A stretch of 64,000 nucleotides of DNA from Alphaproteobacteria bacterium. Its GTDB lineage: Bacteria; Pseudomonadota; Alphaproteobacteria; MPNO01; UBA830. Positions 1 to 64,000 of this stretch are shown here, piece after piece. The position numbers and the translations under genes were made by a program. Location of the stretch: the NCBI GenBank assembly GCA_965243135.1, contig OZ251539.1, positions 3,776,001 to 3,840,000 of the forward strand. The letters are read 5' to 3'. Under the pieces are notes generated by a model. It worked only from the letters and a program-made list of their open reading frames with translations, made no database searches and had not been told where the DNA came from. Within the stretch, counting starts at the first letter, position 1, and each line of letters opens with the position of its first letter.

Positions 1-9226: not shown

Positions 9227-10597
9227 ATGACCTTCGTCGATCTCACCCGGAATACCGCAATCCATGTCCGTACCCGATGGAAGATCGGAACGTCCGAAGA
9301 CGGCGCGTCGTTCGCCATCGAGGGCATGGACGGCGGCGTGCTGCCCATCGGTCCCCACGCGCCGGAGTTCGAGTCCGCCAACGCGCGGCTTGCGGTTGGC
9401 GCGCCGCTCGGCAGTCTCCGCGACACGGTGATGGCGGCGGCGGGCGCGAACCGCGCCGCCGTCTATATCCTCTGGCTGCAACGTCTGTGCGCTTGGGGAA
9501 TCATCGAGTTTCCCCTGATGGACGACGCGGGCGAGCGCGCGGTGATTCTGCCGCAGTGGACGTCGTATACGCCCGCCTTGTCCCCGGAGGAGCCGGCGGC
9601 GGAAGCGGAGATCCACCGTTTCGCCTGTTTGCGGCGCGACGGCGGCGCCTGGCTTCTGGAATCGCCCTTGGCAGGCGCGCGTTTGCGCCTCGACGATCTC
9701 GCGGCGCTCGACGCGCCGGTTGTGCGCCGCGCGCTCGACGCGGCGGGATTCCTGGACACGGCGCCGTGGAACGAACAGCGTCGCACATCGCTCGCGCAGT
9801 GGGAGTTCCACGACCTCCTGCTGCATGCGCATCACCGCGGCGGCTGGCACCGAGATCCCATCGGCGCCATGTTCCCGTTCATCGGCGAGATCGACCCGCC
9901 GCCGGCAATCCGCCCGCCCTGGCCCGGCGAGCGCATATCCCTCGCCCGCGCTCCGAACGATACCGGACAAGAATCCTTTGCCTCGGTTCTGGAACGGCGC
10001 CGCTCGGAACGCTTCTACGACGAGAGCCGCCCCATCTCGCTGCGCGATCTTGGGGCGCTGCTCGACCGCGCGGCGCGGGTCCGATCCTTCGAAAACGTTC
10101 AGGTCGGCAATTTCATGGGCCGAACCAGCCCCTTCGAAATAACGCGGCGCCCCTATCCGAACGGCGGCGCGAGCTACGAACTGGAAATCTATCCGATCGT
10201 GGACCGTTGCGACGGCCTGGAGCCGGGCTTTTATCACTACGATCCGGCCGAGCACGAACTGGCGCGAATCTCCGGCCGCACCCCCGAGATCGAGCGCTAT
10301 GTCGCGGACGCGAAAACGTCCACCGCTGCCCTGGCGGATCCGCAGGTCGTACTCGCCATCGCGGCCCGCTTCGACCGGGTGATGTGGAAATACAAAGCTA
10401 TTTCCTATGGCGTCATCCTGCGAAACGCTGGCGCACTCTATCAGACGCTGTATCTGGCGGCGACGGAACTCGGTCTCTCGCCGTGCGGCATCGGGGGCGC
10501 CGATTCCGCATTGTTCGCCCGCATGACGGGGCTCGATCCGGTGGTGGAGGGCACGGTCGGCGATTTCATCCTCGGCGGCCCTCCCCGGCTCTCTTGA
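9227..10597 (+). CDS. SagB-family FMN-dependent azoline dehydrogenase
   Basis: WEFHDLLLH, LERRRSER, RPYPNGGASYELEIY, GFYHYDP, WKYKAISY, GALYQTLYLAATELGL. Confidence 0.93.
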   Translation: MTFVDLTRNTAIHVRTRWKIGTSEDGASFAIEGMDGGVLPIGPHAPEFESANARLAVGAPLGSLRDTVMAAAGANRAAVYILWLQRLCAWGIIEFPLMDDAGERAVILPQWTSYTPALSPEEPAAEAEIHRFACLRRDGGAWLLESPLAGARLRLDDLAALDAPVVRRALDAAGFLDTAPWNEQRRTSLAQWEFHDLLLHAHHRGGWHRDPIGAMFPFIGEIDPPPAIRPPWPGERISLARAPNDTGQESFASVLERRRSERFYDESRPISLRDLGALLDRAARVRSFENVQVGNFMGRTSPFEITRRPYPNGGASYELEIYPIVDRCDGLEPGFYHYDPAEHELARISGRTPEIERYVADAKTSTAALADPQVVLAIAARFDRVMWKYKAISYGVILRNAGALYQTLYLAATELGLSPCGIGGADSALFARMTGLDPVVEGTVGDFILGGPPRLS

Positions 10598-13143
10598 ACC
10601 TCGACGCGATCATCGCCCGCGCTGCCCCGCCCCCGGAGCGAGTCGACGCGGGCGCGTTCGAGCCGGTCGAGACTGACGCGGGGTCTCTGGCGCTGCGGCG
10701 AAAGCGGCTCGCGGAAGCCTTCGGGTCGCAGGAGGAGATGGAGACCCACGCCGAGGCCCTTGGACTGAGCCTGGAATCGTGGCTCGACCGCCTGCGCGAC
10801 GTGCGCCTCGCGGGCCCGGACCCCGACTGGGCGCACGCGTTCCGGGCCATGTTCGAGAGTCTCTCGGACGGACCGCGCCCTTTCGCCGGGTTCCGCCGCT
10901 GGATCGAGGGCGAGGCGAAAGCGCGGTGGCCGACGGAACTGCCGCGCGCGCCGGACGCGTTGGAGGGGCCGCTCGACTATCTTGCAGGCGTGCTCGGCAG
11001 CGCGCTCGAGGCGACGTACCGGATCGAGCGCACGCTGAATTCCCAGCCGACCTGGGCGACGCGCTTCCGGCGAAGCCCCGCCCTCGCCTACGCGCTCGGC
11101 CGGGCCACGGCGGACTGGCTCGCCGACCTCGTCCGGATCGTCGAGCGGGCCGCGGCGGACAGGCCGCTTCTCTCTCGCGTCTTCTTCGGCGGCGAGGACC
11201 CCGGAACGTTGGTTCGAATCGAGCCGGGGCTCGGCGACCCCCATGCCGGCGGACGCTCGGTGGCGATTCTGCGTTTCGAACGCGGCGGCGTGGTGTACAA
11301 ACCGAAGGATCTGCGGGTTGCCGCCGCCGTCGGCGAAATCGCGGGCCGGCTGGACGGCGCCGCGCTCGCCGCGCCGGCCGTGCTGACGCGCGGTAGCTAT
11401 GCATGGGAACAGGTTTACGAGACCCATCCCATCGCCGGCCGGGAAGAGGCCGACGCCTTCTTCCGCGCGCTCGGCGGCTGGCTCGCGCTTCTGCAGGCCC
11501 TGAACGGCAACGACTTCTGGTTCGACAACCTGATCGCCGACGGCGCGACGCCGCGCTTCATCGACTTCGAGACCGCGGTGCAGCCTCCGACGAACTGGTC
11601 GGAAGGAAAGTATCGGATGGGCGAGAAAGCGACGGCGCTCGTCGGAACCCTTCCCGTCGGCGCCGGCATTTTGCCGCTGCCGATACCGATCCGCGACGGC
11701 GAGGATCCGACCGACATCGGCTGCCTGTCCCGGCCCGGCGAGCATCGAACGCCGTTGCGGAACATCGACGGCGGCGGATTGATCGCTTGGCAGGAAAATC
11801 GTTTCGCGCCGCGCTACGAAGACGGTACCCCGGCAGACGTTGCGGATCACTTCGACGCCTTCGAGGACGGCTACCTCCAGGCCGCCCGCGCCCTCGCAGC
11901 CTCGACGGCGCGGGAACGCATGATCGAGACGCTGCAGCGGTTCGCCGACGCTCCAATCCGGATCATTCGTATCGACACCTGGACATGTTACCGGATAGTT
12001 CGCCAGTCGCTGTTGCCCAGCCATCTTTCCGACGGCGCTTGGCGCGAGATCGCGCTTCACGCCGCGTTGCCTCGCCAGCGCGACACGGTGGGCGAACTTC
12101 GCGAGGCCGCGGTGCGCGACCTCCGCCGGCTTGACGTGCCCCTGTTTCAGACCCGTCTCGACTCGCGGGATCTCCTCGGGGTCGAAGGCGAGCGCTTGCC
12201 GAACTTCTTCGGACAGGACGCGCTTTCGGGAACCGACGAGCGTCTACGAACTCTCGCCGGGGTCGCGGAAGACGACCGGCGCGCTGCGCTGCGCTCGGGT
12301 TTCAGCTTGCGGGCCGGCAACCCGCCGCGACGCTCGTCGACGACGGAACGGATGTCCGCGGCCCGCGCGGACGACATGCTGGCCTGGGCCGACGAGATCG
12401 CCTCCGGAGTCGCGCGACGAGCGGTGCGCGACGAGCGGTGCGGACCGACCTGGATCGGCCCGCACCACGATGTCTTCACCGGCCAGCGCATCCTGAGCCG
12501 ACTCGGCTTCGACGTCCTCTCGGGCCGGGCCGGCTTGGCGAAAGCGCTCTTGGATCTGGCCCGCGGACTGGACCGGCCCGATCTCGCCGCCCTTGCCCGC
12601 GAGGCCCTCGCCAGCGCGGCGCAGGATTTCGTCGATCACATCGATGCGCTTCAGCGATTCGGGGCCGGCTACGCGGTCGGCGCCGGGGGGCTCGTCGCGA
12701 TTCTGGCGCGCGAACGGGAATTGCGCCCGCTCGCGACCGGGGTCTGGCAGGCCGCGGCGGCGCGCGAAATCTGGATGCAGTCGGGAAGCGATTTCGTTTC
12801 CGGCCTCGCGGGTTGGCGCGAGGCTGCCTCGGCGCTCGGGGAAACGGCGCCTTCGCGGCACGGGCCGGGACGGCCCTACGCGCCCTCCGCCTTGGCGCGC
12901 CTGGCAGTTTGGCTGGACCCGGAGAACGCCGCGCCGCTTTGTCCCGACCGCCGCGCGGCGGCGGGCTTGCGCCGGGACTTCGAGCGTCACGGAAGCTGGT
13001 TCCCCGCCCGGTGGCTGGACGACCGGCACAATCTCTCCGGCATCGACGGCCTCCCGGCGTTGGCGGTGCGTTTCCTGCGCCTCGCGCATGGCGAGGCAGG
13101 TCCGGAAGGAGAGGAACTTCCGGCGGACGGGCGACGGAAATGA
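10594..13143 (+). CDS. LanM-like protein (DUF4135 dehydratase domain plus short LanC-like domain without Zn ligands), about 849 aa
   Basis: GDPHAGGRSVAILRF, VVYKPKDL, NDFWFDNLIA, PRFIDFET, DLRRLDVPLF; LanC-like VLSGRAGLA and DFVSGLAG; TTG start overlaps SagB stop. Confidence 0.85.
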   Translation: MNLDAIIARAAPPPERVDAGAFEPVETDAGSLALRRKRLAEAFGSQEEMETHAEALGLSLESWLDRLRDVRLAGPDPDWAHAFRAMFESLSDGPRPFAGFRRWIEGEAKARWPTELPRAPDALEGPLDYLAGVLGSALEATYRIERTLNSQPTWATRFRRSPALAYALGRATADWLADLVRIVERAAADRPLLSRVFFGGEDPGTLVRIEPGLGDPHAGGRSVAILRFERGGVVYKPKDLRVAAAVGEIAGRLDGAALAAPAVLTRGSYAWEQVYETHPIAGREEADAFFRALGGWLALLQALNGNDFWFDNLIADGATPRFIDFETAVQPPTNWSEGKYRMGEKATALVGTLPVGAGILPLPIPIRDGEDPTDIGCLSRPGEHRTPLRNIDGGGLIAWQENRFAPRYEDGTPADVADHFDAFEDGYLQAARALAASTARERMIETLQRFADAPIRIIRIDTWTCYRIVRQSLLPSHLSDGAWREIALHAALPRQRDTVGELREAAVRDLRRLDVPLFQTRLDSRDLLGVEGERLPNFFGQDALSGTDERLRTLAGVAEDDRRAALRSGFSLRAGNPPRRSSTTERMSAARADDMLAWADEIASGVARRAVRDERCGPTWIGPHHDVFTGQRILSRLGFDVLSGRAGLAKALLDLARGLDRPDLAALAREALASAAQDFVDHIDALQRFGAGYAVGAGGLVAILARERELRPLATGVWQAAAAREIWMQSGSDFVSGLAGWREAASALGETAPSRHGPGRPYAPSALARLAVWLDPENAAPLCPDRRAAAGLRRDFERHGSWFPARWLDDRHNLSGIDGLPALAVRFLRLAHGEAGPEGEELPADGRRK

Positions 13144-13841
13144 TCGCCCACGTTCCGCTGCTAAGCTCGGACGAATGCGCTCGCGCGCTGGAGAGCGTGC
13201 AGGCGCACCGGGACGCTTGGACGCAACGGTATCCGGGGCTGCCCGCCTATACGCTGGGGGCGGCCAGCTACCTCGATTCAGGGCCTGAGCGGCGCGACGT
13301 CTACCATGCGAAAGCGGCGGCCATGAACCCGCTGTTGGAGCGCGAGTTCGGTTGGCTGTACGAACGGCTGCTGGTGGCGTTAGGCGACCACTTGCGCGCC
13401 GGGGTCGCGTTCGAGCCGGGCGCGGCCCGGCCGGGGTTTCACGTCTTTCTGGCGCACGAGGCGTTCAGTCGGCCCCTCGGCAAGATCCATTTCGATCTTC
13501 AGTTCATGGACATCGATTGGTCGGACGGCGAGGGAATGGATTTCTCGCGGCCCGTCTCCTACACTCTGGCCATCCGCTTGCCGGAATCAGGCGCGGGGCT
13601 TCTCACATGGAACATCGACAAGGCGGAATACGACAGCATGGACTTCGTTTCCCGCAACCGGATCGGCCAAGAGAAAATCCCGGAATACGTCCCCTATCGG
13701 GAAGGGGCGATGGTCTGCCACTCGGGAATGCTGCTGCACCAGATCGCCCCGGCCGCCGACGGTCTGCAACCCGACGATTTGCGCGTCACGTTGCAGGGGC
13801 ACGCGCTTCCGGGGCGGGACGGATACCGGCTGTATTGGTGA
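13140..13841 (+). CDS. Putative Fe(II)/2-oxoglutarate-dependent oxygenase (233 aa)
   Basis: HxD (IHFD), distal His (LLHQIAP) and Arg (RVTLQGH); ATGA-coupled to the LanM-like gene. Confidence 0.7.
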   Translation: MIAHVPLLSSDECARALESVQAHRDAWTQRYPGLPAYTLGAASYLDSGPERRDVYHAKAAAMNPLLEREFGWLYERLLVALGDHLRAGVAFEPGAARPGFHVFLAHEAFSRPLGKIHFDLQFMDIDWSDGEGMDFSRPVSYTLAIRLPESGAGLLTWNIDKAEYDSMDFVSRNRIGQEKIPEYVPYREGAMVCHSGMLLHQIAPAADGLQPDDLRVTLQGHALPGRDGYRLYW

Positions 13842-14161
13842 TCTCCCGCGTTCCGCTCCGCGTTTCCAGTCGGGAGTTCCGGCGGCGAGGAACCGTTTCA
13901 AGCTTGAAGCGAAATGCGCCGGGTGTCCGAGCGACCCTTTGCATCGAGACGTGAAGTCAGACGCCCGCCCGATTCGCGCCGACGGTTCCACCCGGCTTCC
14001 CTCCGCGAAGCCGACTGCCGCCCCTCGTCAAGGCGCGCCTCCGTCTCCGCGCCTTCGTCGGCGACGGGGCCGCGTCGCTGACCAAGGACGTCTTCGTCCT
14101 CCTGTTCGTGGACCGACGCACTACCGTTTCGACCGCCGCGCGACGTAGAATCGCCCCGGCG

Positions 14162-15658
14162 TCACTCCGTTTGGGGGACGGCGTCGGCGAGATCGAAGAT
14201 CGTCTCGATCAGCACCCCGTGGCGCCAGAGATCGGCGGCGTCGTTGCGCACGAGGCGGGGATCGATCCCGAAACGGCGGGCGACGCGTCCGACTGCGTCC
14301 TCCACCCGGGCGCCCCCGCGAAAGGTCTCGGCAAGGGCAGGCATGTGGGCGAGGTCGCGCCGCGCCGCGAAGAAGACCCGATGGCCGCGGCCCTCGGCGC
14401 GCGCCTGGGCGCGGGACGGCGACGTGACCGTCACTCCGCGCTGGAGCGCCAGACGTTCCGGCGGCTCCAGCCGCATATGGTCGGCGATCAGCCGGTCGAG
14501 AGCGCCCGCGAACTCGTCGGCATGAGCGAACCGCTCCTCGCCGAAGACCGCGTAGCCGTCCGGCCAGCGGTCGGAACTGGGTTCGGGAGAGATTAGACGG
14601 ACCCGGCCGGCGACGGGCTCGATGAGAAAGCCGGAGACGCAGCAGATGGTGCGGTGCGACCAGATCTCGTCGTCGTCGGCATGCGAGTTTCCCCTGATCG
14701 CGTCGATCTTGCTCCGCTCATGCGCGAGGCGCTCGGGCCAGCGCTTGGCTACGTCGCGGACATGACCGGTCTCGGCGAGAGCGAGCACGGACTCCCGGTT
14801 GAGCAAGGCGAAGTCCACATCCGCCAGCTCCTCGGGCGAGAACGCCGCATGGATCTCGTTCAGCCGGCGCAGCGAGACCACGGAGAAACGCAGCACCGGA
14901 TACGGATAATCCGCGGATCGCGCGAGGGCCATGAGACGCCGGGTGCGGTCCAGGTCGACGGTCGCCGCCGCCGTCGTGGTCGTGGGAAAGCGTCCGAGCA
15001 CGCGTCGGAAGGCATCCGCATAAGCCTCGTAATCCGGATGGTCCAAGGGGTCCGTCGCCCAGAACAGGAAGCCCCGCGCGGCGCTCTCGCCAAAGATCCC
15101 GCGCAGCGCCCGCAGCATCTCTTCCCAAGCGTCGATATCCGTCGGCAGAACCGCCTGCAGGGGCCGTGCGGAGAGCCCGCAAAACCAGCAACCGAGCGAG
15201 CAGCCTTGGGTCAGTTCCACGGTGAAGGGCAGGTGCAGGGACAGCGGCGACACGACATAGCCTTCCGCGAAGGCGGTCCGCGCCTTCTGGCGCGTCCGCC
15301 AGAACAAGTAGGGATCGGCCGCGCCCTCGTCGGCGGCGGCGAAGTCGATATAGGCCCGCGCCTGGTCCTCGAGGCGCCAGTAGGCGCGGCCGACCGGCGA
15401 GTCGCGGCCGACCGGCGGGCCGGAGCGCCAGAGAAAGGCGAGCGGAGACGGATCCATGTCGAACCCGGCGCTTGCGGCGGCGGCCCGAGGATCGTCGCGA
15501 ACGGCGGTGCGGAAGCGCTCGTCGGCCACCCAGCGCTCGCGGAAGCGCTTCACATGCGCGTAGAGTCGCAAATCGCCGTCCGAACGGGAGTCGCGAGCAG
15601 CCCCTCCCGTCTCCGACGCAGCGAATGGAAGCCCCGGTGGGAGGGCGGCGGTCGTCAC
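14162..15658 (-). CDS. Radical SAM peptide epimerase, PoyD/OspD family
   Basis: ELTQGCSLGCWFC (CxxxCxxC), FLFWATDPLDHPDYE, TICCVSGFL, LISP..WPDGY; directly downstream of precursor P4. Confidence 0.9.
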   Translation of the reverse strand: MTTAALPPGLPFAASETGGAARDSRSDGDLRLYAHVKRFRERWVADERFRTAVRDDPRAAAASAGFDMDPSPLAFLWRSGPPVGRDSPVGRAYWRLEDQARAYIDFAAADEGAADPYLFWRTRQKARTAFAEGYVVSPLSLHLPFTVELTQGCSLGCWFCGLSARPLQAVLPTDIDAWEEMLRALRGIFGESAARGFLFWATDPLDHPDYEAYADAFRRVLGRFPTTTTAAATVDLDRTRRLMALARSADYPYPVLRFSVVSLRRLNEIHAAFSPEELADVDFALLNRESVLALAETGHVRDVAKRWPERLAHERSKIDAIRGNSHADDDEIWSHRTICCVSGFLIEPVAGRVRLISPEPSSDRWPDGYAVFGEERFAHADEFAGALDRLIADHMRLEPPERLALQRGVTVTSPSRAQARAEGRGHRVFFAARRDLAHMPALAETFRGGARVEDAVGRVARRFGIDPRLVRNDAADLWRHGVLIETIFDLADAVPQTE

Positions 15659-15688
15659 GGCCGCCGCCTTCGCGCCGGAAACGGCGTC

Positions 15689-16069
15689 CTAAAGGCTGTC
15701 CCTCGCGGTTGCGAAGCTGCTCATGCTTCCGGCCGTACCCACGCAGGAAGGCAGGGTCGAGGTGGTCGCTATCGTGCCCACCGTGCCCATCGTCTTGCCG
15801 CCGCCAGCGACCGCTAGCAGCGCCTCGTCCTGGAGCGTCTGGTTCGGGTCGGGAGGCATGGCCAGGTGGAAGGTGTCGCGGGTGTTGAGGACGACCTTCA
15901 CGTCCACGCCCACCGGCGTGTTGATCCCGTGCTCCCGCAGAACGTCCTGCGGACGCTCCTCGACCTCACGCAGCCGATCCTCGTCGGAACGGCAGGCGTC
16001 GGCGAGACCCTGAAGGGCGACGCCGTGCCGACGAATGACGCCATGGATGTCTTCCGGACTGTAGTGCAT
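15689..16069 (-). CDS. NHLP/proteusin precursor P4 (126 aa); core GKTMGTVGTIATTSTLPSCVGTAGSMSSFATARDSL
   Basis: VKVVLNTRDTFHLAMPPDP, LQDEALLAVAGG; AGGAG RBS. Confidence 0.92.
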   Translation of the reverse strand: MHYSPEDIHGVIRRHGVALQGLADACRSDEDRLREVEERPQDVLREHGINTPVGVDVKVVLNTRDTFHLAMPPDPNQTLQDEALLAVAGGGKTMGTVGTIATTSTLPSCVGTAGSMSSFATARDSL

Positions 16070-16148
16070 GATCGTCTCCTATGCGTGATTCGAGTGGATG
16101 CTCCATCCCGAGGTTCGAGATGCCGAAACTCATCCCCGAATTTTCGGG

Positions 16149-16200
16149 ATTGTGCATAGCGGGAGGGGCGAGTAAACCCTAATTTCAGACTTCCTGACAT
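16149..16200 (-). promoter_or_regulatory. P4 promoter: TCAG-N5-CTGA, GAAATTAGGGTT box, -35 TTTACT, 16-nt C-rich spacer, -10 CACAAT
   Basis: Reverse complement reads ATGTCAGGAAGTCTGAAATTAGGGTTTACTCGCCCCTCCCGCTATGCACAAT. Confidence 0.6.
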
Positions 16201-16559
16201 GGTATGCGGAACTTGAAGATTTTGCTTGATTTTTCCTCAATTGGTCGTAAACTAAAATGTACCACTTTCTGGAGAGCGCCATGTTCCAGTTCCGCTTCAA
16301 CAAGGCGCTTCGGGAACTTTGTGCCACTCGCGAAGGCCATGCCTACCCCGGCACCGGGCTGAAACTGGCGTTCGAGGAACCCCTGCTGGCAAATTGAAAT
16401 TACGCGATGTCAGGAGGTCTGAATTTGCGCCCGCCGGAAAACTCCCGGTTTTGCGCCAAGGGCAGCGCCCTTCCGTTTTTTCTGGACAAACTCGATTCGC
16501 CCGTCGGTGCAAACAGAATCGGCGCACGCTGCGCTGCGCGAAAGGGCGGGCGCGGTTGG

Positions 16560-16930
16560 AGCGGCTTCTCGAGAGCAGCCGCGCGGAGTTGATCCGCCGG
16601 GTCTGCAAGGCGTCCGCGACGCCCGCGGACGACTGCAACAGGCGAGTCGCACGACTGCGCTGCGCGAACTCCACGCCGCCGGGGCGGCGGTCGTCCGGGG
16701 CGGGCAGGCGGCGCCGTGGGCGGTCCGGGGCGACCGGGTGGCAGGTCTTCGGCTGGGTGAAACGGCGGACCCGCGCCAACTGTGGACCGATGCGCCGACC
16801 GGCGCGGCCGAGAAGAACAAGCCGCAAGCGCTGGGCGCGGGGGTTGCGGGACTGCCCGCCGAAGCGATGTTCTTCGACATTGGCGCTCTCCGCGACGGAC
16901 CTTCCCGAGCCTCTCGACCTCGGCGTCGGC
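16560..16930 (+). mobile_element. Degraded IS remnants (IS5-like fragment followed by IS4/IS50-like fragment)
   Basis: QVFGWVK resembles IS5-type DDE C-terminus; 16850-16925 resembles 28900-28980 (LPAE...LPEPLDL). Confidence 0.45.
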
Positions 16931-16970
16931 GCGCTGGCCGACGCTTACGTCCGCGACCGCAGGCGTACGT

Positions 16971-17771
16971 CTACGCGGTCCGCTCGTTCCGCGCGGCGCG
17001 GGCGATGTCGACGATGAGGACGAAGCGATGCTCGCCGGTCCTGTTCCAGGCGGTATGCGGATGCGTGTCGTCGAATATGAGCGCCTTTCCGGCTTCCCAT
17101 CGCCGCGCTTCCCCGTCCACCTCAAGGGCGCAATCGCCCGGCGGAACGATGAGCCCCAGGTGAGCCCTGTACAGGCGCGGGTCGTGCCCGACGTGAGGCG
17201 CGATGACGTGCCCGGATTCGAGGCACGAAAAGCCCGCGTTGACGAGGCCGGGCGCCTCCTTGACGATGGCCGCGGTGCGGGGGCAGGCCCGGCATCCGTC
17301 CCCCATCGCGGCGCCGTGCAGGTAAAGGCCGAAAAGCTTCCACGACGTTTCGGTTCCGCCGCCGACGCGGGAGCGGCTTCTTTCGATGGTCTGCCTGATC
17401 TCGGCGGCGGTCATCCGGGTGAAGGTCGGGGTGTACTCCCGCGTGCCCCATTCCGTCCACACCGAGCGGTCCAGGAGCAGGCGGAGCTCCGCGAGAATGG
17501 GATCGAACCCCGCTTCGAGCCTAGCCAGGAACGGAAACCGCGCTGCGTCGAGCCACCCGCTCGTCGGGACGGCGCCTCGCGCGCCGTCCGCGCGTCTCGC
17601 CCCCGCGATGTGGTCTCCGCGGGCAGGCCCGCCGAGGCGACCGGCTTCCGCGGCGGCCTCGCGCTCGCGTTCTTCGGTGCCGGCCGTCGGCGCCGCGCTG
17701 CCGGAGACGGCTTCGCGGGCGCTGGCGCTCTCGTCGCTGGCCGTCGGCGCCCAGCCCGGCTTTTCCGCCAT
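16971..17771 (-). CDS. Aspartyl/asparaginyl beta-hydroxylase family (AspH/LpxO-like) oxygenase 1; start uncertain
   Basis: CPRTAAIV, AGFSCL, IAPHVG, RAHLGLIVP, LIFDDTHPHTAWN, RFVLIVD. Confidence 0.85.
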   Translation of the reverse strand: MAEKPGWAPTASDESASAREAVSGSAAPTAGTEEREREAAAEAGRLGGPARGDHIAGARRADGARGAVPTSGWLDAARFPFLARLEAGFDPILAELRLLLDRSVWTEWGTREYTPTFTRMTAAEIRQTIERSRSRVGGGTETSWKLFGLYLHGAAMGDGCRACPRTAAIVKEAPGLVNAGFSCLESGHVIAPHVGHDPRLYRAHLGLIVPPGDCALEVDGEARRWEAGKALIFDDTHPHTAWNRTGEHRFVLIVDIARAARNERTA

Positions 17772-18152
17772 CGTCACGGGACGCGCGCGCCAGTTCGCGG
17801 GCGTATGGTTTCCGACCGCGCGGCAACGCGGCAGCTGCCCCGAGGCGGCGGGAGGGTCGATAGCTGTCGCCAGCGATTTGCAATGATCTGTTTCATCTCC
17901 CCCCTCAACTCCGATTGCTTTCAGATCGTCGAGTTCTGGTTGCCCTTGACGACCATAGTAGGCTTCCCCGTCCAAAATCAACGGGTAGTTTCGGCCTGAG
18001 CGTGTACGTCCGGACAGCAAGCGTTCGCTCGCGGGGCGAGCCGCCAAGCCACCTTGGGCAGGTCGTTCCATCGCCCCGCGAGCGAACGCTTGCGATGGGG
18101 GTATAGACAGCGCTGCGTCTGATCGTTAATCTAATCGTCAAGTGGAGATCTT

Positions 18153-19403
18153 ATGCAAACGCAACTGTTCCGAAAAGCTGCGCTGGATCGCCTCTCCTCG
18201 CCGGAGTTGCTGGACCGTGCGCTCACCGTCACCACGTCCAAGGTCTGGCTGGCGCTCGCCACGATCATGGCGCTGGCGGGCGCGGTCGTGCTCTGGTCCG
18301 TAAAGGGCGAAGTGCCGACTTTCGTAAAGGCCAGCGGCATCCTGTTGAGTCACGGCGGCGCGATTGTCGACGCGATGCCGTCCGCGGTGGGCACGCTGAC
18401 CAAGATCGCTCCCGCCGTCGGCGACGCTGTGGAGAAGGACCAGACCGTGGCCGAGGTCATCAACCGGGAGGTGCTGGAGCGTTACCGTAGCGCGGCAACT
18501 TTGGTGGAGGAACGCAAGCGAGCGCTCGCAGATTTCAAGAAGGCGGCGGCGGCGGAAGACGCGCTCGTCGAAGAGAACGTTGACCGGCAGCGCCGGCGTC
18601 TGGACCGGATCGAGCGCAGCGGGCGACAGCAGGTCGCGACGGCGCGCAAGCGCCTCGAGGACCACCGGAAGCTTTACGAAGACCACATCGTCACCCGGGT
18701 GACGGTGGAGCGCAGCCAGCAGGCTTTCGACCGGGCCGAAAGGGATCTGTTCAGCACGTTGCGCGAACGCGACAACCTGGAGTCCCGAGAGTTGCGGCGC
18801 CAGAACGAGCGGGAAACCCGCGTGGCCGAGGTGGAAGCGCGCCTTCAGGCGGCGAGGCGCCAGATGAACGAACTCTCTACCCAACTTGATACGCAGCGGG
18901 TGCTGGCTCCGGTTTCCGGCCGCGTCACCGAGATCAAGGCCACGGTGGGCAGCGTGCTCCGTCCGGGCCAGCCGGTGCTCAGCATCAAGACGGTCGAAGG
19001 CGAACTCGGCACGTTGATCTACGTAAGTCCCACGGAGGGCAAGAAAATCAAGCCGGGAATGGAGGTTTTGATCACGCCGGCGACGGTGCGCCGCGAGGAG
19101 CACGGCTCCCTGAAAGGAACTGTGGAGACCGTCTCCGAGTTTCCGGCCAGCCAGGAGGGCATGATCGCCGTGCTCCAGAACCGGCAACTCGTCCAGGCCC
19201 TCTCGGAGGACGGCGCGCCCTATACCGGGCGGGTGCTCCTCGAGCGGGATCCGTCGACGTCAAGCGGTTTCGCATGGACGTCTCCCAAAGCCTCGGGAGA
19301 GAAACTGACGTCCGGCACCCTCGCCAGCGTCGAAATCAAGACCAAAAGCCAGGCGCCGATCACCTTGGTCGTGCCGCTGATCAAGGAAACGTTCGGATTT
19401 TGA
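18153..19403 (+). CDS. NHLP bacteriocin system secretion protein (HlyD-family membrane fusion protein)
   Basis: LFRKAALDRLSSPELLD, GKKIKPGM, PATVRREEHG, SGFAWTS, PITLVVP. Confidence 0.93.
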   Translation: MQTQLFRKAALDRLSSPELLDRALTVTTSKVWLALATIMALAGAVVLWSVKGEVPTFVKASGILLSHGGAIVDAMPSAVGTLTKIAPAVGDAVEKDQTVAEVINREVLERYRSAATLVEERKRALADFKKAAAAEDALVEENVDRQRRRLDRIERSGRQQVATARKRLEDHRKLYEDHIVTRVTVERSQQAFDRAERDLFSTLRERDNLESRELRRQNERETRVAEVEARLQAARRQMNELSTQLDTQRVLAPVSGRVTEIKATVGSVLRPGQPVLSIKTVEGELGTLIYVSPTEGKKIKPGMEVLITPATVRREEHGSLKGTVETVSEFPASQEGMIAVLQNRQLVQALSEDGAPYTGRVLLERDPSTSSGFAWTSPKASGEKLTSGTLASVEIKTKSQAPITLVVPLIKETFGF

Positions 19404-19720
19404 GCGTGCCGCGCGATAATGGGCTTCGCCCGGCTGCCGTCTCGGCATCTTGCCTCGCCGACGAGCGCAGCAACCTGTGCTGCCTCCGCTTCCTGTGCGG
19501 AAATGCCGCTCGGACGCCATGCACGGCGAGCCATCCGGAGCGAACTCGGAAATGATCGCTGCGCTGCCTATCTACGAAATCGACCGGGGTTGCCGCGCAG
19601 TCATTCGCGCAACCGCGGGGCGCGGCCGTCGCGGTCGATTGCCGTGACTTCGCGATTAGGAAATGTTAAAGAAACAACGAGCTTCGCTGGATGATCTTCG
19701 TGGGTCAACCAAGAATGCCG

Positions 19721-19746
19721 TTGCTCCCCCCCCCCCCCGCTAGGTT
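19721..19746 (+). promoter_or_regulatory. C13 homopolymer in a promoter-like element upstream of the peptidase-ABC gene
   Basis: TTGCT-C13(19726-19738)-GC-TAGGTT. Confidence 0.4.
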
Positions 19747-19764
19747 TTCCGGGTAAACGTTTGC

Positions 19765-21963
19765 ATGGCAGAATCCCAGCCTTCTCTGGCTCCGAATCTC
19801 AAGCGTAAGCGCGGCGGACGGCGGAAGACCCCGACCATCCTGCAGATGGAGGCGACGGAGTGCGGCGCCGCTTGTCTGGCGATGATTCTCGGCCATTACG
19901 GCAGATGGGTGCCGCTCGAAGAGTTGCGGGTGCGCTGCGGCGTGTCGCGCGACGGCAGCAAGGCGGGCAACATGCTGCGGGCTGCGCGCGAATACGGACT
20001 CGTCGCGCAGGGCTTCCGGCGCGATCCGGGCCGCCTGTTCGACCTTCCCTTCCCGATGATCGTTTTCTGGAACTTCAACCATTTCATCGTGCTCGAAGGA
20101 ATCAAGGGCGACGCCGTCTACATCAACGACCCCGGTCAGGGGCCGCGCCGGCTCACCATGCAGGAGTTCGACGAGGGATTCACGGGGGTGTGCCTGGCTT
20201 TCGCTTGCGGTCCGGAGTTTCGGCGCGACGGCAGTCCGCCGAACGTGGCGCGCGGCCTGTTCGCCCGCCTCGGCCATGCGCGGACGCCCCTCTTTTACGT
20301 CATGCTGGCGACCCTGATCCTGGTCGTGCCGGGACTGGCCATACCGACGATATCCAAGGTCTTCGTGGACGATGTGCTGATCCCGCGCAACGAAACCCTG
20401 CTGCTGCCGCTGCTGATCGGTCTCGCGACCGCCTCTATCCTGCAAGGAGGGCTGACCTGGCTGCAACAGGACTGCCTCGCCCGCCTGGAAACCAAGCTGT
20501 CTCTGGTGACGACCTCGCACTTCTTCCAGCATGTCATAACCCTGCCGATGGCCTTTTTCGGCCAACGCTTCGCCGGCGACGTCGCCAGCCGCGTCGCGTC
20601 GAACGACAAGGTCGCGGCGTTGATCTCGGGCGAGCTTGCCACCAACGTGGTCAATATGCTGACCATGGCGATCTACGCGGCCGTCATGATCTCCTACGAT
20701 TTGGCGTTGACCCTGGTCGCGTTCGGCATGGTCTCCATCAACGTGCTGATGCTGCGGCTGGTATCTCGCGCTCGCGAGGACGGGAGCCGCCGCCTGCTCA
20801 AGGAACACGGCAAGGTGCTCGGCACGTCCGTCAACGGCGTCCACATGATCGAGACGCTGAAGGCGAACGGCACCGAGAACGTGTTTTTCAGGCGCTGGTC
20901 GGGAATGCACGCCAACGCGCTCACCGCGCAGCAGGAGCTCGGGTTGCTCACGAACCTGCTGAATGTCGTCCCGCCCCTGCTCGCCTCGATCACCACCGTC
21001 GCCATTCTCGGCGTCGGCGGACTGCGCGTTCTCGACGGCGCGCTCACCATCGGCGGGCTGGTCGCTTTCCAGAGCCTTGCCCGGAGCTTCTCCGGGCCGA
21101 TCGAGGGGATCGTTCAGTTCGCCTCCAATCTTCAGACGGTCAAGGGCGATATCGCCCGGCTCGACGACGTATTGAACTACGCTCCGGATCCGCGCGTGGT
21201 GAAGGGTCGGGATCCCGAACGCTTTATGGAGTTTTCGGAGCCGGCGGCCGGTTTCGTATCTCTCGAAAACATCTCCTTCGGCTACAACGTGAAGGAGCCG
21301 CCGCTCATCGAGGATTTCAATCTCAAGATCGGGCCCGGCCAACGCGTTGCCCTGGTCGGCGGTTCGGGCAGCGGCAAATCGACCGTCGGCAAGCTGATCT
21401 GCGGTCTGCTGGAGCCATGGTCCGGCACCGTGCGCATCGACGGTCGGTCGGTCGAGGAGATGTCGTCGGCGGATCTGGTCGGCAAGCTCTCTTACGTCGA
21501 TCAGGAAATCGTGCTGTTCGAGGGAACCGTGCGCGACAATGTCAGCCTGTGGAATCCCCTCGTCGCGGATCGCAGCCTCACCCAAGCTCTGCGCGATGCC
21601 GCGGTCCACGACGATGTCATGTCGGTTCCCGGCAAGTACGATGCGGTGGTGGAAGAGAGCGGTCGCAATTTCAGCGGCGGGCAGCGTCAACGCCTGGAAA
21701 TCGCCCGCGCGCTGTCCTTGGACCCGGCCATTCTGGTGCTCGACGAGGCCACTGCGGCGCTCGATCCGGTGACCGAGATGGAGATCGACGATCGCCTTCG
21801 GCAGCGGGGTTGCACCTGCATCATTGTCGCCCACCGCCTCAGCACCATCCGGGACGCGGACGCGATCGTCGTCCTGGATCGCGGGCGCGTGGCCCAGCAG
21901 GGCACGCACGAGCAGTTGATGGAGCAGGGCGGTATCTATCGCTCGCTGATCGCGTCGAGTTGA
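19765..21963 (+). CDS. NHLP export ABC transporter, C39 peptidase/permease/ATPase subunit
   Basis: QMEATECGAACL (catalytic Cys), WNFNHF, Walker A GGSGSGKST, FSGGQRQR, LDEAT. Confidence 0.95.
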   Translation: MAESQPSLAPNLKRKRGGRRKTPTILQMEATECGAACLAMILGHYGRWVPLEELRVRCGVSRDGSKAGNMLRAAREYGLVAQGFRRDPGRLFDLPFPMIVFWNFNHFIVLEGIKGDAVYINDPGQGPRRLTMQEFDEGFTGVCLAFACGPEFRRDGSPPNVARGLFARLGHARTPLFYVMLATLILVVPGLAIPTISKVFVDDVLIPRNETLLLPLLIGLATASILQGGLTWLQQDCLARLETKLSLVTTSHFFQHVITLPMAFFGQRFAGDVASRVASNDKVAALISGELATNVVNMLTMAIYAAVMISYDLALTLVAFGMVSINVLMLRLVSRAREDGSRRLLKEHGKVLGTSVNGVHMIETLKANGTENVFFRRWSGMHANALTAQQELGLLTNLLNVVPPLLASITTVAILGVGGLRVLDGALTIGGLVAFQSLARSFSGPIEGIVQFASNLQTVKGDIARLDDVLNYAPDPRVVKGRDPERFMEFSEPAAGFVSLENISFGYNVKEPPLIEDFNLKIGPGQRVALVGGSGSGKSTVGKLICGLLEPWSGTVRIDGRSVEEMSSADLVGKLSYVDQEIVLFEGTVRDNVSLWNPLVADRSLTQALRDAAVHDDVMSVPGKYDAVVEESGRNFSGGQRQRLEIARALSLDPAILVLDEATAALDPVTEMEIDDRLRQRGCTCIIVAHRLSTIRDADAIVVLDRGRVAQQGTHEQLMEQGGIYRSLIASS

Positions 21964-21967
21964 AGCG

Positions 21968-24904
21968 ATGACCGACAACAACGTCGTAGCCGAACGCATC
22001 AATGGCGTATCCTTCAGGGCCGGAGCGAACCAGCCCTTTCTCATGGACGATCCCGCCCGCGCTTTCTGGGTCGAGGACGGACATCTGGACATCTTCGCGA
22101 TCAAGCTCCTCAGCAACGAGGTCGCTACCCGTACGCCCTTCGTCACCCGCGTGCCCGCCGGAAGCATGTGCTTCGGCGCCCAGCGTCTGGCGGGCCGCGG
22201 GGGATCGGAGGGTCTGTTCGCCTTCCTCGCCGTGCCTTCCATCGACGCTGTCATCACCGTGGGCGAACGCGCCCGCGTCGCCTCGAAGGAAAATTTCGAC
22301 CTCGACGCGGTGATCTGGATCGACGAGTGGGTCGCCCGGCTCTCCGAGTTCCCGGTCCGAGGCGGAAGCCCGCCGCCGCGCAACGCGGCGCTGCTCGATG
22401 CCGACCCGAACGTGCCGTATCCCGCGGGCACCGCCGTAAGCGCGCATCACTCGGACATCGTCTGGGTTTCCGCCAACCGGCCGATCAGCTTCATCGGGGA
22501 CGGCGATCTGACCATCGGCGACGGCAGCCAGCTCGTGCCGCTGTCCGAGCGGACCTGGTTCGAGCTGGACGGCGACACCGAAGTCACGGCGCTTCAAACT
22601 CCGGCCGTCGTCATCGCGGAGCGGCTTTGGCCGTCCCTGGATCGTTTCAGCGCCCTTATCCTCGAATATGCGGCCATCGCCGAACGACGGAAGATCGATA
22701 CCTACAGCGACTATTATCAAACCCTGCTGCGGTCTCGCGAGACGACCACGACGAAGATGTTCGGGACCCTCGGCCAGGTTCTGGGCGTAGCGCAGGACCA
22801 GGAACAAAAGATCGCCGCCTCGTCCGGCGAGACTCCGCTGCGAACGGCGGTAAGCATCGTCGCCGAAGCCGCCGGGGTCACGCTCGAAATCGCGCGCAAC
22901 GTGAAGGAACCCGCCGATCCGGAGGAGGCAGTGGAAACGCTGGTTCGTCCGTCCGGCATCCGCTCGCGGAGAATCACGCTCACCGCCGACTGGTGGCGGC
23001 GGGACGGGCCTTCCTTGGTCGCGCTCGCAGGCGAGGAAAAACGGCCGATCGCTCTGCTTTCGGACGGGCGCGGCTCCTATCGCGCGGTCGATCCGACCGC
23101 CGGCAAGAGCTTCCCCGTTAGCGAAAAGGATGCCGCCGCGATCGGGCGTCACGGCGTGATGCTCTATTCGCCGCTTCCGCTGGATATCAAGGACGGGCTG
23201 TCGGCGCTGCGCGCTAGCTTGCGCGGGCGCTCGAGGGATCTCGGCGTCCTGATAACCATGGCCGTTCTCGGCGCTCTGGTCGCCTTGCTTACCCCTGTGG
23301 CGACCGGCGAGCTTCTCGCGGAGGTCGTCCCGCGCGTGGATACCTCGATGTGGATCGCCTATCTCGTCGCGTTGGTGTTCGCCGCTTTCGGCACCGCGAT
23401 GTTCGACGTGGTGCGCGCCCTTGCGTTGTTGCGAATCGAGGGCCGAATCGACGAGCGGCTCCAGGCGGCCGTGTGGATTCGCCTGCTCTCGCTGCCGGCG
23501 CCTTTCTTCCGCAGATTCACCGCCGGCGACCTGGCCGACCGGGCGAACGGCATAACCATGATCCGGCAGATGCTGACCGGCGCGACCGCGACCGCGGTGA
23601 TCGGCGGCGTGTTCTCCGTCTTCAGCTTCGCTTTGCTGTTCTACTACAGCTGGGAGCTCGCGCTGAGCGCGGCCGCCTTGCTGCTCGTTCTCATCGCCGC
23701 CACCTGGATATTCGCGCGCGGCGCAATGAAGCACCACCGCGCGGCGTTCACCGCCCAAGGATTGATCGACGGCTTCGTTTTCCAGTTGATCACCGGACTC
23801 TCCAAGCTGCGGATGGCGAACGCCGAAGCCGACGCGCTCGTGCATTGGGCGGAGCGCTACGCCGTCCAGAAACGCCGGACGCTTTCGGCGCGCCGCTGGG
23901 CCGCGGCCCAGTTTACCTTCAACAGCATGTTTACGCCGCTCGCCTCGCTCACCCTTTTCGCCCTCATCTGGTACATGCTTATCGAGGGCGGACAACAAGC
24001 CAGTTTCGGCCTCGCGGACTTCCTGTCCTTCAACGCCGCCTTCGGGCAGTTCGCCGCTTCGATGGTCGGGCTGACCGCCGCATGGACGACCGTGATATCG
24101 ACCATCCCGCTCTTCGAGCGCGTCCAGCCGATCCTCGAAGAACGGCCCGAGATAGCCGTGGGAGGCGCCGACCCGGGCGATCTAACCGGCGAAATCGAAT
24201 TTTCGAACGTGTGCTTCCGCTATCTTCCATCGGTTCCGAACGCGGTCGACGGAGTGTCCTTTCAGATCCGACCGGGCGATTTCGTGGCCTTCGTCGGTCC
24301 GTCCGGTTCGGGAAAGTCGACGATCTATCGGCTGCTGCTCGGCTTCGAGGTCCCGGATTCAGGCGCGATCTTCCTCGACGGCAATGACCTGTCGAGCCTC
24401 GACATGGCGGCGATCCGCTCCCGCATGGGCGTGGTCTTGCAAAACAGCCAGCTTTCCGCCGACAGCATTCTGAAAAACATCACCTGCGGCGCGCCGATGA
24501 CCATGGACGAAGCTTGGGAGGCCGCCCGGGCGGTCGGTCTCGCAGAGGACATCGAGGCGATGCCGATGGGGATGCACACGGTGCTGCCCGAGGGAGGGGG
24601 GGGGTTGTCCGGCGGGCAGAAGCAGCGGCTGCTGATCGCCCGCGCCATGGCCCGGAAACCGCGCATCATGCTGTTCGACGAGGCTACCAGCGCCCTCGAC
24701 AACCGCACCCAGGCGATCGTCCAGGCATCGCTGAAGCAGCTCAGCATCACCCGCGTGGTGATCGCCCACCGCCTCTCCACGGTGCAGGACGCCGACCAGA
24801 TCTTCGTCCTGGAGGCGGGTCGAATCGTCGAGTCCGGACGCTACGACGATCTCATGGAACAAGACGGCGTCTTCACCTCTCTGGCGCGGCGGCAGGTCGT
24901 CTGA
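21968..24904 (+). CDS. NHLP export ABC transporter permease/ATPase subunit without peptidase
   Basis: WWRRDGPSL, TM domain, GPSGSGKST, LSGGQKQR, FDEATSALDN. Confidence 0.93.
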   Translation: MTDNNVVAERINGVSFRAGANQPFLMDDPARAFWVEDGHLDIFAIKLLSNEVATRTPFVTRVPAGSMCFGAQRLAGRGGSEGLFAFLAVPSIDAVITVGERARVASKENFDLDAVIWIDEWVARLSEFPVRGGSPPPRNAALLDADPNVPYPAGTAVSAHHSDIVWVSANRPISFIGDGDLTIGDGSQLVPLSERTWFELDGDTEVTALQTPAVVIAERLWPSLDRFSALILEYAAIAERRKIDTYSDYYQTLLRSRETTTTKMFGTLGQVLGVAQDQEQKIAASSGETPLRTAVSIVAEAAGVTLEIARNVKEPADPEEAVETLVRPSGIRSRRITLTADWWRRDGPSLVALAGEEKRPIALLSDGRGSYRAVDPTAGKSFPVSEKDAAAIGRHGVMLYSPLPLDIKDGLSALRASLRGRSRDLGVLITMAVLGALVALLTPVATGELLAEVVPRVDTSMWIAYLVALVFAAFGTAMFDVVRALALLRIEGRIDERLQAAVWIRLLSLPAPFFRRFTAGDLADRANGITMIRQMLTGATATAVIGGVFSVFSFALLFYYSWELALSAAALLLVLIAATWIFARGAMKHHRAAFTAQGLIDGFVFQLITGLSKLRMANAEADALVHWAERYAVQKRRTLSARRWAAAQFTFNSMFTPLASLTLFALIWYMLIEGGQQASFGLADFLSFNAAFGQFAASMVGLTAAWTTVISTIPLFERVQPILEERPEIAVGGADPGDLTGEIEFSNVCFRYLPSVPNAVDGVSFQIRPGDFVAFVGPSGSGKSTIYRLLLGFEVPDSGAIFLDGNDLSSLDMAAIRSRMGVVLQNSQLSADSILKNITCGAPMTMDEAWEAARAVGLAEDIEAMPMGMHTVLPEGGGGLSGGQKQRLLIARAMARKPRIMLFDEATSALDNRTQAIVQASLKQLSITRVVIAHRLSTVQDADQIFVLEAGRIVESGRYDDLMEQDGVFTSLARRQVV

Positions 24905-24910
24905 TCCGCG

Positions 24911-25708
24911 TCAAGCGGCCGGCGCCCCGTCGCTTACGCGGCGCGCGTATTCGTGCCATTCCGCCGAATAGACGGCGTCGTGCAGGGTCAGCCGCTTCTC
25001 GCGCGGTTCATAGACTCCGCAATGCAGCATGTTGCTCCTGTAGACGACGAGGTCGCCGGGAGCCGCCGCGACATTGACCGCTCCGCAGGATTTCAGCTTT
25101 CCGGGCAGCGCGCTCCGCAAGGCGTCGACCGCCTCGAGGTCCAAGGGGCCGATGCGGCAGTCGCGATGGACGGCGCGCGCCCGAACCAGTTGCGATTCGT
25201 CTTCGCTGTCGTCCCGCGCATGGGATCCCGGTATTACCCACAGGCTCGAATCCGCGAGCAAAGGGATGTTGATCTGATTGAAGTATCTCAGATCCCCGGT
25301 TCGAGCCTTCCATGCGTCGAAATCCAGATCGTCCAGGAAATCTCGATAGTCCCGGTGCAGCCCCGTCGACCACCATCGGTCGAGCGGCTCGATCAGAAGA
25401 CCCGTGAGATGGGGATCTCGCGACATTTTCGGGGCGGGCAGTATCGTTCCCCGGAACAGCGCGTCGATAGACCTGTCGAGTTGCGGATTGTCGTAGAACG
25501 CCGCGATCCAGGCCGAAGCTCCGGGATGAGATTGAAGCGGCTGAACGCGCTGGATGTTGCGGTCGCGGGTCAAGAGCCGCGCCCGTTCCGGCAGGCGCTC
25601 GACGAAGCGGATCGCCGAAGCGACTTCTTCGGTCCCGAAGACGCCGCGAATATGGACGAAGCCATCCTTGATATAACGGTCGCGCAGGTCCAAAGCCAAG
25701 TACCGCAC
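24911..25708 (-). CDS. Phytanoyl-CoA dioxygenase (PhyH) family Fe(II)/2OG oxygenase, about 265 aa
   Basis: YIKDGFVHIRGVF, LHRD (HxD), LWVIPGSH, PGDLVVYRSNMLHCG. Confidence 0.8.
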   Translation of the reverse strand: MRYLALDLRDRYIKDGFVHIRGVFGTEEVASAIRFVERLPERARLLTRDRNIQRVQPLQSHPGASAWIAAFYDNPQLDRSIDALFRGTILPAPKMSRDPHLTGLLIEPLDRWWSTGLHRDYRDFLDDLDFDAWKARTGDLRYFNQINIPLLADSSLWVIPGSHARDDSEDESQLVRARAVHRDCRIGPLDLEAVDALRSALPGKLKSCGAVNVAAAPGDLVVYRSNMLHCGVYEPREKRLTLHDAVYSAEWHEYARRVSDGAPAA

Positions 25709-25713
25709 AGGGT

Positions 25714-27390
25714 TCAGTCGAGGAACATGAGGCCGGGTTTGAGGTTCCAGCGCGTTCGCTGCGCCTCGCGCTCGAGATCCGGCAGATCCCGGATTCCGAG
25801 CTCGCGCGGCGTCAGCGCCCCGATCGCGTCCAGAAGCGAATACGCCTGCACGAGGGCGTCGCGCTCGGCCGTCAGCGCCCTGACCTGGTAAAGCACGAGA
25901 CTTCGTTCGGCGTCGAGCACTTCTCGCGTCGAGCGCTCGCCGATAGCCGTCTCTCTGCGAATGCCGGCGAGCGCGACCCGCGCCGCCTCCACCGCAGTCG
26001 CCAATGCCGCCCGGCGCTGCCGGGCCGCGAGCATGCCGTGCCAAGCGCTCGCAGCCCGCTGCGCCGCATCGCGCTGCGCGGCGGCGCGTTGGTCGCGGCG
26101 CTGCGCCAAGGCGTGTCCCGCCTGGCGGACCCGCGTCCCGACCGAGCCGGCCTGGTAGAGCGGGATTCTCAGCTGGACGCCCAAGCTCTGGTCGGTGCTG
26201 TTGAGAAAGCCGTCGGTGCCGTGTCCTATGGTTCTTGCGACGGTGGCCCTCAGATCGACGCTAGGTCCTATGTCGCCCTTGGCGGCGCGCACTGCATGGG
26301 CGGCGGCCCGTTCCGCGTAAACGGCGGCGCGCACCGAGGGGTGCCGGTTCCGGGCAGCGTCCAGCGCCGCGTCCAGCGTCTCGGGCAGGCCGGCCGGCTC
26401 GTTCGCAGGTTCCAACCCGACCGCCGGCAGTCCCACCAGCGTTTCGAACAACGCCTGCTGCACTTCGAGACTGGCCTTGGCCGAGGCCATGTCGGCGGCG
26501 GCGATCTCCCGCTCCGCATCGGCCTGGGCGACGTCGGCCCGGGTGCGATCGCCGACCCGGAACTGGGCCCTGGTCTCGCGGGCCTGACGTTGAAAGGAAG
26601 AGAGCGCAGCCTCGCGCAACCTGACGGTGCGCTCGGCGCGAAGCACGTCGAGATAGGCCGTGGCCGCGCGCAGCAGCACGGCCTGCTCGGTGTCTTCGAC
26701 GACGGCGTGGCTCTGCCGCACGCCCTCCTCCGCCTGGCGCAGCCCTGCCGTGTCCCGTCCGCTACGGAAGAGATTGTGGGTGTAGGCGAGCTCCAGCGAC
26801 TGCCGGTCGCTGCCGTCGCTGCCGGTCTCCAGGCCGGGCAGTGGAAACAGAGCGGCCCTATCGGGGATGAAGCGTTCCGTGGTGGTGTCGATCACCGGAA
26901 GGCGCCCAAAAGAAGTAGGAGCGCCCTGTCTGGCGGCGGTGCCGATCCGGGTTCCGCTCGCGCCCGCGGTGAGCTGAATCGTCGGAAACCATGCCGAGAG
27001 CGCGAGAGGGACGCTCTCGTGACGGGAACGAGCTGCGGCGCGGGCGGCCTGCACGTTCGGGTTGGATCGCGCCGCTTCGACCAGCGTTTCCTCGATGGTC
27101 AGCGCGCGAGCCGGAACGGCAGCCAAAACCGCCGCGAAAACCAGGAGCGCGCAACGCCGGGCCGTTTCAAGGCCGTTCTTGACCGGCAACCCGAGAGGCG
27201 CCGCAGCGCGCGGCGGGCTCTTTTGCGCCCTTCGCCGCCGGACAGCAATTCGATCTGCTCGGGATTTCAAGATCCTCGACCTTGAACGCCCAATCCGCGC
27301 ACGCTTGAAGTTCGGGACGCCGCAGACAAGCCGATCGCACCCAAACCGTTCGAGGAAGAGAACCGAGTACGCCTTGTCGAGATCGAACAT
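25714..27390 (-). CDS. TolC-family outer-membrane efflux protein; start uncertain
   Basis: Signal-like CALLVFAAVLAAVPARA, ALTIEETLVEAARSNP, AYLDVLRA, RIPLYQAG, GERSTREVLDAE. Confidence 0.85.
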   Translation of the reverse strand: MFDLDKAYSVLFLERFGCDRLVCGVPNFKRARIGRSRSRILKSRADRIAVRRRRAQKSPPRAAAPLGLPVKNGLETARRCALLVFAAVLAAVPARALTIEETLVEAARSNPNVQAARAAARSRHESVPLALSAWFPTIQLTAGASGTRIGTAARQGAPTSFGRLPVIDTTTERFIPDRAALFPLPGLETGSDGSDRQSLELAYTHNLFRSGRDTAGLRQAEEGVRQSHAVVEDTEQAVLLRAATAYLDVLRAERTVRLREAALSSFQRQARETRAQFRVGDRTRADVAQADAEREIAAADMASAKASLEVQQALFETLVGLPAVGLEPANEPAGLPETLDAALDAARNRHPSVRAAVYAERAAAHAVRAAKGDIGPSVDLRATVARTIGHGTDGFLNSTDQSLGVQLRIPLYQAGSVGTRVRQAGHALAQRRDQRAAAQRDAAQRAASAWHGMLAARQRRAALATAVEAARVALAGIRRETAIGERSTREVLDAERSLVLYQVRALTAERDALVQAYSLLDAIGALTPRELGIRDLPDLEREAQRTRWNLKPGLMFLD

Positions 27391-27519
27391 GACTTGCGAA
27401 CCGTTTTTTAGCGAATGGTGTCTTTCAGGTGGATTCAACTCTACATGTTTTCCCGAGCAAGTCCACCAGAGGCGTGCGCCGGAGTTCGCATCGGGGAGTC
27501 CCCAGGATTTCCCGCGCCG

Positions 27520-27720
27520 CATCGGGCAGCTTGGAGGTTCGCTCCACCGACGACCGAAAAGAGGCCGCCGCCGTGCAAGCGCTGCGGTTCCGCGCATTCC
27601 ACGAAGAGATGGACGCTCGGCCCTGTCGCGCGGGCGAGTCGCCGGGACACGGTTCGACGACGTCCGCGACCACCTACCCGTCCACCGCCTACGGAGGCCG
27701 TCGCCTATCGGTTGTTGCGG
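27520..27720 (+). pseudogene. Remnant of an OlsB-like GNAT N-acyltransferase
   Basis: GSLEVR..EAAAVQALRFRAFHEEMDARP, then frameshifted RFDDVRDHL. Confidence 0.5.
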
Positions 27721-27834
27721 GAAGATCGGCGTCCGAGCACGACTTGAATCCGCTGACCGACGGACAGTCGCGACGCGGCGGCAACCCGCGGCTCGGGCGC
27801 CCCGGCCGGACATGCACCATGTCGGCCGCGGCAT

Positions 27835-28632
27835 TCAGCCAGCGTCGCCTTCGTGGCGCAGCCAATGGGTGGCGAAGCGCCTCCACCGCTCCAGCGGCTC
27901 GCAACGGCTTATCTGCAAGCTGTCGTAGGGTCGGAGAGCCCCCGGGTGGTGCACCATCCTCCCGTCGGCCTGCACCACGGCCGCGTGATTGGGCACCTTC
28001 GACCGCACACGGAACAAGACCACGTCCCCGATGCCGGAATCCGCCGCGTCGATGGCCCGGAACCCCGCCTTCTCAAACCCCGCCCGGTAGAGATCCAGAC
28101 CCTCCAACCACCAGTTCCAGTCGCGCGGAAAGTCGGGCAGCAGGACGTTGCGCTCCTGACGGTAGTAGTCGCGAATGAGCGAGTAGCAATCCGTCACCCC
28201 GTGCCGGAACGGCCGGTTCAGCAGCGGCAGCATGGGACACTGGTCCCCGAACCAGAAGCGATCGACGCACCGCGACCGGTCGGACACCACGACGCCGAAG
28301 GGCACCGCCAAGGCCGCCTGCGCGCGCATCTCCGCCGCGCTCGGAACGAACAGCGACAGGTCGAGGTCGTCGTTTCCGGCCGCGGTCGAGGAGCGCGTGT
28401 GCACCGCCGCCAACAAGGCGCCGTGAGTTTCCTCCATCCAGCGCAGCGCCACCTCCTCGACCCGGAAATTGGCGCGCGAGTTGTCCGCGACCTCGGCGAC
28501 GGAGCGATAGACGGGGTCGGCGCGGCTCCCGAACACGGCCCCCAGCGCCTCCCCGGGAAACGCCTCGAGCGCGTGGGCGTCCATGGCGTCCTGGAGACCC
28601 TCGAACAGCCGGGTCTGCGCTATCCAGCGCAT
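27835..28632 (-). CDS. JAB/Mov34 + NlpC/P60 (C40) protein, lambda tail assembly protein K-like, copy 1
   Basis: HALEAFPGEALG, VHTRS, PSAAEMRAQ; LLNRPFRHGVTDCYSLIRDYY, VPNHAAV, MVHH. Confidence 0.88.
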   Translation of the reverse strand: MRWIAQTRLFEGLQDAMDAHALEAFPGEALGAVFGSRADPVYRSVAEVADNSRANFRVEEVALRWMEETHGALLAAVHTRSSTAAGNDDLDLSLFVPSAAEMRAQAALAVPFGVVVSDRSRCVDRFWFGDQCPMLPLLNRPFRHGVTDCYSLIRDYYRQERNVLLPDFPRDWNWWLEGLDLYRAGFEKAGFRAIDAADSGIGDVVLFRVRSKVPNHAAVVQADGRMVHHPGALRPYDSLQISRCEPLERWRRFATHWLRHEGDAG

Positions 28633-28769
28633 TCGAATCCGCTCCGGGGTTCGCGCCTGCGCCGCGGACCGTTCCTCGTTAGGCGAACGGCGGCGAGGCG
28701 CGGTCCTGCCGACGGCGCGCTTGTCGCGTCCGCAGGGAGGAGCTGCAGGTTCTGGCGCCGCTTGCGGTG

Positions 28770-29140
28770 GCGCGCTGGCGCAAGGTTCTGAAATCCGGAG
28801 TCGACGCCCGCCGCGCCGCCGAACGGCTCGAACGCGCGGCCACCGTCAACGCCGCTTGGCGCTCGGCGACGCTGCTCGGTCGGGCAACGCCGCGACTTCC
28901 CGCCGAGGCGACGTTCTCCGATGTCGAGATCGGCGTTCTCCGCGACTTCGCCACGGACCTCCCCGAGCCTCTCGACCTGAACGCCGCGGTGCTGGCGATG
29001 ATCGGGGTCGCCGCGACGGACCGCCCGGCTACAAGGCGATCCGGCAAACTCGCGGCTCATGGCGCAGGCCTGCGGAACCGGGTGGCCGCCGACGAGCCGC
29101 GCCAGCAACTGCGTCCGCACAAAACTTGTGACTAGGGGAG
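28770..29140 (+). mobile_element. IS4-family (IS50/Tn5-like) transposase C-terminal remnant with possible right end
   Basis: KVLKSG..ERLERAATVNAAWR..LLGRATPRLPAE..PLDLNAAV; ACTTGTGACTAG near 29124 resembles Tn5-type ends. Confidence 0.6.
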
Positions 29141-29234
29141 CGCCTGACCCTCGACGCGCCGGAAAAAGGCGAGCGGAGAAGGACGGAAGGGCGACGGTCG
29201 TCACGGCCGCCACCTTCGCGTTGGAAACGGCATC

Positions 29235-29565
29235 CTAAATTCTGTCCCTCGCGGTTGCGAAGCTGCTCATGCTTCCGGCCGAATTCACGCAGGAAAGAAT
29301 GCTCCCGACGGTTCTCCCCGAGCTCGCCGCGCCACTCGACTTGCCGTCGGCGCCTCGCCCTGGAGCGCCTGGTTCGGGTCGGGAGGCATGGCCAAGCGGA
29401 AGGCGTCGCGGGCGTTGAGGGCAACGTTCACGTCCGTCGATCCCGCGCTCTCGCGGAACGTCCCTCGGACGCTCCTCGACCTCGCGCGACCGATCTTGGC
29501 GGCAGGCGTCGGCGAGGCCCTAAAGGACGATGCCTTGCCGAACGCCGCAGATGTCTTCCGGATCG
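29235..29565 (-). pseudogene. Decayed NHLP precursor; residual core GKSSGAASSGRTVGSILSCVNSAGSMSSFATARDRI
   Basis: Nucleotide similarity to P4 and P5; deletion removes part of the AVAGG site and shifts frame. Confidence 0.8.
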
Positions 29566-29635
29566 TCTCCCCTGCGCGGTTCGGGCGGATGCTCCACCGG
29601 CGCGTACTATATCGCCCCGCTTAATGTAACCTTGT

Positions 29636-29745
29636 TTGGACTCCACCGCATTGCTGCTGGCGCAGCCCAAGGGACGCGAACGTCAATTTCGCCATCCCGG
29701 ATGCCTTGTGGTCTCCACCGCATTGCTGCTGGCGCAGCCCAGGGA
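29636..29745. repeat. About 33-bp direct repeat duplicating the P5 core tail
   Basis: CTCCACCGCATTGCTGCTGGCGCAGCCCA at about 29641 and 29713. Confidence 0.85.
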
Positions 29746-30090
29746 GCTAACTGAACTCGCGGTGGAAGGAATGCTCCCGACGGTTCCCCCCGAGCTCGCC
29801 GTGCCGCTCGTCTTGCCGCCGGCGACCGCCGTCAGCGCCTCGTCCTGGAGCGCCTGGTTCGGATCGGGAGGCATGGCCAGGTGGAAGGTGTCGTGGGTGT
29901 TGAGGACGACGTTCACGTCCACGTCCATCGGCACGTCGATCCCGTGCTTCTGCAGAACGTCCTTCGGATGCTCCTCGACCTCGCGCAGCCGATTCTCGTC
30001 GGCGTGGCAGGCGTCGGCGAGGTCCTGAAGAATGATGCCCTGCTGGCGAACGTATTGGAAGATGCCTTCCTGGTGAATATTGTCGTGCAT
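29683..30090 (-). CDS. NHLP/proteusin precursor P5 (135 aa); core KTSGTASSGGTVGSIPSTASSVSSLGCASSNAVETTRHPGWRN
   Basis: VVLNTHDTFHLAMPPDP, LQDEALTAVAGG; leader is a paralog of P4. Confidence 0.92.
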   Translation of the reverse strand: MHDNIHQEGIFQYVRQQGIILQDLADACHADENRLREVEEHPKDVLQKHGIDVPMDVDVNVVLNTHDTFHLAMPPDPNQALQDEALTAVAGGKTSGTASSGGTVGSIPSTASSVSSLGCASSNAVETTRHPGWRN

Positions 30091-30169
30091 GGTCGTCTCC
30101 CCTGCGATGTCCAGACTTCAGACGGACGCTCACGGTCCAAGACGCGGAATTCGTCCGCGAATCTTTAAG

Positions 30170-30211
30170 ATCATGCACAGCGGGGGGGGGGGGGGGGTAA
30201 ACCCTAATTTC
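30170..30211 (-). promoter_or_regulatory. P5 promoter: GAAATTAGGGTT box, -35 TTTACC, C16 tract (20-nt spacer), -10 CATGAT
   Basis: G16 at 30182-30197 on the + strand; aligns with the P4 promoter but is 4 nt longer. Confidence 0.6.
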
Positions 30212-30340
30212 ACGCAGGCGTGGCGCGACTCGGCGGCGGTCACCCTGTTCCGCAGCTCGTAGGCCTGCGCCTTCGGTCGCGAGTCGCCAGATCGCCTCGC
30301 AAAAGCCGGAGAAGAATGCAGCGCAGACCGCAACCGTGGC
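30212..30340 (-). mobile_element. Inverted copy of the IS4 3' remnant
   Basis: Reverse complement resembles 29026-29105 (GGCGCAGGCC...GCGGAAC.GGGTG.CCGCCG). Confidence 0.5.
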
Positions 30341-30536
30341 GTAGGATATCCCTGCTTCGGCAGCATATTAGGGTTGCGACCGTTTATTCTTGCTGCGAAA
30401 TTGCCGGTTCGGCGATTCTGCCGGGCCGGCGCGACCGGACTTCCAGGCCGTTTCGTCGGCGCCGGACAACGCCCGGTCCGTTCGTCCGACGGGGAAGCGA
30501 CCGCAGCGGTGGACCCAAACCTTGGAGCGGCATTGA

Positions 30537-31331
30537 ATGTTCGGAATAAAGCAGACCCGGCTGTTCGAAGGACTTCGCGGCGCCATGGAGACGCACGCGC
30601 TCCAAGCCTTTCCGGGAGAGGCGTTCGGCGCGGTGTTCGGGAACCCGGATCGTCCCGCCTACCATCCCGTCGATCAGGTCGCGGACAACTCGCGCTTGGG
30701 TTTCCGGGTCGACAGGGCCGCGCTGCGCCGGCTGGAGGAGACTCACGGCGCCTTGCTGGCGGCGGTGCACACGCGCTCCGCGACCGGGGACGGGGACGCC
30801 GATCGGCTGCTGTTCATCCCGAGCGACGCGGAAATGCGCGCGCAGGCGGCCCTCGCGGTGCCCTTCGGCGTGGTGGTCTGCGACCGGTCGCGCTGCATCG
30901 ATCGTTTCTGGTTCGGGGATCAATGCCCGCCGCTGCCTCTGCTGAACCGGCCGTTCCGGCACGGGGTGACGGATTGCTATTCGCTCATCCGCGACTATTA
31001 CCGGCAGGAGCGGAACGTTCTGCTGCCCGACTACCCGCGAGACTGGAACTGGTGGGTGGAAGGTCTCGATCTCTACCGGGCGGGCTTCGAAGAGGCCGGG
31101 TTCCGGACCATCGACCCGGCGGACGCCGACGACGCGGACGCGGTCATGTTCCAGATGCGGTCAGACGTGCCGAATCACGCGGCCGTGCTGCTGGACGACG
31201 GGTATATGTTGCACCACCCAGCGGCGCTGCGGCCTTACGACCCTCTCCGAATGAGCCATCGCGAGCCGCTGGAGCGATGGAAGCGCCATGTCACGCACTG
31301 GGTGCGCTACGAAGGCAGTCAGAACCTGTAG
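30537..31331 (+). CDS. JAB/Mov34 + NlpC/P60 (C40) protein, lambda gpK-like, copy 2
   Basis: Close paralog of 27835..28632; DCYSL, NHAAV, MLHH retained. Confidence 0.88.
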   Translation: MFGIKQTRLFEGLRGAMETHALQAFPGEAFGAVFGNPDRPAYHPVDQVADNSRLGFRVDRAALRRLEETHGALLAAVHTRSATGDGDADRLLFIPSDAEMRAQAALAVPFGVVVCDRSRCIDRFWFGDQCPPLPLLNRPFRHGVTDCYSLIRDYYRQERNVLLPDYPRDWNWWVEGLDLYRAGFEEAGFRTIDPADADDADAVMFQMRSDVPNHAAVLLDDGYMLHHPAALRPYDPLRMSHREPLERWKRHVTHWVRYEGSQNL

Positions 31332-31960
31332 GCGATCCCGCCGAGGAAGGCATGGGCCTTCCCGCCGGTTTGGCCGAAATAGAGCCATTCCCCGCGCATG
31401 CGCCATCGTCCGTCCAAGGCAACATCCGCGCCCGCTCCCACGAGCGGCGCGACATCCTCGTCGTCAACAGTGAACTTGCCGCACGGTCCAAGTTGGTCCG
31501 TGACCTTCCTCTTCCAGTAGTACGCACCCAGCTTGACGAAGGGCGCCACCCTTCCCGCGTCCAGCGGCACCCGTCCCACGGCCGCGCCATAGACGGTCGA
31601 CACCGACTCCTCCTTTCGCGGATCGGTCACGGACTGGCCGTTAAAAGGAACGCACGGGAAATCTCCTCTCAGGATTTGTTCGAGCGCCTTATGCCTGATC
31701 CATCCCGCTTCGACCGCGAAGTGGCGCGAGAATTCGAAGCCTGCGTATGCAGTGTACATGAGGGCGTCGTCGTCTTGGCTGCATAAACCGCTGTCATTGC
31801 AGCTGTCGCTGAGATCTTCGAGGTAGCTGAACAACGCATGACCTGCCGAGACGCCGACATACGCGCCCGTCGGCGAACTCTCGTCGCCACGGGCCGAGTT
31901 CGCCAAACCAAGCGCCAACAGCGCTGCCGCAGCGGTTCCGACGAATGCGTTCGCTTTCAT
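31319..31960 (-). CDS. OmpA-like outer-membrane beta-barrel protein (213 aa)
   Basis: Signal peptide, GAYVGVSAG, YAGFEFSRHFAVEAGW, C-terminal GIAYRF. Confidence 0.85.
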   Translation of the reverse strand: MKANAFVGTAAAALLALGLANSARGDESSPTGAYVGVSAGHALFSYLEDLSDSCNDSGLCSQDDDALMYTAYAGFEFSRHFAVEAGWIRHKALEQILRGDFPCVPFNGQSVTDPRKEESVSTVYGAAVGRVPLDAGRVAPFVKLGAYYWKRKVTDQLGPCGKFTVDDEDVAPLVGAGADVALDGRWRMRGEWLYFGQTGGKAHAFLGGIAYRF

Positions 31961-32104
31961 TGTATCTCCTTCCCGTGAATACCTACGACCATGGAGTTTG
32001 TTTGCAACCGACTGACGCTTCAAACTTGAAGGGGCCCCGAATTCGGACACGGAAAACTGCAGATTTCCCCAAGACCGCCGTTCCCGCTTATTGTACGCAG
32101 GCGC

Positions 32105-32614
32105 TCATTCGCTGTCCATAGCGGCTTCCTTCAGGAAATCCAGCAATAGGACGATCCGGCTCCGCTCGGATCGGTTCCATGCCTCGTGCTCCAAGGTGTC
32201 GTCGAAGATCAGACATCTGTTCTCTTCCCATCGTCTGGTTTCGTCGCCGACTCGCAGCTCGCAGACCAGGGGAACAATCAGGCCCAAGTGACACCGGAGC
32301 ACCTTACTGGTATAGCCGACGTGGGGTTTGATGTGAGCGCTGGGCCCCAAGCGCGAGAATCCTGCGGTGACGAGATTTGGCACCCGCTCGACGATCTCGA
32401 CCGTTCGAGGGCACATGGCGCAGTTCTCGGAGAGCTTTTCCCCGAACCAGTAGAAACCGAAGACGTCCCACCCCTCGTCGTAGAGCATCTTTTCCGGCCA
32501 CGGCAGAAAGTGGTCGGAGGTCAACAGCCGGTCGAGCTCCTCCCTGACCGCCCCTGCGCCCCCCTCGAGAACTTCGACGAACGGAAAATCCGCCGGATCA
32601 AGAAAGCCGGTCAT
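32105..32614 (-). CDS. Aspartyl/asparaginyl beta-hydroxylase family oxygenase 2 (169 aa)
   Basis: CPRTVE, AGFSRL, IKPHVG, RCHLGLIVP, FDDTLEHEAWN, RIVLLLD. Confidence 0.9.
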   Translation of the reverse strand: MTGFLDPADFPFVEVLEGGAGAVREELDRLLTSDHFLPWPEKMLYDEGWDVFGFYWFGEKLSENCAMCPRTVEIVERVPNLVTAGFSRLGPSAHIKPHVGYTSKVLRCHLGLIVPLVCELRVGDETRRWEENRCLIFDDTLEHEAWNRSERSRIVLLLDFLKEAAMDSE

Positions 32615-33092
32615 GCGCTTCCCCTCCGGAACCAGCCTCGCGCCGCGTCGAATTCGGTCTCCGGTACGGCATCGTCCATCCTTCCAGCTTGGCGTCCCTT
32701 GCGTAGGATCTGATCGTCATGATCGAGACGTTCCCGCCCGGATATTTCGCTCGCACGCGCCTCTGTATCTCGCGGTACGACAACCCTACGGATCGCGCGC
32801 TGGCGGCGTCCGGTTCCACCGGCCGGCGCGTGTCGCGGTCCTCGTAGTGGTCGATATGAACGAGGGCCGTCATGATCGCCGCTTTCAACTCGCCGCGCCG
32901 CGGGGTCTTGCGGACCCACGGAAACCGCAACGCCGACAGGGAGAACATGCTGGCCAGCACCGACCGCACGACCGCCGCGCCGCGAGTCTTGCGGATCCAC
33001 GGAAACTGCAACGCCGACAGGGAGAGCATCCCCGTCAGGATCGACTCTTTGGCGCTGTCGCGCCGAACCTGTCGCGTTTCTTTGGACGGCAT
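32598..33092 (-). CDS. Hypothetical protein with a duplicated 15-aa motif and possible C-terminal helix-turn-helix
   Basis: MLSLSALQFPWIRKT / MFSLSALRFPWVRKT; GLSYREIQRRV...SIMTIRSYAR; overlaps the hydroxylase start. Confidence 0.55.
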   Translation of the reverse strand: MPSKETRQVRRDSAKESILTGMLSLSALQFPWIRKTRGAAVVRSVLASMFSLSALRFPWVRKTPRRGELKAAIMTALVHIDHYEDRDTRRPVEPDAASARSVGLSYREIQRRVRAKYPGGNVSIMTIRSYARDAKLEGWTMPYRRPNSTRREAGSGGEAHDRLS

Positions 33093-33201
33093 GGAGACGC
33101 TCCGCAAGTCGGACTGCCGGAAGAAAACCCTTCCACGGTATTCCTAGCAACAAGACGGTGATAGGCTCAACCCCTATTTCGGTTTTCACGGCGGCCCGCG
33201 A

Positions 33202-34236
33202 ATGAACGAACCGACAAGCACGCGATGCCCGCCTTCATGGGAGGCTGTCCTCGGCGCCGGGAACGCGGCCGCCGTCGTTTACCCGACGCTGGCGGTCGAA
33301 GACCTTTCCGCCCGTCTGCTCGCGTATCTCCGCGACGCGCTCGCCGACAACCGGCTAGGCTACGCGGAACCGCCGTCCCGAATGGAGGGCGGCTCCCAAG
33401 CCCAAATCTACCGCTTCGGACTGAGCGGCGCTCCCCCCGATCTCGCCCGAACCTTGGTACTGTGCCTGTATCCGCGGGGCTACGGCACGGGCAGGATCGT
33501 CAAGGAAGGCCTCGTTCAGAACGGACTCGCCCGCCGGTCGTATCCCGCCCCCCGGGTTCACGCGGCATGCACCGACATGTCGATCCTCGGCGGCGCGTTC
33601 CTGGTCATGGAATTCCGTCCGGGCGACCTCTTGCTGCACGCGCCGCCCGAGACCATACCCGGTATGCTGGCCGAGACCCACGCAGCCCTGCACCGTATCG
33701 ACCCGCGGCCGGTCGTCGAGTCGTTGCGCGCGCAGGGTTGGATAGCTTCGCAATACCGATTCGAGGGAGAACTGGCGGTGCTCCGCGACCGGACCGGGAG
33801 GCATCCCCGCCTGCGCCCGGTCGCCGACTGGCTGTCGGCGAACCGGCCCCCGGAACCCAGGCCGCTTTCGATCTGCCACGGCGATTTTCACCCCCTCAAC
33901 GTTCTCGTCCGGGACGGCGAGGTCACTGGCGTGCTCGACTGGTTCGACGCTGTCGTCGGCGATCCGGCGCTGGACATCGCTTGCACGACGCTGTTGATCC
34001 GGGTCTTCGGCCGCCGCGTCATGTTGCCGTCGGAGGCCGACCATGTAGCAACGAGATATCTTGAAGCCTACAGGCCCCCGAAGCCGTTCGACCCCGAACG
34101 CCTCGACTATTATCGGATCAGGCGTTGCCTCATCGGCCTGTTGGACGGAGCGGACGGTCAGGAGATGTGGCGACATCCCTCGGTCGCGCGGGAGCTCGCC
34201 AGCGATATCCTCCGAGTTACCGGAGTCGCCGTATAA
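33202..34236 (+). CDS. APH/phosphotransferase-family kinase (344 aa)
   Basis: FLVMEFRPG, ICHGDFHPLNVL, GVLDW, GDPALDIA. Confidence 0.85.
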   Translation: MNEPTSTRCPPSWEAVLGAGNAAAVVYPTLAVEDLSARLLAYLRDALADNRLGYAEPPSRMEGGSQAQIYRFGLSGAPPDLARTLVLCLYPRGYGTGRIVKEGLVQNGLARRSYPAPRVHAACTDMSILGGAFLVMEFRPGDLLLHAPPETIPGMLAETHAALHRIDPRPVVESLRAQGWIASQYRFEGELAVLRDRTGRHPRLRPVADWLSANRPPEPRPLSICHGDFHPLNVLVRDGEVTGVLDWFDAVVGDPALDIACTTLLIRVFGRRVMLPSEADHVATRYLEAYRPPKPFDPERLDYYRIRRCLIGLLDGADGQEMWRHPSVARELASDILRVTGVAV

Positions 34237-34657
34237 ACGCGCTGCCCTCGCCCGTCGGCAGCGGCCCGCCATGCCCGCTCTCGGCGATGCAAGCATGCGT
34301 AACTGCCCGATGGCGCGCCGGTTCGTGAATCAAGGAATTTTTTTGCGGCGAAATCCTTTCCGGGAGTCCCGGATCCCGACGCCGCGCTCCGCCCCGCTGT
34401 CTTCACGCCGTGACGCTCGAACCCGGAACGGTTCGGGGGAACGAGGTGCGGAAGCGCCCATGGGTCGCGCTTGCCTCCGTAAAAAACGGTTCCGCTCGCC
34501 GTCTTTTCTCGACGCGGTCCGGACTCCCCATTGCCTGACATCTTGACGCTCACTCAGGCATCGCATTCGGTGCGCGTGTCGCACCTCAAACTTCAAGGGG
34601 CCGGGAGCTTTCCGGAAGGCGCCGGCTTGCCGTTCGACCCGGTCCGCAAGGTTCCGC

Positions 34658-36991
34658 TCAGAAGAACACCGCGACGGGATTGAGGTCGGCCTCGGGCGTG
34701 GGCGTCTTCCGCCACCCCATCTTCACCGGCACGTCGTACAGCCGCCCCGGTCCGAAGCGCATCCAGAAATGCCGCAGACCCGGCACGATCGTCTTCGCCA
34801 CCGGCATTCCGATGTCCGGCCGCGTCTGGTCCAGAACCAGGAACTCCAGGCCCATGCCTTCCACCAGCGCCCGGCAACGCTCCACGTCCTCCCGCAGATC
34901 CGTCGTCTCCGGAACCGGGTAGTCCACCGCCCCGCGCTTCGCCGCGCCCGCCGCCGGCGCCAGATACGGATGCTCCGCCAATTTCGCGTTCTTCCACCAC
35001 CAGAGGGTCTCCGGATCGTCCTGGAGATAGCTCCCCCCGTCGATGCCCACGTCCCGCACCGCTTTCATGTCTTGATTCAGTTCGCACACCGCCCGCAGCG
35101 CCGCGATATGCGGGTCGGCATGCGCGCCGGCCGCGAGGATGATGTCCTCGGGCTCCTTGTCGACGCGCCGCGAGACAGCCACGAACACCGGCACCCCGAG
35201 ATCGTTGGTCACGTCCAGAAGCCACACGTCGCGGCGGAAGGAGGCGTAGTACTCCCGCGTCCGCGACAGATAGCCGTCGCCGAAGCTGTCGATGTCCACC
35301 TCCGGCATGGACAGCCGGTTGTACCACCAGCACGCGAACGCGTCCCGCTCCGCCAGTTCGTAGAAGCCCTGAAGGATCGCCTCCTCCAGGGTGTTCCCCG
35401 CCGCGCAGCCGTTCGAGTCCGGACCGCAGTAGACGACGCCTCCCTCGGTCGGCGTCGAAAAGTAGAGCATAGCCGTCGGCAGCCAGCGGTGGCGCCCCGC
35501 CGTCAGCGACCACGCCGGCGTCCAGTCCATCTCGACGGACGGGTCGAAGCGCGTCGTGACGTAGTTGAACAGGGACCCGAAGGCGTTGATCTCCTCCGCG
35601 CGCTCGTACTGCCGGTCGCTGTAAAGCATCACGTCGTTGGGGTGGATCGCCTCCCCCTCCGCGAAGTCCTCGAACCGCGCCCGGCGCCGGATCTCGTCCC
35701 CGTGATACACGCCCGAGTAGCGTTCCACCGCCTCGCACAGCGCGCTCGCCTCCGCCTGCTCCGGCGTGCTGCCCTTGCCCGAACTCTTGGTCCGCAGGCT
35801 GTTGCGCAGCATGTGCAGGCTATCCGCCTTGAGCGCCAGATTGCTCCCCGCCCAGTACACGTGCAGCCAAGAATCCGCCGGGTCCGTGGCGCGCATCAAC
35901 TGCGTCACCACGCCGCTGACCGGACTCACCAGGTGGCGGTACTTGCGCACCGTCTCCCCCGGCGGAACCGAACGCAGGCCGCCGCTGTTCCGGACCCGCT
36001 TCGGACTCGAACCCAACGCCACCGGCGCCGGCGCGCGGTCGGGGCGCCGCAGCGCCTCCTCGCCGCACGCCGCGCACTGCGGACGCCGCATGACCGGATG
36101 CCGCTCCCCGGCGAGATCGTACAGCGACAGCGACAGCGCATGCTCGTGCAGCGCCGCCGCCTCCCCCAGAACCACCCATCTCGCGATCTCCGTCGCCGCC
36201 AGGCCGAGCACCGCGTCCGCGAACGGCGGAACCGTCACCTGCGGCACCACGCCCGCGCCCCCCGCGTTGCGCAGATAGTTCTCGACCTCGTTGTTGCCCC
36301 GCATCCGGTGCGCCAGGCACGCCCAGCACGCTCCCCCCTCGCCGGGGCGGAACACCGGACCGAACAGCGGCCACGACCCGTCGGCCTTCACCAGAACCCA
36401 CGGCACCCCCGACGCCAGATGGCGCCGGTTGGTCTCCTCATGCTCCAGGTAGTCGGACGCCCGGATCACGTTCAACGTCGCGCCGTCCGCGACGACCGCC
36501 AGCCCCATCGCCGCCAGCGCCGACCCCAGGCGACCGCCCTCGTCCCCCGAAACCGACACCCGCGCCGAACCCAGCCGCTCCTCCGCCCACCGCGGCGACA
36601 CGCCCACCGAACACCAGAACGCCGCCGCGTCCCGGTCCAGCCCGAATTCGCCCGAAACCGCGTAGCCCTTCGACGCCAGCGACACCAGCGCCGTCTGGAT
36701 CTCCAGCGGACCGTACGTCCCCGACAGCGCCGCCGCGATCTCGCGGCGCGTGCGCGTCCCGTCGAGCAGCGGCAGAAGATCGACGTAACGCCGCCCGTAG
36801 AGCGCCGCGTTGAAGGTCTCCGAAACCAGCAGCGCCGCCTCGCCGCCGAGCGGGCGAACCTCCAGATGCGGCGACAACAGCGGCCGCTCCACCGTGCCGC
36901 GATCCGCCTCCGTGACCCGGAACAGGGCCCGGGCCTCGCCCGCGGGCCGGTCGAACAGGCCCGGCGCCCCGGACGGCTTGGCGCTCTCCAT
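34658..36991 (-). CDS. Fused RRE/E1-like - YcaO cyclodehydratase, copy 2 (777 aa)
   Basis: Same motifs as copy 1; about 26 aa differences counted by eye. Confidence 0.95.
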   Translation of the reverse strand: MESAKPSGAPGLFDRPAGEARALFRVTEADRGTVERPLLSPHLEVRPLGGEAALLVSETFNAALYGRRYVDLLPLLDGTRTRREIAAALSGTYGPLEIQTALVSLASKGYAVSGEFGLDRDAAAFWCSVGVSPRWAEERLGSARVSVSGDEGGRLGSALAAMGLAVVADGATLNVIRASDYLEHEETNRRHLASGVPWVLVKADGSWPLFGPVFRPGEGGACWACLAHRMRGNNEVENYLRNAGGAGVVPQVTVPPFADAVLGLAATEIARWVVLGEAAALHEHALSLSLYDLAGERHPVMRRPQCAACGEEALRRPDRAPAPVALGSSPKRVRNSGGLRSVPPGETVRKYRHLVSPVSGVVTQLMRATDPADSWLHVYWAGSNLALKADSLHMLRNSLRTKSSGKGSTPEQAEASALCEAVERYSGVYHGDEIRRRARFEDFAEGEAIHPNDVMLYSDRQYERAEEINAFGSLFNYVTTRFDPSVEMDWTPAWSLTAGRHRWLPTAMLYFSTPTEGGVVYCGPDSNGCAAGNTLEEAILQGFYELAERDAFACWWYNRLSMPEVDIDSFGDGYLSRTREYYASFRRDVWLLDVTNDLGVPVFVAVSRRVDKEPEDIILAAGAHADPHIAALRAVCELNQDMKAVRDVGIDGGSYLQDDPETLWWWKNAKLAEHPYLAPAAGAAKRGAVDYPVPETTDLREDVERCRALVEGMGLEFLVLDQTRPDIGMPVAKTIVPGLRHFWMRFGPGRLYDVPVKMGWRKTPTPEADLNPVAVFF

Positions 36992-37574
36992 CAAAAAAAC
37001 TCCCCGATGCGGCGGCGAACCGTGGATCAAACTCCGGGACCGGAGAATACGATCGCGACATCGCGCGTCAAGCGCCGCGCCAATCTAACGTCATGCAGCG
37101 AACTTTAGATGCAAGACCCGCGGCCTGAAGGTCGCGAGGGCCTACAATAGCCGGGGCCGACATTCGCTTGCGACCGAGCGGGCTGGGCGGCCTTGGCCCT
37201 TGGGAGGAAGGGCGGGCTTCGCGCCGCGCGAAGCTTCGGTCACGGAAGGCGGCGGTCGCCACGGACGCGGCGCTTGCCCGCGAGTCCGAGACCATCGCCC
37301 TGACGCGAGCGGGCCGCGGCGTCCGGCTATCGTCCGGCTGCGGCGTTCCGCCCGAGCCGGCGGCCGGTCAGGCGTTCCCCGACGTAGACATTGAAAGCCG
37401 CGTCGTCGACCCGCTCGCCGCCCCAGGGGCCGTCGGGATCGTCGCGACGATCAAGGGCGCCGTCCGGTAGTGGTCCGCCGCGCACCGCCGCTCGACGACC
37501 GCCATGGTCAGAAAGCGGGGCGAAGGGCTTCCCGTCCTCGTCGCCGGGTCGCCGAGATCCGCCTGCTCGACCGT

Positions 37575-37860
37575 CATCCCGCTTGGCATACTGCCTGCCG
37601 TCTTGCCGCCGCCGGAGATCATGTCGAGTTGCTCTTCCCCCAGCTGAACGTTCGAGCGGCGAAGTGACGGAATGCAGCGGCCGGATTCTCGACGACGCGG
37701 ACCTCCAACCAGGGACGAGGCCGAAGTCGGCGAAAACGGCTGCCGGATCCTCTTCCGTCCGAGCGCGGAGGTCGGGATCCTTGCAGCACTTGATCCGCAA
37801 ACCGCTCGTGGCTCGAGGCAGGAATTGCCGCTTGACCATGAATCGTATATGCTGTACGCA
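37575..37860 (-). pseudogene. Frameshifted NHLP precursor remnant
   Basis: Fragments in different frames: KDPDLRARTEEDPAAVFADFGL, LEVRVVENP, NVQLGEEQLDMISGG-GKTAGS. Confidence 0.7.
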
Positions 37861-37901
37861 ACCTGCCGCAGTAAACGAACAGTCACGAAAGGTTACGGAC
37901 C

Positions 37902-38159
37902 ATGGTCGAAAGTACGGATAACAATCTCGACAAGGCGCTCGCCGATCTCACCCCCGAGCGGGTCGAACGCAATCAACAGATCTACGCCGACATTGTCGCC
38001 AAGTACTACGGCGATCCTGACTTCAAGGCGAAGGTGGATGCGGACCCGACTCGGGTTCTCAAGGACGAGGGCCTTGAGATCCCCGAGGGCGCCAACGTCA
38101 AGTTGCTGTTCAACACTGAGAAACTCCTGCATATCGTGTTGCCGGCCCCTCTCAAATAG
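37902..38159 (+). CDS. Stand-alone NHLP leader-like protein with no Gly-Gly site or core (85 aa)
   Basis: IVAKYYGDPDFKAKVDADPTRVLKDEGLEIPEGANVKLLFNTEKLLHIVLPAPLK then stop. Confidence 0.85.
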   Translation: MVESTDNNLDKALADLTPERVERNQQIYADIVAKYYGDPDFKAKVDADPTRVLKDEGLEIPEGANVKLLFNTEKLLHIVLPAPLK

Positions 38160-38616
38160 GAAATTCTCGAAGCGTTTGTCGGCTGCTGTCTCCTCGGCAC
38201 CGCGCAGATCGCTTCGCCCGCGAGCGGGTTCGCTCCATGGCGGGTCGCGGTCTCGGGAGGGACTGCCGCAAGGGTCGGCGTGAAGCCTGTCATGCTTTTT
38301 TCAGGCGGACGGGGTGCTTGCCGGCCTGACGCCCGGCGGCATCCCTTGCGACCGGCGTGGTTGGGGGCTGCCGGGCGAGCAGGGCGCTGCGCCCCGCTGT
38401 TCGCCTCGAGGCCTTGGAGCGTCAGGCGCCGGCCCCCGAGTTAGCGGGGAACCTGCAAGTCACGCGCGCTCCGGGATTGGCGCGTTCCGGTTGCGCCTTG
38501 TCTTCCTGCCCAACAACGCAGTCCCGTCCGCGATGACGGCCATCTTCGGTCCGGCCGGTCCTGTCCGTCGCTGCGCCGCGCCCAAGGAGTGTCGGACGCC
38601 CAGTTAAAATCCAACA

Positions 38617-38662
38617 ATGTCAGGAGATCTGAAATTAGGATTTGAAATTAGGGTTTCCCCCC
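38617..38662 (+). promoter_or_regulatory. P6 upstream element: TCAG-N5-CTGA plus tandem GAAATTAGG(A/G)TT boxes and C6
   Basis: ATGTCAGGAGATCTGAAATTAGGATTTGAAATTAGGGTTTCCCCCC. Confidence 0.6.
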
Positions 38663-38739
38663 TCGGTTAGGGTAGTGGATGCGTGCGTGAGTGAGTGTGT
38701 CGCCTCGCATGATCGAAACAGCGAATTGAGGACGGAAAC

Positions 38740-39153
38740 ATGCCCCCTATCAACTTGACGACCGTGCTTCACATACCGGTGTCGCCCGAAGGACTCCTAC
38801 AGAGCGTGCGCCAGCTCGCGTCCATCGCGGATGAGTACCGCAAGGATCCGGAGTTTCGCTCGAACCTTAGCTCGGACCCGGTCGCCGCCCTCTCCGAGAA
38901 CAGCATCGAGGTGGTGCCCGATACGGAAGTGCGCATCGTCGAGGACACCGACGAGGTTTTCCATTTCATCCTTCCCCCCGACTTCAACGCCAGCGTGGGG
39001 GACGAGGTGCTCAATGCGGTCGCCGGCGGCGGCAAGACCGCCAGCAGCGCGACCACCGGACCCGGCTATGGGGGGCCCCGAGGACCCTCTTGCGGATGCG
39101 GCGCAAGCTGCATCGACGCATGGACCTCACGAGGGGGAAGCGGCTCCATCTGA
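38740..39153 (+). CDS. NHLP/proteusin precursor P6 (137 aa); core GKTASSATTGPGYGGPRGPSCGCGASCIDAWTSRGGSGSI
   Basis: YRKDPEFRSNLSSDP, VRIVEDTDEVFHFILPP, VGDEVLNAVAGG. Confidence 0.9.
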   Translation: MPPINLTTVLHIPVSPEGLLQSVRQLASIADEYRKDPEFRSNLSSDPVAALSENSIEVVPDTEVRIVEDTDEVFHFILPPDFNASVGDEVLNAVAGGGKTASSATTGPGYGGPRGPSCGCGASCIDAWTSRGGSGSI

Positions 39154-39229
39154 TCGACGCAGCCCGTCGCATGTCGCGGCCGGCCCCGGCCGGTTCGCGG
39201 GATTTGGGCTCGAACCCGAATCACCTGAG

Positions 39230-39670
39230 GAGCGAAATCGCCCGCCGCCGCGGCGTCGTTCGACAACGCGTATTCCTGGACGACAGGAGCGAGCGGCGAC
39301 GGCGTCATTAACCGTTTGGCCCGGTCGGTCTTCAACGCCGAATTGAGTGCGCGCGAGGGAATGGCGCGGGAGTTGGGGTAGACGCAGCGCCCGGCTTCTT
39401 TACCGCCTGGGCGTGCCGTCACGGCGGAGGCCTTCATGTCCGGCATCGCGCGCCGGAGAGACCGCGTCGAGTTCCCGCAACGGCCGCCGCGTATCTACCT
39501 GCATCGTCGGCCGCGCGCCTTCACGGGAGGCGACTTGACGCTCTACCGCCCGACTTTGTCCGAATTCGGCCGGCGCACGACGCTCTCGTCGCGTTTCCGC
39601 CCGAACGCGAGGTCGAGCCGGTGCGCTGCGACCCCGACGACTGGGGCCGGCCGGTTCAGGGGATTCGTGC
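39230..39670 (+). pseudogene. Remnant of a 2OG-Fe(II) oxygenase
   Basis: IYLHRRPRAFTGGDLTLY motif within disrupted frames. Confidence 0.5.
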
Positions 39671-39729
39671 TCGAGTCTCCCGCGGCAGCGCCCTCAAGGC
39701 GCGCCTCTGAACGGCGCTGCGCCGGACAT

Positions 39730-39875
39730 CGTTACCCCGGACATCTCGTCGACGAATCGTCGGTTGCCGATAGCGGCAAGGCGGTGAGCACCATGCGCCG
39801 GAACCCTGCCTTCCTGCGTGAGTTCGGCCGGAAGCATGGGGGTAGCCTCGGAACCGCGAGGGACAGCCTTTGGAG
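39730..39875 (+). pseudogene. NHLP core remnant related to P4
   Basis: ACCCTGCCTTCCTGCGTG..GGCCGGAAGCATG..AACCGCGAGGGACAGCCTT matches the P4 core (TLPSCV..AGSM..TARDSL). Confidence 0.75.
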
Positions 39876-40015
39876 TTCCCCTTGAAACTTGAAAAGAGCC
39901 GCTTGAAAAGGGCCGCTTCAAAAAATCCAGTTGCGGGGCAAAGGCAGCGACCAGGGTTTCGAGCAGACCGAACGGACTCGGCGCCCGGACGCGCCGACGC
40001 ACCCGGGCAGCGGCG

Positions 40016-40354
40016 TCAGGCGGAAAGCGCGGCGACGGCCTGCGCCCGGTCGGCGTGAACCGGGATGACCTTGTCGAAACCGGCAACCTCGACGATTTCC
40101 CGGATGGAATCCGGGAGCGAGCAGAGCGCGAATTTCGCGTCCCGTTTCCACAGATTCTGGGCGGTCAGCAGAATGGTCCGGAGGCCCGCGCTGCTGATGT
40201 AGGACAGATGCTCAAGGTCGATGATCACGACGCTTTCGGTTTCGCCGATCGCCGCCGTTATCGCCTCCTCGAATTCCCTGACGTTGATGCCGTCAATGCG
40301 TCCCTCCGCGCACGCAATCAGCGCTCCACTCTCCCTTTCCGTCTTTATTTCCAT
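40016..40354 (-). CDS. STAS-domain anti-sigma factor antagonist (112 aa)
   Basis: EGRID, IIDLEHLSYISSAGLR (phospho-Ser motif), IREIVEVAGF. Confidence 0.92.
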   Translation of the reverse strand: MEIKTERESGALIACAEGRIDGINVREFEEAITAAIGETESVVIIDLEHLSYISSAGLRTILLTAQNLWKRDAKFALCSLPDSIREIVEVAGFDKVIPVHADRAQAVAALSA

Positions 40355-41078
40355 CCGTGGTGTCTCCAGATATGGCTCTTCCCGCGAAGAGCGTATTGAC
40401 TCTCCGTGTTCACGATAACCTGTGGAGGAGAAAATTGCAATCCTGTTCGCGCCCGCGGGCTGGGGTTTTCGCCGCGCTCGCGCGAGGCGCGAGACAGCCG
40501 GGCGGCGCGAGGCTGGCCATCGTCGGAAGTTCCAGCGAACCGAACGGAGATCGAACGCCGGGACGAGGCCGAGAGGGAGTCGACGGCGCTACAACCTGGC
40601 CGGCGCCCGGACGGAGCGGTTCGCGGGGCGCATAAGCCTGACGGCGAGCATGGTCATAGAGGGCGCGATTCCGGCCGCTGCCAGCGCCTCGGCCTTGCGG
40701 TCCCGCGACTTCAACGTTCTGCGCGCCTTCCGTCCGCGCCATCCGGAAGGAAGGCGCCGTCGCCCTTTCAGGCCCATGACAAGGCGAAGCTGCGCGAAAC
40801 CTCGAACAACGTGGTCTTGACCGTGTTCGCGCCCGCGGAGCCGATGGTTTCTCCCGAACATCGCCGATTCTCGCACTGAAACTGCTTGGGTTGCTGCGAC
40901 AGGAGCGGCGGCGGCGAGCGGCGGCGCCCGTGCGCAGAACCGGGGGTTTTCCGGCGGACGCTATCTTGCAGAACGCGAACTCCGCTTGCTGCGGGGGAGT
41001 CGCGACGCGCGACCGCTGCTGGTATGTTCGCCGCGCCCGGCCGCCGCGGCCGGAACCGCCCATCGAAAGGAGATGTTC

Positions 41079-42080
41079 ATGCGCAGAATTATCGTGAGCG
41101 CCCTCTGCGGCGCGTGCCTGCTGGCTGCAGGATCCGCTTTCGCCAAGTGCGACAAGGGCGAGATGCACATCAAGTTCAGTCACGTCACCAACACCGACAA
41201 GCATCCGAAGGGAATCGCGGCGACGCTGCTCGCGCAACGGGTCAACGACGAGATGAACGGCAAGGCGTGCATGACCGTTTATCCGAACTCCAGCCTCTAC
41301 GACGACAACAAGGTGCTCGAGGCGATGCTGCGGGGCGACGTGCAGCTGGCGGCGCCGTCCCTGTCCAAGTTCGAGAAGTTCACGAAGAAGTTCCGCATTT
41401 TCGATCTGCCGTTCATGTTCAAGGACATCGCCGCGGTCGACCGCTTCCAGAATTCCGAATCGGGACAGGCGTTGAAGGATTCCATGAAGCGCCGCGGCCT
41501 TCAGGGCCTCGCCTTCTGGCACAACGGCATGAAGCAGCTGTCGGCCAACCGGGCGCTGACGTCGCCCGGCGACGCGAAGGGCCTGAAGTTCCGGGTGCAG
41601 GCTTCCGACGTCCTGGTGGCGCAGTTCATGGAGCTCGGCGCGAACCCGCAGAAGATGGCCTTCAAGGAAGTCTACGGCGCGTTGCAGACCAAGGTCGTCG
41701 ACGGGCAGGAGAACACTTGGTCCAACATTTACGGAAAGAAGTTCTTCGAGGTTCAGGACGGGATCACCGAGACCAATCACGGGATCATCGACTATCTGGT
41801 CGTCACGTCCGTCGAATGGTGGGATGGCCTGCCGAAGGACGTCCGTTCGCAGTTCGCGACGATTGTCCGGGAGGTGACCGATGCGCGCAACAAGGCAGCC
41901 TACGCCGTCAACCAGGAGAACAGGAAGAAGATCGTCGAGGCCGGCGCGACGATACGGAAGCTGACGGACGTCCAGCGCCAAGCCTGGATCGACGCGATGA
42001 AGCCCGTCTGGTCGAAGTTCGAGAAGGATATCGGCGCCGACATCATAGAAGCGGCGCAGGCCGCCAACGTCGGCAGCTGA
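41079..42080 (+). CDS. dctP: TRAP transporter substrate-binding protein
   Basis: IKFSHV, HPKG, APSLSKF, FDLPF, GLKFRVQ, VDGQENTWSN. Confidence 0.93.
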   Translation: MRRIIVSALCGACLLAAGSAFAKCDKGEMHIKFSHVTNTDKHPKGIAATLLAQRVNDEMNGKACMTVYPNSSLYDDNKVLEAMLRGDVQLAAPSLSKFEKFTKKFRIFDLPFMFKDIAAVDRFQNSESGQALKDSMKRRGLQGLAFWHNGMKQLSANRALTSPGDAKGLKFRVQASDVLVAQFMELGANPQKMAFKEVYGALQTKVVDGQENTWSNIYGKKFFEVQDGITETNHGIIDYLVVTSVEWWDGLPKDVRSQFATIVREVTDARNKAAYAVNQENRKKIVEAGATIRKLTDVQRQAWIDAMKPVWSKFEKDIGADIIEAAQAANVGS

Positions 42081-42131
42081 AATCCGACCGGGCCGGCGGG
42101 CGGACGGCGCGCCGGCCCGGAAGGCGGCATT

Positions 42132-42743
42132 GTGCGAAACTCAGACGGGAAGTTCGGGCGGTTCTCCGACGCGGTCGAGGAAACGCTGACCGCGATGCTC
42201 CTCGGGGCGATGACGGCGATCACCTTCGCGAACGTCGTGGCCCGCTACGTATTCAACGACAACATCCTGTGGGCGCTCGAGACGACGGTTTTCCTTTTCG
42301 CGTGGATGGTGCTGCTCGGCGCTTGCTACGGCGTAAAGAAGTGCCTGCATCTCGGCGTCGACATCCTCGTCTCGCGCCTGCGGCCGGGCATGCGGCGGAT
42401 ATTCGGCCTGGCCTCCGTCGCCGCCTGCCTGGCCTTCGCCGCGCTTCTGCTCGTCGGCAGTTGGGAGTACTGGTATCCGTTCGCTTCCAAACGGGCGTTC
42501 CTGGAAGTGAACGACGTTCCGATGCCGGGGTTTCTACAGTTTCTCGCGGACTGGATGAACGAGGGCGAAGCCTACGAAAAAATGCCGAAATTCATCCCCT
42601 ACGCGGCATTGCCGATCAGCATGTCGCTGATGACCTGGCGATTCCTCCAGGCGGGGATGCGCGTTCTGCGCGGCGACATCGACATGGTCATCGCCGCCCA
42701 CGAGGGTGACGATCCGGGCGCGCGGCCGGCGGAAGAGCGATGA
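42132..42743 (+). CDS. dctQ: TRAP transporter small permease
   Basis: NVVARYVF, WALE, HLGVD; lies between dctP and dctM. Confidence 0.9.
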   Translation: MRNSDGKFGRFSDAVEETLTAMLLGAMTAITFANVVARYVFNDNILWALETTVFLFAWMVLLGACYGVKKCLHLGVDILVSRLRPGMRRIFGLASVAACLAFAALLLVGSWEYWYPFASKRAFLEVNDVPMPGFLQFLADWMNEGEAYEKMPKFIPYAALPISMSLMTWRFLQAGMRVLRGDIDMVIAAHEGDDPGARPAEER

Positions 42744-44104
42744 CCGTCGCGCTCCTGTTCGGCGCGGTGATCGGCCTGATGGCGATCGGGGTTCCGGTCG
42801 CGGTGGCGCTCGGCTTGTCGAGCATCGGGTTTCTGCTGATCCATTCCGACGGCTCGCTCGCGTCGATCGCCCAGACCCTGTTCTCCGCCTTCGACGGGCA
42901 CTACACGCTTCTCGCGATCCCGTTCTTCATCCTGGCGTCCAGCTTCATGTCCACGGGCGGCGTCGCGCGGCGGATCATCCGCTTCGCCATCGCCGTGGTC
43001 GGGCATTTCAGGGGCGGACTGGCGATCGCGTCGGTCTTCGCATGCATGATGTTCGCCGCGCTGTCGGGCTCGTCTCCGGCCACCGTGGTCGCCATCGGCT
43101 CGATCGTGATCGCCGGAATGCGCGAAGTGGGATACTCCCGGGAATTCGCCGCCGGCGTCATCTGCAATGCCGGCACGCTGGGCATCCTCATCCCGCCGTC
43201 CATCGTCATGGTGGTGTACGCGGCGGCAACGGACGTGTCGGTCGGGCGCATGTTCCTCGGCGGAGTGATTCCGGGCCTGATCGCCGGACTGATGCTGATG
43301 GCCGGCATATACGCGGCCGCCGTCGTTCGCGGCCTGCCGCGCCAACCCTGGGCCGGATGGCGCGAACTGATCGCGTCCGGCGCGAGCGCGTTCTGGGGGC
43401 TGCTGCTGATCTTCATCATCCTGGGCGGAATTTACGGCGGCGTATTCACGCCGACCGAAGCTGCCGCGGTGGCGGCCGTCTACGCCTTTCTCGTCGCGAC
43501 GTTCGTCTACCGCGACATGGGACCGTTCGCGGAGAAAGGCGCGGGCGGTTTGGCGGTCGTTCCCCGCGCCGTTTCGGCCCTGTGGCATCCCGACACCAGG
43601 AAGACGCTCTTCGAAGCCGGCAAGCTGACCGTCGCGCTCATGTTCATCATCGCCAACGCGCTGATCCTGAAGCACGTGCTGACGGAGGAGCGCATCCCGC
43701 AAGCGATCGCCGAGACGATGCTCGCCGCCGGCTTCGGACCGGTGATGTTTCTCGTGGCCGTCAACGTCCTTCTGCTGATCGGCGGGCAATTCATGGAGCC
43801 CTCCGGGCTTCTGGTCATCGTCGCGCCGCTAGTGTTTCCCATCGCCATGGAACTGGGGATAGATCCCATTCATCTCGGGATCATCATGGTGGTCAACATG
43901 GAAATCGGCATGATCACGCCGCCGGTGGGACTGAACCTGTTCGTCACGGCCGGCGTGGCCTCGATGTCGGTGCTCAGGGTGGTCCAGGCCGCGTTGCCGT
44001 GGGTGGGCATCATGTTCGTCTTCCTGATTCTGGTGACCTACGTGCCCTGGATATCCACGTGGCTGCCCACCGCTTTCATGGGGCCGGAAATCGTCACCAG
44101 ATGA
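42740..44104 (+). CDS. dctM: TRAP transporter large permease
   Basis: LLAIPFFIL, SGSSPAT, GILIPPSI, FTPTEAA, ITPPVGLNLF. Confidence 0.95.
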   Translation: MTVALLFGAVIGLMAIGVPVAVALGLSSIGFLLIHSDGSLASIAQTLFSAFDGHYTLLAIPFFILASSFMSTGGVARRIIRFAIAVVGHFRGGLAIASVFACMMFAALSGSSPATVVAIGSIVIAGMREVGYSREFAAGVICNAGTLGILIPPSIVMVVYAAATDVSVGRMFLGGVIPGLIAGLMLMAGIYAAAVVRGLPRQPWAGWRELIASGASAFWGLLLIFIILGGIYGGVFTPTEAAAVAAVYAFLVATFVYRDMGPFAEKGAGGLAVVPRAVSALWHPDTRKTLFEAGKLTVALMFIIANALILKHVLTEERIPQAIAETMLAAGFGPVMFLVAVNVLLLIGGQFMEPSGLLVIVAPLVFPIAMELGIDPIHLGIIMVVNMEIGMITPPVGLNLFVTAGVASMSVLRVVQAALPWVGIMFVFLILVTYVPWISTWLPTAFMGPEIVTR

Positions 44105-44672
44105 GCGCCTCGGCCTCGAGCGACCGGCGGACGCGGCCGACGAACGACGACCGGCGCCGTGCGCGCAAGCCCGCGGGATGATCCACCACATCCTTCCGGG
44201 AATGCGCGTCCGCCACCCGCTCCGGCCGGACTGGGGGTTGGGTCAGGTGCAATCCGTCGACGGCGCGCGGATCACGGTAAATTTCGAGGAGGCGGGAAAG
44301 CGGTTGATAAACGGCGAGGTGGTCGAGCTTGAGATCGTCTCGGAAAGCTGAGAGCCGGAGCGCTGCGGGCGCCCCGCGAAAAAGCTGCCTCTGGCCGCTC
44401 TCCCGTCCCCGGCGGAACGGCGCTTCCCGGCGGCGGTTTCTCGTGCGGAAGAGCAGGGCGCGGCCTGCGCCGGAAGCGGTTGAACGTTCGTAACGTCTTG
44501 AATTGCGAACGGCTTTCTGGGTTGCGCCCCGCCAACGGCTCCCACTGCGCCGACGACGAATTGTTCGGCCGAGAGAGCAAACGGCCTTTTCGCAAGCTTC
44601 CCGCGTTACCGAAAGAGACGGCTCGCAGAGGCGGAATTGCCCGGGAAGGGCGGAATTCGCCCTTGATGCTCC

Positions 44673-44757
44673 TGGTGCGGGCGGCCGGACTCGAACCGGC
44701 AAGGCCGAAGCCGAGGGATTTTAAGTCCCTTGTGTTTACCTGTTTCACCACGCCCGC
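44673..44757 (-). tRNA. tRNA-Leu (anticodon TAA)
   Basis: GCGGGCG acceptor stem, AGGGA-CTTAAAA-TCCCT anticodon arm, long variable arm, GGTTCGAGTCC, 3' ACCA. Confidence 0.95.
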
Positions 44758-44939
44758 ATGAAGCGAAGAATATGCGACCTCGCGCGCCCGGAAAAGGCGT
44801 CGCCGATGCAGGGACGTACAAACTATGCGTCAGCCGAAAAAGGTTCCCCGCGCGGCGCGTCGAAAATCGCCCCGAACCGTGGCGACATCCTTCGGCTTTT
44901 TTCGTCCCTGACTGCGTTGCCCCCTCCTCAGCCTCGCGC

Positions 44940-45200
44940 TCCGGGTTCGTAACGCTTGACGCCGATGTTGCCGTCGAGCTGCAGCATGACATGACCCTCG
45001 TCCCATGCGTAGCAAAGTATCCTTCGACACGCCGAAAGCCTTCTCTATTCTGAACGTCGTTTCCGGCGACAGACTCGCATTCTCGTTCAGGAGGCCGGAC
45101 GGCGTGGCTCGGCGCACCCCCGACCTCGGCCGCATGGGTAGTCGAGTTCCTCCAGGATTTCGGCGCGAACGAAACTGCCGGGATGCGGCGACCTTCAATC
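44940..45200 (-). pseudogene. HigA-family antitoxin remnant
   Basis: GVRRATPSGLLNENASLSPETTFRIEKAFGVSKDTLLRM with broken flanks. Confidence 0.65.
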
Positions 45201-45576
45201 CTTCCCCGTCCATCAGCGACAGCCCTCCAAGTCCGCGACATCTCCGTTCGTCGTTGTGCAGCTAACCCCGGGATGCAGTCCGCAAAGACCCGTTCCGCGA
45301 ATCGAAGATTTTTCGCGGCGGCGTTCGCCGTTCGAGAGCGTGACGCCGAGGGCTGAACCGCTCTGGCCTCGTGCCGCGACGTCCGAACGCGGAACGGTTA
45401 TGTCGGCGCGCGTCCAAGAGAACCACACCCAAAGCCGCATGCTACGGGGCGAGCAAACCATGAGAGTTTGGCGCAACGCTGGGCGCGTCTGCGCGTCTGG
45501 CGCAGCTGCCCATCGGGAGGGTATTCTGCGGACTGTTTCCGCCGTTCGAAAAGCGCATTGAGGAAAGGATAACGAA

Positions 45577-46635
45577 GTGACCGGTGCCCAGCCCTACGTC
45601 TTCACGGCGGCGCGCCCGCGCCCCGAGCGGCGCAGCAAACCCGACGCCTTCACGGTCGACATACATTGCCATGTGCATGTTCCCGAGGCCGCCGACATCG
45701 CGGCGCCGTTTTTCAGGCCGGAACTGGAGCCCGCGCTCCTGTTCGCCGGCGAGCTGTCTCGCGAGGTCAACGCGCGGCAGAACGCCGATCGCATGCCGCA
45801 CCTCACCACGGTCGATCACCGTCTCGACGACATGGACGAAATGGGCATCGATCTGCAGACGATCATCCCCCCGCCCTTTCAAGCGTATTACTGGCTGGAT
45901 CCCGATATCGGCATGAAGGCGGCCCGGGCGGTCAACGACGGGCTCGCCGAGATCGTCGACCGCCTCCCCGACCGCTTCGTCGCCTTGGGCACGGTGCCGC
46001 TTCAAGACGTGGACATGGCGGTCGCCGAGCTCGAAAGGGGGGCGACTCAACTCGGTCTCAAGGGGTTCCAGATTCTCACCAACGTCAACGGTTCGGAAAT
46101 CTCGAACGCACGGCTCGACCCGTTCTGGGAAAAGGCGCAGGCGCTCGACACGCTGATATTCATTCATCCCAACGGCTTCACCTCGGCCCAACGCTTCACG
46201 GAGCATTACTTCAACAACGTAATCGGCAATCCGCTGGAGACGACCGTCGCGGTGCATCGCCTGATTTTCGACGGCGTGATGGAGCGATACCCGGACCTTC
46301 GCATCCTGCTGGCCCATGGAGGCGGTTATCTTCCGGCCTATTCAGGGCGAATCGACCATGTATGGGGAGCGCGAGAAGACGGTCGGGTGAACATACCGCA
46401 CCCGCCGACATCCTATCTGAAGAAGATGTGGCTCGACACCGTCGTCTTCACGCCGCACCAACTGAAGTACCTGATCGACCAATACGGCGCCGCCAAGGTC
46501 GTGATGGGAACGGACTATCCTTACGACATGGGCGATTACGATCCCGTCGGGCTCGTGGAATCGGTCGACGCTTTGGCGAAGGAAGACAAGGAAGCCATCT
46601 GGGGGGGCAACGCCAAAGCGCTCCTCAAGCTGTAG
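45577..46635 (+). CDS. Amidohydrolase_2 family protein (ACMSD-like decarboxylase/hydratase)
   Basis: DIHCH, LGTVPLQD, IFIHP, LAHGGG, GTDYPYD. Confidence 0.9.
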   Translation: MTGAQPYVFTAARPRPERRSKPDAFTVDIHCHVHVPEAADIAAPFFRPELEPALLFAGELSREVNARQNADRMPHLTTVDHRLDDMDEMGIDLQTIIPPPFQAYYWLDPDIGMKAARAVNDGLAEIVDRLPDRFVALGTVPLQDVDMAVAELERGATQLGLKGFQILTNVNGSEISNARLDPFWEKAQALDTLIFIHPNGFTSAQRFTEHYFNNVIGNPLETTVAVHRLIFDGVMERYPDLRILLAHGGGYLPAYSGRIDHVWGAREDGRVNIPHPPTSYLKKMWLDTVVFTPHQLKYLIDQYGAAKVVMGTDYPYDMGDYDPVGLVESVDALAKEDKEAIWGGNAKALLKL

Positions 46636-47005
46636 ACGGTTCGGAGACGTGGGCCGCGACGATGCGCCATCCTTCGGGCCTGCGCGCCCATGTCTGGCTC
46701 TGTCGGCCTACGGCGTCGTTGCCGGGGCGAATCCACTCGGCGTTCGCGACGGCGAAGTCGCGGCCGAAGGTCGTGATGCGGATATTTTTCAGGGCACGCC
46801 GCCACGGACCTGCGTTGCGATTGCGGCGGAACGCCGAGAGCGCCGCATGCCCCACGAGCGTGCCGTTGGGACCGTAGCGCAGCGTTCTTTCGTCGTTCCA
46901 GAAAAGTTCGTCGATCCGGTCGACGTCGTTCGCGAGCAGGGCTTCTTCATACGCCATGAACGCTTCCCTGACCTCTGCGACAACCTCCGGCAGGTCGATT
47001 TCCAT
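46625..47005 (-). CDS. HpxZ/AtzH-like (DUF3225) protein
   Basis: YEEALLANDV, LFW, TFGRDFA, GRQSQTW, GWRIVAAHVS. Confidence 0.85.
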   Translation of the reverse strand: MEIDLPEVVAEVREAFMAYEEALLANDVDRIDELFWNDERTLRYGPNGTLVGHAALSAFRRNRNAGPWRRALKNIRITTFGRDFAVANAEWIRPGNDAVGRQSQTWARRPEGWRIVAAHVSEPSTA

Positions 47006-47554
47006 CTTCGCCTCCTGACTTGCTGCGGCAGGTTATAGCGGAAAGCCGGAGCATCCTCGACGATCGACGGTGCCGCTCGCCCTGCCGCGGACGCGCGAAG
47101 ACGGAGGGTTTCGACCCGGCAAAGTCCGAATAGCGCGACGCGGTCCTCAGGGGGACGATACGCGCCGGGCGAGTCCATCTTTTCTGTCCGTCCGGCGACC
47201 TGCAAAGCGGATGCCGACCCGGGCGGTTCAAAGCATCCGGCCGCGAAAACCGGCTGCGACCCAGGACAGCACGTTCGCGGCATTTCAGCGACCGCCGCGA
47301 ACGACGGCCTCGCGATTTCCGACGACGGCATGCGGAATGCGCGAATCCCTTCGTTCGGGCAAGCCGGGCATTCTTTTTCGTCACCGTTTGACGACGGAAA
47401 GCGAGAGTGCATCTTACGGCGGTGGAAGCGGTTCCGCCGGAAGGCAGGCGCCCACGATCGACGCCGCCGCGTGGGCGCGCCGAAGAAGGGCGTCTTCCGC
47501 ATCCGCAGGGGAAAACGGACGCTGCGCGAACAGGGCGTCTTCGGAGCGAAAGCG

Positions 47555-48373
47555 ATGAACCAGACAGGCGAAACGAGCGCCACCGTCAAGGCGGCCATGA
47601 CCTACGCGGTCGATACGGGCGAGAAGATCGTCAACGAGACGATGAGCGCCGGCGACATGAGCCGGCGCCGATCAGGGACCGTTTCGCGTCACGAGGTCGT
47701 CGTTCGCAACGGACGCTTGCGCGATTTTCATCTGGAAACCAACGGTTTCGAGTTCGTCGATCATCCCACGGCGGTAACGGACTTCTTCGATCAGGACGAA
47801 CTGAGGGCCGTATACTATCCGGAAGCGGGAGCGCTGGTGAAGGAACGGACCGGCGCGGCTCGCGTCCATGTCTTCGACCACACGCTGCGTTCCGGCGATC
47901 AGGAGACGCGGGATCGCAGGCATGTACGCGAGCCGGTGGACCGGGTTCACAACGATTACACCGAATGGTCCGGTCCGAACCGGGTTCGCGAACTTCTTCC
48001 GGACGAGGCGGATGCGTTGCTGAAACGGCGGTTCGCCATTGTCCAGGTCTGGCGCGCCATTCGCGACCCCATCGAGTCGGACCCGCTCGCGATATGCGAC
48101 GCGCGCAGCATCGCCGCGGAAGACTTGCTTGTCTCCGAGCGGCGCTACCCGCATCGGGTGGGGCAAACCTATCAGGTCGCGTGGAACAAGGATCACGAAT
48201 GGTACTACTTTCCGCGCATGACGCGGGACGAAGCGCTCGTATTCAAGGTTTACGATTCCGCGACGGACGGACGGGCGCGTTTCACCGCACACAGCGCCTT
48301 TACGGATCCCGCGGCGCGGCCCGACGGTCCGCCCCGCGAGAGCATCGAGATGCGGACTTTCGCCTTTTTCTGA
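47555..48373 (+). CDS. CmcJ/NvfI (AsaB-like) family oxidoreductase (272 aa)
   Basis: GFEFVDHPTAV, FDHTLRS, VHNDYT, QVWR, PLAICDA, HSAF, RESIEMR. Confidence 0.85.
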   Translation: MNQTGETSATVKAAMTYAVDTGEKIVNETMSAGDMSRRRSGTVSRHEVVVRNGRLRDFHLETNGFEFVDHPTAVTDFFDQDELRAVYYPEAGALVKERTGAARVHVFDHTLRSGDQETRDRRHVREPVDRVHNDYTEWSGPNRVRELLPDEADALLKRRFAIVQVWRAIRDPIESDPLAICDARSIAAEDLLVSERRYPHRVGQTYQVAWNKDHEWYYFPRMTRDEALVFKVYDSATDGRARFTAHSAFTDPAARPDGPPRESIEMRTFAFF

Positions 48374-49494
48374 TCTGCCTTCGTCCGCCGCGAGCATCTT
48401 TCTTCGCTCCAGGCGCAACGTCTCTCGAGCATCGCCGTTCTTCGAGTCGGAGATAGCGGGCTCCGCGGCAGTCGTCCGTGCTGGCGATCAATTGGAAACG
48501 CTGCGGCCACTGCAGCGGACGGTGCAAGCCGCACTCTCCGCCAAGACATGCGCCCGAACTCCGTATCGGGCGGCACCCGTGCCGGAGCCGAACCGGAAAC
48601 TACCTCTCCCGGCTGGCATGCACAGGCCGGACGCAACCGTTTTCGCCGGATCCTTCGAACGCAAACGCGAACCCGAACCTCGACGAGAGCCGTCTCCCCG
48701 TTCGAGATTCTGGGCCTGCCGCAGCTTTGACGCGAGTCTGGAGCGGACTCCTCCTCGACAACAGGCAGGTCAGGACGCGGCGTGCACGACAGCATTCCCC
48801 AGCACCCCCTCGGCGCGGATCGGCGCCCACCGCCCGCTACCGCGCCCGAACAACCGCCGGACCAACTTGCGGGCGTGGGATCTTCAGCCCTCTTCGCCAT
48901 CCCCAGTTCCCGACGCAGGTGCGTCGCCTCGCGTTCCTTCTGCAGAATTCCGACCAGCGCCACCGCCCGGCGGAATCCTCTCCGCCGCCTCCCCGCACGA
49001 CACTTCTCAACTTCACGGATCGCGCTCTCCAGCACCAAGCGGAGATCCGAGTTCTCCCGGAGTGCCGCAGCCAGAGTCTGGTCCGGCTGCCCGATCTCCC
49101 CGGCCTTCAGCTTGGTCCCACATTTGCATCCTTCAGATCAACCGGGACAAGATAAGACCGACGCTAATCATCAAAATTGGAGAAATTTTCCGGTTGATCG
49201 GCGTTTGAGCAGTTCGGTACTCATTGGTAACTTGAGATGGATTTGGTAAAATTCTCACACAGTTTTGGTTCGAGAAAACAAACTTGACCAGTCAAGAGTT
49301 TCAGAAAGATGAAACGACGAAGCTGCAGTCCCCTTATGTGGTTCGACGATAAAATGAGTAGTTCTATTGCGCGCCGTCATCGATCTTCCTCCATCCTTCG
49401 AATTTCCATTGATCGCGAATTGCGATCTGCTTGATGCCAGATCCACTTGGTTCTAGTTGATCTATAATTTCGGTTGCCTCTATTTCGCCAACTG

Positions 49495-49667
49495 AAACAA
49501 ACGCTCATGATCGGCACCTGCTCATTCCGTAGCATGTAACTGGCCCTACGTCCTGCCCGCTGGTTGGGCTATTGGGCGGCATGTGGACGACTTTTTGTGG
49601 TGAACGCTGGTTTCCCGAAAACAAACTCTCATGATCGGTGCCTGCTCGGCCCGTAGCATGTAACTGG
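49495..49667. repeat. Two imperfect direct repeats of about 50 bp
   Basis: AAACAAAC.CTCATGATCGG..CCTGCTC...CCGTAGCATGTAACTGG at about 49495 and 49619. Confidence 0.7.
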
Positions 49668-50161
49668 TGGTTTTGCTGGCATCGCGCCGCTATCATGCGC
49701 AGACATAACCGTTCCGCGTTCGGGGCGTCGCGGCGTGAAGACAGGGCTATACGGGGCAGCCCTCAGCGTCACGCTCCCGAATTCTCGAACGGCGAGGGCC
49801 GCTGCGAAAAAATCTTCGATTCGCGGAACGGATTTTTATGGCCTGCGGCTCGGGGTAGTTACACAACAAACTGTGCCAACGGCCTCAAGCCCCGTATTGT
49901 TCCCGGCTCCGCGCTGTGGACGTACAGCAAAATGATCCGCGCCGAACCGGTGCGTGACTTTCGTTCCGAAGGTTACCCGCACCCGCCAACTCTCACATGG
50001 AGGCGTCGATGTTAACCGACAAGACGCACGTTGTCCACCCGCGCGCAGTGGGAGATCGATGCGCTGTCAACACTCCAAGCTTGCGGACCGCCCGGCTTCG
50101 GATGCGCGCCAAGTCGTGCTATTTTGTATCGGTAGCATGAATGCGTGATATGGAGACCGAC

Positions 50162-50419
50162 ATGGGAACCGTCCGCAAGACCATTACACTGACCGATCAG
50201 CAGGATCGTTGGGTCAACGTGCGGACCGCCGCCTGCGGCTTTACCGACGACAGCGAATGCATCCGCGACCTGATCCGCCGCGAGCAAGGGCGGAACGCTA
50301 CATTTCGGGCGCTCGAAACCGCAGTCCGGGAAGGCATCGACAGCGGCGTAAGCGACAAGACCGTGCCGGGGATCATGGAGGAAGTCGAAGCCCGGCTCCG
50401 CGCCGATGGCCGCCTATAG
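50162..50419 (+). CDS. parD: ParD-family ribbon-helix-helix antitoxin (85 aa)
   Basis: RKTITLT, DSECIRDLIR, AVREGIDSG. Confidence 0.85.
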   Translation: MGTVRKTITLTDQQDRWVNVRTAACGFTDDSECIRDLIRREQGRNATFRALETAVREGIDSGVSDKTVPGIMEEVEARLRADGRL

Positions 50420-50630
50420 GCCGACGCAGCCGAAGACCTCGACAGCATCCATGAGTAGATGATCACGAATTTCGGGTTGGAGCGGGCGCGAGACTACTTG
50501 AACGGCCTGCGCCAGCGTTTCGGCGGTCTCGCGGAGCGTCCGACGCTCGGATTCGACGGCCCACGGGCATCGGACGATTTCATGAGCGATTGCGCGCAGC
50601 CGCCAATGCAGGAACGCGAAGGCATGTCGG
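50406..50630 (+). pseudogene. Broken ParE toxin joined to a VapB antitoxin C-terminus
   Basis: AAEDLDSIHE-stop-..FGLERARDYL..LAERPTLG, then FDGPRASDDFMSD..QPPMQERE. Confidence 0.65.
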
Positions 50631-50890
50631 TGTTCCGCTATATGCTCGACACGAACATCTGCGTTTACGTCATCAACGACCGGCCAAGTCAGGCGGATCT
50701 TCAACGAGCGTGCGGAGCAATTGTGCATTTCGTCGGTCAGTCTGGCGAAGCTGCATTACGGCGCGGCAAAATCCGAATCGTCGGCACGAAACCTCGGCGT
50801 GGTCGGATCTTTCGCCGCGCAGCTGGAGGTCCTTCCGTTCGAAGAAAAGCGGCGGCCGCATTATAGTGAAATCAGGGCCGGATCTTCCAG
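50631..50890 (+). pseudogene. Frameshifted VapC (PIN) toxin
   Basis: YMLDTNICVYVI, then in another frame CISSVSLAKLHYGAAKS..LEVLPF..HYSEIRA. Confidence 0.75.
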
Positions 50891-50999
50891 CGTGCGGTTG
50901 CCGTGGTCGATTTCCATAGTAACCCGCACAAGCGATATCGCATGACGTCCACAATCGCAGGGCGGAAGCGTGTATCCTCTCGATCCTCGGCGTGTGTTC

Positions 51000-52223
51000 T
51001 CATGACCATAATGTCGAGATCGGAATTGCGGCCATTCGATCACCGAACGGCACGATACGATCATGATCGTAAAGAACCACGCCCATCGCAAAATTGTCGC
51101 CGCAGGCCGCCGCAAGGCGATGCAGGCCCGAGAAATCTTTTCTCGAAACGGTCGCGGAAGCCTTCACTTCGACTCCGACGACTCGTCCGCGCCTGTCTTC
51201 GATGACGATGTCGACCTCGTTGCGTTCCTTGTCGCGGAAGTGCGAGAACGCGTGACGGCCGCCGGACCAACTTGAGAGCTTGAGAAGTTCGCCGAGAACG
51301 AAGGTTTCCAGTACCGGTCCGAACAGAGTTCTGTCCCGATGCACGCGATCCGGCGAAAGAGCCTTAAGCGCGGCAAGCAGCCCGGCATCGAGGAAGTGCA
51401 GCTTAGGAGTCTTCGTCAGCCGTTTCAGAGCATTCGTGTACCAAGGCTGCAGGGTGCAGACAAGAAACAGGCTTTCGAAGACGGCGGCGTATTTCTGGGT
51501 GGTGACGTGGTTAAGGCCGATCTCCGCGCCAAGGCCGGAATAGTTGACAAGACGGCCGGAGTGTTCGGCGAATATCCGCAATAGTCTCGGCATTAGCTGT
51601 ACCTGCTGGATTCCAGCGACAGCGTGCGCATCGCGTTGAATGAGCGCTTCGACATAATTCAGATGCCAGTCCTGTCGACGTTTCCACTTGGAACGGGCAA
51701 GGGCTTCCGGATATCCGCCCGCGAGAACGGTCTCCACGAGCATGTCGCCGACGACGATGTTTCGGGGTTTCGGAACGTCGCATGCAAATACGCCTTTCAG
51801 GAAGGACGAACGCGCTTCGCGCACTTCCGCTTGGGCGAGCGGCAGCAGACGCACGACCTGCATGCGCCCCGCAAGCGAGTCCGCAATGCGCGGAAGCGTC
51901 ATCAGGTTGGCGGATCCGGTGAGAAGGAAGCGTCCCGCGCGCTGGTCAGCGTCTACGGCGGTCTTGATCGCCAGCAGAAGATCCGGCGCGCGTTGCACCT
52001 CGTCGATGATTGCTTTGTCGAGACCGCGTATGAGGCCCACGGGGTCCGAAAGGGCGGCCTCGAGCGTCGTCGCGTCGTCGAGCGAAACGAAGGGGACGGC
52101 GTTGTCCGCTATCCGTTCCGCGAGGGTGGTCTTTCCCGACTGCCTGGGGCCGCACAACAGCACGACTCGCGTGTCCTTCATCGCCTCCCGGATTTGACGT
52201 TCGATAAATCGAGGATAATACAT
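51000..52223 (-). CDS. AAA_14 ATPase with DUF4143 domain
   Basis: GPRQSGKTT, IIDEVQR, LTGSA, SLAGR, GGYPE, KTPKLHFLDAG, EVD..EVKAS. Confidence 0.92.
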   Translation of the reverse strand: MYYPRFIERQIREAMKDTRVVLLCGPRQSGKTTLAERIADNAVPFVSLDDATTLEAALSDPVGLIRGLDKAIIDEVQRAPDLLLAIKTAVDADQRAGRFLLTGSANLMTLPRIADSLAGRMQVVRLLPLAQAEVREARSSFLKGVFACDVPKPRNIVVGDMLVETVLAGGYPEALARSKWKRRQDWHLNYVEALIQRDAHAVAGIQQVQLMPRLLRIFAEHSGRLVNYSGLGAEIGLNHVTTQKYAAVFESLFLVCTLQPWYTNALKRLTKTPKLHFLDAGLLAALKALSPDRVHRDRTLFGPVLETFVLGELLKLSSWSGGRHAFSHFRDKERNEVDIVIEDRRGRVVGVEVKASATVSRKDFSGLHRLAAACGDNFAMGVVLYDHDRIVPFGDRMAAIPISTLWS

Positions 52224-52245
52224 GGCTGTTTTCCAACCTCGGTTT

Positions 52246-52324
52246 GACTGATTGAAATCTTGGGCCGACCAATTGAAGTTTGATTCACGACCAATTGAAA
52301 GTCAATATCCGTCCGATTGAAATC
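52246..52324. repeat. Four phased repeats G(A/T)C(C/T)(A/G)ATTGAA with 21-22 bp period
   Basis: ATTGAA cores at 52251, 52272, 52294 and 52316. Confidence 0.75.
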
Positions 52325-52669
52325 CTGATCCGCGGTAGCCGAAAATAGGCGTTCGCTAATACTGTTCAGAAAGCCGACGCTAGGGCGCAGTGCGACATCG
52401 GCTTTCGCGGCGAGACCCGACCGCGACAAGCCGCTGCGCAAAGCTCCCGACGCCGGAGGCACGGCGCGAGGCGCCAAACGCGCTTCGATAGGGGGAAGCC
52501 TCTTTTCGGGCGGTCGCCTCCGTGGCAGCGTTTCGGCAAGCCATCTCCTGCAGCGGAAACCTGCCAATGAAATCCTGCGTCATGCTCTCGACTGGACGGT
52601 CGCGGGCGGCGGCGGCCGGTAGACTTTGTCCCGATTACGGGTGGAAACAGCCCCCTCCGCGGACAACTC

Positions 52670-53884
52670 TCAAGAACTCGCGGCAGCGAATTCCTTGCGA
52701 ATGATGCTCAACTTTTCGACAGCTTTTTTCGCGATACAGTCGGTCAGCTCTTTTCTCTTTTTTTCGTCCGCTAAAATCTTGATATCATCCGGCTGAAGAC
52801 CTGTTCCATCGCGCTGCAAGACGCACCACCAAGGCCAGATATCATGAGGCTTCTCCCCTCTGCCAATTTTACTTTTGAGGTTCTCAAGCCTGTCCCTAAT
52901 CTCGTCGTATTTTTCCTTGCTTTCGCCTTCATCCCAGCAAACGCCAATATAGAAACCATATCCCTTCGAAGCTTCGACGCCCAGCCAAGCGGGTTTCTGT
53001 CCAAATGAATAATACAGGCCGAACCACCCTCGATGTTCTATCGCGTTCACAATTATCTTTTTGGAAATATCTGAATCCTTATGCTGTTTTAGGTCTTTTC
53101 GGCCCTCAAACAAATCCTTTTCTAGGACGCTCCTTATTTCCTTCCACATATCATGCATCAGAGAAGCCTTGGCATACGGCAAAGCCTCCGCCAAATGGTG
53201 AGCGACAAGAAGGTTGTTGTCACGCAAGCAAAGTTTCTTCAATTCTTCCATGAGTTCGCTCCTTTTATCATTGCCTGTCATCCTCTTTATCAGGCGCGAA
53301 TACTGTGCAATGGACTCCCGCAGATCGGGTTCGTCGTAGGCTCGTTTCCGGCAACGCTCAAGCCAAGGGAGAATAGCCTCGTAAGAGATCGAAGTATATT
53401 CTTTTCCATTGAGACATTTGACGCTATCCTTGGAAGGCTTGCGACCGTCGATCGCCAAATACAATATGTGTATGTCCTCTTTTTTATATCCTTGCTTCAC
53501 TAAATCTTTATGGTATCTTTTCAGCTGTCCCTCCTGATCTCCAGCGTAGATTTTGTTCTCGATCGCCAGAGCCTGTCCGTGATCGTTCGTGATCAGAATG
53601 TCGATGTAGTCGCGTTCCCGCTCGACTTTCGCGCCCTCGGGATCGAAGTTGCGCAGCCGTTCGGGAGCGAATTCTCCCATGAAGTCACGCAGATTCGCCG
53701 CCCCTTCCTCGCTCCGATGGCCTAGCAGAGCGGCCAGAAACCGGGAATGAAGGTTGACTTCGTCACTCTCGCTGCGCAGGACGGTAAAGACGTTGAAAGG
53801 TTCCGGGCGATCCGGCTTGTACCTCTCGTACAGGATGGCTGCGTCTTTCAGCAGCCACTCCTCCCGCCGCCGCTCGTCGTTCAT
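52670..53884 (-). CDS. PD-(D/E)XK nuclease family protein (PDDEXK_4-like), low GC
   Basis: EVNLHSRFLAALL, IDILI, AIENKIYAGDQEGQLKRY. Confidence 0.85.
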   Translation of the reverse strand: MNDERRREEWLLKDAAILYERYKPDRPEPFNVFTVLRSESDEVNLHSRFLAALLGHRSEEGAANLRDFMGEFAPERLRNFDPEGAKVERERDYIDILITNDHGQALAIENKIYAGDQEGQLKRYHKDLVKQGYKKEDIHILYLAIDGRKPSKDSVKCLNGKEYTSISYEAILPWLERCRKRAYDEPDLRESIAQYSRLIKRMTGNDKRSELMEELKKLCLRDNNLLVAHHLAEALPYAKASLMHDMWKEIRSVLEKDLFEGRKDLKQHKDSDISKKIIVNAIEHRGWFGLYYSFGQKPAWLGVEASKGYGFYIGVCWDEGESKEKYDEIRDRLENLKSKIGRGEKPHDIWPWWCVLQRDGTGLQPDDIKILADEKKRKELTDCIAKKAVEKLSIIRKEFAAASS

Positions 53885-54706
53885 TCCCGCATTCTCCCGT
53901 TTTCCTGCCGAGTAAACGACTGTTCCATGCGTAGCGGGTCCTTGTCAACCCCGGTGCCGGGTTAGGCGCAGAAGCTTGCCCCGCCTGTGCGTTGCGTGGA
54001 TGGAAGCCCCATGGGCGGCTTGTCGTCCGGAATTTGGGGGTGCGCCATGACCGCCGTCCCGGAACGCCCTCGGCAAACAGCGCAAACGCCGCGCTGGAGC
54101 GGCAGCCTTGTCCGCGGAGAGTCGCGGCCCGGCGCTTCCGTTGCGAGCGGCCGACCTTGTTGACGTCTGCGGCGATCTTCCATGTCGTCGAACCGATCTC
54201 GGCCATCTGGTTTGCGGCTCCGATCGCAACCGCGAATGACGGCCCTCCGTTCGGTGAACGTCGACCGCCGTTTGAAGACGGCAACGGCAGCGCGGCGCCG
54301 AAAGCCTCGGGCGCCAGCGGCGCGGCCGGAGCATCCCTCGCTTCGACCAGGCCCGTCGGCAACGCGATTGCCGGGTCCGGACGCAAGTGCCGCCCCGGTC
54401 GCGCGGAACGCCGCTTCGCCCGGCCCCGCGTTCAGCCCCGTCTTACGCACGCCCTGCGCCCGCTGTCGATCCTTTGGAACTCCTGATCGCGAAATTCCGG
54501 GACCATGCCGGGGCCGTTCCGCCGGGCCGCCGGACCGGCCGGCCGAAACCGCTTTTCGAACCTCTGGGCGAAGCCCGCTTTCGTGTCGGCGGCGGTCCGG
54601 CGGAAGCGCTTTCCGGGGACTGGACCTTTCGCAGGATTTCTGTAAAATCGCTCTTGGTTGCCCTGACGGGGCCGCCAGATCCGAGACACCAGACTGGGAG
54701 GTTTAC

Positions 54707-56011
54707 ATGAAGATCCTTGCTAACGCGGGACTTGCCGCGGCCGGCGTCGCGGTTGCGCTGGCGGGCGGCGCCGCCACGGCGCAGACGGTGAAGATCGGCG
54801 TTCCGACGTTCCTCACCGGCGCGGGCGCGCCGGCCTTCGGCATTCCCGCGAAGAAGGGCGTCGAGCTGATCGTCCGCGGCATCAACAACGGCGAACTGCC
54901 GGCGCCCTACGACGCGAAGGGCCTCGCCGGACGCCAGATCGAGCTCTTGGTCTACGACGAGGCGGGCGGCGGCACCAAGCAGGTGACCGAACTGCGCAAC
55001 AAGGTCCAGAAGGACAAGGTCGACGCGATCATCGGCTTCATCTCCTCGGGCACGTGCGCCGCGACGACCCGGGTTTCCGAGGAACTCAAGATCCTGACGA
55101 TCCAGACGGTCTGCGGCACGCCGCGGATATTCGAGGAAATCAACAAGAACCCGAAATACGTCTTCCGCACGATGAACCACGCGACCGCGAACAACGTCTC
55201 GGCGGCGCGCTACATCGCGGCCACCATGAAGGACAAGGTCAACGGGTATATCGGCCTCAACCAGAACTACGCCTGGGGCCAGGATTCGTGGCGCGACTTC
55301 GACCTCGCCATGAAGACGCTGATGCCCAGCGCGAAGGCGTCCGGCAAGCAGCAGTTCCCCAAACTGTTCTCGGGTCAGTACGGCACCGAGATCTCCGTCC
55401 TGTCGCGGGCGCCCGAAAGCATCGTCCATTCGAGTTTCTGGGGCGGCGACCTCGAAGCGTTCATCGGGCAGGCGGGCGCGCGCGGCCTGTTCAAGCGCAA
55501 GACCTTCATCCTCACGGTCGGCGAGACCGTCGCCTACCGCCTGGGCAAGAAGTTCCCGGAAGGGCAGCTGGCGGGAACCCGCGGCCCCTACGGCATGTAC
55601 GTGACCGACGATCCGTCGCCGGTGAACCAGTGGTTCCAGAAAGAATACCGCAAGACCTACGGCGAACCTCCCTCGCAGCCGGGCTACCAGTTCGCGCAGG
55701 GCTTCCTCGGCGCCAAGTACGCCTTCGACGCGGCGGGCAAGGCCGCCGGCAAGTTCCCGACGACCGACCAGGTCATCGCGGCTCTCGAAGGGGCGACGTT
55801 CCCGACCTTCGTCGGCGAAGTCAAGATGGCCCTGTCGAACGGGCATCAGGGAGTCACCGACGACCGCTGGGGCGTGACCGTCTGGGACGACCAGAAAGGC
55901 GAGATGGTGGTGAAGGACGTCGCGGTATTTCCTCCCGAATGCGTCAATCCGCCGGACGGCGTCGGCTCGATCGAGTGGCTCAAGGGCGGCATGAAGGGCG
56001 CCAAGTGCTGA
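54707..56011 (+). CDS. Liv-type ABC transporter substrate-binding protein (434 aa)
   Basis: Signal peptide, VKIG..LTG, GFISSG, YVFR, NYAWGQDSW; GGGAGG RBS. Confidence 0.9.
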   Translation: MKILANAGLAAAGVAVALAGGAATAQTVKIGVPTFLTGAGAPAFGIPAKKGVELIVRGINNGELPAPYDAKGLAGRQIELLVYDEAGGGTKQVTELRNKVQKDKVDAIIGFISSGTCAATTRVSEELKILTIQTVCGTPRIFEEINKNPKYVFRTMNHATANNVSAARYIAATMKDKVNGYIGLNQNYAWGQDSWRDFDLAMKTLMPSAKASGKQQFPKLFSGQYGTEISVLSRAPESIVHSSFWGGDLEAFIGQAGARGLFKRKTFILTVGETVAYRLGKKFPEGQLAGTRGPYGMYVTDDPSPVNQWFQKEYRKTYGEPPSQPGYQFAQGFLGAKYAFDAAGKAAGKFPTTDQVIAALEGATFPTFVGEVKMALSNGHQGVTDDRWGVTVWDDQKGEMVVKDVAVFPPECVNPPDGVGSIEWLKGGMKGAKC

Positions 56012-56018
56012 TCTGACC

Positions 56019-56051
56019 GGCCGGGGACGTCCGTCCCCGGCCCCCTTTTTT
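56019..56051 (+). terminator. Intrinsic terminator-like hairpin after the SBP gene
   Basis: GGCCGGGGACG / CGTCCCCGGCC followed by CCC-TTTTTT. Confidence 0.6.
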
Positions 56052-56087
56052 CGACGCGGCGCCGCCCCCGCAAACGGAGTTCCGGCA

Positions 56088-56990
56088 GTGGACCTTCAGC
56101 TCTTCGCCGTCATTATTGTCGACGGCCTCGTCTATTCGTCTTACCTGTTCATGGTCGCCGTCGGGCTGACGGTGATTTTCGGGGTCCAGAAGGTCCTGAA
56201 CGTCACGCACGGCTCGTTCTTCGGCTTCGGCGCCTATCTGGCGGCCTACTTCATCGGCGTCTGGTACAACGCGGAACTGCCCGACTTCGGCGGCTTCGCC
56301 ATCATATTCCTGTCCGCGGTCTTTCTCGGCGTCGTGTTCGGCGTCCTGATCGAGCGCGGGCTTCTGAAGTTCCTCTACGACCGCGACGAGCATATCGTGG
56401 TGCTCGCCACCTTCGCCGCGTTCCTCGTGCTCGAGGACGTGATCATCCTGATCTGGGGCACGGATCCCTACCTGGCCTTCCAGCCGATGGCGCTGCTGGG
56501 CAACAGCGAAATCGCCGGCCTGATCTTCGACAACTACAACCTTTCGATGGTCGCGCTGTCCTTCGTCGTCGCATTCCTCATCTGGTACGGGCTCAACCGC
56601 ACCCGTTACGGCAAGATGCTGCTGGCGGTCATCTTCGACCGCGAGATCAGCATGGCCATGGGGATCAACGTCACGACAGTGTTCCTGACGACGTTCATGC
56701 TCGGCACCTTCCTCGGCGCGCTCGGCGGCGCCTATCTCTCTCCGACGATTTCCGTGCAGCCGGGCATCGGGGTCGAGGTGATCGTTCTCGCCTTCGCCGT
56801 CGTCGTCATCGGCGGCATGGGCTCGATCCCGGGGGCGTTGATCGGCTCGATCGTCGTCGGCATCGCCCGCGCCACCGCGGTCCACCAGCTGCCCCAGGTG
56901 GAGCTGTTCGTGATCTACGCGATCATGGCGATCGTCCTGATCGTTCGACCGGAAGGGTTGTTCGCTCCGATCAAGGCGAGGAAGATATGA
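56088..56990 (+). CDS. livH: Liv-type ABC permease (LivH family)
   Basis: GLTVIFG..LNVTHG, AFAVVVIGGMGS, RPEGLF. Confidence 0.88.
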   Translation: MDLQLFAVIIVDGLVYSSYLFMVAVGLTVIFGVQKVLNVTHGSFFGFGAYLAAYFIGVWYNAELPDFGGFAIIFLSAVFLGVVFGVLIERGLLKFLYDRDEHIVVLATFAAFLVLEDVIILIWGTDPYLAFQPMALLGNSEIAGLIFDNYNLSMVALSFVVAFLIWYGLNRTRYGKMLLAVIFDREISMAMGINVTTVFLTTFMLGTFLGALGGAYLSPTISVQPGIGVEVIVLAFAVVVIGGMGSIPGALIGSIVVGIARATAVHQLPQVELFVIYAIMAIVLIVRPEGLFAPIKARKI

Positions 56991-57952
56991 CCCGCGACAA
57001 GACCTTCTGGGGCCTGACCGCAGGCCTCGTCCTCCTCCTGGCGCTCAACTTCGCGCTCGAAGAATGGATGCGGACGATCGGCCTGCAGTCGATGGCGCGC
57101 GGCTGCGTCGCGATCGGGCTCCTGATCCTGTGGCGCGCCGGGCTCATTTCCTTCGGCCACGCGCTGTTCTTCGGCTTCGGCGCCTATACCGTCGCCATGC
57201 TGCAGATCGGCGGCGTGAACGACGCCTTCCTGCTGCTCGCCGCCGGCACGGCGGTCGCGGGGGCGCTGGCGTTCGCGCTCGGCTTTCTGCTGCGCCAGTA
57301 CAGGGCGATCTTCTTCGCGCTCCTCAACATGGCTTTCTCGATGATCCTGTACGGCGTTCTCGCCAAGCTGGAATCATTGGGCTCGACCGACGGCATCGGA
57401 ATCAGGCCGGTGACCTTTCTCGGCTACGCGCCGGAAGGCGACGGCTATCGCGCGACGCTGTTCGTCTTCGGCCTGTTCTTCACCTGGCTCGCGGCGGTCG
57501 CCGCGCACTGGTACCTGAAATCGACGCTCGGAACGATGACCATGGCCGTCCGCGAAAACGAAATCCGCGTCGAATATCTCGGATACTCCGCGGAACGCGC
57601 GATCCACGTGAAATACGTCATCTCCGGACTGCTGGCCGGAATGGGCGGCGTGATCATGGCCGCCACCGTCGGGCACGTCGATCCGGATTCCATGGTGTAC
57701 TGGCCGATTTCCGGCGAATTCGTGTTCATCACGATCCTGTCGGGCACCGGCAACGTCAGCGCCACCTTCGTCGGCGCGCTGGTGTACGAACTGCTGCGAA
57801 CCTACGCTTTCGAGTTCGCGCCGCATGTCTGGCAGCTGATCATGGGCGGCGCGCTGTTGTTGATCATCATGTTCCTGCCCGACGGGCTGTGGTCGCTCGG
57901 CGCCGAATGGCGGCGGCGGAAGTCGCTCGGCAAGGCGCAGGCGGCGGAGTAA
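56987..57952 (+). CDS. livM: Liv-type ABC permease (LivM family)
   Basis: GLISFGHALFFGFGAY, AVRENEIR, FLPDGL. Confidence 0.88.
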   Translation: MTRDKTFWGLTAGLVLLLALNFALEEWMRTIGLQSMARGCVAIGLLILWRAGLISFGHALFFGFGAYTVAMLQIGGVNDAFLLLAAGTAVAGALAFALGFLLRQYRAIFFALLNMAFSMILYGVLAKLESLGSTDGIGIRPVTFLGYAPEGDGYRATLFVFGLFFTWLAAVAAHWYLKSTLGTMTMAVRENEIRVEYLGYSAERAIHVKYVISGLLAGMGGVIMAATVGHVDPDSMVYWPISGEFVFITILSGTGNVSATFVGALVYELLRTYAFEFAPHVWQLIMGGALLLIIMFLPDGLWSLGAEWRRRKSLGKAQAAE

Positions 57953-57956
57953 GGCC

Positions 57957-58733
57957 ATGGCGCGCGTCCTGGAGGTTCGCAATCTGGAGAAGCATTTCGG
58001 CGGCGTGGTCGCGGCCCACAACATCAACGTGACCGTCGACGAGGGAGAGACGATCGGAATCATCGGCGCCAACGGCGCGGGAAAGACCACGTTCGTGAAC
58101 ATGGTCACCGGCTATCTGCCGCCGTCCGCCGGCGCCATCGAATTCGCGGGCCGGAGCCTGATCGGCCTGCATCCGCGCGACGTCACGAGGCTCGGCATCT
58201 GCCGCTCGTTCCAGGTGCCCCAGGTGTTCCTTTCGGAGACGGCCTTCGACAACATGCTCGTGGCCTACGGCATCGCGGAAGACAGCGGCTGGCGCATGCT
58301 GTCCCCGATTCACTCGGAAACCCGCAGGCGCCGCGTCGAGGAGCATCTCCGGCGCTACCGGATCGACGATTACCGCGACGTTGCCGCGTCGGCGCTGCCG
58401 CAGGGCGTCCGCAAGCTTCTCGACATCGCGATGGCGACCGTGCGCAAGCCGAAGCTCCTCATGCTCGACGAGCCGACGAGCGGCATCAGCGTGGAAGAGA
58501 AATTCGGCCTCATGGACATCATCATGCAGGCGCTGAAAGAGGAAGAAACCACGGTGATGTTCATCGAGCACGACATGGAGATCGTCGAGCGCTACGTCGA
58601 CCGCGTCTGGGCGTTCTATCAGGGCGAGATAATCTGCGACGCGCCCGTCGCGGATGCGATGAACGACGCCGGAGTCCGCGAATTCGTCATCGGCCAGGAA
58701 TACCACCCGTCGCACGAGGCGGCCGATGCTTAG
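57957..58733 (+). CDS. livG: Liv-type ABC ATPase (LivG family)
   Basis: KHFGGVVA, GANGAGKTT, RSFQ, LDEPTSG, IEHDM. Confidence 0.9.
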   Translation: MARVLEVRNLEKHFGGVVAAHNINVTVDEGETIGIIGANGAGKTTFVNMVTGYLPPSAGAIEFAGRSLIGLHPRDVTRLGICRSFQVPQVFLSETAFDNMLVAYGIAEDSGWRMLSPIHSETRRRRVEEHLRRYRIDDYRDVAASALPQGVRKLLDIAMATVRKPKLLMLDEPTSGISVEEKFGLMDIIMQALKEEETTVMFIEHDMEIVERYVDRVWAFYQGEIICDAPVADAMNDAGVREFVIGQEYHPSHEAADA

Positions 58734-59370
58734 GGTCTCGTCGCTCGACGTCAACATCGGCGCGACGCCGATCCTTCGCGGCGTCACGCTGGAGGTGCCT
58801 TCGGGCACGATGTGCGGCCTGATCGGACGCAACGGCGCCGGAAAGACGACCTTCATGCGGGCGGTCATGGGCGCGCTCAAGGCGCGCGCCGGCGCGATGG
58901 AATTCGACGGCGAAAACCTGCGCGAGACGCCGCCGCATCGGCGGGTGCACGCCGGGATCGGCTTCATGCCCGAAGACCGGCGGCTGGTGCCGCAATTGAC
59001 CGCCGAGGAGAACATCATGCTGCCGGCCTGGACGACCGGAGCGCCGGACGCGGACGACCGGCTGGAGCGCATATACAAGCTGATGCCGGAAGTTCAGGAG
59101 TTCCGACATCGCGGCGCCACCGAGCTTTCGGGCGGCCAGCAGAAGTTCGTCGCTTTTGCGCGGGCGCTCATGGCCGGGACCAAGCTCCTTCTTCTCGACG
59201 AGCCGTCGGAGGGAATCGCGCCGGTGTTCGCGCATCGAATGGTCGAGATCATGTCGAACCTCAAGGACGAAGGCGAATCCGTGCTGGTGGCGGAATCGAA
59301 CGACAAGCACATCGCCGACCTGCTCGACCGCACTTTCGTGATCGAACGCGGCTCGATCATAAAGGGGTAG
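58726..59370 (+). CDS. livF: Liv-type ABC ATPase (LivF family)
   Basis: GRNGAGKTT, PEDRR, LSGGQQK, LDEPSEGIAP. Confidence 0.9.
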   Translation: MLRVSSLDVNIGATPILRGVTLEVPSGTMCGLIGRNGAGKTTFMRAVMGALKARAGAMEFDGENLRETPPHRRVHAGIGFMPEDRRLVPQLTAEENIMLPAWTTGAPDADDRLERIYKLMPEVQEFRHRGATELSGGQQKFVAFARALMAGTKLLLLDEPSEGIAPVFAHRMVEIMSNLKDEGESVLVAESNDKHIADLLDRTFVIERGSIIKG

Positions 59371-59425
59371 CGCCGCCGCCGCGCGCCGCTTACCCTTCCC
59401 GGAACGGGACGACGGAGGAACGACG

Positions 59426-64000: not shown

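Follow-up and report, generated by a model that had tools for sequence, protein, structure and literature searches.

Phage tail protein K-like genes with a degenerate JAMM site in dehydrazole-like proteusin clusters

The tail-tip assembly protein K (TAPK) of phages, such as lambda gpK, is annotated as a 'C40 family peptidase' and belongs to PHROG 30. It joins a JAB/MPN domain to an NlpC/P60 domain (PMC1779556), and its predicted substrate is the ubiquitin-like protein TAPI. In clusters encoding NHLP precursors (proteusins), free-standing proteases have been described that remove the leader. PoyH, a cysteine protease of family C1A from polytheonamide biosynthesis, recognises ...AAGG at positions -7 to -1 (PMC10885120), and the S8 serine protease CcaF takes off the long leader in the dehydrazole cluster that makes carnazolamide (PMC10676384). 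The cysteine families named in a review of RiPP leader proteases are C39, C1A and C96, and NlpC does not occur there (PMC10885120). C39 ABC exporters (PCATs; NHLM_micro_ABC1) are membrane-bound and couple export to a papain-like cysteine peptidase acting on Gly-Gly leaders.

Dehydrazole clusters combine a LanMbC enzyme, a YcaO protein, a dehydrogenase and an NHLP precursor (Pei, Zhu and Nair 2023, PMC10676384). All four are present in the stretch of DNA analysed here, together with a radical SAM enzyme and Ser/Thr/Cys/Gly-rich cores. This 64-kb window, positions 3,776,001-3,840,000 of the forward strand of contig OZ251539.1 (GCA_965243135.1), comes from an Alphaproteobacteria bacterium (GTDB lineage Bacteria; Pseudomonadota; Alphaproteobacteria; MPNO01; UBA830). 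Its cluster is a LanMbC+YcaO 'dehydrazole'-like proteusin cluster. What sets it apart from the described clusters are its K-like genes, oxygenases of the PF05118 and PhyH families, an APH kinase and genes for TolC-like and OmpA-like proteins; the cca gene list has no K-like gene (PMC10676384). In the window ORFs that were run against Pfam, neither an S8 protease nor a methyltransferase domain was found.

The K-like proteins are homologous to phage TAPK across both domains and have the same NlpC/P60 Cys-His-His residues. They differ in a broken JAMM Glu/His/His/Asp site and a longer loop between HxH and Ser, and their loci lack L, I and J neighbours and TAPI, being embedded instead in RiPP clusters. 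Like PoyH and CcaF they are free-standing members of a proteusin cluster, with a papain fold, but they belong to the C40 (NlpC/P60) family, bear an additional MPN-minus domain and have a role that is only predicted. The C39 exporter of the same cluster is a separate gene of a separate family. MPN-minus pseudo-enzymes, such as those that partner Rpn11, CSN5 and BRCC36 and are inactive, similarly retain the MPN fold without metal ligands; these, however, are paired with an MPN-plus subunit, whereas in the K-like proteins the dead MPN domain is joined to a papain-fold domain that looks active. No prior description of a K-like RiPP lineage was found in the literature searched.

The cluster and its K-like genes

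The core biosynthetic block (5462-13143, plus strand) comprises three NHLP precursors (5462-5848, 5926-6306 and 6325-6684) identified by NHLP precursor searches, a first YcaO gene (6853-9189) and an azoline dehydrogenase (9227-10597), both assigned by Pfam, and a LanMbC-type DUF4135 protein (~10594-13143; tblastn, 1248 bits to DUF4135 proteins) that is 80% identical to a PF13575-bearing protein of locus L009. Further cluster genes occupy 14162-24904 and include a match to TIGR03797 (E 1.5e-253). On the minus strand these are a radical SAM enzyme (14162-15658), an NHLP precursor (15689-16069) and a second hydroxylase (16971-18071); on the plus strand, HlyD (18153-19403), a C39-ABC exporter that keeps the C39 Gln, Cys and His (19765-21963) and a second ABC exporter (21968-24904). 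Pfam supports these assignments. The four K-bearing genomes that were examined all have close homologues of the C39 exporter.

K-like copy 1 (27835-28632, minus strand, 265 aa) and copy 2 (30537-31331, plus strand, 264 aa) are intact, divergent open frames on either side of the NHLP precursor P5, exactly as first described. Directly downstream of copy 1 lies a TolC-like outer-membrane efflux protein (25714-27200, minus strand; Pfam OEP E 1.2e-54, tblastn map), whose start is uncertain, the frame being open up to 27834. It is followed by a PhyH-like dioxygenase (24911-25700, minus strand; PhyH E 1.9e-6), also of uncertain start, and the reported co-orientation of copy 1 with tolC and phyH is thus borne out. 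Convergent with copy 2 is an OmpA-like beta-barrel protein (31319-32050, minus strand; OMP_b-brl E 3e-15), a neighbour also found beside the K-like gene on the gene-order map of L014-L016. Beyond it are an Asp/Asn beta-hydroxylase-like cupin (PF05118; 32105-32614, minus strand; E 6e-48), an APH-family phosphotransferase (33202-34236, plus strand; E 2.4e-32) and a second YcaO cyclodehydratase (34658-37030, minus strand; YcaO E 8e-99, TIGR03604, TIGR03882), in which a leader-binding domain is fused to YcaO. Searches with the NHLP profile (hmmsearch) add a leader-only NHLP-like protein of 85 aa (37902-38159, plus strand) and a further precursor (38740-39153, plus strand) with a box at 38647.

Where the history of the two genes is concerned, the original prediction was not supported. 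The proteins are 74% identical (194/262) and their DNA forms an inverted repeat (539 nt at 82% and 285 nt at 77%) limited to both ORFs plus ~19 nt, which had been taken for an inverted duplication. In the tree, copy 1 (paralogue lineage 1) clusters with L021 and with a third genomic copy at G000:141534-142325, to which it is 96% identical in amino acids and 94.7% in nucleotides, while copy 2 (paralogue lineage 2) clusters with L014-L016 and is an orthologue of their in-cluster genes. Because of these separate groupings, the two are old paralogues rather than products of a local duplication. Nor did searches support the IS4 scrap proposed upstream of each copy: the ORFs at 28767-29135 (+), 28620-29213 (-) and 30220-30549 (+) gave no Pfam match at E ≤ 0.01, blastn against a plasmid collection gave none, and six-frame genome searches with PF13340 and PF01609 returned nothing between 28633 and 30536 at E ≤ 1.

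Domains and descent of the K-like lineage

Both copies match the PHROG 30 profile phrog_30 ('minor tail protein'/tail tip assembly protein K), with E 3.7e-54 for copy 1 and 1.5e-59 for copy 2. NLPC_P60 is found by Pfam in each (39 and 41.2 bits, cut-off 23), while Prok-JAB reaches a sub-threshold 17.2 bits in copy 1 (cut-off 25) and was not detected by the Pfam scan in copy 2. An AlphaFold2 model of copy 2 (pLDDT 86.8, pTM 0.83) has an MPN/JAB fold at the N-terminus and, at the C-terminus, the papain-like fold of NlpC/P60. In Foldseek searches with this model, the NlpC/P60 chains matched included MepS, SagA, CwlO and LytE and the MPN/JAMM chains BRCC36, Rpn11 and PfJAMM1, with hits in the BRCA1-A/BRISC, proteasome lid and COP9 complexes. 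The DC, NH and HH motifs of the NlpC/P60 domain are present in both copies, and in the JAMM motif HTRS replaces HSHP and PSxxE replaces PSxxD; the motifs read as the original prediction had them, with Cys-His-His retained and the JAMM site degenerate.

This degeneracy marks a whole clade. Among the best 120 database relatives, which were surveyed for motifs, 75 have the full E..HxH..SxxD, 44 carry Glu or Gln instead of the JAMM Asp, and one is truncated. Those 44 and the three copies of the source genome form a derived clade of 47, in all of which the JAMM site is broken by the change from Asp to Glu/Gln, HxH being lost in all but three. An insert of 8-11 residues lengthens the loop between HxH and Ser, so that the His-to-Ser spacing is 15-18 residues in 47/47 derived sequences vs 7 in 66/77 canonical ones. 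The zinc site is destroyed and the loop remodelled, which makes this an MPN-minus pseudo-enzyme domain. The NlpC/P60 Cys is kept in all 47 members and the complete Cys-His-His in 45 (of the 44 database proteins, all keep Cys and 43 keep the catalytic His).

A single branch parts sequences in RiPP contexts from those in tail contexts, with 100/100 support in a careful tree of 51 rows and SH-aLRT 100 in a quick tree of 108, and the state of the JAMM Asp changes once on the tree. The K-like copies belong to a distinct lineage of the TAPK family. Relatives in phages are distant, tblastn giving matches in 1710 phage records, all below 60% identity, the best at 40% ('tail tip assembly protein'). Since the JAMM loss is derived and phage copies are far more numerous, the direction of transfer was probably from phage to RiPP cluster, the root of the family tree being unplaced. 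The genes are under purifying selection, although only moderate: dN/dS is below 1 in every copy, at 0.23-0.44 for the whole gene, 0.12-0.34 for the NlpC/P60 half and 0.29-0.63 for the MPN half.

Precursors and genomic context

P5 (29683-30090, minus strand, 135 aa; TIGR03793 E 1.1e-13) shares its strand with copy 1 and points away from copy 2. Its leader ends ...AVAGG and its core begins with K; V-A-G-G is invariant in the precursor alignment. Between P5 and copy 1 lies a degraded second precursor (~29235-29620, minus strand) with frameshifts and an in-frame stop, recognised by direct repeats D1-D4 vs P5 and by three-frame translation; contigs from independent short-read runs match pieces of this stretch with between 0 and 2 differences. 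Upstream of P5 is a precursor box (30182-30208, minus strand) with AACCCTAAT at 30200-30208 (minus strand: ATTAGGGTT); a 16-base homopolymer tract comes next, at 30182-30197, and 6 letters of it are missing in one contig of run X4. The variant box predicted for copy 2 is indeed there: the 9-mer core ATTAGGGTT stands at 30367-30375 (plus strand), 170 nt 5' of the ATG, lacking the TGAAA prefix and the poly-C tract. Of 17 occurrences of the 9-mer in the genome, 13 lie within 600 nt of an NHLP ORF, and the box is tied to all three K-like copies.

Both the third copy and its L021 relative immediately follow an NHLP precursor whose core is different and not rich in Ser/Thr, and no other maturase was found near either. 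There is a minimal two-gene unit in which a boxed NHLP precursor is followed by a K-like gene, and the paralogue lineages pair with different precursor types.

Context could be assessed for 12 of the 47 clade members, namely nine loci and the three copies of the source genome; most are from metagenome-assembled genomes and some are closely related to each other, so that the counts overstate independence. In all nine derived-motif loci, from Alphaproteobacteria, Gammaproteobacteria and Acidobacteriota, NHLP ORFs or YcaO/LanMbC genes lie no more than 10 kb away and L, I and J are lacking; in seven, YcaO, dehydrogenase and DUF4135 occur together. Conversely, tail genes flank the canonical motif in 25/25 genome and 58/58 metagenome loci (83/83), with no RiPP marker. 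Homologues of at least 50% identity with retrievable context lie in an NHLP/YcaO/LanMbC neighbourhood without tail genes in 9/9 loci, whereas those in tail operons have at most 44% identity and a preserved JAMM site. Had the closest relatives lain only in prophage tail operons, the idea of a domesticated tail protein K belonging to the RiPP cluster would have suffered; the outcome was the opposite, and this idea is supported. Within the window, tblastn with H, M, L, I and J of lambda and of a Halomonas phage found no tail genes, in keeping with the earlier remark that no other phage genes are visible.

The linkage of the K-like lineage to NHLP precursors is strict in four taxon groups. In the loci assessed, it travels with LanMbC (DUF4135), YcaO and azoline-dehydrogenase NHLP clusters, the 'dehydrazole'-like proteusins, and no longer sits in tail operons. 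Among 61 genomes of the order, five have a LanMbC gene; a K-like gene is present in four of these and in none of the other 56. The exception, G002 (same genus, 99% complete), has a LanMbC homologue of 56% identity with an in-frame TAG, and no K-like gene was found there even by profile at E ≤ 0.01. The K-like gene is an accessory of this cluster type, not a universal component.

Possible functions

The lineage points to a new, putative kind of RiPP-processing enzyme. The roles named in the original prediction, a peptidase or trimming enzyme, an acyltransferase or an immunity factor, are candidate functions. In the reading we prefer, and to which we give roughly half of our credence, the K-like protein would be a hydrolase or transferase with a catalytic cysteine that works in the cytoplasm, ahead of export, on NHLP precursors still carrying their leader, and its dead MPN domain would serve for docking. 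The location is suggested by the K-like sequence, in which no signal peptide is visible. The NlpC/P60 cysteine would form an acyl-enzyme intermediate, leading either to hydrolysis of a peptide or amide bond (trimming or processing) or to acyl transfer. The MPN domain would most plausibly dock the leader in its folded form, together with the invariant ...V-A-G-G at its end, reusing an ancestral, predicted grip on a small folded domain ending in Gly, phage TAPI. PoyH (PMC10885120) and CcaF (PMC10676384) set a precedent for removal of NHLP leaders by free-standing proteases. As the C39 exporter is present and keeps its Gln, Cys and His, Gly-Gly leader removal can do without the K-like protein, and a second Gly-Gly protease is unnecessary.

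That redundancy, together with the intact hydrolase triad, the apparently cytoplasmic location and the accessory status of the gene, would also suit a self-protection or housekeeping hydrolase that degrades prematurely activated or re-imported product, or the ~90-residue leader left after export. We consider this rather unlikely: a precursor and K-like gene without a nearby maturase, as at copy 3 and L021, better fit an enzyme acting on the precursor, as does the pairing of paralogue lineages with different precursor types, although leader recycling stays compatible with all of this. Distinctly unlikely, in our view, is a two-gene tailoring module with the PF05118 protein that ties hydroxylation of a residue to cleavage or transfer at that residue, the K-like protein recognising the hydroxylated site and not the leader. 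A PF05118 gene does lie directly upstream (~10 to 85 nt) on the same strand in four of the nine other loci (L014, L017, L020 and L022), from Alphaproteobacteria and Acidobacteriota, within ~1.5 kb in L015 and L016, and within ~0.8 kb of copy 2 in the window. However, no homologue adjoins the K-like gene in L018, L019 or L021 (tblastn) or at copy 3, and the idea overlaps with the precursor-processing enzyme rather than replacing it.

MPN-minus domains are usually scaffolds. Phage K itself has been assigned to tail assembly, and the mature tail does not contain its partner TAPI (PMC1779556). A non-catalytic chaperone or scaffold for the maturation enzymes or export apparatus, as proposed for tail K, nevertheless seems very doubtful given the conservation of Cys (44/44) and His (43/44) in the derived database proteins and the stronger constraint on the NlpC/P60 half. 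Least probable of all, and by our estimate barely credible, is that the genes are prophage relics, or encode peptidoglycan endopeptidases whose role is to loosen the cell wall for export, in neither case being directly linked to the peptides. NlpC/P60 proteins are mostly peptidoglycan hydrolases, as the Foldseek neighbours MepS, SagA, LytE and CwlO of copy 2 show, and TolC-like and OmpA-like genes adjoin; against this stand the missing signal peptide and wall-binding domain, the intact frames under constraint in every copy, and a linkage to NHLP clusters that is conserved across phyla, with tail genes at 0/9 loci.

The two K-like genes and the surrounding cluster

The two K-like genes occupy positions 27835-28632 on the minus strand (copy 1, 265 aa) and 30537-31331 on the plus strand (copy 2, 264 aa), where ORF calling places both intact reading frames exactly as the original prediction had them. 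The encoded proteins are 74% identical (194/262) and, as DNA, the two genes form an inverted repeat of 539 nt at 82% and 285 nt at 77%, which ends about 19 nt beyond the reading frames. Both match PHROGs family 30, 'minor tail protein' (E 3.7e-54 for copy 1 and 1.5e-59 for copy 2). Relatives are found by tblastn in 1710 phage records, all below 60% identity, and at least 80% of the query is covered in 1226 phage records. The best phage match (40%) is annotated as 'tail tip assembly protein' and others as 'tail tip assembly protein K'. The nearest neighbours in the ESM Atlas are exclusively large viral NlpC/P60 + JAB clusters.

An NlpC/P60 domain (peptidase family C40, PF00877) is recognized in copy 1 with 39 bits and in copy 2 with 41.2 bits, the Pfam cut-off being 23. 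Prok-JAB (PF14464) reaches 17.2 bits in copy 1, under its cut-off of 25, and has no Pfam match in copy 2. NCBIfam has no model for either copy, and a search of solved structures by sequence with copy 1 returned chance-level matches only (E 0.23 or more). Thirty relatives went into an AlphaFold2 model of copy 2 (pLDDT 86.8, pTM 0.83), which Foldseek matched to the NlpC/P60 hydrolases MepS/Spr, SagA, CwlO and LytE, and also to MPN/JAMM chains (BRCC36 complexes, the proteasome lid, COP9 and Pyrococcus JAMM1). As modelled, the copies consist of a JAB/MPN domain fused to an NlpC/P60 domain. Because the sequence matches are to K and both folds appear in the model, the predicted architecture is that of phage tail-tip assembly protein K (TAPK, lambda gpK), with which the copies share similarity across both domains. 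Protein K was described by Iyer, Burroughs and Aravind as a JAB + NlpC/P60 protein whose gene adjoins those of the ubiquitin-like TAPI and of TAPJ (PMC1779556).

Between copies 1 and 2 lies the intact NHLP precursor P5 (29683-30090, minus strand; TIGR03793, E 1.1e-13), followed on the same strand by a degraded tandem copy of P5 at about 29235-29620 that contains frameshifts and an in-frame stop. Short-read contigs from independent runs match pieces of the degraded stretch with between 0 and 2 differences; its breaks are therefore not an artefact of this assembly. In the 29637-29744 region there is a 36-nt direct repeat, in which the core end ...LGCASSNAVE is duplicated just past the P5 stop codon. 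Downstream of copy 1, and on its strand, come a TolC-like and then a PhyH-like ORF, the co-orientation that had been noted. It had also been remarked that no other phage genes are visible, and tblastn with the tail proteins H, M, L, I and J (lambda and Halomonas phage queries) indeed gave no match in the 64-kb window; a prophage remnant was rejected on this result. The IS4 scrap thought to lie upstream of each copy was not recovered: four kinds of search, including Pfam, blastn against plasmids and six-frame family searches, found neither IS4/IS5 transposase domains nor known IS DNA there.

Three precursors, a YcaO protein, an azoline dehydrogenase and a DUF4135 protein are encoded side by side in the window. 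It also holds genes for a radical SAM enzyme, two PF05118 oxygenases, a PhyH oxygenase, an APH kinase and a second YcaO, along with transport and envelope genes (HlyD, a C39-ABC exporter, a second ABC exporter, TolC-like and OmpA-like). The identification of the DUF4135 (LanMbC) protein rests on a tblastn match of 1248 bits and on 80% identity with a protein carrying PF13575. LanMbC + YcaO hybrid clusters have been named dehydrazoles by Pei, Zhu and Nair (PMC10676384). The genes that mark this type are all present, namely an NHLP precursor with a Ser/Thr/Cys-rich core, YcaO, the azoline dehydrogenase and DUF4135, and judged by gene content the locus is a LanMbC + YcaO hybrid 'dehydrazole'-type proteusin cluster. 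In the characterized dehydrazole cluster, by contrast, the leader protease is an S8 enzyme, and the main text of that paper never mentions NlpC, P60 or JAB (PMC10676384).

The locus is composite. There are two YcaO genes (6853-9189 and 34658-37030), two PF05118 genes (16971-18071 and 32105-32614) and only one LanMbC gene, together with seven intact NHLP-type ORFs (six precursors and one leader-only) and the degraded precursor copy. In this it recalls the two-YcaO cluster of section 12 of PMC10676384. A TRAP transporter operon (DctP, DctQ, DctM) at 40986-44104 and a STAS-domain gene at 40016-40354 appear to form the right-hand end of the cluster.

Motif states and genomic context of K-like genes

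Motif states were scored in the best 120 of 203 database relatives. The complete JAMM set (Glu, His-x-His, Ser-x-x-Asp) is present in 75 of these 120; in 44 the Asp is replaced by Glu or Gln, and one more is truncated. Relatives with this replacement are termed derived here and those that keep the motif canonical. Among the 44 derived relatives both JAMM histidines are kept in only three, and Glu together with both histidines in only one, yet the NlpC/P60 cysteine is kept in all 44 and the catalytic histidine in 43. In the window copies the second His has become Arg and the Asp has become Glu, giving precisely the degenerate HTRS...PSxAE that was first read there, whereas the motif E...HxHx7Sx2D is intact in canonical relatives. 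The Cys-His-His set of the NlpC/P60 domain, noted earlier as retained, is present as C147, H214 and H226 (copy 2 numbering) in all three genomic copies, the third of which lies outside the window, and is conserved in at least 90% of both clades.

The two clades differ in spacing as well. The stretch from the second His position to the Ser is 15 residues long in copy 2 and 15-18 residues in all 47 derived sequences (the 44 relatives and the three copies of this genome), but has the canonical length of 7 in 66 of 77 canonical sequences. Arg53 and Phe110 are further fixed residues specific to the derived clade. As the fold is retained according to Foldseek but the second His and the Asp are replaced, the N-terminal domain is best described as MPN-minus.

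Derived sequences form a single group of 55 rows in a quick tree of 108 rows (SH-aLRT 100). A more careful tree of 51 rows separates rows with a RiPP context from those with a tail context by a single branch (100/100 support), and the Asp state changes once. On this tree, which has no known root, we infer that the direction was from phage to RiPP cluster, since the state of the derived clade amounts to a loss and phages contribute by far the larger number of copies.

A one-genome-per-species scan yielded 34 loci, which were sorted by motif rather than by context. The nine derived-motif loci (L014-L022) are 50-83% identical to copy 2 and come from Alphaproteobacteria and from one gammaproteobacterial, one Vicinamibacterales and one Acidobacteriota genome. 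It had been asked whether the closest homologues lie only in prophage or GTA tail operons; tblastn with H, M, L, I and J found tail genes at none of the nine. YcaO, dehydrogenase and DUF4135 genes are present inside 10 kb at seven of them, and all nine have NHLP ORFs or YcaO/dehydrogenase/DUF4135 genes (eight have NHLP ORFs or enzymes by tblastn); at L016 the enzymes are present and no precursor lies inside the flanks. In contrast, the 25 canonical-motif loci, at most 44% identical, have I and J in 25/25, L in 24/25 and RiPP markers in none. A phage K gene would be expected in a tail operon between L and I/J; the window genes have no such neighbours. A scan of metagenome contigs returned 58 further loci, each with the Asp, at least one tail gene and no RiPP marker, and thus no further locus of the RiPP clade.

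Three of 60 other genomes of the order (G004, G026 and G049) have a K-like gene, always inside such a cluster. The LanMbC gene is present in five of 61 genomes, and a K-like gene accompanies it in four of these five and is found in none of the 56 others. In the fifth, G002, the LanMbC homologue contains an in-frame TAG, and even a profile search finds no K-like gene. No additional genome matched at E<=1e-60 among 400 sampled evenly across the class. These counts include kin that are not independent, and the records are mostly metagenome-assembled genomes; they are therefore to be read as a pattern, not as a probability. It is well supported that a lineage of phage tail protein K has been recruited into NHLP/YcaO/LanMbC clusters, with loss of the metalloprotease site and retention of the cysteine-hydrolase site. 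In the literature searched, no earlier account of a RiPP pathway that uses an NlpC/P60 or K-like protein was found.

The third copy, the precursors and the precursor box

Copy 3 (G000:141534-142325 in this genome) is 96% identical to copy 1 as protein and 94.7% as DNA over 888 nt. In the tree, copies 1 and 3 group with the gene of L021, and copy 2 falls with the genes that lie inside the clusters of L014-L016. The inverted duplication originally put forward for copies 1 and 2 does not agree with this placement, and a recent local event of that kind was rejected on the tree and on the copy 1/copy 3 identity.

The surroundings of copy 3 (L004, L005) encode a 4922-aa repetitive autotransporter-like protein, which it adjoins together with genes for an AAA_30/UvrD_C helicase, a PIN protein and a C5-methylase, a setting with no obvious tie to RiPPs at first sight. 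However, an NHLP precursor at G000:141068-141457 lies 77 nt upstream of copy 3 on the same strand, the pair spanning G000:C1:141068-142325. The core of this precursor is short, not Ser/Thr-rich and quite unlike the others: KGGKRLNPTWQRITGREYSEC. The same pair of NHLP precursor and K-like gene is found at L021, so that 'NHLP precursor + K-like gene' emerges as the minimal conserved unit. There are 23 NHLP-like ORF matches in the genome, and the genomic linkage of K-like genes to NHLP precursors is strict. Across very different cores, the leader end V-A-G-G is invariant in all 19 precursors aligned from the window and L014-L022 (alignment A2), and Lys opens the core in 18 of the 19.

A promoter-like 'precursor box' reads roughly TGAAATTAGGGTTTAC, then C8-16, then GCTA. 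Its 9-mer core has 17 genomic sites (window positions 5395, 16175, 30200, 30367 and 38647, G000:141036 and 11 others), of which 13 are at most 600 nt from an NHLP ORF and directed at it. The box stands ahead of the precursor of copy 3 and ahead of P5, and so also upstream of copy 1 on the same strand; the variant form ascribed to copy 2 was located 170 nt before that gene. Elsewhere among the RiPP loci the box was found only at L021:16706, which makes it lineage-specific and unusable as cross-genome evidence. The length of the poly-C spacer varies among sites, and one contig of run X4 is without six letters of the tract at 30182. The box could be a dedicated site for a sigma factor or regulator, with spacing varied by slippage.

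An NHLP-like protein of 85 aa without a core peptide, ending in ...HIVLPAPLK, is encoded at 37902-38159 on the plus strand. It is highly conserved and recurs at L017, L019 and L020, its distribution taking in Alphaproteobacteria, Gammaproteobacteria and Vicinamibacterales. It may function in trans as a leader on its own.

Possible role of the K-like protein

We give about an even chance to the reading that the K-like protein is an enzyme acting on leader-bearing precursors. It would be cytoplasmic and meet the precursor with the leader still on; the NlpC/P60 cysteine would carry out hydrolysis or acyl transfer, and the MPN-minus domain would serve as the docking part. Small folded domains with a Gly end are what JAMM enzymes and phage K are believed to act on (PMC1779556). 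The NHLP leader is a folded, protein-like domain (PMC12537861, PMC10858898), and its VAGG tail is such a Gly end. The greatest obstacle to this reading is that a second Gly-Gly protease would be unnecessary, because the C39 domain of the cluster exporter keeps its catalytic residues and close homologues of this exporter are found in all four K-bearing genomes examined. The reaction may instead be trimming, clipping of a C-terminal tail, transfer of an acyl group to the conserved Lys, or turnover of leader or product. Co-folding of copy 2 (alignment A1) with P5 (A2) gave a score of 0.00 in both runs, a result that speaks in neither direction on binding.

The remaining weight is spread over several other roles: immunity or recycling, a module coupled to a hydroxylase, a scaffold, and a wall hydrolase or relic. 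With regard to the last pair, no signal peptide is visible in the sequence at the N-terminus of copy 1 or copy 2, and whole-gene dN/dS lies between 0.23 and 0.44, with values of 0.12-0.34 in the NlpC/P60 half and 0.29-0.63 in the MPN half. Both halves are under constraint, the dead MPN half less so.

Returning to an enzyme that acts on precursors, a bolder version, which we regard as less likely than not, would make the derived K clade a new class of RiPP-maturing enzymes, with the first member of the C40 (NlpC/P60) family to take part in RiPP biosynthesis. The protein would be a ubiquitin-protease-like machine from a phage tail, in which the zinc-less MPN domain grips the folded NHLP leader by its ...VAGG, as JAMM enzymes grip ...GG, and the papain-fold domain cuts or acyl-transfers at the junction with the near-invariant core Lys. 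If this is true, the two-gene unit of NHLP precursor and K-like gene is a self-sufficient minimal RiPP system. The cysteine families named in a 2023 review of RiPP leader proteases are C39, C1A and C96, and NlpC is nowhere mentioned in it (PMC10885120); the K-like proteins would add a candidate enzyme family to RiPP biosynthesis.

The locus also offers a clean case of a secondary-metabolite pathway taking over a phage structural-assembly gene, and the protein shows the traces clearly: of its two active sites one is gone and the other persists, and a loop has gained an insert. Genome miners in search of a sub-family of LanMbC/YcaO proteusin clusters from Proteobacteria and Acidobacteriota obtain a simple marker, a K homologue in which SxxE/Q replaces SxxD and the HxH-Ser loop is long, and the minimal 'precursor + K-like' unit is an easy two-gene experimental system. 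The derived clade may in turn inform on the role of K in phage tails, which has so far been predicted only (PMC1779556).

At four of the nine derived loci (L014, L017, L020 and L022), which represent two phyla, the K-like gene is immediately preceded by a co-oriented gene for a PF05118 Asp/Asn beta-hydroxylase-like protein, the two being about 5 to 85 nt apart. This arrangement suggests a two-gene module. In the window, the PF05118 gene near copy 2 is that at 32105-32614.

Follow-up and report, generated by a model that had tools for sequence, protein, structure and literature searches.

Poly-C runs before NHLP-type RiPP precursor genes: candidate slippage switches in a sponge-associated alphaproteobacterium

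Could runs of cytosine between the two hexamers of a promoter allow a bacterium to switch the precursors of its modified peptides one at a time? Spacer homopolymers switch the fim promoters of Bordetella and the porA and opc promoters of Neisseria by slipped-strand mispairing, and an earlier note on the 64-kb stretch of DNA analysed here (the window) had proposed that individual RiPP precursor genes toggle in the same stochastic manner. Long C runs occur at three places in the window: C13 at 5408-5420 (plus strand), C13 at 19726-19738 (plus strand) and C16 at 30182-30197 (minus strand, i.e., G16 on the plus strand). The first and last of these had already been listed and are real, whereas the second had been overlooked. 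All three are long enough to slip (approximately 8 bases or more), and overlapping C10 matches numbered 15 at the three places, as against 0.25 expected from 100 shuffles of the window (standard deviation 0.66, largest 4).

The NHLP cluster and its promoter strings

Judged by its predicted genes, the locus is an NHLP (proteusin-type) RiPP gene cluster, having both precursors with a leader and Gly-Gly site and the exporter and maturase genes. Three precursor genes, P1, P2 and P3, are consecutive on the plus strand (5462-5848, 5926-6306 and 6319-6684) and are followed by that of a YcaO/SagD cyclodehydratase, the maturase (6853-9189, plus strand; 276.9 bits, above the cut-off); the gaps being short, co-transcription is probable. 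Beyond them are encoded a LanM-like protein (9277-13143; 253.6 bits, just below the cut-off of 304), a PoyD-like radical SAM epimerase (14162-15658, minus strand; 315.7 bits, just below the cut-off of 325) and the precursor P4 (15689-16069, minus strand; 126 aa), which is 64% identical to P5. The gene for an HlyD-like protein (18153-19403) precedes those of the two NHLP exporter proteins, ABC1 (19765-21963, plus strand; C39 peptidase/permease/ATPase; NHLM_micro_ABC1, 1020.7 bits) and ABC2 (21968-24904, plus strand; 843.3 bits), both of which scored above their equivalog cut-offs, and further on lie the genes for a TolC-like protein (25714-27834, minus strand) and for P5 (29683-30090, minus strand), which is intact at 135 aa. 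That the small genes are RiPP precursors, as had been supposed, was confirmed by matches to the NHLP leader model TIGR03793 (cut-off 50.9 bits), to which P1 scored 56.5 bits, P5 50.8 bits (0.1 bit under the cut-off) and a further gene at 38740-39153 44.6 bits, and by the presence in the precursor translations of a leader and a Gly-Gly site (VAGG/AGGK).

The three promoter strings on which the proposal had been built were found to be exact. Upstream of P1, the promoter box GAAATTAGGGTTAACT (5392-5407, plus strand) ends in the -35-like TTAACT (5402-5407), the C13 run makes up 13 of the 16 spacer bases and is followed by GGC, and a -10-like TATATT (5424-5429) precedes the ATG at 5462. The P4 promoter (16149-16186, minus strand) consists of a box with TTTACT at 16176-16171, a C-rich and interrupted spacer of 16 nt, CGCCCCTCCCGCTATG (16170-16155), in which the longest C run is 4, and CACAAT at 16154-16149, with the ATG at 16069. 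The box of P5, GAAATTAGGGTTTACC (30196-30211, minus strand), has TTTACC as its last six bases (30201-30196), and the pure C16 run overlaps this -35, two of its C lying inside the hexamer, so that the spacer consists of C14 and GCTGTG and is 20 nt long; a -10-like CATGAT (30170-30175) and the ATG at 30090 follow. The run at 19726-19738 lies 26 nt 5′ of the exporter ATG, and a doubled box with a short C6 run (38632-38655, plus strand) lies upstream of the NHLP precursor gene at 38740. A consensus promoter scan called the P1 site (9/12, with 0.0 expected in shuffles) and did not call P4 (8/12); P5 was not called because its spacer falls outside 16-18 nt.

We favour, with moderate confidence, the reading that the C runs are slippage-prone spacers, which would form a slipped-strand switch or dial for the exporter and for individual precursor units. 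The runs would form the variable spacers of sigma-70-type promoters, with the -35 inside the box and the -10 (TATATT, CATGAT) after the run; when replication slips on the C:G homopolymer, bases would be gained or lost, the distance between -35 and -10 would shift and the strength of the promoter would change, each precursor unit and the exporter being affected independently. As assembled, the 16-nt spacer of P1-P3 would be inside the range kept by stable family members, and the 20-nt spacer of P5 would be beyond it, leaving that promoter probably weak or off. P4 would be the stable counterpart of P5, as its interrupted spacer cannot slip. That P1-P3 are on and P5 off in the assembly is weakly indicated, depending as it does on an assumed -10 and on a run length called by the assembly. 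More generally, we infer that the hexamers form a working promoter, that run length changes at a high rate in populations and that length alters expression. The putative hexamers of P1 fit a -35 and a -10, and the place of the -10 is kept in 8/8 P5-type promoters, but P4 and P5 are below the scan threshold and an alternative -10 exists; the strict consensus scan backs P1 alone among P1, P4 and P5, and 6 of 55 runs genome-wide.

The surroundings of P5 have several features of their own. Paralogous genes of 265 aa with a C-terminal NlpC/P60 domain flank it in inverted orientation (27835-28632, minus strand, and 30537-31331, plus strand); a one-mismatch copy of the box at 30365-30375 lies upstream of the second, which may therefore share the box regulon and is a possible candidate for the leader peptidase. 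Directly downstream of P5, at 29250-29620 (minus strand), is a decayed P5-like precursor copy that has frameshifts and a leader-like 5′ region without a start codon, and in front of which the last 30 nt of P5 are duplicated. The P5-type leader of approximately 80 nt (30088-30169, minus strand, and relatives) is conserved, and in 6/6 sequences it contains a UCUC with the potential to pair with GAGA in the ribosome-binding site; no covariation was found for this pairing in the six sequences, which speaks neither for nor against a structure, and a search of Rfam with 29000-31000 gave no matches at E up to 1. Within the frame of exporter gene ABC2, a G9 run (24596-24604) encodes Gly-Gly-Gly just 5′ of the LSGGQ signature. 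Its length falls in the valley of the run-length distribution of the genome, and it is a possible frameshift-prone site.

A promoter box and the stretch that follows it

The 15-nt box GAAATTAGGGTTwAC, which contains the -35, lies directly 5′ of every precursor-gene run and upstream of most NHLP precursor genes in the host and in two other genomes. Its 10-nt core has 14 exact copies in the host genome, 10 of which are, by coordinates, just upstream of a P5 match. A C-rich stretch follows the core in all 14. Six of these stretches are pure runs (C11 to C16), of which five precede precursors and one an autotransporter gene. The chromosomes G041 and G042 (MAG: Alphaproteobacteria bacterium) have 6 and 13 copies, mostly before NHLP-type genes. 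The box was absent from three other genomes searched (G002, G004 and G025), and the NHLP loci of these, of which G002 and G004 are of the same genus, had neither the box nor any C/G run of 8 or more. Since box and run were found together in one of 26 genomes of the taxonomic family, that of the host itself, the box is not a trait of that family. A metagenome scan for a box followed by a run produced three matches, none orthologous to P1 or P5; two, both in A+T-rich sequence and one located where a sugar-modification gene ends, were set aside as chance matches. On a G+C-rich, unrelated metagenome contig (L092, JAEAMG010001208.1; minus strand, approximately 1075), the third match, the same 13-nt box is followed by C17, 115 nt 5′ of a gene for a secreted protein.

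Eight P5-type upstream regions from the three genomes were aligned, the last six bases of the box being taken as the -35. The box was invariant in 8/8, and the hexamer nAnnAT, whose last two bases are invariant in all eight, was fixed relative to the conserved leader in 8/8, leaving the stretch between box and hexamer as the sole part that varies in length. Spacers measure 16, 17 (or 20), 18, 18 and 18 nt in the five interrupted copies, and 18 (C12), 20 (P5, C16) and 22 nt (C16) in the three with pure runs. In P1-type promoters, the pure runs of the host give spacers of 16 and 18 nt. A comparison of related genomes, which had been proposed as a check, found the orthologous promoters of P1 in G041 and G042 to be interrupted, with spacers of 15 and 16 nt. 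This is the pattern that would be expected if 15-18 nt works and pure runs drift off it. Two details qualify the choice of -10. The interrupted member listed at 17 or 20 nt has three GAT repeats, and its spacer length varies with the one taken as the -10; 20 nt may therefore be tolerated. In addition, GCTrTG directly 3′ of the run is an alternative -10 that would give P5 a spacer of 16 nt and P4 one of 12 nt, so that the on/off call for these two would be reversed.

The genome-wide runs and their differences in length

The host genome is a single contig of 6.10 Mb with 65% G+C. Sequencing runs labelled as sponge metagenome carry about half of the sampled words of the window, and one of them contains pieces with no differences to it. 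C/G runs in the host number 798, 80, 14 and 7 at lengths 6, 7, 8 and 9, and are then followed by 55 at lengths 10-21, while no A/T run extends beyond length 10. The genome has, therefore, the excess of long simple repeats that marks contingency loci, 55 runs beyond a valley at 8-9, and the runs of the window belong to this genome-wide set of approximately 55 poly-C/G runs, a putative contingency-locus system in a sponge-associated alphaproteobacterium. Both mutS and mutL are present and uninterrupted, and slippage is therefore not boosted by a loss of mismatch repair. G041, G042 and the other complete genomes belonging to the order are likewise rich in words of C12 or longer; fragmented assemblies, in which such runs may fail to assemble, have few of them.

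Genes were called in a crude manner (3985 genes, 78% of the genome), with strands mis-assigned and small precursor genes missed, and the call was therefore used only to separate coding from non-coding sequence. In the 22% of the genome without called genes lie 38 of the 55 runs, and only about 8 of the 55 have coding-like sequence on both sides, as against 255 of 300 control windows inside genes. Two of the runs, at genome positions 741106 (G11) and 2859508 (C17), have coding-like sequence on both sides and lie in paralogous large genes (1054 and 944 aa) without a Pfam match, which are candidates for frameshift-type phase variation. G comes next after 43 of the 55 runs and "GC" after 24, and the six nucleotides 5′ of the runs are 60% A+T, compared to 35% genome-wide, all of these counts being inflated by paralogues. 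Hexamer pairs of at least 9/12 flank six of the 55 runs, as against 0.75 (maximum 3) in 200 shuffles of the flanks and 0 in the reversed control. A test of run orientation by the nearest downstream ORF was uninformative, as 77% of random positions also pass it.

Neighbours were surveyed for 19 of the 52 runs outside the window, hand-picked for their long neighbours. The 20 ORFs beside them comprised 7 autotransporters, 1 adhesin-like protein, 2 DNA methylases and 10 without a Pfam match; 10 of 20 hand-picked neighbours are thus of the surface, secreted or restriction-modification kind. The adhesin-like frame, of 14,003 codons with Calx-beta, He_PIG and LapA domains, begins 54 nt 3′ of a C20 run (genome 183204-183223), and a copy of the box is found 270 nt further upstream of that run. 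The reading in the earlier note, of a switch in RiPP expression, was too narrow, given the 55 runs genome-wide and the presence of the box before autotransporter genes as well.

The related RiPP clusters of G041 and G042 carry runs of their own, at other places than in the host. In both, a run immediately follows an ATG, itself provided with a ribosome-binding site, at the start of the P3 orthologue: C19 in G041 (L036, 2357-2384) and C13 in G042 (L035, around 1842-1864). With C13 the ATG is in frame with the precursor and with C19 it meets a stop after 12 codons, making this run, on its reading frames, a candidate frameshift switch on a RiPP precursor. A further run lies approximately 70 nt 5′ of the HlyD-like gene (C16 in G042, G24 in G041), and G041 also has C18 95 nt 5′ of the box of its P1 orthologue. 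The exporter-gene run of the host, for its part, sits in a stretch of approximately 290 nt that is absent from both related clusters.

These distributions bear on the alternative that the runs are a mutational by-product, in which spacers C-rich by descent would become pure runs by point changes and drift once beyond 9-10 bases, with effects on expression incidental and P5 silenced and decaying. Interrupted C-rich spacers (CGCCCCTCCC, CCCCCTCC, GCCCTCCC) are indeed the commoner form, 25 of 35 distinct box sites in the three genomes lacking a pure run of at least 11; the decayed copy adjoins P5; and a slippage threshold alone would yield a two-peaked distribution of lengths. We nevertheless consider this explanation unlikely. 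P5 is intact over its 135 codons and has kept its leader and Gly-Gly site, long runs cluster at classes of gene that bear contingency loci elsewhere, and runs arose at different places of the same RiPP cluster in three genomes. Moreover, few long runs lie inside genes, a scarcity that implies selection on the sites at which they persist.

The reading of the runs as slippage-prone spacers also depends on whether their lengths vary, and this was approached through copies. Six pairs of runs have alike 60-nt flanks, and the five with 100% identical flanks all differ in length. Two copies of an IS with 0 mismatches over 1384+125 nt have C17 and C15, two with 0 over 1450+131 nt have C15 and C18, and further orthologous sites gave C8/C13 and C11/C12/C14. 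The IS-like repeat (genome 419006, 448899, 477004, 631025, 5407825, 5425744, 5530326 and 5759341) has its C/G run, 9 to 18 long, approximately 130 nt from one end, the run being the sole difference between identical copies; it may be part of a variable outward promoter or transposase promoter. A precursor cassette at 4.92 Mb of the host genome is 96.6% identical to one in G042 over 667 nt, with promoter and leader differing by one base, yet has C12 where the other has C16; the related-genome comparison thus found a difference in run length at sister sites of P1 and P5. As mutS of the host and of G042 are 68% identical, the cassette must have been shared recently. The cassettes (genome 4921300-4921960, i.e., L014 1300-1960, and L023 1298-1962) comprise promoter and precursor, approximately 660 nt, bounded by a repeat of approximately 60 nt, and judging from these alignments precursor cassettes seem to move horizontally.

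Public sequencing runs were compared by their contigs, 10 of them, none an RNA run, carrying the stretch. The k-mer contigs of runs X1 and X3 match 17449-19867 and 18686-19867 with 0 differences and 0 gaps, C13 included, so that the run at 19726 has equal length in two samples of one study, of which X1 may be the source sample of the assembly. When 10501-30500 of the window was compared with X1, X3, X4 and X6, none of the pieces listed bridged 30182-30197, and no indel was found at any run in the rows listed. Two joints at the G run (30024/30193 and 15348/30180; X3 only), with sides of 23 nt or foreign letters in between, were discarded as repeat-like. The claim of stochastic toggling gained from the location of the runs in spacers, the contrast of 15-18 with 20 and 22 nt, the differences in length between copies and the contingency-type genome, and lost from the identity of the C13 at 19726 in two sequencing runs.

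That identity is also one of the observations in favour of the runs being a fixed part of the promoter, of a length stable in the lineage, which might serve as a rigid spacer, a G-quadruplex or i-motif, or the site of a factor that binds C/G runs, while a regulator reads the box GAAATTAGGG. The length of the box, far above that of a -35 hexamer, and its invariance in 8/8 aligned promoters do point to a dedicated factor. A fixed length, however, is difficult to reconcile with run lengths that range from 9 to 18 among identical IS copies and differ by 4 between near-identical cassettes, and there are members of the family without any run at the same place (P4, and the P1 promoter orthologues of G041 and G042); we regard this explanation as distinctly improbable.

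Least likely of all, and very improbable in our judgement, is that the runs are real and their lengths wrong, with the copy differences and the contrast of 16 and 20 nt being artefacts of homopolymer calling: host and both comparison genomes are single contigs, presumably built from long reads as is usual, and such data are at their weakest in homopolymers of more than 10 bases, but miscalls cannot explain the exact agreement of the X1 and X3 contigs with the assembly at the C13 at 19726, differences of 3-5 bases between copies exceed the usual consensus error of one base, and if a consensus wobbles, a mixed population is one likely cause. Miscalls could explain part of the copy differences, and statements on spacers to the single base are fragile, as long-read assemblies can err in homopolymers of 12-20 bases. 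Slippage-prone spacers thus remain the reading that we prefer.

Precedents and the meaning of a switched peptide repertoire

Among the closest likenesses in the arrangement of a promoter are fim2 and fim3 of Bordetella pertussis, where a poly-C lies between the activator/-35 region and the -10. As here, approximately 13-15 C are placed in the promoter downstream of a conserved recognition site, and each paralogue has its own run and switches independently; the cargo there, however, is fimbriae rather than RiPP precursors and an exporter, and the switch here is a candidate one. In Neisseria meningitidis, porA (poly-G) and opc (poly-C) likewise have the homopolymer between -35 and -10, where the length of the spacer sets expression, and belong to a genome-wide set of genes under the control of repeats. 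The runs of the host are longer (11-16, and up to 21 genome-wide) and belong to an uncultured organism of sponge metagenomes with 65% G+C. Campylobacter is not known to have MutS/MutL-type repair, whereas mutS and mutL are intact here, and runs here are mostly non-coding. What it shares with the host is many intergenic and intragenic G/C homopolymers per genome with an over-representation of long runs (PMC8355987).

The nearest precedent found for the cargo is the nap island of Neisseria gonorrhoeae, which encodes the bacteriocin-like NapR and NapC with double-glycine leaders and has poly-G and poly-T in reading frames (PMC11798529). The poly-G of napR ranges from 6 to 12, and the authors considered phase variation of the secreted peptide likely (PMC11798529). 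Homopolymers of varying length at genes for peptides with double-glycine leaders are thus common to both systems. In the nap island two genes are concerned, their peptides are not known to be modified and the run, being in frame, makes a frameshift switch (PMC11798529), whereas in the host runs occupy the promoter spacers of several NHLP precursor units and one also precedes the exporter gene. The prochlorosins form a library of peptides, encoded by numerous precursor genes dispersed across the genome and processed by few maturases (PMC10783134). Many precursors and few maturases are a likeness to the host, but diversity there comes from the number of genes, and stochastic control of single precursors is not described in the sections of that article available to us (PMC10783134). 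Two further matches (PMC8545106 and PMC4746626) dealt with unrelated matters (pilus phase variation, RACE tailing and gene islands). The literature searched, drawn mostly from outside subscription journals and supplements, gave no homopolymer switch in RiPP precursor promoters or a RiPP exporter, in keeping with the view in the earlier note that none had been described for RiPP precursors. The type of switch is textbook; what makes it of interest here is its cargo, how many independent sites one pathway has and how large the genome-wide set is in an environmental symbiont.

It is possible, and we put this forward tentatively, that several precursor units of one proteusin-like pathway and its exporter each have a slippery spacer of their own, that the cassettes with these runs move between lineages, and that sister cells release different subsets of modified peptides as a form of bet-hedging. 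In that case it would be the first natural-product repertoire under the control of contingency loci.

Most of the contingency loci known are those of host-adapted pathogens, in which they control surface structures. If the reading of the runs as slippage-prone switches is right, an uncultured, high-G+C bacterium of sponge metagenomes would be running a comparable system of approximately 55 runs with its mismatch repair intact, and that system would govern autotransporters, DNA methylases and an adhesin. Were the same device to act on RiPP precursors and on the exporter that serves them, the mixture of peptides would become stochastic, heritable and reversible. This would bear on why RiPP clusters with multiple precursors exist, and on why products predicted from the genomes of symbionts often go undetected, and the heterologous expression of such clusters should then be undertaken with the length of the run fixed.
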